DNA of 64,000 nucleotides from Aminithiophilus ramosus (GCF_018069705.1 NZ_CP072943.1:2943945-3007944); one strand, 5' to 3'. Counted from the stretch's first letter, positions 1-64,000 are shown. Numbers and translations are program-made. Notes: generated from the letters alone by a model not told the origin.

Positions 1-7
1 GGTCCAG

Positions 8-901
8 ATGGACGCCTCTCCTTTCGATTGGTTCGAGATCGGTGAGCGTTGCACTCTCCACGGCGTGATTGACGATGCCACAGGAGAGGTCCTCGGTCTG
101 TGGATGGCCAGGAATGAGTGCCTCTTCGGCTACTTCCGCGTGCTCCGTCAGATGCTTGATCGCCACGGCGTGCCTCGCGAGCTTTACGCCGACCGCCACA
201 CCATCTTCCTTTCTCCCAAGTCGGAAAAACTGACGATCAAGGAGGAGCTGGAGGACTCGGCGCCTGTAACCCAGTTCGGCCGCGCTCTGGAGGCTCTCGG
301 AACTCGCTATGTCCCTGCAGGGTCTCCCCAGGCGAAGGGGCGGATCGAAAGGCTCTGGGGAACTCTTCAGGATCGTCTCGTCGTCGCCTTCCGACGGGCC
401 GGAGTGAAAACGATCGAAGAGGCCAACGTCCTGCTCGCCGCCTACCCGGGAGAGGTCCATAACCCGAGGTTCGCTCGTCCTCCCGCAGAGGGGGCATCTG
501 CCTTTCTCCCTCCGCCGGACGGCCCCGCTCTCGATCTCCTCCTGACTCGCCAGACCGACCGGAAGGCCTCGGGAGACTCGACGATTTCCCTCGACGGAAA
601 ACAGTACGCCCTGATAGGCCCCCGCAGACGCCCCCTGCTTCTTGCCAGAGGACAGGCGGTCAAGGTCATCGAGAAGCTCGACGGGAAACTCCTGGCTCTT
701 GTCCATGACGGGCTCTACGATCTCGCAGCCGTCGACAAAGAGCCCCCTGCGACTCCCCCGCCTGTCATCGAGACGAAGACAGGCACTCCATGCAAAACGA
801 AGAAGCAGAGGAAGCCGGCGGCAGACCATCCCTGGCGACAGAATCCCGCTCCTCCTGCCGCGGCGGTCGGCTCCGAGCAAGGGACGGGTTCCCCTCCCTA
901 G
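8..901 (+). CDS. DDE transposase (rve/integrase-core superfamily, IS481/ISNCY-like), 5' end cut by window edge
   Basis: ORF translation contains the rve-type catalytic region including YVPAGSPQAKGRIERLWGTLQDRL (conserved K-G-x-x-E-R). The ORF runs off the window start. Confidence 0.6.
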   Translation: MDASPFDWFEIGERCTLHGVIDDATGEVLGLWMARNECLFGYFRVLRQMLDRHGVPRELYADRHTIFLSPKSEKLTIKEELEDSAPVTQFGRALEALGTRYVPAGSPQAKGRIERLWGTLQDRLVVAFRRAGVKTIEEANVLLAAYPGEVHNPRFARPPAEGASAFLPPPDGPALDLLLTRQTDRKASGDSTISLDGKQYALIGPRRRPLLLARGQAVKVIEKLDGKLLALVHDGLYDLAAVDKEPPATPPPVIETKTGTPCKTKKQRKPAADHPWRQNPAPPAAAVGSEQGTGSPP

Positions 902-1115
902 AAGGACCTCCGCCGCGGAGGAAAGCCAAGGCGGGCTGTTGACGGGGGCGATTTCAGCCCCTCGAAAGCGACACTTTCATTGTCCCTCAGACCCTCTTTT
1001 TAGATGACATTTTTAGTGTCCCTTGACAGCCCGAACAGGCGCTTGGCCTCCGAGGAGATTTGGTCTAAAATGATCAGGTCTCTCTCTCGCTTTTTCCTCG
1101 AAAGGAGGCCCTCCC

Positions 1116-2246
1116 ATGGCCGACCGAGCCCTCTCCCTTTTCTTTCTCGTCTTCTTCTCCCTCTACGGAGCGATCAACGTCTACCTCGGCTCCTGGCTTT
1201 TCAGGGCTCTGGCCTCGTCGAGGGGCCTCCGCCCCGCCGGGGCCCTCTTCGTTCTCGTCGCGGCCGCCTACCCCGCAGGGCGTCTCCTGTCGCGGAGCCT
1301 TCCCGGCCCAGCAGGGGCCCTTCTCCGCCTGGGCAATCTCTACCTGGCTTTCATGGCCACGGCCTTCGCCGTCGCCGTCGCCGCAGAGGCGGTCCTTTTC
1401 GCCGCCCGCCTCTTCGGGATCCGCCCCTCGACGGAGGCCCTCCGGCGGGCCGTCCTCTTCGCCTCCCTCCTCGTCGTCGCCGTCACGGCGGCGGGAGCCG
1501 TCGCCGCCCGTTTCCCTCAGGTGCGCGTCATCGATCTCGAACTGCCCCGTCTCGACGGGGCGGGGCGGGAGATGACCGTCGCCTTCGCCTCCGACCTTCA
1601 CGCCGGGACCGTCATCCACAACGCGAGGCTGGCCGCGATGGTGGACCTCATCGCCGGCCTCGACGCCGACCTGATCCTCCTCGGAGGCGATCTCGTCGAC
1701 CGGTCCGTCACGGAGGCCGTCGAAGAGGATCTTTCAGGCGAGCTCGCCCGCCTGAAGGCCCCGCTGGGCGTCTTCTCCGTCGCCGGCAACCACGAGTACT
1801 ACGCCGGCCTCGAGGCCGCGACGGCCCACATCGAGAAGGGAGGCGTCACGGTCCTTCTCGACGAGGCCCGCGCCGTCGCCGACACGGTCCTCGTCGTGGG
1901 ACGCCACGACGTCCAGGCGCCCCGTTTCGGCTTCGACCGCAGACCCCTGGCGGAGCTGACGGCTCCCCTGGGAGGACGCCTGCCCGTCATCGTCGTCGAC
2001 CACACCCCCCGAGACCTGGCCGAGGCCGCCTCGGCGGGCGCGGCCCTTCAGCTTTCGGGCCACACCCACAGGGGACAGCTCTGGCCCTTCAACCTGCTCA
2101 CGGAGGCCCTTTTCGAGATCGCCTACGGCCCGGGGCAAAAGGACGAGACCTGGATCTACGTCTCCAGCGGCCTCGGGACCTGGGGCCCGCCGGTGCGGAC
2201 CAGCGGCCGTCCCGAGGTGATCCTCTTCAGGCTCCGCTTCCGCTAG
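1116..2246 (+). CDS. Membrane-anchored calcineurin-like metallophosphoesterase (YkuE-like)
   Basis: N-terminal hydrophobic helices, then the phosphoesterase motifs GGDLVDR, AGNHEYY and GHTHRGQ. Confidence 0.7.
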   Translation: MADRALSLFFLVFFSLYGAINVYLGSWLFRALASSRGLRPAGALFVLVAAAYPAGRLLSRSLPGPAGALLRLGNLYLAFMATAFAVAVAAEAVLFAARLFGIRPSTEALRRAVLFASLLVVAVTAAGAVAARFPQVRVIDLELPRLDGAGREMTVAFASDLHAGTVIHNARLAAMVDLIAGLDADLILLGGDLVDRSVTEAVEEDLSGELARLKAPLGVFSVAGNHEYYAGLEAATAHIEKGGVTVLLDEARAVADTVLVVGRHDVQAPRFGFDRRPLAELTAPLGGRLPVIVVDHTPRDLAEAASAGAALQLSGHTHRGQLWPFNLLTEALFEIAYGPGQKDETWIYVSSGLGTWGPPVRTSGRPEVILFRLRFR

Positions 2247-2436
2247 AGGCCCCGTCACGGCCTCTTTTCGGTCACCATGAAACGAGCCAGACCGACCTTC
2301 CGTCGACGGGACCGTCTTTTCGCGGCGCCGGTGAACCTCCTCGGCCGCCCCGCAGGAAAGTGCCGGGGAGAATGACGCAAGTGGCCTTGCACGAGGCGAA
2401 GAGAGTGAGTAGAGTTCCCTGGGAGGTGATCCACCG

Positions 2437-4017
2437 ATGAGGGAAAAAAGGAAAACCGGCAGGGGCGAAGGCGCCCTGTGCCTGATGGTCGTGATGCTTC
2501 TCCTTCTGACGGGAAGGGCTCCGGCCGAAGAGGCGTCTCCCGCCGAGGAGGCCTTTTCCTCGGGCAACGCCGCCATGGCGGCCTTTCCCGAGGAGCCCGT
2601 CGTCACCCGCCACCGGGGCACCTTCGGCGGGCGGAGCCTGGCCTATACGGCCACGGCCGGTCTGATGCCCCTTTTCGACGGCCGCAGCGGCGACGAACGG
2701 GGACGGCTCTTCTACGTGGCCTACCAGGCCGAGGGGATCAAGCGCCTCGAGACGCGGCCTATCACCTTCGTCTACAACGGCGGCCCCGGGAGTCCCTCTC
2801 TCTGGCTCCACATGGGCCTTTTGGGACCCAAACGGAGCCCCGTGGCCGACGACGGGCTGGCCCATCCCCGCCCCCCCTACGGCGCCGTCGACAACGGGGA
2901 GAGCCTCCTCGACATCACCGATCTCGTCTTCATCGATCCCGTGGGAACGGGATTCTCCCTGACGACGCCGCCCGGCGACGACGAGGCGGGGCGGGCCTTC
3001 TGGGGCGTCTGGGAAGACGTCGAATGGGTGGCCGAGTTCATCCGCCTCTTCCTGAGCCGCAACGACCGCTGGCAGTCGCCTCTCTTCCTCGTCGGCGAGA
3101 GCTACGGCGGCATGCGCTCCTGCGGTCTCGCCTCCCAGCTTCAGGATCTGGGCATCGAACCGGCGGGCATCGTCCTCGTCGCCCCGGCCGTCAGCTACGG
3201 CGATCTGGAGAGCGACAGCGCCAACGACAGGCCCTACGTCCACGCCCTGCCGACGATGACGGCGGCGGCCTGGGTCCACGGCAGGCTCTCGCCGCCCCTT
3301 CAGGCCCTCTCCCTGGACGAGGCCGTCGAACGGGCCGAACGCTTCGCCTTCGGTCCCTACCGCAATGCCCTCTGGAAAGGCGCCGCCCTCGCCGGGGAGG
3401 AGCGGACCGCCCTCGCCCGGGAACTGGCCGAGCTGACGGGACTTCCCGACCCCTTCTGGCTGAGGTGGAATCTCCGCGTCGACATCGACCGCTTCGCAGG
3501 AGAGCTCCTGGCCGACGAGCGGCGCTTCGTCAGCCTCTACGACAGCCGTCTCTCGGGCCACGGCTCGGAGTACCGCCTCTGGGAGGATCCTCTCATGGCC
3601 CGCGTCGGAACGGCCTTCGTCACGGCCTTTCAGAGCTATCTCCAGCAGGACCTGGAGTATCTGACCGACTGGAGTTACAAGACATCGGGCGACGAGGCCT
3701 TCCACAACTGGAACTGGCTCTCGGGCATGGAAAACGGCTTCAGGGGAAGTCCCAACACGATCCGCGAGCTTGAGCTGGCCATGAGGCGCAACCCCTGGAT
3801 GAAGGTCTTCGTCGCCATGGGGCGTTACGATCTGGTCTGCCCCGTCGACTCCGTCGTCTACAGCCTGAACCGCATCGACGTTCCGGCCGAGACCTTCAGG
3901 AACGTGACCTTCAGGACCTACCCGGCGGGGCACATGATGTATATCCACGAGGAGACCCTCAAGAACCTCAAGAAAGACCTGGCCGTCTTCTACGGAGAGG
4001 CCCTGGGACGCCCTTAG
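2437..4017 (+). CDS. Secreted alpha/beta-hydrolase, serine carboxypeptidase (S10)-like
   Basis: Signal peptide. The motifs NGGPGSPS and GESYGG resemble the S10 GGPGCSS and GESYAG motifs. Confidence 0.45.
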   Translation: MREKRKTGRGEGALCLMVVMLLLLTGRAPAEEASPAEEAFSSGNAAMAAFPEEPVVTRHRGTFGGRSLAYTATAGLMPLFDGRSGDERGRLFYVAYQAEGIKRLETRPITFVYNGGPGSPSLWLHMGLLGPKRSPVADDGLAHPRPPYGAVDNGESLLDITDLVFIDPVGTGFSLTTPPGDDEAGRAFWGVWEDVEWVAEFIRLFLSRNDRWQSPLFLVGESYGGMRSCGLASQLQDLGIEPAGIVLVAPAVSYGDLESDSANDRPYVHALPTMTAAAWVHGRLSPPLQALSLDEAVERAERFAFGPYRNALWKGAALAGEERTALARELAELTGLPDPFWLRWNLRVDIDRFAGELLADERRFVSLYDSRLSGHGSEYRLWEDPLMARVGTAFVTAFQSYLQQDLEYLTDWSYKTSGDEAFHNWNWLSGMENGFRGSPNTIRELELAMRRNPWMKVFVAMGRYDLVCPVDSVVYSLNRIDVPAETFRNVTFRTYPAGHMMYIHEETLKNLKKDLAVFYGEALGRP

Positions 4018-4018
4018 C

Positions 4019-5044
4019 ATGACGCGACGGAGCCTCCTCCTTCTTCCTGTCGTCCTGGCGGCGGCCATCGCCGGGATTCTCCTCTTCCGGGCCCCCGACG
4101 CCGAGGAGCTCCGGGAGCGACGGGTCTTCCTGATGGGAACGACCGTCACGGTCCGGGGTTCCCTCTCCGAACCTCTTCTCGACGAGACGATCGCCCTCCT
4201 GGGCGCCCTCGAAAGGCGCCTCTCGGCCCATCTCGACGACTCCGAGATCGGCCGCGTCAACGCCGATCCCTCGTCGGAACACCCTCTCTCGCCGGAGACG
4301 GCCCAGGTTCTCGCCCGAGCTCTCTATTGGGCCCGACGCAGCGACGGCGCCTTCGATCCCACCGTGCGCCCCCTCACCCTGCTCTGGAACGGCGACGGGA
4401 CACGCCATCGCCCCCCCTCGCCGGAGGCCGTCGCCGAGGCCCGGCGTCACGTCGGCTGGGACCGGGTCCGCCTGGACGGCGATATCCTCCGTCTCGAGCC
4501 CTCGATGGGCCTTGACCTGGGCGGAATCGCCAAGGGGTACGGAGCCGACGAGGCGGTCCGATTCCTGCGCGACAGAGGCGTCACGCGGGCCATCGTCGAC
4601 CTGGGCGGAAACGTCGTCGTCATCGGCGACCGTCCCGGCGGCGGCCCCTGGCGCATCGGCATCCAGGACCCCCAAAAAGAACGAGGCGAGCGCCTGGGCG
4701 TTCTCGAGGGGCGCGACCTTTCCGTCGTCACGTCGGGCAACTACGAGCGCTTCTTCGACTGGGAGGGAAAACGCTGGGGGCACATCGTCGATCCCGCCAC
4801 GGGATGGCCCTCCGAGTCGGACCTCCTGAGCGTCACCGTCGTCTGCGAAGCGTCCCTCGACGGAGACGCCCTGGCGACGGCCCTCTTCGTCCTGGGCCGG
4901 GAAAGGGCCCTATCCCTGAAGGGAGAGCTGGAGAAGGAGGGTTACGCCTTCATCCTCGTCGGCGACGGCCTCGTGACGATCTCCCCCTCGCTGGAGAGCT
5001 CCTTCCGCCTCGAATCGACGGAGTATGACCTTGAAACGCGGTGA
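4019..5044 (+). CDS. apbE: FAD:protein FMN transferase ApbE
   Basis: Signal/lipoprotein-like N-terminus. DLGGIAKGYGADEAV is the hallmark of the ApbE family. Confidence 0.8.
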   Translation: MTRRSLLLLPVVLAAAIAGILLFRAPDAEELRERRVFLMGTTVTVRGSLSEPLLDETIALLGALERRLSAHLDDSEIGRVNADPSSEHPLSPETAQVLARALYWARRSDGAFDPTVRPLTLLWNGDGTRHRPPSPEAVAEARRHVGWDRVRLDGDILRLEPSMGLDLGGIAKGYGADEAVRFLRDRGVTRAIVDLGGNVVVIGDRPGGGPWRIGIQDPQKERGERLGVLEGRDLSVVTSGNYERFFDWEGKRWGHIVDPATGWPSESDLLSVTVVCEASLDGDALATALFVLGRERALSLKGELEKEGYAFILVGDGLVTISPSLESSFRLESTEYDLETR

Positions 5045-5408
5045 CCGGCGGGTCCTCCTCCTCCTGGCGGGACTCCTCCTTCTTTCCCTCCTGCCCCGCC
5101 TTTTCTCCTCCGACGGGGGACCGCGGTGGGCCGTCATCTACGTCGACGGGACGGAGCGTCACCGGCTCGACGTCGATGGCCCCCTCCGGGAGATCGCCAT
5201 CGTCACCGACGACGGACACCGCAGCGTCATCGCCGTCGGCGAAGGCGGGGCCCGATTCGTGGACAGCGACTGCCCGGACAGGCTCTGCATCGCCCGGGGA
5301 CACCTCGACAAAGCGGGCCAGTCGGCCCTCTGCCTCCCCAACAGGATCGAAGTCCGCCTCGAAGGCGCGAAAAACGGAGAGGACGATGTGGACGCCCACT
5401 CCCAGTGA
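5025..5408 (+). CDS. NusG domain II-containing membrane protein (DUF1312-like)
   Basis: N-terminal TM helix. Small beta-rich protein in the typical position between ApbE and a Gx transporter. Overlaps both neighbours, which suggests translational coupling. Confidence 0.5.
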   Translation: MTLKRGDRRVLLLLAGLLLLSLLPRLFSSDGGPRWAVIYVDGTERHRLDVDGPLREIAIVTDDGHRSVIAVGEGGARFVDSDCPDRLCIARGHLDKAGQSALCLPNRIEVRLEGAKNGEDDVDAHSQ

Positions 5409-5919
5409 GCCGTCGCCGACGCGGCGCATCCTGATCGTCGGCCTCCTCAGCGGCCTTTCCCTCGCCCTGGCCCTTCTCGAAAACGCCCTCCCCCTTCCCG
5501 CTCCGGGAGTCAAGCCGGGGCTGGCCAACGCCGTCTCCCTCCTGGCCCTCCTTCTCTACGGCCCCCGAACGGCCTGGTCCGTCCTGGCCGTTCGGCTTCT
5601 TCTTGCCGGGCTCTTCTCGGGCAACCTCTTCGCCCTGGGCTGCAGCGTCGCCGGAGGCATGGCGGCCATGACCGTCATGACGCTGCTTGTCCGAGGGGCC
5701 GCCGGAGAGGTGTCGCCGCCCGTCGTCAGCGCCGCCGGAGCCGTCACCCACAACGGCGCCCAGCTTCTTTTCGTCGTGGCCCTCCTGGGAAGCCGGGCCC
5801 TCCTGGCCTATCTTCCCCTCCTCGTCGTCTCGGGCCTCGCCTCGGGGCTGGCCGTGGGCTTCCTGGCCGAGTGGACCGCGAAGAGGCTCGACCGGATCCG
5901 CAGGGAATCGATGCCGTAA
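5386..5919 (+). CDS. Gx transporter family protein (heptaprenyl diphosphate synthase component I-like, PF07456)
   Basis: Polytopic membrane protein with glycine-rich helices (ALGCSVAGGMAAM). In-frame ATG at 5386 within the longer track ORF. Confidence 0.55.
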   Translation: MWTPTPSEPSPTRRILIVGLLSGLSLALALLENALPLPAPGVKPGLANAVSLLALLLYGPRTAWSVLAVRLLLAGLFSGNLFALGCSVAGGMAAMTVMTLLVRGAAGEVSPPVVSAAGAVTHNGAQLLFVVALLGSRALLAYLPLLVVSGLASGLAVGFLAEWTAKRLDRIRRESMP

Positions 5920-6023
5920 GGTCCTGTCGGGCGAAAGTCCGCTGCCTGGCCGCCACGGCCCCCCGGCAGGCAGCGGTTGCGTCGTCGGCCCCGCCGGGCC
6001 GACGACGGAACGGGCACGACGAC

Positions 6024-6073
6024 AGAAGGAACGCGCAGGTCCGGATTTGCCGCCGGACCTGCGCGTTCCTTCT
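6024..6073. terminator. Hairpin terminator between convergent genes
   Basis: Perfect 21-bp inverted repeat AGAAGGAACGCGCAGGTCCGG / CCGGACCTGCGCGTTCCTTCT, followed by a T-rich tract on the plus strand. Confidence 0.6.
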
Positions 6074-6102
6074 GTTCTCTCGCTTTTGGTCGCCTCCGGC
6101 CT

Positions 6103-6930
6103 CTACGATGCCTTGGGCGTGATCTTTCCGGCCCCGGCAGGCGTGATGAGGATGGCCTTGACGGGGCACTTCTCGACGCACTTGCCGCAGGCGACGCAGA
6201 GGGAACCGTCGATGACGGGGAGGTTGTCCTTCATCACGATGGCCTTGGCCTCGCAGAACTTGGCGCAGAGGCCGCAGCCGATGCACCCCTCGGGACAGAC
6301 CTCCCGCACCTGGGCGCCCCTGTCGGCGTTGTTGCAGGCCAGGCGGACGGGCTGAGAGAGGGGGATCATCTCCAGCACGCCCCGGGGACAGGCCTCGACG
6401 CACTTGCCGCAGCCGACGCAAAGGGCCCGCTCGACGACGACGATGCCGTCGCGGACGGAGAGGGCGCCGAAGGCGCAGGCCGCGATGCAGGTGCCGAAAC
6501 CGAGACAGCTGAAGCTGCAGGCGTTGGGGCCGCCTCCGGGGAGGACGGTGGCCTTGCGACAGTCCCGGATTCCCTGGTAGATGTAGGCCTCGATGCCGCG
6601 GTCGCAGCCGGTGCGGCAGCGGACGGAGGCCACTTTTCTCTCCTCCGCTCCGGCATCGCTGCCCATGAGACGTCCCAGGGCTGCGGCCAGGTCGGGGCCG
6701 CCGATGGGACAGCGGTTGGTGGCCGCCGCCCCGGAGGCGACGTTTTCGGCGTAGATGTCGCAGCCCTCGAAGCCGCAGGCGCCGCAGTTGGCGCCGGGCA
6801 GAAGGGCCCTGACGGCCTCCACCTTGGGATCGACGGGAACGGCGAACTTTTTCGAGGCGAAGGACAGGAGAAGGCCGAAGGCCAGGCCCAGCCCGCCGAG
6901 CGCGATTACCGGGTAAAGGAGGCTCTCCAT
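6103..6930 (-). CDS. rnfB: Rnf complex subunit B (4Fe-4S ferredoxin-type)
   Basis: N-terminal TM helix and CGACGFEGC cysteine cluster, followed by several CxxCxxC ferredoxin motifs. Last gene of the rnf operon. Confidence 0.85.
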   Translation of the reverse strand: MESLLYPVIALGGLGLAFGLLLSFASKKFAVPVDPKVEAVRALLPGANCGACGFEGCDIYAENVASGAAATNRCPIGGPDLAAALGRLMGSDAGAEERKVASVRCRTGCDRGIEAYIYQGIRDCRKATVLPGGGPNACSFSCLGFGTCIAACAFGALSVRDGIVVVERALCVGCGKCVEACPRGVLEMIPLSQPVRLACNNADRGAQVREVCPEGCIGCGLCAKFCEAKAIVMKDNLPVIDGSLCVACGKCVEKCPVKAILITPAGAGKITPKAS

Positions 6931-6949
6931 CGTTCACACTTCCCTTCGA

Positions 6950-7528
6950 CTAGAAGATTCCCTGGAAGCCCATGAAGGCCAGGGCCATGAGCCCCGCCGT
7001 CACCAGCGACAGGGGGAGTCCCCGCAGCGCCTCGTGGACGTCGCGGCTCGATTCGGCCATGCGCTCCCTCAGGCCGGCGAAGAGGACCAGGGCCAGCATG
7101 AAGCCCGCCGCCGTCCCCACGGAGTGGACGAGGGACTCGACGAAGCCGAAACCTTCGCGGACGTTGAGGACGGCCACGCCGAGGACGGCGCAGTTCGTCG
7201 TGATGAGGGGCAGGAAGATCCCGAGCGAGCGGTAGAGGGCGGGCCAGAGCTTCTTCATGACGATCTCGACGAACTGGACGACGGCGGCGATGACGAGGAT
7301 GAAGGCCATCGTCGAGAGGTAGGTGATCCCCAGAGGTTCGAGGATGGCGTAGTAGACGAGCCACGTCACCGACGAGGCCAGGGCGATGACGAAGATGACG
7401 GCCAGTCCCATGCCGCGGGCCGTGCCCATCCGCGACGAGACGCCCAGGAAGGGGCAGACGCCGAGGAAGCGGGCCAGGACGATGTTGTTGACGAACATGG
7501 CGCCGAAGAAGAGTTCGAACCAGTGCAT
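6950..7528 (-). CDS. rnfA: Rnf complex subunit A
   Basis: Polytopic membrane protein of the RnfA/NqrE family. N-terminus [31 protein letters not shown]. Confidence 0.85.
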
Positions 7529-8205
7529 CAGGCTTCAGCCCCCTTCCCCGCCGAGGGGCAGTTCTCGCCGCAGAGGCTGCAGCTGCCGCAGCCCGTGGGG
7601 GCCACCGATCCCTTGCGGCGAAGCTGGATGACGCGAACGAGGGCCAGGAGGACGCCGAGGGCGATGAAGGCGCCGGGAGCCATGGAGAGGACCAGGGCGG
7701 GCTGGAATCCGGCGGGCAGGAAGGACTTGCCGAAAAGGGTTCCGGCGCCGAGGATCTCGCGGACACTGCCGAGGATCGTCAGGGCGGCGGTGAAGCCCAG
7801 CCCCATGCCGACGGCGTCGCAGAGGGAGGCCAGAAGGCCGTTTTTCGAGGCGTAGGCCTCGGCCCGGCCCAGGATGATGCAGTTGACGACGATGAGGGGG
7901 ATGAAGATCCCCAGGGAGCGGTTGAGCGTCGGAGTCCAGGCCTCCGTGGCGAACTGGACGATGGTGACGAACCCGGCGATGACGACGATGAAGGAGGGGA
8001 TGCGCACCGTGGCCGGGATGAAACGCCGCAGGAGGGAGATGACGGCGTTGGAGCAGAAGAGGACGGCCAGAACGGCCAGTCCCATGCCGAGGCCGTTGGT
8101 GGCGCTCGACGTGACGGCCAGAGTGGGGCACATGCCTATGGCCTGAACGAAGATGGGGTTTTCCTTGACCAGGCCGGCCCAGAGTCTCTCCTGAAGCACC
8201 TTCAC
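7528..8205 (-). CDS. rnfE: Rnf complex subunit E
   Basis: RnfE/NqrD-like membrane protein ([16 protein letters not shown]). Position in the operon. Confidence 0.8.
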
Positions 8206-8759
8206 GAGACGCCGCCTCCCTTCACCTGACGAAAGACATCAAGAGCCCTGTTGAGGCCGTCGGCGACGGCCCGGGTCGTGATGGTCGCTCCCGAGATGGC
8301 CTCGACCTCGTTGGCCCGGGGCTGCTGTTTCGTGACCTCGACGGGACCGGTCATCCCCTTCAGAGGGTCCCGGAAGGCCTCGCCGGCGGCCTTGGCTCCC
8401 AGGCCCGGCGTCTCGGAGTGGGAGAGGATCTCCACGCCCGTGACGGCGCCGTCGCTGCCGATGCCGACGAGAAGGCGAATCTCGCCGCCGTAGCCGGCCG
8501 TGTCGAGGGTGACGCAGAGCCCCACCGAGTCGCCTCCGGCCAGGGCCTCCTCGACGGAGACGATCCCGGGGAAGTCGCCGTTCTCGACGGGGCGGAAGCT
8601 TTCCGCCGCGGGAAGGGCCCGACGCAGGGCCTCGGCCCTCTCCCTCTCTCTCGTGAGACGGATGGGCTCGGCGGTGAGGTTCTGGACGAAGCCGAGGAGA
8701 AGGCCCGTCAGAGCCGTGACGATGAAAAGAATCCAGGCGGGGCGGAGCGCGTTACCCAC
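8202..8759 (-). CDS. rnfG: Rnf complex subunit G (FMN-binding)
   Basis: N-terminal TM helix. Motif SGATITTRAV is the FMN attachment site typical of RnfG/NqrC. Confidence 0.8.
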   Translation of the reverse strand: MGNALRPAWILFIVTALTGLLLGFVQNLTAEPIRLTRERERAEALRRALPAAESFRPVENGDFPGIVSVEEALAGGDSVGLCVTLDTAGYGGEIRLLVGIGSDGAVTGVEILSHSETPGLGAKAAGEAFRDPLKGMTGPVEVTKQQPRANEVEAISGATITTRAVADGLNRALDVFRQVKGGGVS

Positions 8760-9690
8760 GGCTTGTCACCTCCCCGAAGCGACGGGGTCCGAAGCCTCTG
8801 TCGATGAGGGGCGTCACGAGGTTCATGAGAAGAATGGCGAAGGAGACGCCCTCGGGATAGCTGCCGTAGAGCCTGATGAGGGCCGTCAGAAGGCCGCAGC
8901 CGAAGGCGAAGACGGCCCGGCCCTTGACGGTCATGGGCGACGTGACGTAGTCGGTGGCCATGAAGATGGCGCCGAGGAAGAGGCCGCCGGAGAGAATCTC
9001 GTAGAGGGCGTTGCCCGTGAAGAAACCGTCGCGACCGAGAATCCAGGTGAAGAGGGCCGTCGTGGCGATGTAGACGACGGGAATCTCGGGCGTGATGACG
9101 CGGCGCCAGAGGAGCCAGGCCGCCCCGACGAGGAGGGCCAGAGTCGACGTCTCGCCCAGGCAGCCGCCGACGTGGCCGACGAAGAGGTCCATCATGGAGG
9201 GAAGGGCCTGCCCCCCCTCTTTGAGGATGCCCAGGGCTGTCGCCGACGAGAGGCCGTCGACGGTCCAGGTCGTCATCGCCCCCGGCCAGGAGGCGAGGAG
9301 GAAGGCCCGGGCCGCCAGGGCCGGGTTGACGACGTTCTTGCCCAGGCCGCCGAAGAACTGCTTGACGATGACGACGGCGAAGGCGCCGCCGATGGCGGCC
9401 ATCCAGAGGGGGAAGGTGGGCGGCACGTTGAAGGCCAGCAGGACGCCCGTCAGGGCGGCGCTGCCGTCGCCGATCGTGACGGTCCGCCCCAGCAGCCTCT
9501 GCCAGAGGTACTCCGAGGCGACGGCCGAGGCGGCCGTGACGGCCGTCAGGATCAGGGCTCGGGGGCCGAAGAAGTAGACGGCGGCGGCCAGAGCCGGGAC
9601 AAGGGCGATGAGAACGTCGCCCATGACGGTCCGCACCGACGAATTGGCGTGGACGTGGGGCGACGCGGAGACGACCAGTTTTTCACTCAC
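8752..9690 (-). CDS. rnfD: Rnf complex subunit D
   Basis: RnfD/NqrB family polytopic membrane protein. Operon position. Confidence 0.85.
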   Translation of the reverse strand: MSEKLVVSASPHVHANSSVRTVMGDVLIALVPALAAAVYFFGPRALILTAVTAASAVASEYLWQRLLGRTVTIGDGSAALTGVLLAFNVPPTFPLWMAAIGGAFAVVIVKQFFGGLGKNVVNPALAARAFLLASWPGAMTTWTVDGLSSATALGILKEGGQALPSMMDLFVGHVGGCLGETSTLALLVGAAWLLWRRVITPEIPVVYIATTALFTWILGRDGFFTGNALYEILSGGLFLGAIFMATDYVTSPMTVKGRAVFAFGCGLLTALIRLYGSYPEGVSFAILLMNLVTPLIDRGFGPRRFGEVTSRG

Positions 9691-9694
9691 GGCT

Positions 9695-11029
9695 TCACTT
9701 CCTCCTTCGGGCGCCTGCCGTCCGCTTGGCCTCGCGCAGGCTCTGGACGAGGTAGCGCATGGCCGGGCAGGTGTAGGAGCAGGAGCCGCACTCGATACAG
9801 TCCATGCCGCCTTCGTCGACGAAGGCGTCGTAGTCCTCCAGCAGGGCCAGGCGGTTGAGGCGATTGGGGGCGAGCCCCATGGGACAGACCTCGATGCAGC
9901 GGCCGCAGCGGATGCAATCCTGTTCCGGCTCCGTCAGGGTCATCGACTTGGGCTGGGCCAGGAGGCCCGACGTCCCCTTCACGACGGGAACGTCGAGGCG
10001 CGTCAGGGCGACGCCCATCATGGGACCCCCGGCGATGACCTTGCCCGGCTCCTCCTTGAATCCCCCGGCGGCCTCGACGAGCTGGCTGACGAGAGTCCCC
10101 AGAGGGACGAGGAAGTTACCCGGCGAGACGAAGGCCTCGCCCGTGACGGTGATGACGCGGTCCATGAGGGGACGCCCCTCGGCGACGGCCAGATACATGT
10201 TGCGCACCGTGGCCACGTTCTGGACGAGACAGCCCACGACGCAGGGCAGCTTGCCCGACGGGACGGACCGCCCCGTCACGGCGTAGATGAGCTGCTTTTC
10301 CGAGCCCTGGGGGTACATGACGGGGAGGGCCCGGACCTCGGCCCCGCCGCCCGAGCCCGCGAAGGCCCTGCGCAGGGCCTCGATGGCCTCGGGTTTGTTC
10401 TCCTCGAGGCCGACGACGACGGAGGCCTCGGGGAAGAGAAGCCGAAGGAGCTCCGTCCCCTGGGCGATCTCGTCGGCGTGTTCCCTCATGATGCGGTCAT
10501 CGCAGGTCAGATAGGGCTCGCACTCGGCGCCGTTGAGGATGACCGTGTCGATGGGGGAATCGGGCGGCGGGTTGAGCTTGACCGACGTGGGAAAGCAGGC
10601 CCCTCCCAGGCCGACGATGCCCGAAGATCCGACGAGGGAGAGGATCTCCTCGCGAGAGAGTTCACGCCACCGGGGCCGTTCCTCGAAGGGGACCTCCCTG
10701 GCCTGGCCGTCGCTCTCGATGACGATGGACGGCCCCCGGCCGCCGATGAGAGGACGGACCTCGACGGCTTTGACCGTGCCGGAAACGCTGGAGTGAATCG
10801 AGACGCCCATGCGCCCCTCGGGAGGAGAGGCGATCAACTGACCCCGCAGGACCTCCTGCCCCTTCTCGACGAGGGGAAGGCAGGGGGAACCGATATGCTG
10901 AGCCAGGGGGAAAACGTGAATCCCGCCCGGAGAGAAGGGGACGATCGCCTTCTCACTTGTCAGCTCCTTACCGCCCTCGGGGTGTACGCCGCCCCGAAAC
11001 AACCGGTGCTTCACAGCACCACCTCCCAT
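9695..11029 (-). CDS. rnfC: Rnf complex subunit C (NADH-binding, 4Fe-4S)
   Basis: Glycine-rich nucleotide-binding segment and C-terminal CIRCGRCIEVCP ... CIECGSCSYTCP ferredoxin motifs. Confidence 0.85.
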   Translation of the reverse strand: MGGGAVKHRLFRGGVHPEGGKELTSEKAIVPFSPGGIHVFPLAQHIGSPCLPLVEKGQEVLRGQLIASPPEGRMGVSIHSSVSGTVKAVEVRPLIGGRGPSIVIESDGQAREVPFEERPRWRELSREEILSLVGSSGIVGLGGACFPTSVKLNPPPDSPIDTVILNGAECEPYLTCDDRIMREHADEIAQGTELLRLLFPEASVVVGLEENKPEAIEALRRAFAGSGGGAEVRALPVMYPQGSEKQLIYAVTGRSVPSGKLPCVVGCLVQNVATVRNMYLAVAEGRPLMDRVITVTGEAFVSPGNFLVPLGTLVSQLVEAAGGFKEEPGKVIAGGPMMGVALTRLDVPVVKGTSGLLAQPKSMTLTEPEQDCIRCGRCIEVCPMGLAPNRLNRLALLEDYDAFVDEGGMDCIECGSCSYTCPAMRYLVQSLREAKRTAGARRRK

Positions 11030-11837
11030 TGATTATAGAAAGAAAGCACCAACCCCGAGTCCATGCAGGAACAGAGCTACGCAAGGAAGAGAGGAGGACC
11101 TTTCGCCCCGTCGACGGCGAAAGCCTCCCCTCTGCGCAATCTCACGAGGCCCGGACCCTTTTCGAGGTCATGTTGCCAGAGTACCGGGAAAAAGTCAACG
11201 TGAGACAAAGTTTACAGATGCACAAGAGACAACACAAGAGGGCAAAGACGGGGCATTGCGCACTCGACTGACAACGCCGACGAAGGACCCCGGCGCCATC
11301 GGCCGACGGGCGATCCCCGCCGCCAACGACCTCGACGCCGGAGAGACGGACAGCCGCGGCGAAGCCGACGCCTCACGAGGACGCCCCACAGCCCCGCTCC
11401 GCGAAGGGCAAGGCGCGGGGATCGGTGATCCTCCTGCCACGAACCCTCGCGACGGAGTCGATGGCGTAGCCTCACCCGCGTCCGATTCCCGGGAACGAAA
11501 AGCCCGACGGACGCCTCGACGTGGCGAGGGGACCGTCGGGCCTCTCCGAAAAAAGGTTGGTTGCGCCTGCCCCGGGGGCTGTCGGACGTCTCCGGGAAAA
11601 GGTTGATTGGGCCTGCTCTCTCGGACTAAGATCGCGACTTCAAGAACAAAAGATTTCCTCTGGATAGCACAAAAGGGCATCGATCAACGATCGTCAGGCC
11701 GAGCCCGACGGGCCCCTAGGATGAAAAGCCGGGCTTCGAGGTCAAAGAGTCTCTTCCGGACAGCACGAAGGGCTATTGGCTGGCAGGCATCGGTCCACGT
11801 CCGACGGGCTTCTCGACGAACCGACTGGCTGAAGCCG

Positions 11838-12974
11838 TCAGCCGATGACGAGGCTTTCCAGATCTTTCGGATAGGATGTGACCTGTCTGGCCCCCCCGGC
11901 CGTGACGATGACGGTGTCGGAGTGACGGAAGCCCCCCCGGCCCCGCAGATAGAAGCCGGGTTCGATGGACAGGGCCATGCCCTCCTTCAGGACAACGTCG
12001 TTGTCGAAACGAAGCGACGGCTCTTCGTGGGAGGTGACGCCGATGCCGTGGCCCGTACGGTGGTCGAAGGCCTCGCCGAATCCGGCCCCGTCGATGACGC
12101 GCCTGGCGGCTCCATCGACGTCGCCGGCCCGGACTCCCGGCCTGACGGCCGCGACGGCCGCCGCCTGGGCCTCGGCCATGACGGCAAAACACCGACGTTG
12201 GAAGGGATCGGCCGATCCGACGAAAAAGGTCCTTTCGCATTCGGCCCTGTAGCCGTTCAGGCCGACCTGGCGGCTGTGGATGACGCCATCTCCGAGCTGA
12301 AGAGCGCGCGTGCTGGAAAAGACATGCTGCATGGCGCTTCTCTCCCGTCCGGAAGGACTCATGACGAAATGATCCACCGTGGCCGAGGGGAAATCCCTGG
12401 CCACTCGAGCGAAAAGAGCCGACGTGCCGGCCAGATCCAGCTCCATTTCCGTCATGCCCGGACGGGCCCGTTCCAGAGAGGCCCTGAGGGCGTAGCTGAC
12501 GAGGTCTCCGGACAGGGTGATGGCCTCGATTTCCTTGGGCTCCTTGACCGTTCTGGCCAGGGCGATATCACGTCCCACATCGACGAGGACGAAGCCCTTT
12601 TCCTCGAGGAAACGGCCCAGCTCCAGGGGAAGGTATCCCTTCTCGACGCCCAGGCGGCACGAGGGCCTCAGGGGGGAGACAAGGGCGTCGAGAGCCGCCA
12701 GGAAGGAAGATCCTCTGTCGATTCGCTCGGGCGTCTCGTGATAGATCTGAAGACGGTCGGCACGGGCCTCCTTCCGGACGTGCTCCTCCTCCAGGGAAGG
12801 AAGGGCCATGGAGAGCCCGTCGCTTTCGACCAGATAGGCGAAGGGACGGGAATAGATGATGGCCTTGAAGCCGCTGAGATAGAAAAGATCGTCAGGCTGA
12901 AGAATCAACGAGGCCTCGACGTTCCTTTCCTCCATGACCCCTCGCAGGGCACGAAGCCGTTCTTCCGTGTTCAC
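11838..12974 (-). CDS. M24 family metallopeptidase (Xaa-Pro aminopeptidase/prolidase-like)
   Basis: Creatinase N-domain followed by a pita-bread fold with the metal ligands (HGIGHGIGVTSHEEP, ALSIEPGFY). Confidence 0.75.
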   Translation of the reverse strand: MNTEERLRALRGVMEERNVEASLILQPDDLFYLSGFKAIIYSRPFAYLVESDGLSMALPSLEEEHVRKEARADRLQIYHETPERIDRGSSFLAALDALVSPLRPSCRLGVEKGYLPLELGRFLEEKGFVLVDVGRDIALARTVKEPKEIEAITLSGDLVSYALRASLERARPGMTEMELDLAGTSALFARVARDFPSATVDHFVMSPSGRERSAMQHVFSSTRALQLGDGVIHSRQVGLNGYRAECERTFFVGSADPFQRRCFAVMAEAQAAAVAAVRPGVRAGDVDGAARRVIDGAGFGEAFDHRTGHGIGVTSHEEPSLRFDNDVVLKEGMALSIEPGFYLRGRGGFRHSDTVIVTAGGARQVTSYPKDLESLVIG

Positions 12975-12987
12975 CTGACCATCTCCT

Positions 12988-14103
12988 TCAGCTCAGTCTG
13001 TCCGGATTGAGATCCCCCAGGGCCTCGACGACGAAAAGACCGTCCTTGCGGATCAGCCTGTCGTCGAAGTAGATCTCCCCTCCCCCGTATTCCGGCCTCT
13101 GGATGCAGGTGAAATCCAGATGCACCGAGGAGCGGTTGCCGTTGTCGGCATTGGCATAGGCGTTGCCCGGCGTCAGATGGAAGCTGCCGGCGATCTTCTC
13201 GTCGAAGAGGACATCGGCCATGGGGTGGAGAATCTCGGGGTTGACGCCGAGGGCGAACTCGCCGGGGAATCGGGCTCCCTCGTCCGTGTCCAGGATGGCC
13301 TCGAGGCGCGGTCCGTCGTTGCAGGAACAGGCGACGACGCGCCCCTCCCGAAAGACCAGCTCCACATCGGAGAGGACGAAGCCCTCGTAGGGAAAGGGGA
13401 CATTGAAGCGCACCCGCCCCTCGACGGAACCCCGGACCGGCGCCGAATAGACTTCGCCGTCGGGAAGATTGCGGCGACCGGCCAGGGCGACGGCTCCTAT
13501 CCCCTTGATGGAGAAGGCCAGATCGACGCCGGGACCGACGACGCGGACCCGATCGGTCCCCTCCATCAGGTCGACGAGAGGCCTCATGGCCCGCTCCATC
13601 CGGCCGTAGTCGACGAGACAGGCCCCGAAGTAGAAGTCCTCGAAGGCCTTCGTGCTCATTTTGGCCTGTTGGGCCATGGCGTCGTTGGGGTAGCGCATGA
13701 CGCTCCACCGGGTATGGCCGCAACGGCGCTGCAGATGGAGGGGACCGAAGTAGCGGCTCCGGTAGAGGTCGAGCTTTTCCTGAGGCACGTCGCTCCAGGC
13801 GTAGAGGTTTTCCGTCCCCCTGATGTCCACGTAGGCATCCATCTTCTCCATCCGGGCCACCTCGAAGGCGGCGATCTCCTCCAGAAGAGAGGCGTCGGCT
13901 CCCCGCAGAAGGGCCCGCTCCAGACGGTAGTCGTGGCGGTGGACGAAAGGACGGGCCCCTCTGTCGAAGCTCTCCTCGACGACGGCCAAGGCCAGAGGCA
14001 GCCCCTCGCCGTGAAGTTCGACGAGCAGACGGTCCCCGCGCTGCAGTTCAAGGGCGAAATCGACGATATGCCGGGCCAGCAGGCGAACTCTCCCGTCTTC
14101 CAT
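12988..14103 (-). CDS. Aminopeptidase, M29 (AmpS/aminopeptidase T)-like
   Basis: Motifs RRNLPDGEVYSAP and VHLDF resemble the M29 family. Size is consistent. Confidence 0.5.
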   Translation of the reverse strand: MEDGRVRLLARHIVDFALELQRGDRLLVELHGEGLPLALAVVEESFDRGARPFVHRHDYRLERALLRGADASLLEEIAAFEVARMEKMDAYVDIRGTENLYAWSDVPQEKLDLYRSRYFGPLHLQRRCGHTRWSVMRYPNDAMAQQAKMSTKAFEDFYFGACLVDYGRMERAMRPLVDLMEGTDRVRVVGPGVDLAFSIKGIGAVALAGRRNLPDGEVYSAPVRGSVEGRVRFNVPFPYEGFVLSDVELVFREGRVVACSCNDGPRLEAILDTDEGARFPGEFALGVNPEILHPMADVLFDEKIAGSFHLTPGNAYANADNGNRSSVHLDFTCIQRPEYGGGEIYFDDRLIRKDGLFVVEALGDLNPDRLS

Positions 14104-14113
14104 GACGCCCGTC

Positions 14114-15517
14114 CTAGCGGGCCGCCGTCTCCGGCCGACGGCCGGTGACGAGACTGACGACGATCAGGACGAGGATGGACATAGGAGCGGCGACGAGAAT
14201 GGCGTTCCAGCCCAGGGGCCGTTTGAGGACGATCTCCCAGATCAGCACGGCGGCACCGCCCGTAACGATGGAGGCCAGCCCTCCGGCCTTGGAGACGCCC
14301 GGCCAGAGGATGGCCCCGAGAAGGGCCGGAGTGATGGCCGCTCCGTACATGGAATAGGAGTACATCTGCATCTTGAGGATGTCGGGGAAATAGGTCCCGA
14401 TGACGTAGGCCAAAAGCCCCAGGGCGACGATACAGGCCCGGGTGTAGACGATCTTCTCCCGCTCCGTCATATCGGGCTTGAAATACTTCTGGATGATGTC
14501 GTAGACGACGTTCGTGGCCGTAGAGAGGAGAAAAGAGTCGCCCGTCGTGATCATGAAAGCCACGGCCGCCGCCAGGATGACGCCTCCGATGACGAAGGGG
14601 ACGCCGCCCATGGCCATCTGGAGGATGGCCGTGTCGGGTCGGATGCCGGGGAAGAGGACGATGGCCGCCGTGGCGTAGGTGACGGCCAGACCGATGACGA
14701 GCCACTCGCCGATGAAGAAGCCGACGTTGGAGCGGGCCGCCGTCTTGGCGTCCTTGGCGCAGCCGAAGCGTTGGAACATGTTCTGGTCACCGAGGATGAG
14801 GAAAATCAGCGGGAGGATATAGCCCAGAAGCTGAACCGTCGAAAGCCCGCCCGACCAGGAAAGCTGTGCCGGCGAGAGCTGGCCGAGAATGGAGCTCCAG
14901 CTTCCCGCCTTCCCGAAGACGAAGGGCAGTCCGATCCCCATTCCGCCGACGATGAGCAGAGCGCTGAAGAAATCCGTGTAGGCGATCGTCACCATCCCTC
15001 CCGTGACGGCGAGCAGGACCATGACAAAGGCGGAAATGATGGTCCCCGTCTGAAGATCCATGCCCGTCGTCAGGTTGAGGACGTAACCGCCTCCCTTGAA
15101 CTGGTAGGAAATGATCCCCAGATAGGCCAGCATGATGCAGATCGCCGAAAGGAAACGAGCCAGAGAGCCGTAGCGCATCTCCAGAATCTGGGGCACCGTG
15201 TAACGCGCCAGGGCACGCACCTTGCCGGCGACGAAGAAGAGGATGACGATGCCCACAGGGGCTCCGATGAAAAAAAGCAGCCCGGCAAAGGGCCCGTAGG
15301 TGTAGATGAAATTGGCCGATCCGGTGACCGTGCCTCCTCCGACCCAAGTGGCCAGAAGCGTTCCGACGAGGACGAGCAGAGGCAGACGGCGTCCGGCCAC
15401 CATGAAATCATCGCTGTTGCCGACCTCCCGCTTGCCCAGGAAAAGCCCCATGAGAACCAGCAGGACCAGGTATCCTCCGACAAAAAGCAGGTACGACGAA
15501 TCGCTCACCACAGTCAC
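14114..15517 (-). CDS. Sodium:solute symporter (SSS family)
   Basis: About 13-TM protein with the SSS-type N-terminal region (GKREVGNSDDFMVAGRRLP). Confidence 0.75.
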   Translation of the reverse strand: MTVVSDSSYLLFVGGYLVLLVLMGLFLGKREVGNSDDFMVAGRRLPLLVLVGTLLATWVGGGTVTGSANFIYTYGPFAGLLFFIGAPVGIVILFFVAGKVRALARYTVPQILEMRYGSLARFLSAICIMLAYLGIISYQFKGGGYVLNLTTGMDLQTGTIISAFVMVLLAVTGGMVTIAYTDFFSALLIVGGMGIGLPFVFGKAGSWSSILGQLSPAQLSWSGGLSTVQLLGYILPLIFLILGDQNMFQRFGCAKDAKTAARSNVGFFIGEWLVIGLAVTYATAAIVLFPGIRPDTAILQMAMGGVPFVIGGVILAAAVAFMITTGDSFLLSTATNVVYDIIQKYFKPDMTEREKIVYTRACIVALGLLAYVIGTYFPDILKMQMYSYSMYGAAITPALLGAILWPGVSKAGGLASIVTGGAAVLIWEIVLKRPLGWNAILVAAPMSILVLIVVSLVTGRRPETAAR

Positions 15518-15558
15518 TCCCTTTCCTTATCGACCGGAAAAACACCTTTTCCGTCCCG

Positions 15559-16296
15559 TCAGGCACCGCGTTCTTGACGACTCGCCTCCTTCTCTTCCGG
15601 CGACGCGAAATAGAATTCCTCCACAAGCGTTTTCTGACGCTCGTAGTTCCAGTGCACTTCCGCCATGTACAGAGCCGCTCCCTGGCGATCCCCCCGAGCC
15701 AGGAAAGCCACCAGTTCACGGTGTTCCTCAAGAGAGCGGCTCGCCCAGCGCGGCGTGAACCGACGGCGCGCCGGGAAATCGTAGAGCCGCTTTCTCAGCC
15801 TGTCGGCCAACCCCAAAAGCAAATCGTTTTCCGAGACGGAAAGAAGCGTCTCGTGAAAACGACGGTTCAGCTCCCAATATCTCTCGTAGAGCCCCTCCCG
15901 AAGGACCATGGCCGTCTCGGCGTTGACGGCCTCCAGACGGGCCATGCAGTTTCCGCCGATGCGGCCGAAGTCCTGGAGGATCACCGAAGACTCCAAAGCC
16001 CCCAGCACCTGATAGGCATGCGCGATCTCGTCGGCCGTAAGGCCACGGACCTCCACGCCCCGTCGCGGATGAAAGAGGACGAAGCCCTCTCCCTGAAGCT
16101 CGAAAAGGGCATCGCGCAGCGGTGTCCGGCTGATTCCCAGGCGGGCGCTCATCTCCCGGATGTTGATCATCTGGCCGGGGCAGAGACGGCCGGCGGCCAT
16201 CTCCTCTTTCAGGAAATCATAGACCTGCTCCCGCAGAGCCTTGAAATTGAAGGAGACATCCAGAGCCACAGCCACTCCTCCTCGCTTTTCCGCCAT
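15559..16296 (-). CDS. GntR-family (FadR/FCD subfamily) transcriptional regulator
   Basis: N-terminal wHTH (MSARLGISRTPLRDALFELQGEGFV) and C-terminal FCD-like helical domain. Confidence 0.8.
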   Translation of the reverse strand: MAEKRGGVAVALDVSFNFKALREQVYDFLKEEMAAGRLCPGQMINIREMSARLGISRTPLRDALFELQGEGFVLFHPRRGVEVRGLTADEIAHAYQVLGALESSVILQDFGRIGGNCMARLEAVNAETAMVLREGLYERYWELNRRFHETLLSVSENDLLLGLADRLRKRLYDFPARRRFTPRWASRSLEEHRELVAFLARGDRQGAALYMAEVHWNYERQKTLVEEFYFASPEEKEASRQERGA

Positions 16297-16349
16297 GCCA
16301 TTCTCCTGTTGGAATCTGGAATTCCAGATTCCAACAGGAGAATGGCATG
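16294..16349. promoter_or_regulatory. 56-bp perfect palindrome spanning the start codon/RBS and upstream region of the GntR gene
   Basis: Every base 16294-16349 pairs with its mirror partner (CATGCCATTCTCCTGTTGGAATCTGGAATTCCAGATTCCAACAGGAGAATGGCATG). Verified base by base. Confidence 0.7.
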
Positions 16350-16382
16350 CTTTTCTGGTCTTGTCAACAGTTCCGATGCCTC

Positions 16383-16418
16383 AAGAAAAGAGGCGCCCTC
16401 GAGGGCGCCTCTTTTCTT
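16383..16418. terminator. Palindromic terminator-like hairpin downstream of the GGDEF gene
   Basis: AAGAAAAGAGGCGCCCTC / GAGGGCGCCTCTTTTCTT, a perfect 18-bp arm with T/A runs inside the stem. Confidence 0.5.
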
Positions 16419-16448
16419 CCATCCTTGTCTCCTTCGGCTTTGTCTCCT

Positions 16449-17669
16449 TCAGCGGATGCAGCTTCTTCCTGCGGCCTTGGCCCGATAGAGGGCCCCGTCG
16501 GCCGCAGCCAGCAGGGCCTCTCCATCGCGACCGTCTTCGGGGAAGAGGGCGACGCCGATGCTGCACGAAAGAGAGATTCCGTCTGTGGAGGAGCCGATCG
16601 TCTCGATGGCCTCCTTGAGACCTTCCGCCGCCGCCTGCGCGACGCGACGGTCGGCCATCTCTTTCATGAGAACGACGAATTCGTCTCCGCCGAGGCGGGC
16701 CACGACGTCTCCCGGTCCGGCGCTCTCGGAGAGTCTGCGGCCGATCTGACGGAGAAGAGCGTCGCCTCGGCCGTGGCCGAAGGAATCGTTGACCTCCTTG
16801 AAGTGATCCAGGTCGAGATAGGAAAGGGCGAAGGGGTCGCCTTTTTCGAGGAAGTCGCGAAGGGTGGCCATGAGGGCGCGACGGTTCATGAGATCGGTCA
16901 GGTCGTCGCGGCAGGCCTGTTCAAGGGCAGAGGCCTCCCGGTCCTTCTGATCGGTGATATCGACGGCGACGGCCAGGATTTGCGTGACGGAACCTCTCTC
17001 GTCGCGCCGGAAGGGCGTCTCTCTGACGAGGAACGTCCGATACCGGCCGTCGCGGTGACGGAAACGGAGGATGACCTCCGTCGACTGCCCCTCCGCCAGA
17101 GGAGCCAACCGTTCCGGCAGGGCCCGGACGACGGGAAGATCGTCGGGATGGAGGATCGACGCGACGGGAAGGGATCGGCTGCAGCGATACCCCAGAGGGC
17201 TGAGCCCCTCCTGGCTGAGGAGGACGGAACGCCCCTCGGAGACGAAGTAGAGGAAGGCCGCCTGGGGAACGGAGCTGTGAAGCCGCTCCAGGAAGGCCTC
17301 GCCCGCGGCGAGGGCCTCCTCCTCGCCGACGCGGACGCTGATGTCGACGGCCGTCACGTAGAGCCTGGCCCGGCGTTCCTCGCGAAAGAGAGAGAGTTCC
17401 ACCCAGAGCGCCCCCCCCTTTCGACGGCGAAGGCGGACATCGAGCGTCGCCTCTCTCTCGAGACGACGCAGAACGCCCTCGACCAGACGGGCGTCCTCCT
17501 CGTGAACGAGATGGCAGAGCGGCTCTCCCCGAATCTCCGAAAGGGCCATGGCCGTCGCCTCCAGCCAGGCCGGGTTGACGGCAATCAGGCGTGCCCTGTC
17601 GTCGCAGACGGCCATGAGATGGCGGCTGCGCGAGAAAAACTGCTTCAGGTCCTCTCCGGTGATCTCCAT
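16449..17669 (-). CDS. PAS-domain diguanylate cyclase (GGDEF)
   Basis: Two PAS-like segments and a C-terminal GGDEF domain with an intact RLGGDEF motif. Confidence 0.8.
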   Translation of the reverse strand: MEITGEDLKQFFSRSRHLMAVCDDRARLIAVNPAWLEATAMALSEIRGEPLCHLVHEEDARLVEGVLRRLEREATLDVRLRRRKGGALWVELSLFREERRARLYVTAVDISVRVGEEEALAAGEAFLERLHSSVPQAAFLYFVSEGRSVLLSQEGLSPLGYRCSRSLPVASILHPDDLPVVRALPERLAPLAEGQSTEVILRFRHRDGRYRTFLVRETPFRRDERGSVTQILAVAVDITDQKDREASALEQACRDDLTDLMNRRALMATLRDFLEKGDPFALSYLDLDHFKEVNDSFGHGRGDALLRQIGRRLSESAGPGDVVARLGGDEFVVLMKEMADRRVAQAAAEGLKEAIETIGSSTDGISLSCSIGVALFPEDGRDGEALLAAADGALYRAKAAGRSCIR

Positions 17670-17794
17670 GGCCCTTCTCCTCCTGACGGCAGGTTCTGTT
17701 CCGGCCCGGTCATTGTACGTCAGAGCCGGCCCGGACGTCGACGGGTTTCGGCGACGGGCGCGCCGCCGGAGACCGCCGACTCCGAATCCGCAGT

Positions 17795-17905
17795 CTCCTC
17801 AAGACAAACGCCCTCGGCCCCACGGATTCAAGGCCCGTTCAAATCCCTTCGCAGGTGCGGGTTCGAGGCGAGCGTCTCCGTTTTTCAGGCACCTCCTGGC
17901 CGGGC
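17795..17905. repeat. Copy A of a roughly 115-bp intergenic repeat family
   Basis: About 80 percent identical to 60373-60485, including the shared blocks GATTCAAGGC, CGTTC, TGCGGGTTCGAG and GCGTCTCCGT. Confidence 0.55.
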
Positions 17906-18157
17906 CGAAGAGGCTTCCATCCTGTTTTTGCCTGCGGATCCAGGCCGGCAACTCATCCTTGACATGAGGACAGAAAAGGAGAATACTGAGCTCCGATCCC
18001 GCAAGGGGAGTAGCCGCACGTGACGGCATCAACAGCATGGCCGGAAGGCCTGGTGCCGTCGTCGGAGAGAGACCGATCGGCGAGACCTTCGGAGACGACG
18101 CGAGTCGGATTCGAAGGTCTCGCCTTTTGTGCCCGAATCGATACAGAGGAGGAACCG

Positions 18158-19072
18158 ATGATGATCTGGATGAAAATCGTGGCGGGGCTGGCCCTGCTGT
18201 ACGGAGGCGGCGAGGTCCTCGTCGGGGGAAGCACCTCTCTGGCCCGGCGGCTGGGACTCTCTCCCCTCGTCGTGAGCCTCACCGTCGTCGCCTTCGGCAC
18301 GTCGGCACCGGAGCTGGCGGCGGCCCTTTCGGCCACCCTCAGGGGATCGGGCGACCTCGTCATGGGCAACGTCCTGGGATCGAACGTGGCCAACGTGGGG
18401 CTCATCCTGGGCCTGGCCGTTCTGCTGAGGCCCATCGCCGTCGACAGAAGGGCCTTCCGCCGCGACCTGCCCCTCCTCGTCCTGACGAGCCTCATCCTCG
18501 TCGCCCTCCTCTCTTTCGGCGAGATCACCCCCCTCATCGGCCTCCTTCTGCTGGCTCTTCTGGGCACCTACACCCTCTTCACCCTGAAGGGGACGGAACC
18601 CGTCGCCGTCGACGCAACAACCCGCCCCGGCCTCCTTCCCGCACTGGCCGCCGTCGCCGGAGCCGTGGCCCTCCTGGCCCTCGGCGCCGACCTTCTCGTC
18701 GACGGCGCCGTCACCCTCGCCCGCCACCTTGGAGTGGGCGAACACCTCATCGGCCTCACCGTCGTCGCCCTGGGGACGAGTCTCCCCGAACTGTCGAGCT
18801 GCCTCGTGGCGGCCCGGCGGGGCGATTCGGACTTCATCCTGGGCAACCTTCTGGGATCGAACATCTTCAACGTCCTGGCCATCCTGGGCGTCTCGGCCCA
18901 GCTGGGCCCTCTCAAACTCTCCTGGAACCTCTTCGGCCCCGAAGGGTTGGGCCTCGTCGCCCTCTCTCTCCTTCTGGTCCTCTTCTCCTTCACGGGGTTC
19001 CGCCTGGCCCGACGGGAGGGAGCCTGCCTCCTGGCCTGCTACGGCGGCTATCTGGCCCTCCTCGCCGCCTGA
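18158..19072 (+). CDS. Ca2+/cation antiporter (CaCA family, YrbG-like)
   Basis: Two alpha-repeat motifs (GTSAPELAAA and GTSLPELSSC) in a 10-TM protein. RBS GAGGAGG upstream of the ATG at 18158. Confidence 0.8.
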   Translation: MMIWMKIVAGLALLYGGGEVLVGGSTSLARRLGLSPLVVSLTVVAFGTSAPELAAALSATLRGSGDLVMGNVLGSNVANVGLILGLAVLLRPIAVDRRAFRRDLPLLVLTSLILVALLSFGEITPLIGLLLLALLGTYTLFTLKGTEPVAVDATTRPGLLPALAAVAGAVALLALGADLLVDGAVTLARHLGVGEHLIGLTVVALGTSLPELSSCLVAARRGDSDFILGNLLGSNIFNVLAILGVSAQLGPLKLSWNLFGPEGLGLVALSLLLVLFSFTGFRLARREGACLLACYGGYLALLAA

Positions 19073-19110
19073 CGGCCGTTTCTACCTCGACGGCGAGGGA
19101 AAACGCGGAA

Positions 19111-19158
19111 GGGAGCACAAAGGGGGCGCCGCTTTTTCGGCGCCCCCTTTGTGCTCCC
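19111..19158 (+). terminator. Intrinsic terminator hairpin
   Basis: GGGAGCACAAAGGGGGCGCC loop CTTTTTC GGCGCCCCCTTTGTGCTCCC, a perfect 20-bp stem. Confidence 0.6.
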
Positions 19159-19363
19159 TTCCGCCTCCCCTGCCGAGAGGCAGACTCCCTCTGCGGGGGG
19201 AGGACGCGACAGCCTCCGGCAAACCTTTCCGTCCCCGTTGATCTCCGATCCGCCCCTGAAAGGAATACAAATTTGACAACGGAACTTCCCTGACCTACAC
19301 TTTCGACATCACCCCCTGTTTAGGAAATATCTTTTCCAAATAGGAAACAAGGAGAGACGCCCA

Positions 19364-20116
19364 TTGAGCAGCCTCGACAAAGGGATCCGCATCCTCAAAC
19401 TTCTCGGAGAGCCACCCTACGAATACGGCCTCAAAGAGATCTCGGAAAATCTGGACATGGGGCGGAGCGGCGCCTTCAAGCTTCTCGACGCCCTCAGGGC
19501 GGAACACGTCGTCATTCAGGATCGGTCGACGAAAAAGTACCACCTGGGTCCCGTCGTCCTGCGGCTGGGGCGGGTCTACGGCCAACTCAAAGGGCTGGAG
19601 GAGCTGGCCGATCCGATCTTGGCCTACATCCATCGCTCCAGCGGGGAGACGACCTATCTCACCCTCTGGGAGGGCGACCGGGCCTTCCCGGCCTACAAGA
19701 AGAGCACCCCCGAGGGGATCTACGGCTACAACGACTTCATCGGCAAGAGCATCCCCGTCAACTCCGGTGCCTCGGCCATGGCGCTCTGCGCCTTTCAGGG
19801 CGGGGAGAAGATCGCCGCCCTCCTCGGCCAGGCCGAGCTGCCGAAGCGGACCCCCCTCACCGAGACCGACCCCGAACGACTGACGGCGCTCTACGAGACG
19901 ATCCGCCAGAAGGGCTACGCCTTCGAGGACCGGACGTTCAGCCTCGAACATGTCAGTCTCGCCGTTCCCGTCTTCGACCGCAACGGAGAGGTCTGGTCCT
20001 GCCTCTGCCTTTCGGCGGCGACGGAGCGCGCCACAGAGGAAAGGATCACCCAATGGCTTCAACTGCTCAAGGACGGAGCGGAGGAACTTTCGCTCAAACT
20101 CCAGTTCCGTCGCTGA
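19364..20116 (+). CDS. IclR-family transcriptional regulator
   Basis: N-terminal wHTH (ILKLLGEPPYEYGLKEISENLDMGRSGAFKLL) and C-terminal IclR effector domain. TTG start with RBS AAGGAGAG. Confidence 0.75.
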   Translation: MSSLDKGIRILKLLGEPPYEYGLKEISENLDMGRSGAFKLLDALRAEHVVIQDRSTKKYHLGPVVLRLGRVYGQLKGLEELADPILAYIHRSSGETTYLTLWEGDRAFPAYKKSTPEGIYGYNDFIGKSIPVNSGASAMALCAFQGGEKIAALLGQAELPKRTPLTETDPERLTALYETIRQKGYAFEDRTFSLEHVSLAVPVFDRNGEVWSCLCLSAATERATEERITQWLQLLKDGAEELSLKLQFRR

Positions 20117-20221
20117 GCTTTCTGCCTGGCCGTCGAAAAAGGGGAGGTGGTGCGCCGTCAAGCGCTCGAATCGGGGACGGGAAGGGGAAAGGGAATACGG
20201 TGACAGAGAAAGGGGATTGCG

Positions 20222-21229
20222 ATGAAAAAGGCGAAGCGTTTTTTGCTCCTCGGAGCCGCCCTGCTTCTGGCGGTAACGGTCGGAACGGCCCCTGTGGCCT
20301 CGGCCAAGACGACGATCAAGGTGGCGGGGATATCGCCCGTCGAGTACCGCTCGACGCAGTCGCTCTACCGGATCGCCGAAAAGGTGAAGGAGCGGACCGA
20401 CGGTCGCATCGAGATGAAGGTCTTTCCCATGAACCAGCTGGGCGACTACACCCAGGTCTTTGAGGAGATCCGCCGGGGGACGATCGAGATGGGCCTCATC
20501 TTCCTCCCCAGCCAGTTCGACGTGACCCTCGAACTGGGTTCCATGCCCTTCCTGGCCGAGAACTACACCCAGATCCGGCAGGCCCTCTCACCGGGGGCCT
20601 TCGTGTGCGACACCCTTGACGCGGCCCTGGACAAGCTCGGCGTCAAGCAGCTTCGGATCTTCGGCGAAGGCTTCATCGGACTGGGATCGACGAAAAAGCC
20701 GGAAAAACCCCTGGACCCCAAGGCCGACAAGGGCCTTCTCGTGCGGGTCGCTCCCGTGGCCGTCTACAAGTACATGGCCGAGGACATGGGCTTCCGGACG
20801 ACGACGATTCCCTATGCCGACACCTACAGTGCCATTCAGACGGGCGTCTGCGACGGATGGATCGGCGGATCTTCCCAGATCAATTATCAGGTTTTCGGCG
20901 ATGTTATCAAGCACTACGTCGCCTACGACAGCCTTTTCGATCAGACGACGATGATGATCAACAAAAAGCTCTGGGAAGGCCTCTCCGAGGAGGACCGGAC
21001 GGTCCTTCAGGAGGCCGTCGACGCCGAGGCCGATCTGAGCTTCCAGCTCTGCCAGCAGGAAGACGGCGACTATCTGGCCAAGATGAGGGAACGGGGCATC
21101 GAGGTGACGACCTTCACCGACGCCGAGAAGGCCGAGATGGCCCGCTACATCCGTGCCCGGACCTGGCCCAAGCTGAAGGAGCGGCTCGGCGACGATCTCG
21201 TCGATCGCCTCATGGAGGCCTACCAGTAA
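20222..21229 (+). CDS. dctP: TRAP transporter substrate-binding protein (DctP family)
   Basis: Signal peptide and DctP-like fold. Followed by DctQ and DctM. Confidence 0.8.
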   Translation: MKKAKRFLLLGAALLLAVTVGTAPVASAKTTIKVAGISPVEYRSTQSLYRIAEKVKERTDGRIEMKVFPMNQLGDYTQVFEEIRRGTIEMGLIFLPSQFDVTLELGSMPFLAENYTQIRQALSPGAFVCDTLDAALDKLGVKQLRIFGEGFIGLGSTKKPEKPLDPKADKGLLVRVAPVAVYKYMAEDMGFRTTTIPYADTYSAIQTGVCDGWIGGSSQINYQVFGDVIKHYVAYDSLFDQTTMMINKKLWEGLSEEDRTVLQEAVDAEADLSFQLCQQEDGDYLAKMRERGIEVTTFTDAEKAEMARYIRARTWPKLKERLGDDLVDRLMEAYQ

Positions 21230-21291
21230 GACATCGGTCGGGGAGGAAGGAAACCGCTCTTCCTCCCCGACCTCAGACCGGAGGTGACTTC

Positions 21292-21834
21292 GTGAACGCC
21301 ATCGAAGCGATCAAAGGCTCCCTGTTCTGGAGGGTTCTGGGCCTCTTCCAGAAGGCGATCCTCATCCTGTCCAGCCTCTTCGTCGCCCTCATCATGTGCG
21401 CCCAGGTCCTGATGCGCTACGTCTTCAAATCCGATCTCTACGGGATGGAGGAGATCATCGTCATCGTCGCCTTCTGGCTCTATTTCATGGGCAGCTCCTA
21501 CGGCGTCTACGAAAAGAGCCACGTAAGGGCCGACATCATCCCCCAGCTTCTGTCGGAAAAACCCCGGAGGATCCTCTCTCTGGCCGTTCAGGCTACGATG
21601 ACGGCTCTCTGCCTCCTCTTTTCCTGGTGGGGGCTGGACTTCATCGGCTACAGCCTTCAGGAGATGCCCCGGACTCTCATCTGGGCGATCCCTCTCGCCG
21701 TAGGCCAGTCCTCGGTCCTCGCGGGCTACCTGATCATGAGCTTCTATTCCGTCGTCTACCTCGCCGAGGAATTCCTGGAGATCCGGGCTTTCCTGCGCAA
21801 GGATTCGACGGCTGAAGCCACCCAGGCGAGGTGA
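21292..21834 (+). CDS. dctQ: TRAP transporter small permease (DctQ)
   Basis: 4-TM protein. GTG start at 21292 preceded by GGAGGTG. Confidence 0.7.
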   Translation: MNAIEAIKGSLFWRVLGLFQKAILILSSLFVALIMCAQVLMRYVFKSDLYGMEEIIVIVAFWLYFMGSSYGVYEKSHVRADIIPQLLSEKPRRILSLAVQATMTALCLLFSWWGLDFIGYSLQEMPRTLIWAIPLAVGQSSVLAGYLIMSFYSVVYLAEEFLEIRAFLRKDSTAEATQAR

Positions 21835-21841
21835 GCCCGCG

Positions 21842-23146
21842 ATGACGATCGCCGCAGCCCTTCTGCTCATCGTGCTCACCCTCCTCGTCGGCCTGCCCGT
21901 CCCCTTCTGCTTCATGCTCTCCACGACCTTTCTCGTCCTGACTCAGGGCTACGCGCCCAGCTTCCTTCTGCCCTACAGTTTCGGCCAGATGAGTTCCGTC
22001 GTCCTCCTGGCCATTCCCCTTTTCATCATGGTCGGCGGCCTCATGGACCGGGGAGGCATCGGGTCGTCCCTCGTCAATCTCGTCGATGTCGTCGTCGGGC
22101 GCGTCAAGGGAGGCCTGGGCGTCGTCGCCGTCGTCTCCTGCGCCGTCTTCGGCTCCATCTCGGGGAGCTGTGCCGCCACCATTTCCTGCATCGGCTCCAT
22201 CATGTTCCCCCGCCTCCGAGAGAACGGCTATCCCATGGGACACAGCGCCGCCCTCGTCTCCTGCGCCGCCCCGCTGGGGCTGCTCATTCCGCCCAGCTCG
22301 CAGATGATTCTCTACGCCTGGGTGGGGCAGCAGTCCGTCCTGGCCTGTTTCCTCTCGACCGTCGGTCCGGGGATCCTTCTGACCGTTCTCCTATCGATCC
22401 TGAACGTCATCATGCTCCGCAGGGACGAAAAGATCTACGTGGCCCCTCCCATGAGCGGGACCGAAACGATGCGGACCTTGGGCAAGCGCTCCTGGGAGGC
22501 CGCTCCGGCCCTCCTCATGCCCGTCATCGTCCTCGGCGGGACCTACGGCGGCATCATGACGCCCACCGAGGCCGCCGCCGTGGCCGTCCTCTACTCCATT
22601 CCCGTCGGCTTCTGGATCTACCGGGGCCTGAACGGGAAGACCTTCGTCGACGTTCTCGTCGAGACCTCGACGACGACGGGCGTCGTCATGCTCATGATGT
22701 TCTGCATCATGATGCTGAGCCGCATCTATGTCATGGAAGATCTTCCTTCGATGATCATGAACGTCCTCCGCTCCGTCTCGACGAACCCCAAGGTCATTCT
22801 CCTCATGCTCAATATCTTCATGATCATCGTGGGCATGATCATGGATGACGTGAGCGCCATGCTTCTGTGCACCCCCATCCTCCTGCCCGTCGTCATGAAG
22901 CTCGGCGTCAGCCCCATCCACTTCGCCGCCATCATCGGCGTCAATCTCGGCATGGGAAACGTGACGCCTCCGACGGCGCCGACGCTCTACTTCGGCGGCC
23001 GGCTGGCCAAGACGCCCGTCTCTCAGATGCTCAAGCCCGCCATGATTTTCATCCTTTTCGCCTGGCTGCCCACTCTTCTGGCCGTCACCTACCTTCCCGA
23101 CCTGGCCCTATGGCTCCCGCGCCTCGTGCTGGGCAACCGATTCTGA
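21842..23146 (+). CDS. dctM: TRAP transporter large permease (DctM)
   Basis: Polytopic DctM-family protein (GGLMDRGGIGSSLVNLV). Confidence 0.85.
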   Translation: MTIAAALLLIVLTLLVGLPVPFCFMLSTTFLVLTQGYAPSFLLPYSFGQMSSVVLLAIPLFIMVGGLMDRGGIGSSLVNLVDVVVGRVKGGLGVVAVVSCAVFGSISGSCAATISCIGSIMFPRLRENGYPMGHSAALVSCAAPLGLLIPPSSQMILYAWVGQQSVLACFLSTVGPGILLTVLLSILNVIMLRRDEKIYVAPPMSGTETMRTLGKRSWEAAPALLMPVIVLGGTYGGIMTPTEAAAVAVLYSIPVGFWIYRGLNGKTFVDVLVETSTTTGVVMLMMFCIMMLSRIYVMEDLPSMIMNVLRSVSTNPKVILLMLNIFMIIVGMIMDDVSAMLLCTPILLPVVMKLGVSPIHFAAIIGVNLGMGNVTPPTAPTLYFGGRLAKTPVSQMLKPAMIFILFAWLPTLLAVTYLPDLALWLPRLVLGNRF

Positions 23147-23162
23147 ACAAGGAGGATCGATC

Positions 23163-24797
23163 GTGGAGCGACGGGAAAAGATCCTCGAACTGCTTTTTGA
23201 TCTCTGCCGCATTCCCAGCGTCTCTCCCGACGCCGAAGGAGAGCTTGCCGTCGTAAACCTTCTGCGCGACCGCCTCGCCCGGGAACCCTATTTCGCCGAT
23301 TCCGGCGGCGATCTGCGCCTTCTCGATCTCGAGAACGATCCGTTGGAACGGAAGGCCCTCTGGGCCCTCGTCCGGGCCGAACCTCCCACGGAAGCGACGA
23401 TCCTCCTCATGGGACACATCGACGTCGTCGCCCCCGAACCTCTGGCCGATCTGCAACGGCTCGCCTTCGACCCTCGGGCCTACACGGAGGCCCTCAAGGA
23501 AATCGTCCTGCCTCGAAAGATCGACGACGATCTCCGCTCGGGCCAATGGCTCTTCGGCCGAGGCGTGGCCGACATGAAAGGCGGCGTCGCCGTCGAAACC
23601 ATTCTCCTGGCCGAGGCCTCCCACCGTCCTGCGACCCTTCCCTGCAACGTGGCTCTCCTCGTCGTACCCGACGAGGAGACGAGCTCCCTGGGCATGACGG
23701 GGTCTCTCCCCCACCTGGTCCGCCTTCAAGAAGAGGGGCTCCGTTTTCTGGGCTGCATCGACGCCGAGCCCACGGTGACGACGGGAGAGGGTGAGGAGGC
23801 CTCCATCCACCTGGGGAGCATCGGCAAGATCAACCCCTTCTTCCTCTGCCTCGGCAGACGAGCCCACGTCGGAGAGTACTACGAAGGCCTTTCGGGAGCC
23901 CTCATCGGCTCTCACCTCAACACGATCCTCGACGGCAACGCCGACCTGACGGACCGCCTCGACGGCGTGGCCTACCCCGGCTACGCCTCCATCTGGCAGA
24001 GAGATCTCCGGCCCGATTACGGAGCCACCCTGGCCGACAGACAGGGACTTCTCTACAGCCGGCTCACCGTCGACGGCCTCCCCTCCGACCTCATGGAGGA
24101 GCTGACGGCGGCGGCCCTGGAGGCTCAGCGACGGGCTCTGTCCCAGATCGACGCCTCGGCGCGCTCCTTCTCTTTCCACCGCCCCCGCCCCGTGACGCCT
24201 CCCGCAGGGGAGCCCCGGGTCGTCCGCTACGAAACGCTGCTCGATCAGGCCTCGGCGGCAGGCGTCGACGTGACCTCTCTGACGGAAACCGTCCTCGAAA
24301 AGAGAAAAAGCGAGGACCCTCGCCTCGCCGCCCTGGAAATCGCCTCGGCCCTCCTCGACGCGTCGGGAGAGAGGGGCCCCCTCATCGTCGTGGGCTTTCT
24401 CTTCCCCTACTACCCGCACCGGATCAACGGGGGACGTTCCGAGGGCGACCGCCGCATGGCCGCCGTCGCCCAAGCCGTGGCCGAGGCGGCACGAAGCCGT
24501 TTCGGCCGTCATCTGGGCCTCCGCCCCCTTTTCGAGGGCGTCAGCGACCTGAGCTACTGCGGCTTTTCCGCCGACAGGGCCGAGCTGGATCTGCTGGCCC
24601 GTAACGTCCCGGGCTGGGGCAGGCTCTACCGCTTTCCCCTGGAGGCCCTGGCCTCTCTCGATATCCCCATCCTCAACGTGGGTCCTCTCGGGCGGGACGC
24701 CCACAAGAGCACCGAGCGCGTCCATCTCCCTTACCTCCTCGACGAACTTCCCTCTCTTCTGGAAGTGGCCATGGCCGAGGCAGCGGCCTTTCGCTGA
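23163..24797 (+). CDS. M20-family metallopeptidase/amidohydrolase
   Basis: GHIDVV motif and ArgE/DapE/CPG2-type fold. Co-operonic with the TRAP transporter. Confidence 0.65.
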   Translation: MERREKILELLFDLCRIPSVSPDAEGELAVVNLLRDRLAREPYFADSGGDLRLLDLENDPLERKALWALVRAEPPTEATILLMGHIDVVAPEPLADLQRLAFDPRAYTEALKEIVLPRKIDDDLRSGQWLFGRGVADMKGGVAVETILLAEASHRPATLPCNVALLVVPDEETSSLGMTGSLPHLVRLQEEGLRFLGCIDAEPTVTTGEGEEASIHLGSIGKINPFFLCLGRRAHVGEYYEGLSGALIGSHLNTILDGNADLTDRLDGVAYPGYASIWQRDLRPDYGATLADRQGLLYSRLTVDGLPSDLMEELTAAALEAQRRALSQIDASARSFSFHRPRPVTPPAGEPRVVRYETLLDQASAAGVDVTSLTETVLEKRKSEDPRLAALEIASALLDASGERGPLIVVGFLFPYYPHRINGGRSEGDRRMAAVAQAVAEAARSRFGRHLGLRPLFEGVSDLSYCGFSADRAELDLLARNVPGWGRLYRFPLEALASLDIPILNVGPLGRDAHKSTERVHLPYLLDELPSLLEVAMAEAAAFR

Positions 24798-24855
24798 AAG
24801 CCCCATGGGCGATACGTAAAACATCCAAGGACACCCAAAGACCAGCCAAAACGGC

Positions 24856-24890
24856 ACAACGGGGCTCTCAAAAACGGAGAGCCCCGTTGT
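24856..24890 (-). terminator. Rho-independent terminator at the 3' end of the gas-vesicle operon
   Basis: ACAACGGGGCTCTC loop GAGAGCCCCGTTGT, with a T-tract on the minus strand after the hairpin. Confidence 0.7.
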
Positions 24891-24929
24891 TGGATAAGCC
24901 GATATATAAATAAATTTATCGAAAATTAT

Positions 24930-25193
24930 CTATTCAATATCCGTATTACCTCTATAACGCAGGTTTTTTCGTTCAAATGAAATCAATCCTCCATTTTCGT
25001 CGAGAAAGACATCGTAACGACCCAACACATCCATCGTTTCCGGTATGGATTTACGCTCAAGCCCTTCGACAGACACAATCCATTGACCATCCATCCTAGA
25101 AACTCCCACCACTCTCTCTACAGAAAGTTGAGCTAAAAGAGAAAGATCTTCTCTGGCTTTTTTAATAGCCTCTTCAGCATTCACAATTTTCAC
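24930..25193 (-). CDS. Small hypothetical protein, last gene of the gvp operon
   Basis: 87-aa ORF, AT-rich codon usage like the rest of the island. No recognisable motif. Confidence 0.4.
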   Translation of the reverse strand: MKIVNAEEAIKKAREDLSLLAQLSVERVVGVSRMDGQWIVSVEGLERKSIPETMDVLGRYDVFLDENGGLISFERKNLRYRGNTDIE

Positions 25194-25215
25194 TTCCCAT
25201 CATTATATTTACATT

Positions 25216-25779
25216 TCAAGCTATAGAGTTAATCCTATTTTCTAAAACGGATTTGATTTTAAGCATATCACGAGAACGCAACAAGAATGAACCACCTGAC
25301 ACAAGAGAGAAATCCATGACATCCATTTCCAAACTACCTTCATCTTTCTTTTTAGTTACATTAAATATATTTACATCCGACAAAAAACATCTCAATATGA
25401 CATTTTTAGAGTTGTTTTGAGAAACAATTAGTTCGTTAGATGTAATACAAAGAAATCCTGATTTCCAATTTTCATAAGGACAATTATTTTTTAGTATAGA
25501 AACAAATGTTTTCAAAAAGACTTTTTCATTCAAATTTAAAATAAGTTTATTTTTTTCTGTTTCTTCAATGGCATATGCCCTTTGAGCTTCATCCCAATCA
25601 TTCCATATGCCATAACGAAGCATTGTCTCCATTCCAGCAATACAAGCCTTAAGACTTAATCCTAACAAAGGAATTCCAGCAACATGAATAATTATATCAG
25701 CATGAAGAACAATTCCTTTATCTAGAATTCTCTCTAACAAATCAACCAAAGTTGCATCGTAATCCCTAGTAGGCTTCAT
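25216..25779 (-). CDS. GvpJ/GvpM-family protein (GvpA-like core plus C-terminal extension)
   Basis: N-terminus LVDLLERILDKGIVLHADIIIHVAGIPLLGLSLKACIAGMETMLRYG aligns with the GvpA core. Confidence 0.7.
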   Translation of the reverse strand: MKPTRDYDATLVDLLERILDKGIVLHADIIIHVAGIPLLGLSLKACIAGMETMLRYGIWNDWDEAQRAYAIEETEKNKLILNLNEKVFLKTFVSILKNNCPYENWKSGFLCITSNELIVSQNNSKNVILRCFLSDVNIFNVTKKKDEGSLEMDVMDFSLVSGGSFLLRSRDMLKIKSVLENRINSIA

Positions 25780-25788
25780 GCTAACGCT

Positions 25789-26625
25789 TTATTCCACGTA
25801 GTTAGAGCTAATACTCCGAGAAATTCCACTTATATCACCAACAAAGCTATAAAGTGGCCAAGGCCCTGTAAATCTGACAGAAAAACTATCATATAATTTT
25901 ATTTCATCCAAAAAATTACCTAAACCGTCAATTTTATCGTTATCAACCATACAGGACAGGTTTAATATCATTTTAGACGAAGCATCAGTTTTTTTAGGCT
26001 TTTCTATTACAATTTCACTGCAGCAAGACAAAACTTTATTATAAAAATAATCAGAAAACTTATTTATTTCAATTAAAACTTCATCCTTAATGGCCTTATC
26101 TAGTTTTTGTTTATACATATAAGCAACTCCCGGAGACTTCAAATCAATATCTTGCTTTAATTTAAGTAGATATTTATTTTCAAAAGCTATTTTATTTTCC
26201 AAAACATCCGTTGCACAAAAAAGCTGGACAACATATTCATTTTTATTTTTAAATCTACGCATCATGCAGGTTAGAGATTCTTGCTCTTCTTGAAGCCATT
26301 TTAATATTACATGATCAGAAGAAAGCTCTCCCTGAGCGCAGACAATCGTATCAAAACTAACAGGGACAACACAATCAAACACCTTACTCGCTTCATCGAG
26401 CACTCGATGATGATCCATCACCCACGCTCGAACTGAATCCGCCTCTGCCGATCGATAAGGCTGCGGAAGACAATCATGAACGATAGCGCATAAATCCCCG
26501 GAGATAATCATGCGAACCGGTTTGCCACCAATCCCCAAAGAAGTGAAAGACACTCTCTCCAAAATCAAGGCAAGACCATAAACGTACCTCCCATCCTCTT
26601 CAAAAGGTGGAAAAACCTTCTCCAT
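25789..26625 (-). CDS. Gas vesicle protein GvpF/GvpL family (copy 2)
   Basis: N-terminal YVYGLALI..GIGG..V motif typical of GvpF/L. Size 278 aa. Confidence 0.65.
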   Translation of the reverse strand: MEKVFPPFEEDGRYVYGLALILERVSFTSLGIGGKPVRMIISGDLCAIVHDCLPQPYRSAEADSVRAWVMDHHRVLDEASKVFDCVVPVSFDTIVCAQGELSSDHVILKWLQEEQESLTCMMRRFKNKNEYVVQLFCATDVLENKIAFENKYLLKLKQDIDLKSPGVAYMYKQKLDKAIKDEVLIEINKFSDYFYNKVLSCCSEIVIEKPKKTDASSKMILNLSCMVDNDKIDGLGNFLDEIKLYDSFSVRFTGPWPLYSFVGDISGISRSISSNYVE

Positions 26626-26696
26626 CGCCAGCGCCCCCTCATTCAGACAAAAAAGGCCCTGTCCTCCATGGCAAACCCATGGCTAAAGCCTCATCT

Positions 26697-27011
26697 TTAT
26701 CTATCAATCTCATCACGCCAACGCTCTGGATTCACAATACGATCCAAAACGTCACCAACCACTTGATCCAATCCATCGCGCACAGCTTGAACCGACTCAA
26801 CAAGGTCATTATCCTTTTTGATTTCTTCTAGAGCAATTTCAAGCTCCATTAAAGCCTCTCCAAGACGCTCACACTCTGCCTCTCGGATAGAGCCTTCATC
26901 CATTCTTTTAACGGCTTCAATTTTAAGAGCATCGCGAATGACTTCAACAAGAGCTACGACCAACCCCAACAACCCCTGCTTCAAATTTCCTTCGTCAATA
27001 TTAAGAGACAT
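26697..27011 (-). CDS. gvpK: Gas vesicle protein GvpK
   Basis: LLGLVVALVEVIRDALKIEAVKRMDEGSIREAECERLGEALMELE matches the GvpK consensus. Confidence 0.7.
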   Translation of the reverse strand: MSLNIDEGNLKQGLLGLVVALVEVIRDALKIEAVKRMDEGSIREAECERLGEALMELEIALEEIKKDNDLVESVQAVRDGLDQVVGDVLDRIVNPERWRDEIDR

Positions 27012-27014
27012 TAA

Positions 27015-27455
27015 TTACTCCTTGTCAAGCGTTATCTTCAACACACCATTCCTATATTCAATTATATGAGACATTTCGTTTGGTATTCTAGGGACGACGT
27101 TCACGGATGCGATTAAAGTAATTTTATTCCCTTCAGAATATATATCCATACATGAAAATTCTTTATTTAATCCTATCTCATCCACAAACCACCACTGGAA
27201 AAACCATTGCTTACCGTCACACGGATCTATTTTTGATTCTTTAAAAACAATAATGGAGTATCCTAATATTTTTTCAGAATTTGTATTTATTATATGTTTT
27301 ATTCTATAAATTATCTCAAAGTCATTCCTACAGCTTAAATCCCGTCTAAGATCCACTATGCTTGCATGACGTCTCCACCAAACGTCCAGCAGCAAAATTT
27401 TGCTTATTGAATCTATGGAATCCAACAAGTCAGATAAAAAATTCCTGTTGTCCAT
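27015..27455 (-). CDS. Hsp20/alpha-crystallin-like small protein (possible GvpH-type chaperone)
   Basis: C-terminal ...EYRNGVLKITLDK resembles the Hsp20 C-terminal beta strand. Weak overall. Confidence 0.4.
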   Translation of the reverse strand: MDNRNFLSDLLDSIDSISKILLLDVWWRRHASIVDLRRDLSCRNDFEIIYRIKHIINTNSEKILGYSIIVFKESKIDPCDGKQWFFQWWFVDEIGLNKEFSCMDIYSEGNKITLIASVNVVPRIPNEMSHIIEYRNGVLKITLDKE

Positions 27456-27463
27456 ATTTAAAT

Positions 27464-27844
27464 TTAATCTACGATAGCAATGGATTCTTCGTTTTTATCC
27501 AACAAAGACTCTCTAGCCCTGGCACTGACCCATCCGCACCAAGGACAACATTTCGACAAAAGCTCTTCCGTAAAAACTCGCTTTCCGCACTGAGGACATG
27601 TTTCCTTGCCTTTTTGCGCTTCTTTCCAGGCATCTGTATTGTAATTTGTTCCACTTGGAAATTCCAATCCATAATGAGCCGCAGTTTCGAAAGAAGCTAA
27701 AGCAGCTCGTATCTTTATTCCAAGCAATTCAACACCTGCTACAGACACGCAAATATCGGCATTGATAACTAAACCCTTATCTAAAACACGGTCGATAACA
27801 TCGACCAGCGTCGAACTTGCCTCTCGTGTGGGTTGCATAGACAT
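27464..27844 (-). CDS. GvpJ/GvpA-family protein fused to a C-terminal zinc ribbon
   Basis: LVDVIDRVLDKGLVINADICVSVAGVELLGIKIRAALASFETAAHYG (GvpA-like) followed by CPQCG...CPWCG. Confidence 0.7.
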   Translation of the reverse strand: MSMQPTREASSTLVDVIDRVLDKGLVINADICVSVAGVELLGIKIRAALASFETAAHYGLEFPSGTNYNTDAWKEAQKGKETCPQCGKRVFTEELLSKCCPWCGWVSARARESLLDKNEESIAIVD

Positions 27845-27853
27845 CGACCGTTC

Positions 27854-28090
27854 TCACCTCTCAGCCTTTATTTTTTTTAATCTTTCTATTAGATCATTTT
27901 CGAGTTCATCGTATTCATTTTCACTCAAGTTTCCATCTTCCAATGATTTTTGAATTTCTTTAAGCCTAGCTCTAATGGCATCTTCTGTCATCAGGCCTTC
28001 CTTATCTATTTCTTTTTTAATGGCAAGAATAATTTCTTTCGACAAAATAACGGGGATACCTATGAAAATATCTTTTATTAAACCTAACAT
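27854..28090 (-). CDS. gvpG: Gas vesicle protein GvpG
   Basis: 78 aa. MLGLIKDIFIGIPVIL...GNLSENEYDELENDLIERL matches the GvpG family pattern. Confidence 0.7.
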   Translation of the reverse strand: MLGLIKDIFIGIPVILSKEIILAIKKEIDKEGLMTEDAIRARLKEIQKSLEDGNLSENEYDELENDLIERLKKIKAER

Positions 28091-28842
28091 GGTTTTTTAA
28101 AATAATTCATTTCCACATTCAAAAACGTATAGGGAGGCAGAGGAGCAATACACTTAAAATTAAATTTATTATTATACTTTTCATCCAATTTATGGATTGA
28201 TTTTATAAAATCGTCTTTATCGGCTTTTTTTACAAGAAATGAGGCGTTTAGCACATTTTCTATACCAGATTCAGAGTCTTTATGGCTATCAAGAGCTATA
28301 TTTTTGAAATAACCATATATATCATCAGAATAAATATTTCTTTTGTCTAGAAGCAATGATTCTACTAATTTGCCAGCATCTATTTTAATATTTTGTTTTT
28401 CTAACAAAGAAGATGTTTTATTAATTTTAGATTTAATTTTAACTATTTCCTTGTTGTTGACTTCAATTTCTTTTATTTCTGAGTTATAATCCCAATAAAC
28501 CTTGACAACCACCTCAATGACGCCTGATAACCGATTTATTTCATTGACTATGGATTCTTTGCTTTTTTGCAGTAAATCCATCATTTCATTCTTAGATGCA
28601 AGTACACCAAATCCTGCTGGGAGTAAAGTGTATTTATCCATCAAAAATTCTTGCACGGTCGCGTGTGTGGAAATATTTTTCCTGGTCGGATATATTTCAT
28701 CGTTACCAAAGTCACTGACAACAGCAGAAATTTTATCTATACTAATAGAATAAACTTTTGAACTATTAATACCAATTACATCAAAAATCTTAAAATCAGG
28801 CTCATTTATAATACCATAAAAATATTTATTTTTAATATTCAT
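28084..28842 (-). CDS. Gas vesicle protein GvpF/GvpL family (copy 1)
   Basis: KYFYGIINEP...KVYSISIDKISAVVSDF is the GvpF/L N-terminal signature. Confidence 0.65.
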   Translation of the reverse strand: MNIKNKYFYGIINEPDFKIFDVIGINSSKVYSISIDKISAVVSDFGNDEIYPTRKNISTHATVQEFLMDKYTLLPAGFGVLASKNEMMDLLQKSKESIVNEINRLSGVIEVVVKVYWDYNSEIKEIEVNNKEIVKIKSKINKTSSLLEKQNIKIDAGKLVESLLLDKRNIYSDDIYGYFKNIALDSHKDSESGIENVLNASFLVKKADKDDFIKSIHKLDEKYNNKFNFKCIAPLPPYTFLNVEMNYFKKPC

Positions 28843-28846
28843 AAAA

Positions 28847-30973
28847 TCACCTCTTGCGTTCCATTACACTATTAATGGCTAAATCAAAATGATTTTTAAG
28901 TATAACAATTTTATTTTCACCGTTTGAAGCCATATATTCTCTTAACGCCAAGCGAGCTGCTTCTTGACATAACTGCTTGAGCTCTGCTCCAGAAAAATCT
29001 TCTGTACGCATAGAAATTTCTTCAAGCGAGACATCGCCATCCAAAGGCATTTTTTTGCTATGTATCTTAAGGATTTCTATCCGATCATCTTTATCTGGAA
29101 GATTGAAATTTAAAATTAGATCAAATCTGCCCGGGCGAATGATCGCTGGATCTATCAAATCTTGCCTATTGCTTGCAGCTAAAACTAAAACATCTTTGAG
29201 CTCTTCAATTCCATCCATTTCGGAGAGGAATTGGCTGATTACTCGATCAATAACTTGAGAATCTCCAAAAGAATGTCTTAGAGGGACCAATGAATCAAAT
29301 TCATCGAAAAATAAAATACAAGGGCTTGCCTGTCTCGCTTTACGAAATACCTCTCGAACTCCTTTTTCCGACTCTCCAACATATTTAGACAAAAGCTCCG
29401 AGCCTTTTACGGATATGAAATTAATTTCACTTTCGTTGGCCATGGCCTTCACCACTAACGTTTTACCCAATCCGGGAGACCCCGAGAGCAAGATGCCCTT
29501 CGGCGGCCGAAGCCCCACGCTCGCAAGCAGCTCGCCATGCTTAAGCGGCCAAGCCACCGCCTCCGAAAGCTGCCTCTTGATCTCGCGAAGGCCACCGACA
29601 TCTTCCCAGCTCACGTCGGGCACCTCCACGAAAACCTCCCGAATGGCCGATGGTTCCACTTCTTTGAGGGCACCAAGGAAGTCGTCCATCATCACTTCCA
29701 TTTGCAAAATATCGATGTCGGCGACCTCTTCGATCCGACAGGTGTAATCGGGAACGACCCTCCGCAGGACGCTCATGGCTGCCTCCCGACACAGGGCCTC
29801 CATATCGGCACCGACAAAACCGTGAGTCACTCGCGACAACCTCTCCAAATCGACATCGGAGGCGAGCGGCATGCCTCGAACGTGGATGCTCAATATCTCC
29901 AACCTGTCCCTCTGGTCCGGTATGGCGATCTCCAGCTCCCGATCAAACCGTCCCGGGCGACGAAGCGCCGGATCCAAGGCGTTGGGTATATTCGTCGCAC
30001 CGATGACAATGACGTCACCGCGCGACTCTAGGCCATCCATCAGAGCCAACAGCTGCGCGACCACCCGCCTCTCCACCTGTTTCTCCCCGCCCATTTCCTC
30101 CCGCTTGGGGGCAATGGCATCGATCTCGTCGATAAAAAGAATCGACGGGGCATTCTTTCTGGCCTCTTCAAAAAAGCCCCTCAACCTGGCCTCGCTCTCA
30201 CCATAAAACTTGCCCATAATTTCAGGCCCCGTCACATGGACGAAATACGCTGCCGTTTCACTGGCGACAGCCCTGGCGATCAGGGTTTTTCCACAGCCCG
30301 GAGGACCATAGAGCAATACCCCCTTCGGGGGATCTATACCCAGTCGATCGAAAAGGCGGGGACATTTCAGAGGAAGTTCGATCATTTCTCGTATTTTTTT
30401 AAGCTCTCTTGACAATCCACCTATATCTTCATAGGATATTTTGGATCTTTTAGTTGAATTTTGTTGAATTTTATCTAATAAAATACGAGTTTTTTGCGAA
30501 ATAAGGACAGGTCCGCCAGGAGTGGTATTATTGACCAAAAAATCCTGATTCCTGTTTCCCATAAAGTTAACTCTTATGAAATCACCCTCTATAACGGCAA
30601 GACCTGTCAAAATGGATCCTATATAGGAAATATCCTTATCTCCAAGTGGAATACGAACGTTTGACAAAGGAGCTATGACAATCTTTTCCGCTAATTTAAA
30701 ATCTATCTTTATTACATTGACGTTATTGTTCAATGACGTTTTTGCATTGTTTCTTAGAGTCCAATCCATTTGAATTATTCTTTTTCCTCGATCTTGCGGA
30801 AAAGTAGGCATTATTTTAGCTATAGTTTGCCTTTCTCCTTCAATCTGAACCACATCGCCTACACTTACACCCATTATTTCCATATCTACAGGGTCTATGC
30901 GAACAATTCCTCTCCCGACATCTTTTAAATTAGATTCAGCTACAATAAATACTGAATTATTGATTTTTCCCAT
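28847..30973 (-). CDS. CDC48/VCP-like AAA+ ATPase (N-domain plus two AAA domains)
   Basis: CDC48-type N-domain (SNLKDVGRGIVRIDPVDMEIMGVSVGDVVQIEG) and two Walker A motifs, GPPGCGKT and GSPGLGKT. D1 is encoded by a GC-rich block. Confidence 0.8.
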   Translation of the reverse strand: MGKINNSVFIVAESNLKDVGRGIVRIDPVDMEIMGVSVGDVVQIEGERQTIAKIMPTFPQDRGKRIIQMDWTLRNNAKTSLNNNVNVIKIDFKLAEKIVIAPLSNVRIPLGDKDISYIGSILTGLAVIEGDFIRVNFMGNRNQDFLVNNTTPGGPVLISQKTRILLDKIQQNSTKRSKISYEDIGGLSRELKKIREMIELPLKCPRLFDRLGIDPPKGVLLYGPPGCGKTLIARAVASETAAYFVHVTGPEIMGKFYGESEARLRGFFEEARKNAPSILFIDEIDAIAPKREEMGGEKQVERRVVAQLLALMDGLESRGDVIVIGATNIPNALDPALRRPGRFDRELEIAIPDQRDRLEILSIHVRGMPLASDVDLERLSRVTHGFVGADMEALCREAAMSVLRRVVPDYTCRIEEVADIDILQMEVMMDDFLGALKEVEPSAIREVFVEVPDVSWEDVGGLREIKRQLSEAVAWPLKHGELLASVGLRPPKGILLSGSPGLGKTLVVKAMANESEINFISVKGSELLSKYVGESEKGVREVFRKARQASPCILFFDEFDSLVPLRHSFGDSQVIDRVISQFLSEMDGIEELKDVLVLAASNRQDLIDPAIIRPGRFDLILNFNLPDKDDRIEILKIHSKKMPLDGDVSLEEISMRTEDFSGAELKQLCQEAARLALREYMASNGENKIVILKNHFDLAINSVMERKR

Positions 30974-31502
30974 TTTTAGGAGATATTTCTATTTTAAAAA
31001 TTCCATTTAAATAAGAATGAAGGAGTGTGTTTTGGTTTACATTGAATTCAGTTTTGATTTCCTTAAAGTATTTTCTTGATTTGCTCTCTGCTTGAACAAC
31101 TATAGTTCCATCTGTTATTTCAATCATAATATCTTCTTCATTCACGCCGGGCATTTCTAGAACTATAACCATTCTATCTTTTTCGTTAAAAATATCCGTT
31201 ATAGGTTCCCTGACTTCTTGTTGGTTATTTTCCAAATCAGATATTTTTTTATTTCCAAATGTTTCAATTATCGGCTTGCCTGCTAAATTTTTTACAGTAA
31301 AACCATAAATGCCCCGAATTCCTTCGGGGCTTTCAATAGATCCCTTTTTTTCAACTACATCAAACCTATCGACCATATCCAATAAACTACCTAACCCCTT
31401 AAAAATTCCTTCAAAACTTATTTTACCTTTTTTGAAATCTATCTCTATTTTATCTTTCTCTTCATCCGGATTTTCTTTTTTTTTACTATTATCCATTGTC
31501 AT
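30957..31502 (-). CDS. Hsp20/alpha-crystallin family chaperone (GvpH-like)
   Basis: Alpha-crystallin domain: MVIVLEMPGVNEEDIMIEITDGTIVVQAE ... NGIFKIEISPK. Confidence 0.75.
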   Translation of the reverse strand: MTMDNSKKKENPDEEKDKIEIDFKKGKISFEGIFKGLGSLLDMVDRFDVVEKKGSIESPEGIRGIYGFTVKNLAGKPIIETFGNKKISDLENNQQEVREPITDIFNEKDRMVIVLEMPGVNEEDIMIEITDGTIVVQAESKSRKYFKEIKTEFNVNQNTLLHSYLNGIFKIEISPKNGKNQ

Positions 31503-31535
31503 TTACGCAACACCCCGATCTAGGCGCTAAAACAT

Positions 31536-32465
31536 CTAATAATTCTCAACATTACCATATGGTTCTCTTTCAATATTGCTGGCTGCATCAATAATAAGCC
31601 TAGAAACCGAGGCTCTTTTTTTACTTGATATAATTGGCAATATAGTATCGTTGCATATTTCAATAAATCTATCTTCAGATATGTTGCCCTTTTTATCCAA
31701 AAAATCTATATATTTCGCTATTTTAATAGAAGACCGCACAGTGGGAGTAAGTTTATCCGAATAGTTATTTCTTATGGTTCTTATTAATTTAACTATTCTA
31801 ACTATTTCGCTTTCACATAAATCCACTCTACCTCGCACAATTGCTACTTCCGTCTCTTCGTCAAAGCTGCTTAACTCCAATGTTACCAGTCTATCTTTTA
31901 ATGCATCTTGACTTTTATAAACACCGGCATATTCCTCTGGGTTGGACGTGAATATCGCCCTGAAGTCGGGATGAACCCTAACGTAAGACTCTTTACCATT
32001 TCTACCCGAAACAGGAAGTATTTTACTCTCCAGCACTGATAAAAGGACGTTATTGGCCTCTGGTCTAGATCTAGTGAATTCATCATAGACAAGCGTCAGT
32101 CCACGCTCACACGCGACAGTCAGCCTGTTATCAAACCACTGAGACGTCATTACATCTTCTGTCTTGACAACAGACCTAATAAAATTGTCTTTAGTGTAAT
32201 TATGACGATATCCGGACACATAACCGACCAGATCGGAAGTTCCAAATTCATGATCACCACAAATCAAAACGACAGGACGACCTATTTTTGCGGCCACATG
32301 CATCGCTAAAGTCGTCTTGCCCACTCCAGTAGGTCCGCTTAAATGAATAGGAAAGCCACAGGAAGAATAACTAAGGGCTTTTTCGGATATTTTTGATATG
32401 TATGGAGTTTCTACAAACTCCAAGCTTGGCCTTGAAGTAATAAGCGTCATCCTTCCTCGATCCAT
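31536..32465 (-). CDS. gvpN: Gas vesicle protein GvpN (MoxR/CbbQ-like AAA+ ATPase)
   Basis: Walker A LSGPTGVGKTTLA, Walker B LVYDEF. Size 309 aa is typical of GvpN. Confidence 0.8.
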   Translation of the reverse strand: MDRGRMTLITSRPSLEFVETPYISKISEKALSYSSCGFPIHLSGPTGVGKTTLAMHVAAKIGRPVVLICGDHEFGTSDLVGYVSGYRHNYTKDNFIRSVVKTEDVMTSQWFDNRLTVACERGLTLVYDEFTRSRPEANNVLLSVLESKILPVSGRNGKESYVRVHPDFRAIFTSNPEEYAGVYKSQDALKDRLVTLELSSFDEETEVAIVRGRVDLCESEIVRIVKLIRTIRNNYSDKLTPTVRSSIKIAKYIDFLDKKGNISEDRFIEICNDTILPIISSKKRASVSRLIIDAASNIEREPYGNVENY

Positions 32466-32492
32466 AACTTAAATACCTCCAAAATCACAGGA

Positions 32493-32873
32493 TCAGTAAT
32501 GCATTTCAAAATTCTCATCATTCACTGCGTCGCCATCGCTTGAGTCGCACATATCAGAGCTATTCTCTTTTTGCAGTTCTCTGCGCAACTCCATCAGGGC
32601 TTTATTTTTGTCAATAATAACTGCAAGCTTCTTTCTGGAATTCAAAAGGCGCGCCCTGGCTCTCTCGACCGATTGCAACCTAGAGGCGAAACGCCTCTTC
32701 TCTCGCTCGAGCATCGTTTGGAAATTGCGATCCTTTTCCAAATCCGGAGCATCGTTATTATCAAAGGCACGAAACAAAGCACCTGTCGTCCTGGCTTTTT
32801 GGCCACGGAAAACTTCAGCATTGCTTTTAATATGGCGCATTGTTCGAAGTTTAGTCAGAGCTTCACTTTTCAC
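32493..32873 (-). CDS. Hypothetical basic protein between the coiled-coil gene and gvpN (possible GvpO-like)
   Basis: 126 aa, helical and charged, with an acidic C-terminus. No firm motif. Confidence 0.4.
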   Translation of the reverse strand: MKSEALTKLRTMRHIKSNAEVFRGQKARTTGALFRAFDNNDAPDLEKDRNFQTMLEREKRRFASRLQSVERARARLLNSRKKLAVIIDKNKALMELRRELQKENSSDMCDSSDGDAVNDENFEMHY

Positions 32874-33888
32874 CGATTTCTACCTCCCCTTCTGACAAAG
32901 GGAAATAAAGCTTACCCTCCCTTCGAATCCCGCCCTCATCCAAGAGATTTCTTGACACTCGTCCCAACGCCACTGTGGCCATGCCCAACTTATCGGCCAC
33001 ATCGGTCAGGGAGATACCTTCAGGATGCGCCTTAATGACTGACAAAAACCTGGTCTTAAGATCTTCCCCCGTCACAGCAAAGTCCTCTTCCTCCGTTGCG
33101 CGTTCAAGTACGGAGCAATCCGGGTCCCTCTCATCCGCCTCGGGAGAGGCGTCATCTCTTGATTCGACGGAAGGTTCGGCTTCAACCTCATCGTCTTCGC
33201 AAGACTCTTCATTCACAAGGCATTCCGACCAAACCGCTCTCGTCTCCTCAAGCAAGTCAATAATGACCTGCCTTTCTTTGTTTAAATTATTTCTTAACAT
33301 ATCTACGCTTTGTTTCATGTTGGAAATATCCGCTAATCTTTTTTGACGTAATTCATCGAATTGATTTTTTAATGATTCACGAATGTCACTTAAAATATCT
33401 TTAACCTCTTTATGCAGGTTTTCTATCTCAATCTTACGGTTATTGATATTCAATCTAACATTTTCATTATACTGTTTTTTTAGCGATAAAATCTTTTCTC
33501 TTGATGCTTCTATTCTCTTCTTATTTTCTTCTTTGAGCTCTTCTCTTATATCTGGGGTATTTTTTTGGGATGCCAACCTTGACGCCTCAAAAAGAAGATC
33601 AAGCTCTTTTTTGAAGCCATCCAACATATCTGCCGTGGATTTTTTAATTTCCATGACTTCTTCTTCTATTTTCTTTTTATTTTGAACCAGCTTTGATTTC
33701 ATCGACTCTTTCTCATCAAATCTCTCGGTAGAAAAGGTTTTAAGTGTTTCATCTATTGTTTTTTTAAGATCTTGGAGATTTTGATATCTATCGGCATGAG
33801 AATCAGCCAACTCCTGAACCAATGACCTAGTCTCTTCCAATAAATTCACAGTCCATCCCTCCTCGGTTATTATGGTTTTAAATCTCAA
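32863..33888 (-). CDS. Coiled-coil protein with C-terminal winged-helix (MarR/ArsR-like) domain
   Basis: About 230 aa of heptad-rich, K/E-rich sequence, then ISLTDVADKLGMATVALGRVSRNLLDEGGIRREGKLYFPL. Confidence 0.5.
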   Translation of the reverse strand: MRFKTIITEEGWTVNLLEETRSLVQELADSHADRYQNLQDLKKTIDETLKTFSTERFDEKESMKSKLVQNKKKIEEEVMEIKKSTADMLDGFKKELDLLFEASRLASQKNTPDIREELKEENKKRIEASREKILSLKKQYNENVRLNINNRKIEIENLHKEVKDILSDIRESLKNQFDELRQKRLADISNMKQSVDMLRNNLNKERQVIIDLLEETRAVWSECLVNEESCEDDEVEAEPSVESRDDASPEADERDPDCSVLERATEEEDFAVTGEDLKTRFLSVIKAHPEGISLTDVADKLGMATVALGRVSRNLLDEGGIRREGKLYFPLSEGEVEIGEK

Positions 33889-33939
33889 AACCCATTATTT
33901 TGCAATTTAACATAAAAATTCATCTAAATGCATTAATAA

Positions 33940-34641
33940 TCAAATTTCATCGCGTGTTGCGATAGGTTCTATTCTATATTGCGATCTTTCATCTTTAAAT
34001 CTACCCAAAGTGGCTCTTACTTCTTCTCTTCTTAAATCCCTATCTTGTTCTCTTGTAAATCTACTTTTTATTGTTTCAAGCTGCCACATGTCTTTCATTT
34101 CTAGGGAGCTGGACCGCTCCAACAGGCGGCGCATAGAATTGTTCCATTCCAACATTATTTTTTTATAGCATTGAATTTTATACTGAAATTTACATAATTG
34201 CTGAAATACGTCGTCTCCGTTTTTTTGATAAGTCCCTTTCATTTCATCAACGAAACATTCCAGCTCTTTTTTATCTATAGTCTTTTTAATGCAATTATAA
34301 ACTTTAGTTTTAAGAGTTAGCGTCAACTCTATCTGTTCTTTTAAATATCTCCTCAGAGATAGCTCGATTTCTTGACTATCAGCTATAAGAACGTCTCTAT
34401 CTTTATCTATTCCATCAAAAAGCCTATTCATGAAGTTATCAAAATCTTTTTTTCTGAAAGAACAATTTCTCGCTGCCATCTCTCTCAAGTCTACGCGCAG
34501 GTGATCGCGCTCTTTATGAAGGATTTCCAAATCCTCCGCCAAGCTCGACGTGACCTCATGGACCGTAGAGACCATCTCTTCCACCATGAGGATCCTTGAC
34601 GAATGGGCATCGATAAGATCAAGGAGCATACATTCATCCAT
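33940..34641 (-). CDS. Hypothetical helical protein immediately downstream of the gvpA array (GvpC-position)
   Basis: ORF extends to 34689, but the compositional change suggests the start at MDECMLLD (34641). Confidence 0.4.
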   Translation of the reverse strand: MDECMLLDLIDAHSSRILMVEEMVSTVHEVTSSLAEDLEILHKERDHLRVDLREMAARNCSFRKKDFDNFMNRLFDGIDKDRDVLIADSQEIELSLRRYLKEQIELTLTLKTKVYNCIKKTIDKKELECFVDEMKGTYQKNGDDVFQQLCKFQYKIQCYKKIMLEWNNSMRRLLERSSSLEMKDMWQLETIKSRFTREQDRDLRREEVRATLGRFKDERSQYRIEPIATRDEI

Positions 34642-34732
34642 TTTCGATACTTGGCCTCCCGAGGAAGGGCATATGGCCTGGCAGGGCACGCTTGCGAAAC
34701 AAGGGAACCCTGGCAGACCTCCACAAAGGAAC

Positions 34733-34942
34733 TTACGCGGAGATCGGAGCCGTCAGGCCGACCGCTTCGGCGTACTTCAGGTAGGTCTCCACACCGGCGA
34801 CGACCACCCGTGCCTCGACGGTCAGAAGTTCCAGCCCCAACAGGGAGATCCGCACCCACGCATCGATCACGAGACCCTTGTCGAGAATCCGATCGATGAC
34901 CTCAGCCAGACCCGACGAAGCCATAGACGTCTGCACTGCCAT
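34733..34942 (-). CDS. gvpA: Major gas vesicle structural protein GvpA (copy 3 of 3)
   Basis: [69 protein letters not shown] is canonical GvpA. Confidence 0.95.
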
Positions 34943-35011
34943 TTCGTTCCGCCTCCTTACGAGTCTTTCCTTGGGCTTTCCTTGCCTCCTGCGGGAGGGC
35001 GCCGCCGATCC

Positions 35012-35221
35012 CTACGCGGAGATCGGAGCCGTCAGGCCGACCGCTTCGGCGTACTTCAGGTAGGTCTCCACACCGGCGACGACCACCCGTGCCTCGACGG
35101 TCAGAAGCTCCAGCCCCAACAGGGAGATCCGCACCCACGCATCGATCACGAGACCCTTGTCGAGAATCCGATCGATGACCTCAGCCAGACCCGACGAAGC
35201 CATAGACGTCTGCACTGCCAT
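35012..35221 (-). CDS. gvpA: Major gas vesicle structural protein GvpA (copy 2 of 3)
   Basis: Protein identical to the other copies. RBS GGAGG 8 nt upstream of the ATG. Confidence 0.95.
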
Positions 35222-35290
35222 TTCGTTCCGCCTCCTTACGAGTCTTTCCTTGGGCTTTCCTTGCCTCCTGCGGGAGGGCGCCGCCGATCC

Positions 35291-35500
35291 CTACGCGGAG
35301 ATCGGAGCCGTCAGGCCGACCGCTTCGGCGTACTTCAGGTAGGTCTCCACACCGGCGACGACCACCCGTGCCTCGACGGTCAGAAGCTCCAGCCCCAACA
35401 GGGAGATCCGCACCCACGCATCGATCACGAGACCCTTGTCGAGAATCCGATCGATGACCTCAGCCAGACCCGACGAAGCCATAGACGTCTGCACTGCCAT
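35291..35500 (-). CDS. gvpA: Major gas vesicle structural protein GvpA (copy 1 of 3, promoter-proximal)
   Basis: Identical GvpA. RBS AGGAGGTG upstream. AT-rich promoter region at 35510-35640. Confidence 0.95.
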
Positions 35501-35509
35501 TTCGTTCAC

Positions 35510-35650
35510 CTCCTTTCTTGTACGCTAAACTTGCAGAATACTACATCAGCATTCTTCAAGGAACAAGGCCTTTTTAGCATTTTTTAATAAATATTTATAC
35601 TTCTTGACATGAGTCTCCGTCAGACAGGGGCAATAATATTAGAAGATACT
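35510..35650 (-). promoter_or_regulatory. AT-rich promoter region for the gvpA-led operon
   Basis: Only AT-rich stretch upstream of gvpA. Contains TTGACA-like and TATAAA/TAATAT-like hexamers. Exact -35/-10 pairing not resolved. Confidence 0.4.
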
Positions 35651-36252
35651 GCTCTGTTCTCCGCCTTGTTTCATTTTTTTGGAAAACACGACCAACAGCA
35701 CCCCCGGCAATCGCTTCAGGGGAGACAAGACAGACCAGCACCGCAGGACCTCGGAGAGGCCCGCGTACGAGAACGAACCCACAGCCGGATTCACCTGGGG
35801 CTCAACCCCAGCACGACAACCCTGCTACGGCGACGGAACAGGCGAAAAGGGGAGAGGAGAGGTAACATAGGGAGAACAGCGGAGAGGAAGATGGGAAGGA
35901 ACGGCGTCGAACGTCGTTTTCGCTTCGCTGCACCTGTGAAGGGAAGGCCAATAGAACAAGACGAACTATTGAAAATTGCAACCTTACAAGCAGATTATAG
36001 CACCTGATTGCCTCTGTCAAGGACCGCTTTTTCTCTTTATCGTGGACGAAGAGGGCTCGTCTCCGCCCGTGGGGAAGGCTCGGAAAGCCCCTGGCGGAAG
36101 GGGACGGGCTGTCGCACCATGACGGCGTCCAGGAAGACGTCTTTCGAGGCTTTTGACCGCCCGAATCGGCTCTGGCTCGCGAAAACAGGGAGAAAACGGT
36201 CGGTCCGGGATGCCCTTCGGGCAGTCTTCACCGCTCCCGACGGGAGGCCTCC

Positions 36253-37470
36253 TTGCGGAAAGGACGACGAACCATGGGGAAAGGCCCTTCGGAGACAGGA
36301 ATTCCTTCCTCGGCTCTTTCGGATAGAATCTCTCCGCCCTTCCGCCTCATAGGGGGCGATCCCTCGTTCACGGGAACTCCGCTGAAAAAAGGCGCCGTTT
36401 TTCGCCACCCCTTCGACGGGGAAGGAGGCCAACGTCTCTGGGTCGATTCGGGGCGCTCGGCCCTGGCCGTCGCCCTGGCCGCCCTGAGGGAGAGGGGAGC
36501 TCGGCGGGCCTGGCTGCCCTTTCTCTGCTGCAGCTCCGTCGTCGAGCCCTTTCTCGAGGCCTCCTTCTCGCTCCGCTTCTACGGCCAGTCGGGCCGCACC
36601 CCTTTCTGGACCGCTCCCCCCTCGGAGCTGAGACCGACAAAAGACGACGTCCTTCTGTTCATCCACTATTTCGGCTTCCTCAACGAGGGGATGGCCGCCT
36701 TTCTCGACGGGCTCGACGAGGCCAGGCGTCCCTTCGTCGTCGAAGACGCCGTCCCGGCCTCCCTCACCGAAGGGACGGGGCGTTGGGGCGACGTCACCCT
36801 CAGGAGTTTCCGCAAATTTCTCCCCGTCGCCGACGGCGCCGTCGTCGCCTCCCGCGATGCCTTCCTGGCGGGAACGGTCTGCCTGGGGGCACCCGACATC
36901 CGACGGCTGCGGCTCAAGGGCTGGGCCGCCCTGGGGCGGTACCTCTGCCCCGACGAGGGACGGCGCTGGCTCGCCCTGGCTCGCCAGGGCGAGGAGCGCT
37001 TCGACGGAAGGCCCCGGCTCCCCTCGCCTCTGAGTCTGAAGATCCTGGCGCGCTGCGATCTGCCCTCCGTCGTCGCGGCTCGGCGACGGAACTACGAAAG
37101 GCTCCTTGAAGAGCTCGAGCGCCACCGTATCCTGGACCCTCTTCACCCTATCGCGGAGAGGCTCCCTCCCCACGTCGTCCCCCAGGGACTGCCCCTCCGC
37201 CTTTTCGGTGGCTCCCGGGACGAAGTCCTGCGCCGCCTGCGCCGTGAAGGGATCTTCTGCCCCGTCGACTGGGGCGTCAACAGCCTGGCCGAGGCTCCCG
37301 CCGAGGAGGATGCAGGCGTGGCCCGCTCCCTTCTCGTCCTTCCCGTCGATCAGGGGCTGAACGGCCAGGCTCTGTCCTTCATCGCCGACAGGGTGGGAGA
37401 CGCCCTGCGGACGGGCGGACAGCCCCCTTCACTCTCGCGCCGCCGGGGAGACCGGCCGGCGACACGTTGA
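36253..37470 (+). CDS. PLP-dependent DegT/DnrJ/EryC1/StrS-family aminotransferase-like protein
   Basis: Family pattern SGRSALAVALAAL..RAWLPFLCCSSVVEPF and SFRKFLPVADG (SF-x-x-K lysine). True start may be internal. Confidence 0.5.
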   Translation: MRKGRRTMGKGPSETGIPSSALSDRISPPFRLIGGDPSFTGTPLKKGAVFRHPFDGEGGQRLWVDSGRSALAVALAALRERGARRAWLPFLCCSSVVEPFLEASFSLRFYGQSGRTPFWTAPPSELRPTKDDVLLFIHYFGFLNEGMAAFLDGLDEARRPFVVEDAVPASLTEGTGRWGDVTLRSFRKFLPVADGAVVASRDAFLAGTVCLGAPDIRRLRLKGWAALGRYLCPDEGRRWLALARQGEERFDGRPRLPSPLSLKILARCDLPSVVAARRRNYERLLEELERHRILDPLHPIAERLPPHVVPQGLPLRLFGGSRDEVLRRLRREGIFCPVDWGVNSLAEAPAEEDAGVARSLLVLPVDQGLNGQALSFIADRVGDALRTGGQPPSLSRRRGDRPATR

Positions 37471-37622
37471 TGCGATACTTGCAATATTCACAGTCAAATA
37501 AAAAAACAACGCAACAGGAGGGGCAACGGCGCCGACGGCCGAGACCGAAGCTGATATAATACCGTCACGCTCTCCCGGAGCGGAGTCCCCTCAATACCTC
37601 TTTTAACGGATTCGGAAAGGGT

Positions 37623-39776
37623 GTGTCCTCCTTGCTTGGTCGTCTCAAAATCGGTCCGAAACTGACCCTCAGCTTCGGCGTCCTCCTTCTGCTCTTCTGC
37701 CTCGCCGGTTTCTTCGCCTGGAGAAACCTCGACGTCGTCAGAGCCGGGGCGGACGATCTCGCCCTGGCCCGCATCCCTCAGGTCTCCTCGGCCACGGGCG
37801 TGGAGCGCAACGCCTTCCTCAGCATGTATTCCATCCGGGGCTACGCCCTCTCCGAGAGGGAGGATTTCCGCCGCAAGGGGGAGGAGTATCTGGAGTGGAC
37901 CCAGGCGGCCATCTCCCAGCTCGGCGTCCTCACGGACCGTTTCGCCCAGCTGGCCGACTCCAGGGAGGCCGTGACCGAGGCCCAGCGACAGCTCGATCTC
38001 TACCGGAGCGAGTTCGAGGGCACGACGCGATCCGTCGCCGCGATGGCTGCCGCCAGGGAGGCCATCGTCGCGGCCGGAAGCCGTTTCGACGAGGAGGGCC
38101 AGGCGCTGCTCCAGAACCAGAGGGACGTCCTCGAAGAGGGCTTCACCTCCGGGGCGAGCCAGTTCTTCCTCGAGCTTTCGGCCCGACGGATCTACGAAAC
38201 GGAGGCGGCCGTCATGGCGGGAACGGGGCTCCGCCTGCGCACCTTTCAGGCCCTGGCCCAGGACCGCCCCGAGATGCTCGAGGGCATCGAGACCGATTTC
38301 GACGCCCTGGCCGCCTCGCTCCGCGATCTGGAGCGGAAGGTCACCCACGGAGAGAGCCTCCTTCAGGTTCAGGCCCTCGACAAGGCTCTCGAGGACTTCA
38401 GGGCCAACCTCCTCCAGCTGCGCCAGACCTGGAAGGATCTGAGAACCGCCGGCCTCCAGCGGGAGGCGGCCGGCGAGGCCCTTCTGACGGCCGCCCGCAC
38501 CGTCTCCCAGAGCGGCCTGAAAAGCACGCAGGCCATCGCCGCCGAAGCCCAGAGCCGAGCCGTCTCGACGGCCCGTACGCTGGGAATCACCATCGCCATC
38601 GCCCTGCTGGCCGGCGTCGTCGTCGCCTTCCTGATGACGCGGGCCCTGACGCAGCCCCTCAAGCGGGCCCTTTCCCTGGCGGAACGGGTCCAGAGGGGGG
38701 ACCTCACCGTCACGCGGGAGGATTTCTGCACGGAGAACTGCGACGAGATCGGCCTCCTCGCCGACGCCCTGGCCCGCATGGTCGCCACGCAGCGCGACGT
38801 CATCGAATCGGTCATCGCCGAGGCCGGGAGCGTCGCCGAGAAGGCCTCCTCCCTGGCGGCCTATTCGCAGGAGACCAACGCCTCCATGGAGGAGGTCAAG
38901 GCCTCCGTCGACCAGACGGCCCAGCTCTCCGAGACCAACTCGGCGGCCCTGGAAGAGGCCAACGCCGGCGTCGAGGAGGTGGCCTCCGCGGCCCAGGCCT
39001 CGGCCGAAGCGGCCTCGGGCGGAGCCGAGGCCGCAGAGAGGACGCGCCGCCACGCCGAGAAGACGACGGAGGAGATCGGAGAGGTCATCGGCGCCCTGAC
39101 GACCGTCAGCGGCAAGAGCAAGGAGACGCTGGAGGGGGCCAAACAGCTTCAGCAGTCCGTCGGCGAGATCGGCAACTTCGTCGCCACCATCGTCGGCATC
39201 GCCGACCAGACGAACCTCCTGGCCCTCAACGCCGCCATCGAGGCGGCCCGGGCCGGAGAGGCGGGACGGGGTTTCGCCGTCGTCGCCGAAGAGGTCCGCA
39301 AGCTGGCCGAGGATTCGGCCCGAGCCGCCCAGGAAGTCAACACGCTCACCGACAGGCTCCGGAAAGAGGCCCACCACTCCCAGGAACTCTCCGACGAATC
39401 GGCCCGGATCACGGCCGCCACGGCGGAGCGGGCCGGGAAGGCCAGGGAGAACCTCGGCCACCTGCTCAAGGAGATCGTCACCGTCAGCGACGCCATGGGG
39501 CACATCGCCTCGACGGCGCAGGAGCAGTCGGCCTCGAGCCAGGAAATGGCCGCCGCCATCGACGGCGCCACCCGGTCGACCCTCGACGTCGTCCGCATGG
39601 TCGAGGCCATCAAGGCGGCCGCCGAGGAAACGGCCACGACGTCCGAGGGCGTCGCCACGGAAGCCCAATCCATGGCCGAGACGGCCTCCCGCCTCCAGAA
39701 GCTCGTCGAATCCTTCACCGTCGCCCGGGCCTCCGAGCCGGGCCTGGTCCCGGCGGCCCTGCCGGAGAAGATCTGA
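37623..39776 (+). CDS. Methyl-accepting chemotaxis protein
   Basis: N-terminal TM, sensor region with second TM, HAMP, and the highly conserved MCP signalling hairpin ([36 protein letters not shown]). Confidence 0.85.
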
Positions 39777-39787
39777 GCGCACGACAC

Positions 39788-39840
39788 AGGACAAAAAAGG
39801 TTCCGGCCTCCGCGGAGGCCGGAACCTTTTTTGTCCTGTC
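39788..39840 (+). terminator. Rho-independent terminator after the MCP gene
   Basis: GGTTCCGGCCTCCG / CGGAGGCCGGAACC stem followed by TTTTTTG, inside a larger 53-bp palindrome. Confidence 0.75.
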
Positions 39841-39892
39841 GGGAGGCCGTGCGGCTTCCGGGCCTTTCCTCTCCAGAGCCTTTCCTCAGCGG

Positions 39893-40273
39893 AGAGGGAC
39901 CAGCCCCCCCTTTTCCCCGTCGACGACGAAGCGCTCCGTGAGACGGCGGAGGTCGTCGGCCGTCTCCATGACCGAAGCCGTCCTGTCGATGAGGGCGATG
40001 ACCTTCTCCGACCGGTCCACCTGCTGGGCCGTGGCGACGATGATGCGCCCTATGGCCGCCGAGGAGCCGGTTTTTCTCGAGCGCGGCCCCGGTGCTCCCG
40101 TTCAGAAGGGCCTGCTTGGCCACGAGGGCCTGGTAGAGATCGCGGTCGCCGTTGAGGACGAGGCTCTGAGCCACGAAAGCCTCCTGGTGAATCCTTTCCA
40201 TGAGATCTCTGTAGACGACGCCGGCCGAGCGGACGGAAAAGGCCGCCACGCCGACGATGCCCCGAAGCGGCAC
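39893..40273 (-). pseudogene. Remnant of an MCP gene (C-terminal end), disrupted and frameshifted
   Basis: One minus-strand frame gives ...IIVATAQQVDRSEKVIALIDRTASVMETADDLRRLTERFVVDGEKGG*, which resembles an MCP C-terminus. Another frame gives an MCP-like helical segment. No intact ORF. Confidence 0.4.
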
Positions 40274-40531
40274 ATCTCAAAAAGCGACCCCCTCACCGTT
40301 CTGCGACGGAGACGAGAACGTCTCCGTCGCTTTATCATTTTACATGACTCGCCTACCGACGAGAAGGTCGAAGGCGTTACTGATTGAGAGGGATTGAAGT
40401 TTAAAGACACGAACAAACCCGACGCCGGGAAAAGGCAGGGCTTCTATAGTGGACCCCGAAAACTGGACCACGAGCTAAGTTGCAGTTGAAGTCGGGCTGT
40501 ATCATAGGGTCCCAGAAAGAGAGGGGACATC

Positions 40532-40816
40532 ATGGCAGCCAAGCGACAGAGGCGTTCAGCGGAGTTCAAAAGCAAAGTAGCCTTCGCTGCCCTGAAAGGG
40601 GATAAGACCCTGGCTCAATTGTCGGGTGAGTTCGAGGTTTCCGCCGTCCAGATCGGTCAGTGGAAGAAGCAGCTTCTGCAAGGGGGTCCGGAGATCTTTC
40701 AACGCAAAGGCACTCCGATGGATGTCGAGACGTCGATGGCCCCCCTCTACCAGGAGATCGGTCGGCTCAAGATGGAGCTCGACTGGCTCAAAAAAAAATC
40801 AGGCGCTGACGCTTGA
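40532..40816 (+). CDS. IS3-family transposase OrfA (HTH)
   Basis: MAAKRQRRSAEFKSKVAFAALKGDKTLAQLSGEFEVSAVQIGQWKKQ is the typical IS3 OrfA. Confidence 0.8.
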   Translation: MAAKRQRRSAEFKSKVAFAALKGDKTLAQLSGEFEVSAVQIGQWKKQLLQGGPEIFQRKGTPMDVETSMAPLYQEIGRLKMELDWLKKKSGADA

Positions 40817-41663
40817 GGGAAAGCGGACCTCCATCGATCCCGAGCACCCTTCGATCAGTGTTCGTCGGCAATGTGACCTCCTTGATCTTAACCGGTCCAG
40901 CTTCTACTACGCGAGCTCTTCCGCGACGGAGACGGCGGAGAACCTTGAAATCATGGAGCTCATCGACGGCCGGTACACCTGCGCCCCCTCTTACGGGAGC
41001 CGCCGGATGACGGCCTGGCTGCGTCGACAGGGACAGGACGTGAACCGCAAACGGATCGGACGGCTGATGAGGCTTATGGGGCTCGAAGGGATTGGCCCCA
41101 AACCGGGAACCAGCAAGCCTCACCCCGAACATGAGATTTATCCCTACCTGCTCCGGAACGCCGTCATCGTCAGACCGAATCAGGTCTGGAGCACCGATGT
41201 CACCTACCTCCCGATGAGTGGCGGTTTCATGTACCTCGCGGCCGTCATCGATTGGCACAGCCGCTTCGTTCTCTCCTGGGAACTTTCCAACACCCTGGAC
41301 GCAGAGTTCTGCGTCGTCGCCCTCGACAGGGCCCTTCGGCAGGGAACGCCGGAGATCTTCAACACCGACCAGGGCTGTCAGTTCACCAGTAAGGCCTTTC
41401 TGTCTCTGCTCAAGGAAAAGGAGATCCGGATCAGCATGGACGGTCGTGGCAGGGCCCTCGACAACATCTTCGTGGAACGCTTCTGGCGGACCCTCAAGTA
41501 TGAGTGGCTCTACTTGAACGACTACGAGCGGGTCCGCGATCTCCGCTGCGGCCTGCGGGAGTATATGGACTTCTACAACGACGAAAGGCTTCACTCCTCA
41601 CTGAACTACAGGACACCGCGGGAGGTTCACTTTGCCGACCGGGAGGGACCGATGGCGGTCTGA
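40626..41663 (+). CDS. IS3-family transposase OrfB (DDE/rve). Functional part begins at the frameshift site near 40795
   Basis: rve domain: VWSTDVTYL...YLAAVIDWHSRFVLSWEL...FNTDQGCQFTS...ERFWRTLKYEWLY. Confidence 0.8.
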   Translation: MSSRFPPSRSVSGRSSFCKGVRRSFNAKALRWMSRRRWPPSTRRSVGSRWSSTGSKKNQALTLEGKRTSIDPEHPSISVRRQCDLLDLNRSSFYYASSSATETAENLEIMELIDGRYTCAPSYGSRRMTAWLRRQGQDVNRKRIGRLMRLMGLEGIGPKPGTSKPHPEHEIYPYLLRNAVIVRPNQVWSTDVTYLPMSGGFMYLAAVIDWHSRFVLSWELSNTLDAEFCVVALDRALRQGTPEIFNTDQGCQFTSKAFLSLLKEKEIRISMDGRGRALDNIFVERFWRTLKYEWLYLNDYERVRDLRCGLREYMDFYNDERLHSSLNYRTPREVHFADREGPMAV

Positions 41664-42047
41664 CTTTAACTAACTTCGGGCCTCAAATGGTCTTGACAAT
41701 GGGGTCCACCATATTCAGGGCGCGCCTCGCGCCTCCCGGAGAACCGCACGGCTAATTTCGCACAGCAGTTGTCTTCCCAAGAAAGGACAAGGACAATTCG
41801 GCCTCATCGATCCTTTCGCCGTGCGGCATTCGCCTCGCCGGCAGCCCGAATCGACGAAAAAAGAGCGAAAATTCCCATCGCCCCGGCAAAGACGCGGCCG
41901 GGGGAGCGGAAACGTTCCCTCGGACCGACACCGGCGAGGTGGTTTGAGCGAAGCTCAAGCGGCTCCGACGACGTTTATCCTGACCGAGCCTGCTCTTCGG
42001 ATTCAGGGCACGAAAAAGGCCGTTCCCCGGGAGTCCCTTTCCCGAGA

Positions 42048-42090
42048 TGCGGAGGGGAGGGTCTCGGCAGAACCTGCCGAGACCCTCCCC
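42048..42090 (-). terminator. Terminator hairpin downstream of the PocR-MCP gene
   Basis: Perfect 20-bp inverted repeat GGAGGGGAGGGTCTCGGCAG aac CTGCCGAGACCCTCCCCTCC. Confidence 0.55.
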
Positions 42091-42217
42091 TCCGGGACCG
42101 CCAAAATCGCCCCGTCGATCCTATGGCCGACTCTCTGGCGGACCAGAGTTTTTTTACCCCTCCGGATCTGCCGGTGCGGGCCTTTCTCCGGCCCGGCCCG
42201 AAAGACCCTCTGGATTT

Positions 42218-43261
42218 TTAATGGAGACGCATCTCTCCCGTGAGGTTCTTGAGCTCTTCGGAAAGGCGGAAGATGGCGTCGAGGTCGCCGAAGGAGGTTC
42301 CCAGGCGGAGCGAATGTTCCTCGACGAGGGCGCCCGTTCCCCTGATCCCCTCCTCGATGCCGTCGACGCCCTCGTTGACGCTTTTGAGGATCGTCTCGAT
42401 CTTGGCCGCCGAATCGACGCTCACATCGGCCAGCTTGCGGACCTCGTCGGCGACGACGGCGAACCCCCGGCCGTGGACGCCGGCACGGGCGGCCTCGATG
42501 GCGGCGTTGAGGCCCAGGAGCTTGGTCTGATTGGCCACGTTGCGGATGAAGGAGAGGATCTCGTCGGTCTCGTTGACCATCTTCCTCGCCTCGCCGCTTC
42601 TGAGAAGAAGCCTCTCGGAGGTGGCCGTCATCGACTCGATGCCCGTCTTGAGCTCGGCGATGCCCTCCTGGATCGTGGCGATGCGCTCGAAGAGGCGCGT
42701 GGCCAGTTCCTCGAACTGGAGGGCCTTGCGCTGGGACTGGAGACGGCGGTAGCCGATCTCGGACAGGGTGTTGGTGACGAGAAAGAGGAGTTCGGCGGCG
42801 TTGCGGATCGACTCCTCGGGGCGGATCTCGATCTTGGCCAGGGCCTGGATGTAGCGGTCGGGATCGACGCCGATGTCGGAGGCGATGCGGCGGAACTTGG
42901 CCTCGTCGGGCTTGGCGGGAAGGATCTGGCCCGCCAGGACCGACCCGAGCTGGCGGCCGTCGACGACGATGGGCGCCCCCATGTCCATGAGACCGGCGTG
43001 GCAGAAGTAGACCGAGGGCTTGCCCGTCCGGGCCGCCTCCTCGCCGCCTTTGCGGTCGCACTCCTCGCAGAGGCGGCGCCCCTTCTCGGTCTGACGCGTC
43101 AGGTTGATGCAGAAGTCGGTGAAGCGGCTCGGCTCCGTGACGGGCTTGCCCTCCTTGTCGACGGTCACGGCGGCCATTCCCATGGCCTTGGCGAAGGCGT
43201 CCTGAAACTTCTGCATGAACTTCACGTCGAGGATATCCTGCAACGCCAGCTCTTTTTCCAT
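42218..43261 (-). CDS. Cytoplasmic chemoreceptor: PocR sensory domain fused to MCP signalling domain
   Basis: Start at MEKELALQ (43261). PocR-like region with [35 protein letters not shown]-terminal MCP hairpin [33 protein letters not shown]. The upstream part of the track ORF is Arg/Pro-rich junk. Confidence 0.7.
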
Positions 43262-43389
43262 CGGCACATTCCCCCCGTCTTCAATCTCCTTTTTTAATAT
43301 TAAGACTATGTCACGGAGAAATGAAAGCAAGGGGTTTTTGTTTTTTTGTCCTTTTCCCTCTTTTTTGATCCCAACGATCGTTCCGACCG

Positions 43390-45570
43390 CTAGGATCGGG
43401 GCGATGCCTTCTCTCCCCCCCTTTCGCCCAATCCCTTCATGGAAAGGGAAATGCGCTTCCGGGCCCTGTCGACGTCGACGACGGAGACGGTGACGCGCTG
43501 GCCCGGCCTGACGACGGAGGCCGGGTCGGCGACGAAGTGATCGGCCAGGCGGCTGACGTGGACGAGGCCGTCCTGATGGACGCCGACGTCGACGAAGGCG
43601 CCGAAGGCCGTCACGTTGGTGACGACGCCGGAGAGGATCATGCCCGAGCGGAGGTCGTCGATCTCCTTCACGTCGGGATCGAAGGCGCAGCTCTCGAAGG
43701 CCTCGCGGGGATCGCGGCCGGGCTTTTCCAGCTCGGCCAGGATGTCCTTCAGCGTCGGCAGCCCCACGTCGTCGCTGACGTAACGGGTCACGTCGATGGC
43801 CCGTCGTCGTTCGGGATCTTTCAGAAGGTCCTCGACGGAACAGCCCAGGTCCCGGGCCATCTTCCGGACGAGGGGGTAGCGTTCGGGGTGAACGGCGCTG
43901 CCGTCGAGGGGGTCGTCGCCGCCCCGGACGCGCAGGAAACCGGCACACTGCTCGAAGGCCTTGGGTCCCAGACGGGGAACGGCACGCAGCTCCGATCGGC
44001 TCCGGAAGGGCCCCTGAGCCTCGCGATGGGCGACGATCTTGGCGGCAAGGGACTCGCCCAGCCCCGAGACGTGAGTCAGAAGCTGGCGGCTGGCCGTGTT
44101 GACTTCGACGCCGACGGCGTTGACGCAGGAGAGGACGACGTCGTCCAGGGAGGACTTGAGGAGTTTCTGATCGACGTCGTGCTGGTACTGGCCGACGCCG
44201 ATCGATTTGGGATCGATCTTGACGAGCTCGGCCAGGGGGTCCTGAAGACGGCGGCCGATGGAGACGGCCCCTCGGACGGTGAGGTCCTGGTCGGGAAATT
44301 CCTCGCGGGCCACGTCGGAGGCCGAGTAGATGGAGGCGCCGCTTTCGTTGACGAGGACGACGGGAATCGACGCCCCCAGGTCGAGGTCCTTCAGGAAGGC
44401 CTCGGCCTCGCGCCCTCCCGTGCCGTTGCCGACGGCGACGGCCTCGATGGAGAAGCGCTCGACGAGGGCCCGGACCTTCCGCTCCGCCTCGGATCGGTCC
44501 TTCCTCCCCACGGCGTAGACGACGTCCGTGGCGAGCAGCCTTCCCTGGCCGTCGAGGGCGACGACCTTGCAGCCCGTGCGGATGCCGGGGTCGACGGCCA
44601 GAAGGCGCTTCTGTCCCAGAGGGGAGGCCATGAGAACCTCGCGGACGTTGCGGGCGAAGACGGCCACGGCCTCGACGTCGGCCTTCTTTTTCAGCGCTCC
44701 CCTCAGCTCCGTCTCCATCGAGGGGGCAGCCAGGCGGCCATAGCCGTCGACGACGGCCCGGCGGACCTCCTCGGCGGCCGCTCCAGAGGCCGTGACGAAA
44801 AGGCGCTCCAGGACCTTGACGCCCTCGTCGGCCTCGGGCTGGAAGGAGAGGGAGAGGAACCCCTCCTTCTCGCCCCGGAAGAGGGCCAGCAGACGATGGG
44901 AGGGGGCCTGGCGGGCCTTCTCGCTCCAGTCGAAGTAGTCGCGGTACTTGGCCCCCTCCTCCTCCTTCCCCTTGGCCACGGAGGAGCGGACCTCGGCCCG
45001 GCGCACGAAGAGAAGGCGCAGGGCATGACGGGCCCGGCCGTCTTCGCTGACGGTCTCGGCGATGATGTCCCGTGCCCCGGCCAGGGCCTCGTCGACGTCG
45101 GCGACGCCCTTCTCGCCGTCGACGAAGGCCCGGGCCGCCTCGAAGGGATCGGCGAGGATCTCTCTGCCCTGAGCGGCGGCCAAGAGCCTTTCGGCCAGGG
45201 GGGCGAGCCCCTTCTCGCGGGCCATCGTGGCCCGCGTCCGTCTCTTGGGGCGGTAGGGGAGGTAGAGGTCCTCCAGCTGGGTCATGGTCCGGGCCGCCTC
45301 CAGGGCCGTCCGGAGTTCGTCGGAGAGGAGATCCCTCTCGGCCAGGGAGGCGACGATGGCCTCTCGGCGCCGGTCCAGCTCGGCGAGCTGGACGAGGCGG
45401 TCGCGGATGGAGACGAGGGCCACCTCGTCGAGGGATTCCGTCGCCTCCTTGCGATAGCGGGCGATGAAGGGGACCGTGCTTCCCTCTTCGAGAAGGCGGG
45501 CGGCGGCGCTAACCTGAGAGGGGCCCAGGGAGAGTTCGGCGGCGATCTCTTCGACGTGACGAGCGTTCAT
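43390..45570 (-). CDS. tex: Transcription accessory protein Tex (S1 and YqgF domains)
   Basis: Start at [15 protein letters not shown]. Tex-typical HTH, YqgF, HhH and C-terminal S1 domain ([31 protein letters not shown]). Confidence 0.85.
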
Positions 45571-45732
45571 GCGAAAACCTGCCTTTCCTGTCTTGGGGCC
45601 CGAGGCCCCCCGCGACGGGCGAGGCACGAGGCCCGGCCCGAACGTTCCGCAGCAAGAAGCGACAGGCCCCGAAGGACCTGTCCTTTTCGTCCGGCCCGAT
45701 TGATCGGGTAAAAGAGAGCCCTTACGGCGGAC

Positions 45733-47874
45733 TCAATCGGTGAGGAAGCGAAGGACGATGTCGACGGCCTGGCCCCGCGTGACGCTCGAAAAGGGATCGA
45801 CGGCGGCCTCGAAGCCCAGAGAGAAGAGGAGGCGCCTCTGCCTGAAATCCTCGACGATCTCGGCCAGGCCACGACGGCGTCCCGTCGAGGCGTCGAGGGC
45901 CCGGAGGAGGACGGACAGGCGGAGCCTGGGGCCCTCGTTGAGGAAGGGCCCCAGGGGATCGTCGAGGTCCAGGGCCCGCCGGAGCAGGAGCTCGCCTTCG
46001 GCGACGGTCAGGGGACGGTCGACGCCGAAAAGGCCCTTCGTCGATCCCTGGCGCGAGGCGGCAAGGACGGCATCGAGGTCGTCGATGCGCGGCGCCGGCG
46101 ACGTGGGCAGGGCGAGGGGGTCGATCCAGCCCCGGACGGTGGCGACCTGGACGGAGGGCCAGAGAGGATGGGTTTCGGCCACGTCGGAGAAGAGGCAGAG
46201 GGCGATGCGGCTTCCCCCTTCGGCGACGGCCCGCTGGACCTTGAGGGGATCGACGCGACGGGGGGGCAGCCCTTCCGCGACGGCCAGGGCCGCCAGGGCG
46301 CCTGCGGCCTGGCCCGTGGCCATCGAGATGGGCTGAAGGCGAAGGGCTCCCGCGGCGAGGCGCGTCATGGAGAGATTTTTCTCGGCGGCGACGAGGCCGT
46401 CGATCCTCTCGGGGATGAAGATCCCGATGGGAACCTGGAAGGGACCGCGGGGCTTGTGATCGACGATGGATTCATGGCTCTCTCCGAAGGCGGCCTCGAG
46501 GGCCTCCGTCTCGTCCGAGCCGTGGAGGTCCAGGATGTAGCGGCCCGTGGCGACGGAAGTCGCCTCTTCCCGTCCGGGAGAGCCCTCGAGGTAGCTGTCG
46601 CCGTTTGCGCGCAGGGCCGCCGACGTGAGGGTCTCGACGCCGACGAGACGCCGGCTCTCCCGGACGTAGGGAACGGGCGGGAAACGGCGGGCCAGGGACG
46701 CGTAGCGCGCCGGAACCCCCTCTTTCACGGCCTCCCAGGTGGCCCCGTCGTCGAACTCGTCATCGGCCACGGACCAGGGCAGACCCAGTTCGACCTGAAC
46801 GTAGTGGAGGAAGCCCAAGGTCTTGATCATGGCCAGCTCGTGGGCCCGGCGTCGGAAGGAGAGGTCCTCCAGATAGGTCACGGGAAGGCCGCTCCGTCCC
46901 TCGTACCCGCCCTCGCCCGGGTAGTCGTTTCCCCAGTTGACGCCGCTTTTCGTCAGCAGCTGGAGGCTCAGAGGCGACGAGCAGTCGGCGTCGCCCGCGA
47001 CGGACGAGTCGGGCAGGCCTCTGTAGCCGTTGTGGGTGGCCATGTTGACGGGAAGCCTGACGGGATAGCCCGAGAAGGGAAACCCGTCGAGGGCCAAGTG
47101 GTTCCTGTAGGTGGAGACCCAGTCGTCGTAGCCGGGAGGGGCCTCGTCGACGCGCAGCTCGGCCGGAACGCCGCCGGGATATTTCTTGAGGACGACGACC
47201 CAGGTGATGTCCTGGATGCGGGCGTCGTCGTCGAAGCCCTCCTGCCGGAGGCCTCCGTCGGCGACGACGTTCCGCCCCGTCCGGCAGGCCGCGCCGGCCA
47301 GGGCAAGCAGGTCGCCCCACTCGGTGGCGTCGACGACGACGGAGGCCTCGAAACGCGCCTCCCTGCCGTCGACGAGGGCGACGACGCCCTTAAGGACATC
47401 TCCGTCGCGGAGGACCTTCACGACGGAGGCCCTCAGGAAGAGGTCGACAGAGCCGCCGAAGCGGCAGGTCTCGTCGATCATCTCTCTCAGGATGGCCTCT
47501 CCGACGGCGGGCTCGAAGGCGAAGGTGAAGGTCTCCCAGTAGCAGGTCCCCACCGATTTGCCCCTCTCGCCGTAGAGGGCCCGGACGCGGTCGTAGAACT
47601 CGCCGTAGAGGCCGCTGCGGTTGCCGTACATGTCGTCCATGGTGGAGACGGCCGAAGCCGTCATCTGGCCGCCGACGACGGCCGACTCCTCCAGAAGGGC
47701 CACGGCGGCCCCCATGCGGGCCGCCTCGATGGCCGCCGCCGTCCCCCCCGGTCCGGCGCCGACGACGACGACGTCGTAGGAGGCCGCCCGGGCCGACGGG
47801 CCGACGCAGCCCATCCAGATCAGAACGAGCAGCAATGCCCTGCCGATCCTCACCGATTCATCTCCCTTCCTCAT
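45733..47874 (-). CDS. Secreted FAD-dependent oxidoreductase (PF12831-like)
   Basis: Signal peptide and Rossmann dinucleotide motif YDVVVVGAGPGGTAAAIEAARMGAAVALLE. Confidence 0.65.
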   Translation of the reverse strand: MRKGDESVRIGRALLLVLIWMGCVGPSARAASYDVVVVGAGPGGTAAAIEAARMGAAVALLEESAVVGGQMTASAVSTMDDMYGNRSGLYGEFYDRVRALYGERGKSVGTCYWETFTFAFEPAVGEAILREMIDETCRFGGSVDLFLRASVVKVLRDGDVLKGVVALVDGREARFEASVVVDATEWGDLLALAGAACRTGRNVVADGGLRQEGFDDDARIQDITWVVVLKKYPGGVPAELRVDEAPPGYDDWVSTYRNHLALDGFPFSGYPVRLPVNMATHNGYRGLPDSSVAGDADCSSPLSLQLLTKSGVNWGNDYPGEGGYEGRSGLPVTYLEDLSFRRRAHELAMIKTLGFLHYVQVELGLPWSVADDEFDDGATWEAVKEGVPARYASLARRFPPVPYVRESRRLVGVETLTSAALRANGDSYLEGSPGREEATSVATGRYILDLHGSDETEALEAAFGESHESIVDHKPRGPFQVPIGIFIPERIDGLVAAEKNLSMTRLAAGALRLQPISMATGQAAGALAALAVAEGLPPRRVDPLKVQRAVAEGGSRIALCLFSDVAETHPLWPSVQVATVRGWIDPLALPTSPAPRIDDLDAVLAASRQGSTKGLFGVDRPLTVAEGELLLRRALDLDDPLGPFLNEGPRLRLSVLLRALDASTGRRRGLAEIVEDFRQRRLLFSLGFEAAVDPFSSVTRGQAVDIVLRFLTD

Positions 47875-48084
47875 CGGGACGTCACCGGTCCCGCACGGAC
47901 GAGAGGAACCCCTTGATCTTTCTTCCCTCTCCCCTTATATTCTCCGACAGGATCGACGCTTAGGGAAGCCCTCGCCCCTCGTACCCGCCCTCGCAAAAAG
48001 AGACCCTTTCGCCGCCTGCAGGCCGGCCCGATCCGGCAGAGACCGTTTCCCCCGGGGGAAACGGCTCTTTCGTGAAGACAGGAG

Positions 48085-50052
48085 ATGAAGAAAATTTTCG
48101 CTTTCCTTGCAGCCGCCCTGCTCCTCGCGGGAACCGGTCTTGCGGCGCTTCTTCCCCGGATGCGGGAGGAGGTGGCCGTCGCCGGAGTCTTCGCCGCCGC
48201 GGCGACCGTTCTCGTCCCCGTCGTCACGGTTCTGAGAGGGGAACCGGTCTCCCCTCTTTCCCTTCCCTGGCCCCTCCCCTGGGGAAACCTCTCTCTGGGT
48301 CTGGACGGCCTTTCGGCCCTCTTCTGCCTGCCCACCGTCGTCCTGGCGCCCCTGAGCGCCCTCTACGGCCTGGGCTATCGCCGCGGCGGGGGGAAGAAGG
48401 CGTCGCCTTTCCTCTTCAACCTCCTCGTCGCCTCGCTGCTGCTCATCCCGGCCGCCCGCGACGGTCTCCTCTTCCTCCTCTGCTGGGAGACGATGGCCCT
48501 CTCGTCCTTTTTCCTCGTGGGCGAGCATCACGAGGCGGAAAAGGTCCGCCGAGCCGCCTGGATCTACCTGGTGGCGACCCATCTGGGCACGATGGCCCTT
48601 CTGGCCTTTTTCGCCTTTCTCGGCAACGAGGCCGCCTCCCTCTCCTTCGAGGCCTTCGCCGGCCTCGACCTTTCTCCCTCCGCCGCCACGACCCTCTTTC
48701 TTCTGGCCCTCGTCGGCTTCGGAGCGAAGGCCGGGTTGGTGCCCTTCCACATCTGGCTTCCCGAGGCCCATCCCGCCGCGCCGAGCCACGTCTCGGCCCT
48801 TCTCTCGGCCGTCATGCTCAAAATGGGCCTTTACGGCCTGCTGCGAACCCTGACCTTTTTCCAGCCCCGGGAGAGCTGGGGGTGGGCCCTTCTCTTTCTC
48901 GGCCTCGCCTCGGCCCTTTCGGGCCTTCTCTTCGCCCTGGGGCAGAAGGACCTGAAGCGGATGCTGGCCTATTCGAGCGTCGAGAACGTGGGCATCGCCG
49001 TTCTGGCCTTCGGCATCGCCCTCGTCGGCCGCTGCCGCGACCTGCCCTCCGTGGCCTTTCTGGCCTTCTCGGGAGGTCTGCTCCACGTCCTCAACCACGC
49101 CCTTTTCAAGGGACTCCTCTTCCTGGGATCGGGGACGGTCCTCCGCCGCTGCGGCACGGGGGAGATGGACCGCCTGGGAGGGCTCCTGAGGGTCATGCCC
49201 CGGACGGGCGGCGCCCTCTTCGTCGGGAGCTGGGCCATCGCCGCCCTTCCGCCGTTGAACGGCTTCGTCGGCGAATTTCTCCTCTACCTGGCCGGCATCG
49301 AAAGCGTCATGGCGAAAGAGACGCCCTCCATCGCGGCCGGCGCGATCGTCCTCGCCGGCCTGGCCTCCGTCGGGGCCCTGGGAGCGGCCTGTTTCGCCCG
49401 GTTCTTCGGCATCGTCTTCCTCGGCCAGGGCCGTTCCGAAAGCGCCCTTCAGGCGACGGAAGCGCCTCTTTCCATGACGCTCCCCCTTGCCCTTCTGGCC
49501 CTGCTCTGCCTCGCCGCCGGTCTCGCCGCTCCCTTCATGCTCTTTCTGGCGGCGCCGGGAGCGGCCATCCTGACGGAAAGCGCCGATGGGACGCTCCTCG
49601 CCGGGGCTTCGGCGACGCTGCACAAGCTCACCCTGTCCACAGGCCTCCTCGTCGCCGCCGTCGCCGTCGTCGCCGCCGTCCGCCGGGGCATCTCCGGCAG
49701 GGCGCCGCGGGACGAGGGCCCCACCTGGGATTGCGGCTACGGGAGGCCCACGCCGCGCATGCAGTACACGGCCACCTCCTTCAGCCGCCCTCTGACGGAC
49801 CTCTTCGCCCCCCTCCTGAGAACGGGCTTTCGGGGACACCGCCCGGAGGGCCTCTTTCCCGAGCCCGTCTTTCTCTCGACGGAGACGCCGGGAACGGGAG
49901 ACGACGGCCTTTTCCGGCCCCTTTTCCGGGCCGTCGATCGGCTCCTGGCGCCGCTGCGCCTCCTCCAGCAGGGGCGGGTCCAGCTCTATGTCCTTTACAT
50001 CGCCCTCACCCTCGTGGCGCTTCTGATCGGAAAGGCGGGATCGCTCCGATGA
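48085..50052 (+). CDS. Group-4 hydrogenase-type membrane antiporter-like subunit (HyfB/NuoL family)
   Basis: 655-aa polytopic protein with the NuoL/MrpA-like core (WLPEAHPAAPSHVSALLSAVMLKMGLYG). Confidence 0.75.
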   Translation: MKKIFAFLAAALLLAGTGLAALLPRMREEVAVAGVFAAAATVLVPVVTVLRGEPVSPLSLPWPLPWGNLSLGLDGLSALFCLPTVVLAPLSALYGLGYRRGGGKKASPFLFNLLVASLLLIPAARDGLLFLLCWETMALSSFFLVGEHHEAEKVRRAAWIYLVATHLGTMALLAFFAFLGNEAASLSFEAFAGLDLSPSAATTLFLLALVGFGAKAGLVPFHIWLPEAHPAAPSHVSALLSAVMLKMGLYGLLRTLTFFQPRESWGWALLFLGLASALSGLLFALGQKDLKRMLAYSSVENVGIAVLAFGIALVGRCRDLPSVAFLAFSGGLLHVLNHALFKGLLFLGSGTVLRRCGTGEMDRLGGLLRVMPRTGGALFVGSWAIAALPPLNGFVGEFLLYLAGIESVMAKETPSIAAGAIVLAGLASVGALGAACFARFFGIVFLGQGRSESALQATEAPLSMTLPLALLALLCLAAGLAAPFMLFLAAPGAAILTESADGTLLAGASATLHKLTLSTGLLVAAVAVVAAVRRGISGRAPRDEGPTWDCGYGRPTPRMQYTATSFSRPLTDLFAPLLRTGFRGHRPEGLFPEPVFLSTETPGTGDDGLFRPLFRAVDRLLAPLRLLQQGRVQLYVLYIALTLVALLIGKAGSLR

Positions 50053-50948
50053 CCTCCTGGCTCTTCCCCCTGGCGGCCTGGCTCGCCGCCCCCCTCCTGC
50101 CGGGCCTGATCTATCGCGTCAAGGCCCGCTTCGCCGGAAGGCGGGGCACATCGGCCGTCCAGCTCTACCGCGACATGGCCAAGCTCTTCCGCAAGGGCGT
50201 CGTCGTCAGCGACGTCTCCTGCGGCCTCGTCCGTCTGGCCCCCCTCTGTTCTCTGGGCGCCCTCCTGACGGCCTCTCTCTTCCTCCCCTGGGGGGGGATG
50301 GCCGGCCCCCTCTCCTTCCGGGGCGATTGGGTCTTTCTGGCCTATCTTCTGGGCCTGTCCCGCTTCGTCACCGTCCTGGGCGCCCTCGACACGGGGTCGA
50401 GCTTCGAGGGCATGGGAGCCTCCCGGGAGGTCCTCCTCGCCCTTTTCGTCGAGCCGTCCCTCTTTCTGGGAATGGCGGCCCTTCTCCCCTCCTCGGGAGA
50501 GGGGACCTTGGCCTCCCTCTTCGCCCCCGGCCAGGGCGCGGCCCTGGGGCTCCTCGTCGCCTCCTCCTGGTTCGTCGCCCTTCTGGCCGAGAACGCCCGC
50601 ATCCCCGTCGACGATCCCAAGACCCATCTGGAGCTGACCATGATTCACGAGGTCATGATCCTCGACTCGAGCGGCCCCGATCTGGCCCTCATTCACTACG
50701 CCGGAGCCCTCAAGCTCTGGCTCTTCTCCGCCCTCGTGGCCGACCTTCTTCTGGCCTCGCTGCCCGTCGACGGAGCCCTGCGCCTCGGTCTCTTTCCCCT
50801 CCTCGTGGCGGCGACGGTCCTTGCCGTAGGCCTCGTCGAGTCGACGATGGCCCGGCTTCGCCTCAACCAGGTGCCCAAGCTGCTCCTCGGCGCGGGAGCC
50901 CTGGCGGTCGTGGCCCTTCTGCTCAAGCTGACGGGAGAGCGGCTGTGA
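50049..50948 (+). CDS. HyfC/HycD/NuoH-like membrane subunit
   Basis: Start overlaps the stop of the upstream gene. NuoH-like N-terminus (LYRDMAKLFRKG). Confidence 0.7.
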   Translation: MTSWLFPLAAWLAAPLLPGLIYRVKARFAGRRGTSAVQLYRDMAKLFRKGVVVSDVSCGLVRLAPLCSLGALLTASLFLPWGGMAGPLSFRGDWVFLAYLLGLSRFVTVLGALDTGSSFEGMGASREVLLALFVEPSLFLGMAALLPSSGEGTLASLFAPGQGAALGLLVASSWFVALLAENARIPVDDPKTHLELTMIHEVMILDSSGPDLALIHYAGALKLWLFSALVADLLLASLPVDGALRLGLFPLLVAATVLAVGLVESTMARLRLNQVPKLLLGAGALAVVALLLKLTGERL

Positions 50949-51601
50949 ACGCCCTCGCGGCCCTGCTCATCCTCTCGGGACTCCTCCAGCTCGGGTCGAG
51001 CCGCCTGGGCCTCTCGATCCGGATGATGGCCTTTCAGGGCATCGTCCTCGCCCTCGTCCCCCTCCTCACCGAAGGCGGTCATGGGGGATTCGGGGTCTGG
51101 CTCCTGGCGTCGGGGACGCTCCTCCTCAAGGGCATCGCGCTCCCCTTCCTGCTCGATCACGTCCTCCACCGCGTGTCGATCCGCCGGGAGATCGAGCCCT
51201 TCGTGAGCTATCCCCTCTCCATCCTGGCCGGGATCGCCCTGCTGGGCCTCTCCTTCTGGGTCACGGCCGGCCTTCTGCGCGTGGGAAGCCCCTTCCCCCT
51301 TCTTCAGGCGACGGCCTTCTTTCTCGTCCTCGTCGGCCTCTTCCTCATCGTCAGCCGGCGGAAGGCCATCACCCAGGTCCTGGGTTACCTCGTCCTGGAG
51401 AACGGCATCTACGCCGTCAGCCTCGCCCTGGGCAGCTCGCTCAACGCCTTCGTCGAGCTGGGCGTCCTCCTCGACGTCTTCGTCGGCGTCTTCCTCATGG
51501 GAATCCTGATCTTCCACATCAACCGCGAGTTCGACCACATCGACGCCGACCTCTTCAACGAACTCAGCGATCTTCCCTCGGGAAGGGAGACAGTGCGATG
51601 A
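50945..51601 (+). CDS. HyfE-like membrane subunit
   Basis: GTG start. 218 aa, LENGIY motif typical of hydrogenase-4 component E. Confidence 0.65.
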   Translation: MNALAALLILSGLLQLGSSRLGLSIRMMAFQGIVLALVPLLTEGGHGGFGVWLLASGTLLLKGIALPFLLDHVLHRVSIRREIEPFVSYPLSILAGIALLGLSFWVTAGLLRVGSPFPLLQATAFFLVLVGLFLIVSRRKAITQVLGYLVLENGIYAVSLALGSSLNAFVELGVLLDVFVGVFLMGILIFHINREFDHIDADLFNELSDLPSGRETVR

Positions 51602-53058
51602 CTCTCCTCTGGTCTTTGATCCTCCTGCCCGCCTGCGCCGGAATCGCGGCCTTCCTCGTCGGCCGCGACGACGCGCGACGCCTGCTCTGGGGCGTTTCGG
51701 CCCTGGTCGAAGGCCTTCTGACCCTCCTGGCCGTCAAGGCCGGTCCCGTTCGGGGACCCTGGATCGGCCTCGACGAGATCTCCCTCCTCTTCCTGGCCCT
51801 GACGGTCCTCCTCTTCCTGGCCGTGACGGCCTACAGCCTGGGCGAGGTCCGGAACCGTCCCGCCCCTCTCCGCCGTCAGGGAGAGGGCCTCCCCTACGCC
51901 GTCGACGCTCCGGAGGCCGTCTTCACGGGAGGCATGCTGCTCTTTCTGGCCAGCATGGTCTTCGTCGTCGTCAGCCGTCGCCTGGCCCTCCAGTGGGTCG
52001 CCATCGAGGCCACCACCCTGACCAGCGCCCCGCTGATCTACTACCACCGTCACCGCCGTTCCCTCGAGGCGGCCTGGAAGTACCTCCTCGTCTGTTCCGT
52101 CGGCATCGCCCTCTCCCTCATCGGCGTCTTTTTCATCGCCGCCGCCTGTCCGCCCGACGTGACGACCCTCTCCTTCGACGGTCTCATCGCCGCCGCAGGC
52201 CGCCTCGACAGGCCGCGTCTCCAGATGGCCTTTCTTTTCATCCTCGTCGGCTACGGGACCAAGATGGGGCTGGCCCCTCTGCACACCTGGCTGCCCGACG
52301 CCCACAGCGAGGCCCCTTCGCCCGTCTCGGCCCTCCTCTCGGGGGCGCTGCTGAACTGCGCCTTCCTGGGCCTTCTCCGCGTCCAGCAGATCGCCGTCGC
52401 CGCCGGAACGGGGCGCTTCGGCGGCGACCTGCTTATCCTTTTCGGACTCCTCTCCCTGGCCCTGGCCGGCGTCTTCATCCTGCGACAGCCCGACTACAAA
52501 CGCCTCCTGGCCTACTCGAGCGTCGAACACATGGGACTCATCGCCCTGGGCGTCGGCCTCGGCGGAGGCGGCGTGGCGGCCGCCCTCTTCCACGCCGTCA
52601 ACCATTCTCTCGTCAAAGGGGCCCTCTTCCTCGCCTCGGGAAACATCCTCTCGACCTTCAAAAGCAAAGGAGTCGGCGACGTGACGGGGCTGGGCCGAAG
52701 GCTGCCCCTCTCGGGAGCCCTCTGGTTCGGCGGTTTCCTGGCCCTCGTCGGCTCGCCCCCCTTCGGACTCTTCCTGAGCGAATGGGGACTTCTCAAGACG
52801 GCCCTCCTCCAGGAACGCTGGCTCGTGACGGCCCTCTACCTGCTTTTCCTGAGCCTGGCCTTCGTCGCCATGTCGGGCCCCTTCATCTCCATGACCTTCG
52901 GCGAGGCGACCGGCCCGATCCGGAAGGAGCCCTTATGGGCCGTCCTTCCCCCCTCGGTCCTTCTCGTCTCGGCCCTCGTGCTGGGCCTTATGCCGCCGCG
53001 ATCCCTTCTTAACCTGCTGAAGGGCGCCTCTGCCGCACTGGGAGGGACCGGACTGTGA
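51598..53058 (+). CDS. HyfF/NuoN-M-like antiporter-type subunit
   Basis: WLPDAHSEAPSPVSALLSGALLNCAFLGLLR (NuoM/N core). Overlapping start/stop. Confidence 0.75.
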   Translation: MTLLWSLILLPACAGIAAFLVGRDDARRLLWGVSALVEGLLTLLAVKAGPVRGPWIGLDEISLLFLALTVLLFLAVTAYSLGEVRNRPAPLRRQGEGLPYAVDAPEAVFTGGMLLFLASMVFVVVSRRLALQWVAIEATTLTSAPLIYYHRHRRSLEAAWKYLLVCSVGIALSLIGVFFIAAACPPDVTTLSFDGLIAAAGRLDRPRLQMAFLFILVGYGTKMGLAPLHTWLPDAHSEAPSPVSALLSGALLNCAFLGLLRVQQIAVAAGTGRFGGDLLILFGLLSLALAGVFILRQPDYKRLLAYSSVEHMGLIALGVGLGGGGVAAALFHAVNHSLVKGALFLASGNILSTFKSKGVGDVTGLGRRLPLSGALWFGGFLALVGSPPFGLFLSEWGLLKTALLQERWLVTALYLLFLSLAFVAMSGPFISMTFGEATGPIRKEPLWAVLPPSVLLVSALVLGLMPPRSLLNLLKGASAALGGTGL

Positions 53059-54545
53059 CCGTCTTCGCGCCTCTGCAACGCTCGATTCTGCCTCTGGACG
53101 CCCTGCCCCTCTCGGCTATGGCCGATTTCGGCCCCGCCCTGACCGAACGGGTCCGGGAGGGAATGCGTCTCAGCGCCCTCTTCGCCGTCCCCCGCGCCGA
53201 AGGTTTTCTCCTCCTGGCCCTTCTCTCCGGAGAGGACGCCCTCCTCCTGGCCGGGGCGACGGAGACCGACGGGAGCTACCCCTCCCTGACGCCGGCCCTT
53301 CCCCAGGCCCATGCCTTCGAGCGGGAAATGGCCGAGACCTGGGGCCTCCGCCCCGAAGGGCATCCCTGGCTCAAGCCGCTCCGCTTCTGCCCGCCCCGGA
53401 ACCTCCGGGGCGGAAAGGAAAGGCCCCTTGCGGGAGAGGCCGACTTCTACCGCGTCGAAGGGGCGGAAATCCACGAAGTGGCCGTGGGCCCCATCCACGC
53501 CGGCGTCATCGAGCCGGGCCATTTCCGGTTCCAGTGTCACGGCGAAGAGGTGCTCCATCTCGAGATCAGTCTGGGCTACCAGCACAGGGGCGTCGAAAGG
53601 GCCCTCGTCGGCGGCCCCGACCGGAGGACCATGGCCTACATGGAGACGCTGGCCGGCGACAGCACCATCGCCCACGGCACGGCCTACGCCCTCGTCGCCG
53701 AGGCCCTCTCGGACCAGGACCCCTCGCCGGGAGCCCGTCGGCTCCGCTCGGCCGCCCTCGAGCTGGAGCGTATGGCCAACCACGTCGGCGATCTGGGAGC
53801 TCTGGCCGGCGACGTGGGTTTTCTTCCCACGTCGGCCTACTGCGGCCGCCTCCGCGGCGACCTGCTCAACCTGACGGCCCTCCTCTGCGGCAACCGTTTC
53901 GGCCGAGGCCTCGTCCGGCAGGGAGGGGTGGTCCCCCTTCTTTCTTCCCAGCGGCGGGAGACGCTGCTGATGCGCCTTCGGGCCATCGTCGCCGACGTGG
54001 AGTCGGCCGTCGGCCTTCTCTGGGAGGCCCCCTCCGTCCTGGCCCGGTTCGAGGGAGTCGGAGCCCTGTCGGCCCCGACGGCCCGCGATCTCGGCCTCGT
54101 GGGACCGGCCGCACGGGCCTGCGCCGTCTCGAGCGATCTGCGAACCCGCCGCCCCTGGGACGCCTTCGTGGAATTTCCCGTCCCGGAGGCCCTCTGGACG
54201 ACGGGCGACGTCATGGGACGGGCCCGCGTCCGGGCCCTGGAGTTCAGCCGGTCGGCGGACTTCGTCGAGAGGGTTCTGGCCGAAGAGATCGAGACCGCCC
54301 CTCCAGCGTCATCGGCCCCCCTGAAGGCCGACCACCTGGGGGTCTCCCTCGTCGAGGGGTGGCGGGGCGAGGTCTGCCACGCGGCCCTCACCGACGGGCG
54401 GGGGCGCCTGGCGCAGTACAAGGTCGTCGATCCCTCCTTCCACAACTGGCAGGGCCTGGCCATGGCCATGAGAGGGCAGGCCATCTCCGACTTCCCCGTC
54501 TGCAACAAGAGCTTCGGCCTCTCCTACTGCGGCCACGATCTCTAA
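53055..54545 (+). CDS. NuoC-NuoD fusion-type large subunit (HycE/HyfG-like) that lacks the N-terminal NiFe-ligating cysteines
   Basis: VGPIHAGVIEPGHFRFQCHGEEVLHLEISLGYQHRGVE is HycE-like. The expected R-x-C-G-x-C-x-x-x-H motif reads ETLAGDSTIAH. The C-terminus has C-x8-C instead of DPCxxC. Confidence 0.7.
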   Translation: MTVFAPLQRSILPLDALPLSAMADFGPALTERVREGMRLSALFAVPRAEGFLLLALLSGEDALLLAGATETDGSYPSLTPALPQAHAFEREMAETWGLRPEGHPWLKPLRFCPPRNLRGGKERPLAGEADFYRVEGAEIHEVAVGPIHAGVIEPGHFRFQCHGEEVLHLEISLGYQHRGVERALVGGPDRRTMAYMETLAGDSTIAHGTAYALVAEALSDQDPSPGARRLRSAALELERMANHVGDLGALAGDVGFLPTSAYCGRLRGDLLNLTALLCGNRFGRGLVRQGGVVPLLSSQRRETLLMRLRAIVADVESAVGLLWEAPSVLARFEGVGALSAPTARDLGLVGPAARACAVSSDLRTRRPWDAFVEFPVPEALWTTGDVMGRARVRALEFSRSADFVERVLAEEIETAPPASSAPLKADHLGVSLVEGWRGEVCHAALTDGRGRLAQYKVVDPSFHNWQGLAMAMRGQAISDFPVCNKSFGLSYCGHDL

Positions 54546-54557
54546 GGAGGTCTTTCA

Positions 54558-55325
54558 ATGCTGGACATCATCAGGGCCCGCCTCCTTCAGGGGTACAGGA
54601 CCCACCCCTTTCCGAAAGAGCCGCCGACCCTCCCCGAGGATTTCCGGGGACTGCCCCTCCTCGAAGGCGGCTGTCCCGGGACGTGCCGAAGCTGCATCGA
54701 CGTCTGCCCGACGGGAGCCCTCTCGAAGGACGACGGAGAGTTGGTCCTCGACATGGGGCTCTGCCTCTTCTGCGGCGCCTGCGCCCGGGCCTGCGCACGA
54801 GGGAAGATCGCCTTCTCCCGCGACTATCGCCTTGCCCGCCGCCGCCGGGAGGACCTTCTCGTCCGGCCCGGCCCGGCACGCCCCCTCTTCGAGACGCAAG
54901 GTCCCTCACCCTTCCGCCACAGCCTCCACCTCCGTCAGGTCAGCGCCGGAGGCTGCAACGCCTGCGAGGCCGACTGCAACGTCCTGGGGACGCTGACGTT
55001 CGACATGGAACGCTTCGGCATCTTCTTCTCCGCCTCGCCCCGTCACGCCGACGGCCTCCTCGTCACGGGACCGGTGACGGCCAACATGGCCCTGGCCCTG
55101 AGGAAGGCCTACGACGCCCTTCCCCGGCCCCGCCTGGTCATCGCCGCCGGAAGCTGCGCCGTCTCGGGCGGACTCTACGCCGGTCACGACGAGACGCTAC
55201 GGGGAGCCCCCTCGCTCCTGCCCGTCGACTGCTACATCCCCGGCTGTCCGCCCAGCCCCTGGACCCTTCTGGACGGCCTGCTGCGCCTCATGGGAGGACC
55301 CGTCCGGAACGGCGCGGAAGGCTAG
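54558..55325 (+). CDS. Fused 2x[4Fe-4S] ferredoxin (HycF/HyfH-like) plus NuoB/HycG-like small subunit
   Basis: N-terminal CPGTCRSCIDVCP and CLFCGACARAC. C-terminal GGCNACEAD, GSCAVSGG and PGCPP cluster-ligand motifs. Confidence 0.7.
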   Translation: MLDIIRARLLQGYRTHPFPKEPPTLPEDFRGLPLLEGGCPGTCRSCIDVCPTGALSKDDGELVLDMGLCLFCGACARACARGKIAFSRDYRLARRRREDLLVRPGPARPLFETQGPSPFRHSLHLRQVSAGGCNACEADCNVLGTLTFDMERFGIFFSASPRHADGLLVTGPVTANMALALRKAYDALPRPRLVIAAGSCAVSGGLYAGHDETLRGAPSLLPVDCYIPGCPPSPWTLLDGLLRLMGGPVRNGAEG

Positions 55326-55342
55326 AAAGGGTAGAGCCACAG

Positions 55343-55381
55343 ACAGCAGGCCCTCCGGCTTCCGGCCGGAGGGCCTGCTGT
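55343..55381. terminator. Hairpin between convergent operon ends
   Basis: ACAGCAGGCCCTCCGGC ttcc GCCGGAGGGCCTGCTGT, a perfect 17-bp stem. Confidence 0.5.
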
Positions 55382-55450
55382 CGTCGCGGTGGCGGACGGG
55401 AATCCGCCGCGAGGCGGGTGCCCCTCAGGGGCGAAAAAGGAACATCCTCT

Positions 55451-56215
55451 TCAGAGACGGAAGGCCATCCACTTGTCGCGGAGACGGATCAGGACGCCCT
55501 CGGCCTTCAGGTCGGCCAGGGCCCCGTTGAGCGCCTCCAGAAGTTCCCTGTCGTCGCGCCGCAGGGCCAGGGCCTTGGCCGATCCTGCAATCTCCCAGTC
55601 CAGGGCCAGGGCGATTTTCCCCACGAAGGGCTCGCGGCCGGCCATGGAGACCGCCACGGGACGGTCGACCAGGGTGGCGTCGGCCTCGCCGGATAGAAGG
55701 GCATCGAAACAGTCGTCCGTCGTCGGACGGCTCAAGACATCCAGTCCCTCCAGGGTCGTGACGTAGACCTCCTGAACCGTGCCGGCGATGACGGCGACGC
55801 GTCGGCCCTTCAGGTCGTCGGGCGAACAGAGGGGGGGCCATCCGGCAGGGACGACGAAGGTGCTCCGCGAGATCTCGTAGGCCTCGGTGAAGGCCACCCG
55901 CCGGGCCCGCTCCTCGGTGGCGCTCATGCCCGAGGCGATCAGATCGATCTCGCCCTCGACGAGGGCGTCGATGAGGTTCGTGAAGGGCCTGTCGATCCAG
56001 ACGAGTTCCCTGCCCAGCCGGGCGGCCAGGGCCTCGACGAGGTCGACGTCGAAACCGGCCAGGCCCGAGGGGCCGCGAAGGACATAGGGAGGATAGGCGG
56101 CATCGGTACCGACGCGCAGAGGCACCTCTCCGGCCCCGAGAGGAACGGGACCGGCAAGCGCAACGGCCAGGAAAAAAAGGAAGACGTTCAGGGTACGGCG
56201 CACCGATGCTCTCAC
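55451..56215 (-). CDS. Amino-acid ABC transporter substrate-binding protein (family 3 SBP)
   Basis: Signal peptide and SBP_bac_3-like sequence (LRVGTDAAYPPYVL, DLIASGMSATEER). Confidence 0.7.
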   Translation of the reverse strand: MRASVRRTLNVFLFFLAVALAGPVPLGAGEVPLRVGTDAAYPPYVLRGPSGLAGFDVDLVEALAARLGRELVWIDRPFTNLIDALVEGEIDLIASGMSATEERARRVAFTEAYEISRSTFVVPAGWPPLCSPDDLKGRRVAVIAGTVQEVYVTTLEGLDVLSRPTTDDCFDALLSGEADATLVDRPVAVSMAGREPFVGKIALALDWEIAGSAKALALRRDDRELLEALNGALADLKAEGVLIRLRDKWMAFRL

Positions 56216-56481
56216 CTTTCGGCCTCCTTTTTCCGGCCTCTCGCGAGGACGGCAGCCAAAGGGGTTCTGAAACCTCTCTCCGATCGACGGCCTGAATATC
56301 CTATATTTTAATAATCTTACAGGTCCCTGTCAAAGGCGAACCCTGCGTCGGCGAGAGCTATATAGTTTAATGATATTTTTCTGAAAAAACCTTTCATCCC
56401 GCTCCTCTATGGCTTGATTTTTTCACGCTGCAACTCTAGACTGAAAAGAGTTCCCGTTCATTTCGATGGAGGTGACCGTCC

Positions 56482-58257
56482 ATGTGGAGCAACAGAACGT
56501 TCCGCCGCCCGAGCCTCGCTCTCCTGATCGCCCTTTCCCTCGTCTTTCTGGCCTCTCTGGCCTGGGCCGATCCCGAGGCGAGCCGCCGGGACGGCAGGGC
56601 CTACGGCCGGGCCAACGCCGAGGCCGTGGCCGAAAGCGTCGGCGAGCTCCTGGAGAAGGGGCGCGCCCAGGGAATCGACTACGGCTCCGTCCTCGCCGAG
56701 GCCCGCAGACGGGAGGCCCTCTACCGCCAGGTCCTCCCCGACAAGATGGCCTGGATCGAGGGCGTCGCCCAAGGGTCAGGCGTGGCCTACGACGATCTCC
56801 TCATCCTGAACGCGGCCGACCGCCTGATGACGGGCTTCGTCGGCGAGTGCACCACCTTCATCGCCCACGGCACGGTTCTGGCCGAAGGCAAGGGGTCCCT
56901 CATCGCCAAGAACCGCGACCTCGGCTCCCACACCCTGAGCGAGGTGGCCTTCGAGGAGGCGGCCCGCCACGATTCGAAGGACGTCTATCGAGGGGCCTAC
57001 ATCGACATTCCCCAGGTCGAGAAGACCTACCGCTTCGTCGGCTCCCGCTCGGCCGGCCGCTGGGGCTACGGCATGGGCATCAACGAACGCCAGGTCCTCG
57101 TCGCCGACAACGACGCCCCCACCCGTGACGCCCTCGCCTTCACCGAGGGACTTCACGACAACGACTACATCCGCCTCGTCCTCGAGCGGGCCGGAACGGC
57201 CCGGGAGGGCGTCGAGATCCTCACGAAGCTGACGGAGAAGTACGGCCAGGCCTGGAACTCCATCATGTTCGAGATCGCCGACCCCAAGGAGCTCTGGGTC
57301 GTCGAGATCGCCGGCTACCGCTGGGTGGCCAAGAAGTACGAGAACACCTACACGGCCCGGTCCAACCAGTTCCAGATCACCGACGACTACGACCTGGCCG
57401 CCGAGGACCTTATCTCCTTCGCCGTCTCCCAGGGCTGGATCGACAAGGACGTGAAGAAGATCAACTTCCGCGCCGTCTACGGCGGCACGACGCTCTACCC
57501 CGACGACAACGAGAACCTCAAGGACCGCCCCGCCACGGAGATCCTCTACAACACGGAGATGCGCTACCGTCGGGCCATGGAACTTCTGGGCGCCATCGAC
57601 GGCAAGATCTCGCCGGAGACGGTTCTTCCCCTCGTCCGCGACCACTACGACACCTACACCCTTCCCAGCGGTGCCGTCCTGGAGCTGAACCAGATCCCCT
57701 TCTACAGCAGCAAGTACGCCGACATGCAGGAGTGGATCACCCAGTTCCCGGAAAAGGACACCTTCGAGCGCACGATCTTCCCCCGGGCCATCTGCCACCA
57801 CGCCTTCGAGGGCATCACGGCCTCGTCGGCCATCCTCGTCGCCCGTCCCGGCATCCCCAATGAACTGGGCTACATGCTCCACTGTTTCATGCAGCCCTGC
57901 AACAGCCTCTTCATCCCCTTCTACGTCGGGGCCTCCCGCGTCGATCCCCGCTTCACGACGCCCGAGGCGGGAAGCCTCTTCATGATCATCTCCAAGATGG
58001 CCTTCGGCGCCTACGAATCCTACCACGGCGCCATCCGTAACCTCTTCGATCCCTACGAGAAGGACCTCTTCGGCGCCATGGCGACGATGGAGACGGAGTA
58101 TGCCGCACTGATCAAGGCAGGCAAGGGCGACGAGGCCCGCCACCTTCTCGACGCCTTCAGCGACGCCAAGGGAGCCGAGGGAATCGACCTGGCCCGCGAG
58201 GCCATCGAGGCCGTCTTCGCCGAGACGGCCGCCTCGTCGGCCTGGAGCCGCGACTGA
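56482..58257 (+). CDS. Secreted C69-family dipeptidase
   Basis: Signal peptide, N-terminal-nucleophile region FVGECTTFIAHGTVLAEGKGSLIAKNRD, and large size. Typical of peptidase C69. Confidence 0.7.
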   Translation: MWSNRTFRRPSLALLIALSLVFLASLAWADPEASRRDGRAYGRANAEAVAESVGELLEKGRAQGIDYGSVLAEARRREALYRQVLPDKMAWIEGVAQGSGVAYDDLLILNAADRLMTGFVGECTTFIAHGTVLAEGKGSLIAKNRDLGSHTLSEVAFEEAARHDSKDVYRGAYIDIPQVEKTYRFVGSRSAGRWGYGMGINERQVLVADNDAPTRDALAFTEGLHDNDYIRLVLERAGTAREGVEILTKLTEKYGQAWNSIMFEIADPKELWVVEIAGYRWVAKKYENTYTARSNQFQITDDYDLAAEDLISFAVSQGWIDKDVKKINFRAVYGGTTLYPDDNENLKDRPATEILYNTEMRYRRAMELLGAIDGKISPETVLPLVRDHYDTYTLPSGAVLELNQIPFYSSKYADMQEWITQFPEKDTFERTIFPRAICHHAFEGITASSAILVARPGIPNELGYMLHCFMQPCNSLFIPFYVGASRVDPRFTTPEAGSLFMIISKMAFGAYESYHGAIRNLFDPYEKDLFGAMATMETEYAALIKAGKGDEARHLLDAFSDAKGAEGIDLAREAIEAVFAETAASSAWSRD

Positions 58258-58261
58258 GGCC

Positions 58262-58741
58262 GTGAGGCGCCTCTCGGCCCCGGGGGCTCTCGTCCTTCTC
58301 TGCCTTCTGGGAACGGCTGCGGCGACGTCGGGCGGAGAGTGGACCCTCCCGCAGGAAGAGAGACTCCTCGCCCCCGTCGATGCGGGAAAAGAGGGGGACC
58401 TCCATGAGGGGACTCCCCTCCCCTGGACGACGACGCGAGGGGACGAGATCCACCTCGACGGGCGCATCTCCGGCCTTTTCTCCTCCTACCCCGGCGACGG
58501 GCAGAGGATTCTGGGACGTTACATCGCCGAGGCCTGCCCCCTGTCATCGATCAAGGGGGAGACCTTCGCCCTCACCCTCGAGCGACGAGGCGACGGCACG
58601 CCTCTTTACCGGATCGGCCTCGTCGAGGAGGGGCGCTTCGCCCTCTACCTCGTCACGGAGGAGCTCTACCGGGCCCTGGCGCCGCGGTGGAAGACCCCCC
58701 AGATCCCGGCAGGCGATCCCTCCGTCAACAACGGCGCCTGA
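58262..58741 (+). CDS. Hypothetical secreted protein
   Basis: Signal peptide (LVLLCLLGTAAATSG). No recognisable domain. Confidence 0.4.
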   Translation: MRRLSAPGALVLLCLLGTAAATSGGEWTLPQEERLLAPVDAGKEGDLHEGTPLPWTTTRGDEIHLDGRISGLFSSYPGDGQRILGRYIAEACPLSSIKGETFALTLERRGDGTPLYRIGLVEEGRFALYLVTEELYRALAPRWKTPQIPAGDPSVNNGA

Positions 58742-59033
58742 CGGTGAAAGAGGCGGGCGTGTCCCGCCTTTCGAGCGGCGCCGGAGGGGCTCGCGGAATC
58801 CATACGCAGCGGGGAGGCGACAGAGTCGCCTCCCCGCTCCATGTATCCGAAAGGCGGACCCGAGAGGCCTTCGCCGTCGGATCGGCCCTCGACCCTCTCC
58901 CGGAGCGCCTCTCCCCTGCGGGAGCCGGTCGCCTTCCCTGGAGCCGCACGGTCCCGTCGACGTCCTCCCTACCCTTCGTTGCGCGCCGATGGACGGGAGG
59001 AAGACCTCGCCCCTTCAGAAAGCCTCCGCCCGT

Positions 59034-59165
59034 TTAATCGCGCTTCTGTTCCCTGGCGCGCCGTTCCTGGCCCTGCATGGTCTTCCAGATGCACCAGGCA
59101 AAACCGCCGAAGGTGATGCCCAGAATCAGGACCATGTTGACGATCCACGTCGTTCCGCCTTCCAT
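59034..59165 (-). CDS. Putative 43-aa single-TM small protein (not in ORF track)
   Basis: GGAGGGATGGACG RBS then ATG. MEGGTTWIVNMVLILGITFGGFAWCIWKTMQGQERRAREQKRD. Resembles small accessory subunits of solute symporters. Confidence 0.3.
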   Translation of the reverse strand: MEGGTTWIVNMVLILGITFGGFAWCIWKTMQGQERRAREQKRD

Positions 59166-59439
59166 CGTCCATCCCTCCTTCTGCGCCCCGCAAACGGGGC
59201 GCGACCGAAGACGCTCGGACAGAGCGCTCTCCCGGGCGAGGGCCTGGCGCGGAGAAGGAGATCGATAAGGAAAAAGGGAGGGAAGGGAAGACGATCGAGG
59301 TCGGTCTCAAAGGGCCTCGGCGCAAAGTCCTCGCTTTCACGCAAAACCCTTCGTTTCAACCCGATCATAATACAGGAGATCGGGAAAGGCAACGCCTCCG
59401 TCCCGGGTTCCGCGAAAAGCCCGGGGCGGAGGCGCCGTC

Positions 59440-60189
59440 TCAGGCCCCGGCCCGGCCCTGGCGGGCGACGGCCTCGGCGGCGGCCTCGGCGGCCTCGGGA
59501 TCGCCGAGGTAGTAGTGTCTCTGCGGCCGCAGCTCCTCGTCGAGCTCGTAGACGAGGGGGATGCCCGTGGGGATGTTGAGGCCCACGATCGCCTCGTCGG
59601 AAATGCCGTCGAGGTATTTGACGAGAGCCCGGATGCTGTTGCCGTGGGCCACGACGAGGACGCGGCAGCCCGAGCGAAGGGCCGGGACGATCGTCTCGTG
59701 CCAGAAGGGGAGGACGCGGTGGACCGTGTCGTCGAGACACTCCGTCAGGGGCAGATCCTCCTCGGGAATCTCCCTGTAACGGCGGTCATGGCCGGGCCAG
59801 CGCTCGTCGGAGCGCTCCAGCTCGGGAGGCCGGACGGCGTAGCTGCGACGCCAGACCAGGACCTGATCGTCGCCGTAGCGGGCCGCCGTGTCGGCCTTGT
59901 TGAGTCCCTGGAGGGCCCCGTAGTGGCGCTCGTTGAGGCGCCAGCTCCGCACGACGGGAAGCCACATCAGATCCATCCTGTCGAGGGCGATCCAGAGGGT
60001 CCGGATGGCCCGCTTGAGGACGGAGGTGAAGGCGATGTCGAAGGTGTATCCCTCGTCCCTGAGAAGGTCGCCTGCGGCTCGGGCCTCGTCGAGGCCCTTT
60101 TCGGACAGGTCCACGTCGGTCCAGCCCGTGAAGCGGTTCTCCCTGTTCCAGTCGCTTTCGCCGTGTCTGAGAAGCACCAGTCTGATCAT
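59440..60189 (-). CDS. gpmA: 2,3-bisphosphoglycerate-dependent phosphoglycerate mutase
   Basis: [32 protein letters not shown] with the catalytic RHGES motif. Only the 3' 750 bp of the long track ORF is real. Confidence 0.9.
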
Positions 60190-60372
60190 GTTCTTCCCTC
60201 TCCTTTCCGGTCGACGGGAAGGCCTCTTCTCTCTCTTCCCCGTTATCGTTCTCCCATTATAGGGGTCGCACCCCCCTCCGCAATCGAAGGGCCCGTGACG
60301 ATCGGGGGAAAGGGCGACGGCAACAAGCATGGTAGAATAAAAAAATCGAGTTGTCTCCTGCCCCTTAAACCG

Positions 60373-60485
60373 AAGGCTCGTCAGGACAAACTCCGTCGGA
60401 TCCGCCGATTCAAGGCTCGTTCCAATCACCTCGCCGATGCGGGTTCGAGACAGCCGTCTCCGTCCCCCGGACGTCTCCCGGCCAG
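60373..60485. repeat. Copy B of the roughly 115-bp intergenic repeat family
   Basis: See 17795-17905. Blocks shared in order over about 115 bp. Confidence 0.55.
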
Positions 60486-60624
60486 GCCGATGGCGGTTGC
60501 CGTTCCGTCTTTGCCGGTGGATCGGGGTGCCCCTGAGCCCACGGACAAAGAAAGGCCAAAGCGTCGGACACGCCGCAAAACGCCTGTGGCGTGACGGTCG
60601 TGCCCCGAAGCGGCGGGCCCGGTC

Positions 60625-60735
60625 GAACCGGACCGACCCCGTCAGGCCCGCCGATCCGAGGTCCGTTCGAAACGCCCGGTCGGCCCGGACTCGAGGCCCG
60701 TCCCTCGATCCCGGAGACGTCTCGCGGCCCCGTCG
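60625..60735. repeat. Degenerate copy C of the same repeat family
   Basis: CGTCAGG...GATCCGAGG.CCGTTCGAA...GGACTCGAGGCCCGTCC...CCGGAGACGTCTCGCGGCC, collinear with copy B. Confidence 0.4.
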
Positions 60736-60801
60736 AAGACCCTTCCACGGCGCTTTGCCCGCGACTTCGGGCTCCATCTGTCCGAGAAAGAGAGGTCGCC
60801 C

Positions 60802-63048
60802 ATGAAAAGAGGCCTGTCCCTCCCCCTTGTCCTTCTGATTCCGGCCCTGCTCCTCCTCTCGGCCCTCCTCTCTGCCGAGGCCAGGGCCTTCGACGTGACC
60901 ACGGCCGACGTCGAGGCCCTGGAGGAGCGGGCCCGAAGTCTCGACGACGCCATCGCCGAGGCGATGCGCACCGATCTCTCCTTGGAGGCGGCCCGTCTCG
61001 GCCTGGAGCCGTCGCAGATCGCGGAGCGTCGGGAACGCCTCGAGGCCCTGCAGGCGCTCTACCGCCGGCTGTCGACGACCCTTTCCCGCGCGGAGCGGCT
61101 GCAGAAAGAGACGCAGGCCATCGAGGAGGCCGCCAGCTCCGGAGGCCGGGCGTTCCAACAGGAGCCGCCCTATCCCCTCTCTCTCCTGGACGAACAGACG
61201 GAACACCTTCAGGGCCTGCAACAGCAGCTTGACGCTCTGCGAAGGTCCAAGGCTCTGACCCAACGGGCTCTCGAACGGGCCAAGACGGGGTTGAGCGACG
61301 CCGAGGCCTTCAGGAGACGACTGGCCGACGGGGTCCGCGGCGGAGAGCCCTCTCCCGGCCTGGCCTGGCGGATCAGCCTGGCCGATCTGGCCATCGCCCA
61401 GAACCGGGCCGAAAGTTTCCTGCAGGAGAAGCTCATGGCCAATACCGCCCTGAGCGAAAAAAAGCTGGCCATCGAGATCGACTTGGCCCGTCAGAACCGC
61501 GACTGGGTCGCCAAGAACCTCGTCTACAGCGAAGAGGATCTCCAGTCCCAGCTCAAAGCTGAAGAAACCCGCAAGGCCGATCTGAGCCGCCGCGTCGAAG
61601 AGGGAATCCGCCTCCGGGAAAGGCTGGAGAAGGAGCTGACTCAGGCGCAGGCGGTCGTCCAGAAGGCACAGACGGAGGACCAGGCTCTCGTCGCCTCGGC
61701 CCAGCTGCAGACGAAGACGCTGCAACTCACCTACGCTCAGTCGGATCTGGAGTTGCTGCAAGGACGCATCGACCTGGCCTCCAAGGCCCAGCAGATCTGG
61801 AGGGCCCGGTACGCCATGCTCAAAGGAGGCCTCCCTTCGGAGGAGCTTTTCGCCTTCCAGAACAGCGCCGAGGCCTGGTCGGAGGAGCTGGACGAATCCC
61901 TGTCGGCCCTGCAGGCCTACCAGACCACTCTGTCCAGCAACAGGGAGTCGCTCAACCGCGACCTGGCCGCGGCCAACCTTCTGCCGAAAGTCGTCGAAAA
62001 CCTCAAGACAAGAGAGACGGATCTCTCGGCGGCCATCGAGAACAACCTGGCCGCCCTCTCCGACGTGCTGCGTCTTTCGGCCCTCAACGACCGGTTCGTC
62101 GAGGAGACCAAACAGACGATCGGAGCCGTTCAACTCGCGGAGAAAGTGACGTCCATGGGACGCCGTCGCGTCGTCGAGGTCTGGCAGACCGAGCTCTGGA
62201 CCAGCGGCGATCACGGCGTCACCGTCGGCAAGCTTCTGATCGCCCTCGTTCTCATGGTCATCGGCTCCGTCGCGAGCCGACGCGCCGCCCAATACGTGGG
62301 CGACAAGCTGCTGACGCGCTTCGAAATGGAGCTGGGAGCGGCCCAGGCCGCCAAGAACCTCTCCTTCTACCTGCTGATCCTTCTTTTTTTCCTCGCCGCC
62401 CTGAGGGTCGTCAACATTCCCCTCACGGCCTTCGCCTTCCTCGGCGGCGCCTTCGCCATCGGCATCGGCCTCGGCGCCCAGAAGTTCTTCTCCGACCTCA
62501 TCAGCGGCTTCGTCATCCTCATGCAGAAGCCCTTCCGCATCAACGACATGATCCAAGTCGACGGCATGTTCGCCACCGTCATCGAAGTGGGCAGCCGCTA
62601 CACCAAGATCCGCACCTTCGACAACGCCGACGTCATGATGCCCAACGGCTACCTCCTGGATAACCGGATCATCAACTGGACCTTGGGCGACCGCATCATG
62701 CGCAGCAAGGTCACCGTCGGCGCCGGCTACGACTCGGACCCCAAACGCGTCCGGGAGCTCCTTCTCCAGGCGGCATCGGAGCACCTCAAGGTGCTCCCCA
62801 AGCCGGCCCCCTTCGTCGTCTTCAGCGACTTCGGCGACAGCGCCCTCGTCTTCGACCTCTACTTCTGGGTCCATATGGATTTCGCCTCGGCCCTGGTCGT
62901 CGGCAGCGATCTCCGCTACCGCATCACCGAGCTCTTCCGCCAGGACGGGATCTCCATCGCCTTCCCCCAGAGCGACGTGCACCTCGACGTCGTCGGGCCC
63001 CTCAGGGTCCGCCTCGAAGGAGCGACCGGCCCGGACGAGAGGGACTAG
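60802..63048 (+). CDS. Mechanosensitive channel, MscK/KefA-like (MscS family) with long periplasmic coiled-coil N-domain
   Basis: Signal peptide, about 430 aa of coiled-coil, TM bundle, and MscS beta domain ([49 protein letters not shown]). Confidence 0.8.
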
Positions 63049-63467
63049 GTCGTCAGGCGCTCCATCAGGGCCGTCCCCTCGTCGACCACTTCCCTCCTGG
63101 CCCGTACGGCCTCGGCGCAGGCGGCGGCAACGTCGTCGGAGTGATTCAGGATATAGAGCAGACAGGCCAGCCTGAGATCGAGCCCCATGTCATCGACGTA
63201 GCGCCTCAGCTCTCCGTCACCCGTCGTCGGGTCGTATTTGCAGACGTATTTCCCCTTGTCGCCCAGGGCGACGGTGAACGCCATCGTCCCCCAGGAGAAG
63301 GAGACCTCCTGACCGCCGTGGGAAACCACCGTGGCCAGGGCGTTGAGGAAGCGGTTTCCCTCCAGGTATATCTGCCCCGCACCCTTGAGAAGGGCCTCCC
63401 GAGAGGCCTTCAGTTTCATCGTCTCCTCCCGAAGCCGGGAGATGGCCGCACCGTAGACAAAGGCCAT
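63045..63467 (-). CDS. Hypothetical protein
   Basis: 140-aa ORF with host-like codon usage. No motif recognised. Confidence 0.35.
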
Positions 63468-63688
63468 GGCCCCGTCCCCCCTTTCGATCGTCTCCCTTTC
63501 ATTGTAGTCGCTCCCCCTCGGAACCGCATCCGGGACCTCGTAGGGACCGTTACGGAACTCCCGAGGGCGTAACAGAGCCGTGACAGAGCCGTAAAGCCTC
63601 CGTTACGCCCTCCCCCTATACTGACGATCAAGAGGAAGGGCCATCGAGCCCCTTCCGGAAACCAACGATCGTCAAGGGGGAATGTTCT

Positions 63689-64000
63689 GTGAAGGTAACG
63701 AAGGTGCTCCTCGCCGCTTTGCTGTCTCTGACTCTCTCCATCGGCGCCGCTTTCGCCGGTGACCTGGCCATGAACGGATCGACGACGGTTCTGCCCATCG
63801 CCCAGGCGGCGGCGGAGAAGTACATGGAGGCCCACGGCGACGTCAACATCTCCGTCTCCGGCGGCGGCAGCAGCAACGGCATCAAGGCCATCATCGACGG
63901 GACGACGGACATCGCCAACGCCTCGCGCTTCATCAAGGACAAAGAGGTCGAGGCGGCCGTGGCCGGCGGGGCCTATCCCGTTCCCTTCGGCATCGCCCTC
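63689..64000 (+). CDS. pstS: Phosphate ABC transporter substrate-binding protein PstS (3' end beyond window)
   Basis: GTG start, signal peptide, GSTTVLPIAQAAAEKY...ISVSGGGSSNGIKAIIDGTTDIANASR. Confidence 0.8.
   Translation, partial: MKVTKVLLAALLSLTLSIGAAFAGDLAMNGSTTVLPIAQAAAEKYMEAHGDVNISVSGGGSSNGIKAIIDGTTDIANASRFIKDKEVEAAVAGGAYPVPFGIAL

Follow-up and report, generated by a model that had tools for sequence, protein, structure and literature searches.

The ehrABCDLS operon of Aminithiophilus ramosus: a hydrogenase-4-like gene set whose large subunit has a replaced NiFe site

A gene set resembling hydrogenase 4 in Aminithiophilus ramosus (Synergistota) raises the question of whether it encodes a hydrogenase, a form of respiratory complex I, or something else. 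The analysed window is the whole 64-kb stretch of DNA around it. ORF calls and searches with Pfam and NCBIfam models identified a six-gene operon, ehrABCDLS, at 48085–55325 on the plus strand. Its products resemble HyfB, HyfC/NuoH, HyfE, HyfF, HycE/NuoCD, and HycF plus HycG (NuoI plus NuoB), and both the subunits and their hyf-like order are as given in the preliminary description of this locus. All six genes are on the plus strand. ehrA (48085–50052) encodes a HyfB/NuoL-like antiporter-type membrane subunit of 655 aa (PF00361; 569 bits to NF005086, "hydrogenase 4 subunit B"). ehrB (50049–50948) encodes a NuoH/HycD/HyfC-like membrane subunit of 299 aa (PF00146). ehrC (50945–51601) encodes a HyfE-like membrane subunit of 218 aa, whose C-terminal half is NuoK-like (78 bits to NF008556, "hydrogenase 4 membrane subunit"; PF00420 is weak). 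ehrD (51598–53058) encodes a HyfF/NuoM/N-like antiporter-type membrane subunit of 486 aa (PF00361; 356 bits to NF005044, "hydrogenase 4 subunit F"). The large subunit gene ehrL (53055–54545; 496 aa) fuses a NuoC-like to a HycE/NuoD-like domain (PF00329 and PF00346) without the NiFe ligands. The small subunit gene ehrS (54558–55325; 255 aa) fuses a HycF/NuoI-like domain for two [4Fe-4S] clusters to a HycG/NuoB-like domain (PF01058 and Fer4 families).

The operon is preceded by a 210-bp divergent intergenic region. A promoter-like site, TTGATC-17-TATATT, is present there upstream of ehrA (47913–47941, plus strand); it is a consensus match only, with one found against 0.2 expected. A sequence scan also showed a perfect 9-bp GC-rich hairpin in the 5' leader of ehrA, 20 nt before the ATG (48043–48064, plus strand), which matched no Rfam family. 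ORF calls and domain searches revealed no NuoEFG-like genes in the operon. As noted before, the annotated ORFs of the window include no formate dehydrogenase or hyp genes, and likewise no hycI. In 80 related loci, genes for Hyp proteins or the maturation endopeptidase are also absent from the operon flanks. The window does contain an rnfCDGEAB operon, indicating that A. ramosus runs ferredoxin-based energy conservation. The locus thus adds a cultured Synergistota host which also carries Rnf to the known carriers of Ehr.

In EhrL, all four [NiFe]-ligating cysteines are replaced: A200, S203, S490 and G493 stand opposite C241, C244, C531 and C534 of HycE. The register was set with HMMER against HycE of PDB 7z0s and with MAFFT L-INS-i together with E. 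coli HycE, HyfG and NuoCD (NC_000913.3), the kind of alignment proposed earlier as a check, and both methods agree. The group 4 [NiFe] hydrogenase motifs R-x-C-G-x-C-x3-H and D-P-C-x2-C are both missing. The former N-terminal motif (53643–53675, plus strand) reads ETLAGDSTIAH, with A200, G201, D202, S203 and H207, and is aligned to HycE DRVCGICGFAH; the Cys-to-Ala and Cys-to-Ser changes previously read by eye are therefore not the product of a shifted alignment. The former C-terminal motif, defined by alignment and homologue conservation, is SDFPVCNKSFGLSYCGHDL-stop (54486–54545, plus strand), with C483, S490, Y491, C492 and G493. Here, SFGLSYCGHDL aligns with HycE SLDPCYSCTDR. A C-x8-C pair had been thought to take the place of DPCxxC. 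The two cysteines, C483 and C492, do exist, but neither is at a ligand position, C492 being one residue before the fourth. In the alignment, the last residue of EhrL coincides with the C-terminus of mature HycE, and no tail follows that a maturation protease could remove. Even with the threshold relaxed to E ≤ 10, PF00374 (NiFeSe_Hases) does not match EhrL, which is identical to WP_274373518.1. It does match both controls above the 25.8-bit cut-off: HycE with 51 bits and P0367, a relative described below, with 42.5 bits.

None of 201 EhrL homologues has Cys at position 200, 203, 490 or 493. These sequences come from many phyla. The replaced site hardly varies among them, reading E-T-x-A-G-D-T-T-x-G-H and ISDFPLCNKSFNLSYCG[H/F]DL, against an average of 67% identity per alignment column. 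G201 and D202 are invariant (201/201); the Asp also persists in 71 of 76 distant representatives. Because the replaced site is so nearly invariant, and because the FeS cysteines and the pump residues described below are kept, the loss of the NiFe site is not decay; the new site is under strong purifying selection. Of the hydrogenase second sphere, E153, H207 and R437 remain. E153, which is invariant, and I152, which stands where NuoD has its quinone-binding His, lie in the beta1-beta2 loop, GPIHAGVIEPGHFRFQC (53487–53537, plus strand); this loop is of the hydrogenase type, its HycE counterpart being GPLHVTSDEPGHFRL.

Such a pocket could suggest that Ehr has remained a hydrogenase, or is some other metal enzyme, whose metal is held by unusual ligands such as D202, C483, C492 and H494. 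The very strong selection on the pocket, the retention of the proton-relay Glu (E153) and of the Arg above the metal site (R437), both typical of [NiFe] hydrogenases, and the reading CGD[ST], where some family members keep the first Cys, would fit this idea. It is nonetheless highly improbable. Apart from the empty ligand positions, the missing PF00374 signal, the C-terminus without a cleavable extension and the lack of hyp and hycI in the window or beside the operon in the 80 loci, three of the proposed ligands are not constant. At H494, ~20% of the close homologues have Phe, and most distant representatives have Asn, Phe, Val or some other residue. A large branch of the wider family does without C483 and C492, although it retains the G-D, NKSF and LSY motifs. 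The product of the operon is very probably an Ehr complex rather than a hydrogenase. The Ehr-type assignment made at the outset is borne out by the missing NiFe ligands, the intact FeS chain and pump residues, the recurring gene order and the description in the literature.

The nearest Cys-bearing relatives, P0367 and P0383, are 31–34% identical to EhrL and are presumably group 4f [NiFe] hydrogenases. Their sequences contain NKSFNLCYSCTDR, which fixes the alignment register of EhrL. They share with EhrL the GP[VI]HAGIIEPGHFRF loop and PDFPL-x-NKSF-x-L directly before the C-terminal motif, and their loci have the gene order HyfE-HyfF-large-Fd-NuoB in common with Ehr. In contrast to Ehr, which has A-G-D-T and S-Y-C-G, they keep CG-x-C and C-Y-S-C and match PF00374, and their ferredoxin and NuoB-like subunits are encoded by separate genes, not fused. 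The combination of G-D-[TS] and NKSFNLSY-x-G-x-DL, obtained from this locus, is a sharper signature for telling Ehr apart from the true hydrogenases closest to it.

Among characterized complexes, E. coli Hyf/Hyc (PDB 7z0s) is the top match of EhrL in both sequence (122 bits) and fold. The AlphaFold2 model of EhrL (pTM 0.86) is closest to HycE (7z0s_E; TM 0.82, 25% identity) and then to E. coli NuoCD. HyfB, HyfF and HyfE correspond to EhrA, EhrD and EhrC, and the small subunits have the CxxC motif of the proximal cluster in common. Still, EhrL is only 24–26% identical to HycE and HyfG, and the operon differs from Hyf/Hyc in lacking the NiFe ligands and genes for HyfA/HycB, FdhF, HycH, HycI, Hyp and HyfD, and in the fusion of the HyfH and HyfI equivalents. 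The core electron-output and pump modules of complex I have homologues in Ehr, and neither complex has a NiFe site. The equivalent of Nqo4 D139 is kept in EhrL as D253. Unlike complex I, Ehr has no NuoEFG, NuoA or NuoJ. The assignment of EhrL to NuoD/NuoCD was rejected, as all NCBIfam NuoD models scored far below their cut-offs (the best, NF004739, 149.5 bits against 360). In evolution, Ehr sits between membrane hydrogenases and respiratory complex I.

The remaining subunits keep their FeS cysteines and pump residues. All 12 FeS cysteines of EhrS are present, in agreement with the preliminary description (C39/43/46/50, C69/72/75/79 and C133/136/200/230), and they are conserved in at least 90% of 72 homologues. 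The ferredoxin-domain motifs Cx3Cx2Cx3CP and Cx2Cx2Cx3C are at 54672–54794. The proximal cluster, C133-x2-C136, C200 and C230, is of the hydrogenase CxxC type and not the tandem-Cys type of the NuoB N2 cluster. In comparison with E. coli NuoL/M/N and HyfB, EhrA keeps E135, K215, K246, H334, H338, K342 and E397. EhrD keeps E137, K222, H332, H336, K340 and E395, and its N253 corresponds to HyfF N263. Both subunits keep the TM5 Glu, the TM7 Lys, the TM11 His/His/Lys and the TM12 Glu. In EhrB, the TM5-6 loop P-x-DDP-x-THLELTMIHE-x-M-x-LD is invariant in the family and replaces the PFD..EAEQEL..EYSG loop of NuoH. The conserved membrane acidic residues of EhrC (LENG, LLD) are present.

The resemblance of the membrane subunits to Mrp and Hyf antiporter modules also allows a reading in which the complex would simply be an Mrp-like cation/proton antiporter, or a sensor, and its peripheral arm a leftover without catalytic function. 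A regulator gene with HTH_17 and PTS_EIIA_2 domains, found upstream of the operon in ~26 of 80 Ehr loci (about one-third; it is absent at the A. ramosus locus), hints at physiological regulation in line with this. However, the 12 conserved FeS cysteines and the former active-site segments, which are the most conserved parts of EhrL, are unexpected for a relic, and the coupling loop of EhrB is invariant, making this reading very unlikely. Ehr is most likely a self-contained six-subunit, membrane-bound, redox-driven ion pump, built like hydrogenase 4 or a minimal complex I.

By analogy with Ech and Mbh, the donor is most likely ferredoxin. Reduced ferredoxin, as the most likely low-potential donor, would dock on the NuoI/HycF-like N-terminal domain of EhrS. 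Electrons would pass through the two [4Fe-4S] clusters of EhrS to the proximal [4Fe-4S] cluster of the NuoB-like domain and then to an acceptor in the remodelled former NiFe pocket between EhrL and EhrB, for which D202, T/S203, H207, E153, R437, W436, S490 and Y491 are candidate residues. The invariant loop of EhrB and the acidic residues of EhrC could relay the change in charge to the antiporter-like EhrD and EhrA, which would move H+ or Na+ across the membrane. The reaction is probably reversible. That Ehr is a forward-running, ferredoxin-linked, ion-translocating oxidoreductase, its acceptor left unspecified, is the reading we favour with moderate confidence.

Menaquinone is the leading, though tentative, choice for the acceptor, and Ehr would then be a ferredoxin:quinone oxidoreductase. 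Both quinone head-group ligands of Nqo4/NuoD are absent from EhrL, Tyr87 of T. thermophilus being replaced with G201 and His38 with I152, which argues against it, as does the CxxC type of the proximal cluster. Ehr has also been reported in lineages without quinone biosynthesis, the Riflemargulisbacteria (PMC6349859).

The missing quinone ligands would instead agree with an ion-pumping reductase that draws on ferredoxin and passes the electrons to something other than a quinone, with chemistry at or near the proximal [4Fe-4S] cluster. Sulfane sulfur or polysulfide, as for Pyrococcus MBS/Mbx, or a disulfide acting through C483/C492 are the candidates. The MBS/Mbx complex of P. furiosus (PDB 6u8y) is a NiFe-less descendant of group 4 hydrogenases that couples ferredoxin oxidation to ion pumping, and it provides a functional precedent for a re-purposed NiFe site. 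It reportedly reduces polysulfide (Yu et al., 2020). The genus name of the host implies sulfur metabolism, and Geobacter and Desulfuromonadaceae, both carriers of Ehr, reduce S0. C483 and C492, both in the former active-site segment, are 98–99% conserved in the close family, and their presence is correlated across the distant representatives (p = 0.005, kinship ignored). Their absence from the large branch, however, means that they cannot be universal catalytic residues. No sulfur-metabolism gene is a conserved neighbour in the 80 related loci. MBS is a 13-subunit Mrp-type complex with another gene organisation, in contrast to the six genes of Ehr, and the weakest of the 54 PDB sequence matches of EhrL is MbsL (6u8y_L, 39 bits); a specific relationship to MBS was rejected on this basis. 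A non-quinone acceptor of this kind is thus rather unlikely.

It is similarly improbable that the former NiFe pocket has been rebuilt into a new catalytic site holding a cofactor or substrate not seen in hydrogenases or complex I. Its elements may be an invariant Gly-Asp for Cys-Gly-x-Cys, Ser-Tyr-Cys-Gly for Cys-x-x-Cys, and the retained Glu153, His207 and Arg437. In the clade of A. ramosus EhrL, four cysteines co-occur (C161, C278, C483 and C492), and candidates for what the rebuilt site holds include an additional metal or FeS centre and a redox-active cysteine pair next to a cluster. If true, Ehr would form a new class among ion-pumping oxidoreductases, acting on a substrate that is neither quinone nor proton.

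The direction of electron flow is a separate matter. Membrane potential might drive electrons from menaquinol or a similar compound onto ferredoxin for biosynthesis, supplying for example pyruvate synthase or the rTCA cycle. Ech-type complexes are reversible, and the intact pump residues fit either direction. Ehr is present in Geobacter and Nitrospira, and both need reduced ferredoxin for carbon assimilation without an obvious low-potential source (PMC7894505, PMC10284858). The Geobacter subunits are expressed, and they are more abundant during growth on formate (PMC7894505). A. ramosus, however, ferments amino acids and has Rnf, and the excess of reduced ferredoxin expected in such an organism makes the forward direction more plausible. 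Backward operation, which is rather unlikely, would change only the direction and not the machine, and the question of the second substrate is common to both. The A. ramosus locus alone does not answer that question. Identifying the substrate of Ehr would close a gap in anaerobic bioenergetics and in what is understood of the origin of complex I.

No partner enzyme is conserved beside the operon. None of the oxidoreductase genes near the operon is conserved across the 80 related loci, so the donor would have to be a diffusible carrier. The divergent FAD oxidoreductase (45733–47874), once put forward as a candidate partner, adjoins the operon only in its own genus (loci L081-L084). In the 80 loci of other lineages, it is absent except for one weak match (29%), several kb off. 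It has an N-terminal signal or anchor sequence and would therefore face the other side of the membrane, away from the EhrL/EhrS arm, which is predicted to be cytoplasmic. It was rejected as a partner on both grounds.

The A. ramosus complex is an ordinary member of a known and widespread family, with nothing atypical. Relatives comprise ~700 clusters at 50% identity (E ≤ 1e-30), and relatives, whose operon order is conserved, occur in at least 598 species, Geobacter included. The order ehrABCDLS recurs in every related locus with enough flanking sequence (80 loci retrieved), from Verrucomicrobiota, Planctomycetota, Geobacteraceae, Acidobacteriota, Spirochaetota, Elusimicrobiota and others. Public labels are inconsistent, including "hydrogenase", "CO-induced hydrogenase" and "NADH-quinone oxidoreductase subunit C", the last being EhrL's own annotation; metabolic reconstructions can therefore wrongly credit H2 metabolism or complex I. 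The class "energy-converting hydrogenase related" is said to go back to Marreiros et al. (2013), and the Ehr of Geobacter sulfurreducens reportedly to Coppi (2005), as GSU0739-0745 with EhrA-1, A-2, B, C, D, L and S. The name was originally given to the Geobacteraceae cluster GSU0739-45, encoding EhrA, B, C, D, L and S (PMC7894505, PMC8691401). Ehr is described as close to group 4f hydrogenases, without CxxC motifs and of unknown function, still so in 2023 (PMC10284858, PMC6349859).

The G. sulfurreducens complex has the same subunit set and order as that of A. ramosus, and its large subunit likewise lacks the NiFe cysteines. Homologues from Geomonas, Pelobacter and Geobacter (species other than that of GSU0744) are 50–53% identical and encoded in the same operon, several of these loci leaving room for the second ehrA to which the name EhrA-1 points. 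A. ramosus has one ehrA, whereas loci of Geobacteraceae, Opitutia and Geothrix have ~2 kb extra between the ehrA match and ehrB. An ORF that recurs in this stretch is similar to the C-terminal portion of EhrA, which would fit a second ehrA (EhrA-2).

In Aminithiophilus ramosus (Synergistales), the source of the window, the locus at 48085-55325 on the plus strand encodes an energy-converting-hydrogenase-related (Ehr) complex. The six genes are close-packed, with neighbours overlapping by 4 nt or lying 12 nt apart. Pfam and NCBIfam models identified the four membrane subunits on the plus strand: the antiporter-like ehrA (48085-50052; top match "hydrogenase 4 subunit B", 569 bits), the NuoH/HycD-like ehrB (50049-50948), the HyfE-like ehrC (50945-51601), and ehrD (51598-53058), similar to "hydrogenase 4 subunit F". 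They are followed on the same strand by the large-subunit gene ehrL (53055-54545), a NuoC+NuoD/HycE-like fusion with PF00329 and PF00346, and ehrS (54558-55325), whose product combines a ferredoxin domain for two [4Fe-4S] clusters with a NuoB/HycG-like domain in one chain. The database entry WP_274373518.1, under the name "NADH-quinone oxidoreductase subunit C", has exactly the EhrL sequence.

EhrL is a hydrogenase-type large subunit without the NiFe-ligating cysteines, as the preliminary description had proposed from an alignment by eye. With HMMER, residues 197-207 (ETLAGDSTIAH; window 53643-53675) were placed opposite DRVCGICGFAH of HycE (7z0s). E. coli HycE, HyfG and NuoCD were taken from NC_000913.3 and aligned with EhrL by MAFFT L-INS-i. 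The register was identical, and C241, C244, C531 and C534 of HycE correspond to A200, S203, S490 and G493 of EhrL. The by-eye register was thus correct. At the C-terminus, SFGLSYCGHDL of EhrL is opposite SLDPCYSCTDR of HycE. EhrL stops exactly at the mature end of HycE, and therefore has no maturation-protease extension. The C-x8-C pair described earlier as replacing the C-terminal motif is genuine (C483 and C492), but neither cysteine aligns at a ligand position. PF00374 (NiFeSe_Hases) did not match EhrL even at E<=10. As controls, HycE and P0367, the nearest Cys-bearing relative, scored 51 and 42.5 bits, respectively, both above the gathering score.

The motif register is also fixed by two distant relatives, P0367 and P0383, because they carry the complete CG-x-C and C-Y-S-C motifs. 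They are 31-34% identical to EhrL. P0367 matches PF00374 and has the gene order HyfE-HyfF-large-ferredoxin-NuoB like Ehr, but its ferredoxin and NuoB are separate genes, while they are fused as EhrS in the Ehr operon. This result agrees with published trees, in which Ehr adjoins the group 4f hydrogenases (PMC10284858).

The homologue search with EhrL returned at least 8000 relatives, and with each species represented by a single genome, at least 598 species had relatives. The groups include Verrucomicrobiota, Planctomycetota, Geobacteraceae, Desulfovibrionaceae, Acidobacteriota, Spirochaetota, Elusimicrobiota, Lentisphaerota and Chlamydiota. The best 120 relatives outside the own cluster of A. 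ramosus are 55-61% identical to EhrL. In all 201 aligned sequences, the four ligand positions are free of Cys, and the replaced NiFe segments rank among the best-conserved parts of EhrL. The consensus is E-T-x-A-G-D-T-T-[IV]-G-H for the N-terminal segment and ISDFP[LIV]CNKSFNLSYCG[HF]DL for the C-terminal one, and G201-D202 is present in all 201. Residues found around the metal of true hydrogenases are invariant in the EhrL family: E153 (the proton-relay Glu of EPGHFR), H207 and R437. Judged from these alignments, the NiFe-less site of EhrL is a selected state rather than the product of decay. An alternative view is that Ehr is a non-redox relic. Homologues in public databases are named "NADH-quinone oxidoreductase subunit C", "Ni,Fe-hydrogenase III large subunit", "hydrogenase large subunit" or "carbon monoxide-induced hydrogenase", and none of these names reflects the absence of NiFe ligands.

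A HMMER search run exhaustively against 1.84 billion cluster representatives yielded 721 clusters at E<=1e-30. About 100 near-full-length representatives, with identity to EhrL down to ~30%, were aligned. They keep a core signature composed of GP[VI]HAG[VI]IEPGHFRF, x-G-D-[ST], EGWRG and NKSF-x-LSY-x-G-x-DL. A large branch lacks C483 and C492 and shows PDFPL[IV]NKSFNLSY[SA]GNDL. C161, C278, C483 and C492 co-occur across distant representatives and are gained or lost together (Fisher p 8e-9 to 5e-3, uncorrected for phylogeny). This pattern hints at an extra metal, FeS or disulfide site, and that Ehr holds a non-canonical metal site is among the alternatives for its function. The four cysteines are specific to the Ehr clade and nearly invariant in close homologues of EhrL; their codons are at 53535-53537, 53886-53888, 54501-54503 and 54528-54530 of the window. 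The Ehr descriptions found by the literature search do not mention such an extra site.

The AlphaFold2 model of EhrL was generated from a 71-sequence alignment and reached a pTM of 0.86 and a mean pLDDT of 81.9. Its low-confidence parts are the domain linker, the beta1-beta2 loop (145-155) and the C-terminal motif (484-496). The latter two are the two best-conserved segments of EhrL, and their pLDDT is below 50; in homologues, they touch the small and membrane subunits. A Foldseek search of the PDB with this model ranked HycE of 7z0s at the top (TM 0.82, 25% identity), followed by E. coli NuoCD and other 49-kDa subunits of complex I. The PDB copy of April 2026 contains no structure closer than HycE, and therefore no Ehr complex has been solved.

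The other subunits retain the residues for electron transfer and ion pumping. All 12 FeS cysteines of EhrS are present, as expected from the preliminary description: eight in the ferredoxin domain, and C133-x2-C136, C200 and C230 in the NuoB-like domain. They are kept in at least 90% of 72 homologues. EhrB has the NuoH TM5-6 coupling loop in the family-invariant form P-x-DDP-x-THLELTMIHE. Both EhrA and EhrD retain TM5 Glu, TM7 Lys, TM11 His/His/Lys and TM12 Glu, which mark functional NuoL/M/N and Hyf modules; in contrast, HycC has lost the TM7 Lys.

From this anatomy, the best-supported reading is that Ehr is a self-contained, reversible, ferredoxin-linked ion-pumping oxidoreductase. Electrons would be taken up by the NuoI/HycF-like domain of EhrS, pass three [4Fe-4S] clusters, and be handed to an acceptor in the remodelled pocket where EhrL, EhrS and EhrB meet. 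The EhrB loop, EhrC, EhrD and EhrA would transduce the energy. Alternatively, the complex may run in reverse and make reduced ferredoxin. The presence of two intact pump modules, and three elsewhere, would suggest a driving force above that of ferredoxin-to-proton transfer, and hence a higher-potential acceptor, with menaquinone as the leading guess. The canonical quinone ligands of complex I are absent in EhrL (the NuoD Tyr is replaced by G201 and the beta1-beta2 loop His by I152), and this counts against menaquinone, as does the report of Ehr in lineages without quinone synthesis (PMC6349859). Sulfur or a disulfide is an alternative candidate for the acceptor.

The gene order ehrA-B-C-D-L-S is kept wherever the contig is long enough, based on tblastn with the six proteins against 80 related loci with 10-kb flanks. 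About 15 loci, among them those of Geobacteraceae, Opitutia and Geothrix, are ~2 kb longer between the ehrA match and ehrB, and a recurrent ORF there resembles the C-terminal part of EhrA. This ORF is consistent with the name "EhrA-1" used in the G. sulfurreducens cluster GSU0739-0745 (PMC7894505, PMC8691401).

To find partner genes, 587 flank ORFs from the 80 loci were clustered. Only two families were recurrent: the EhrA-C-terminus-like ORF and a regulator of ~230 aa with HTH_17 and PTS_EIIA_2. The regulator gene immediately precedes ehrA, in the same orientation, at ~26 loci by BLAST (27 by clustering), which suggests that Ehr expression may be linked to PTS(Ntr)-type signalling. Examples are L011:4185-4895, L044:2094-2771 and L004:4199-4897, besides ~23 other loci; they represent about one third of the loci, in several phyla. 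The window has no such gene. Formate dehydrogenases, hyp genes and other oxidoreductases were not recurrent among the 587 ORFs, and the window contains no hyp or fdh genes, as noted earlier.

The divergently transcribed FAD oxidoreductase (45733-47874), once proposed as the partner, was rejected. It adjoins the operon only within the genus (loci L081-L084), and the 80 other loci gave a single weak match of 29% identity, several kb away. Its N-terminal signal/anchor-like sequence suggests a location on the opposite side of the membrane. Apart from this partner, the Ehr-type reading of the preliminary description is supported.

In the ehrA leader, a perfect 9-bp GC-rich hairpin, CCGTTTCCC-CCGG-GGGAAACGG (48043-48064, plus strand), is followed by a T-rich stretch. 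It lies 20 nt 5' of the start codon, and a promoter-like site (47913-47941) is upstream of it. A riboswitch search of the leader gave no credible Rfam match, and no Rfam family fits the hairpin. The hairpin may act as an attenuator or bind a protein.

Ehr was reportedly named in Geobacter by Coppi (2005), and the kind is said to have been generalised by Marreiros et al. (2013). When a Geobacter locus was used as the seed of a second homologue search, G. pickeringii and G. grbiciae were among the species recovered, and no sequence in the results bears the name Ehr. Papers up to 2023 state that the function of Ehr is unknown (PMC10284858). No functional study was found in the literature of 2021-2026, and no later structural study either. 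The A. ramosus locus is a typical member of a known, widespread and biochemically uncharacterised family. What Ehr does is a real and interesting question, for which this locus is no more tractable than Geobacter.

The remainder of the window contains peptidases, transporters, an rnfCDGEAB operon, a gas-vesicle cluster, chemotaxis receptors (MCPs), an IS element and Tex. The rnfCDGEAB operon (ferredoxin:NAD+ oxidoreductase; ~6103-11029, minus strand) is complete and lies ~37 kb from the Ehr operon; ApbE is encoded at 4019-5044. Thus, A. ramosus has two candidate ferredoxin-linked ion pumps. The ORF at 16347-18023 had no match in the look-up and was rejected as a real gene.

The gas-vesicle cluster is inside a low-GC island (~24900-35000, minus strand), whose GC content is 0.38-0.41 versus 0.64-0.70 in the flanks. 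On the minus strand, it encodes GvpA (~34733-34942), a GvpN-like AAA_5 protein (31536-32465), a CDC48-like double-AAA ATPase (28847-30973), two GvpL/F proteins (28084-28842 and 25789-26625), and an HSP20-like protein, GvpG, GvpK and a GvpJ/A-like protein within ~24900-35000. The island appears to have been acquired recently by horizontal transfer in an anaerobic member of the Synergistota. An IS-type transposase gene (rve integrase core and HTH_21; 40626-41663, plus strand) lies between two chemotaxis receptor genes. One MCP gene starts at the window equivalent of 37065 on a related contig, versus 37623 for the window ORF.
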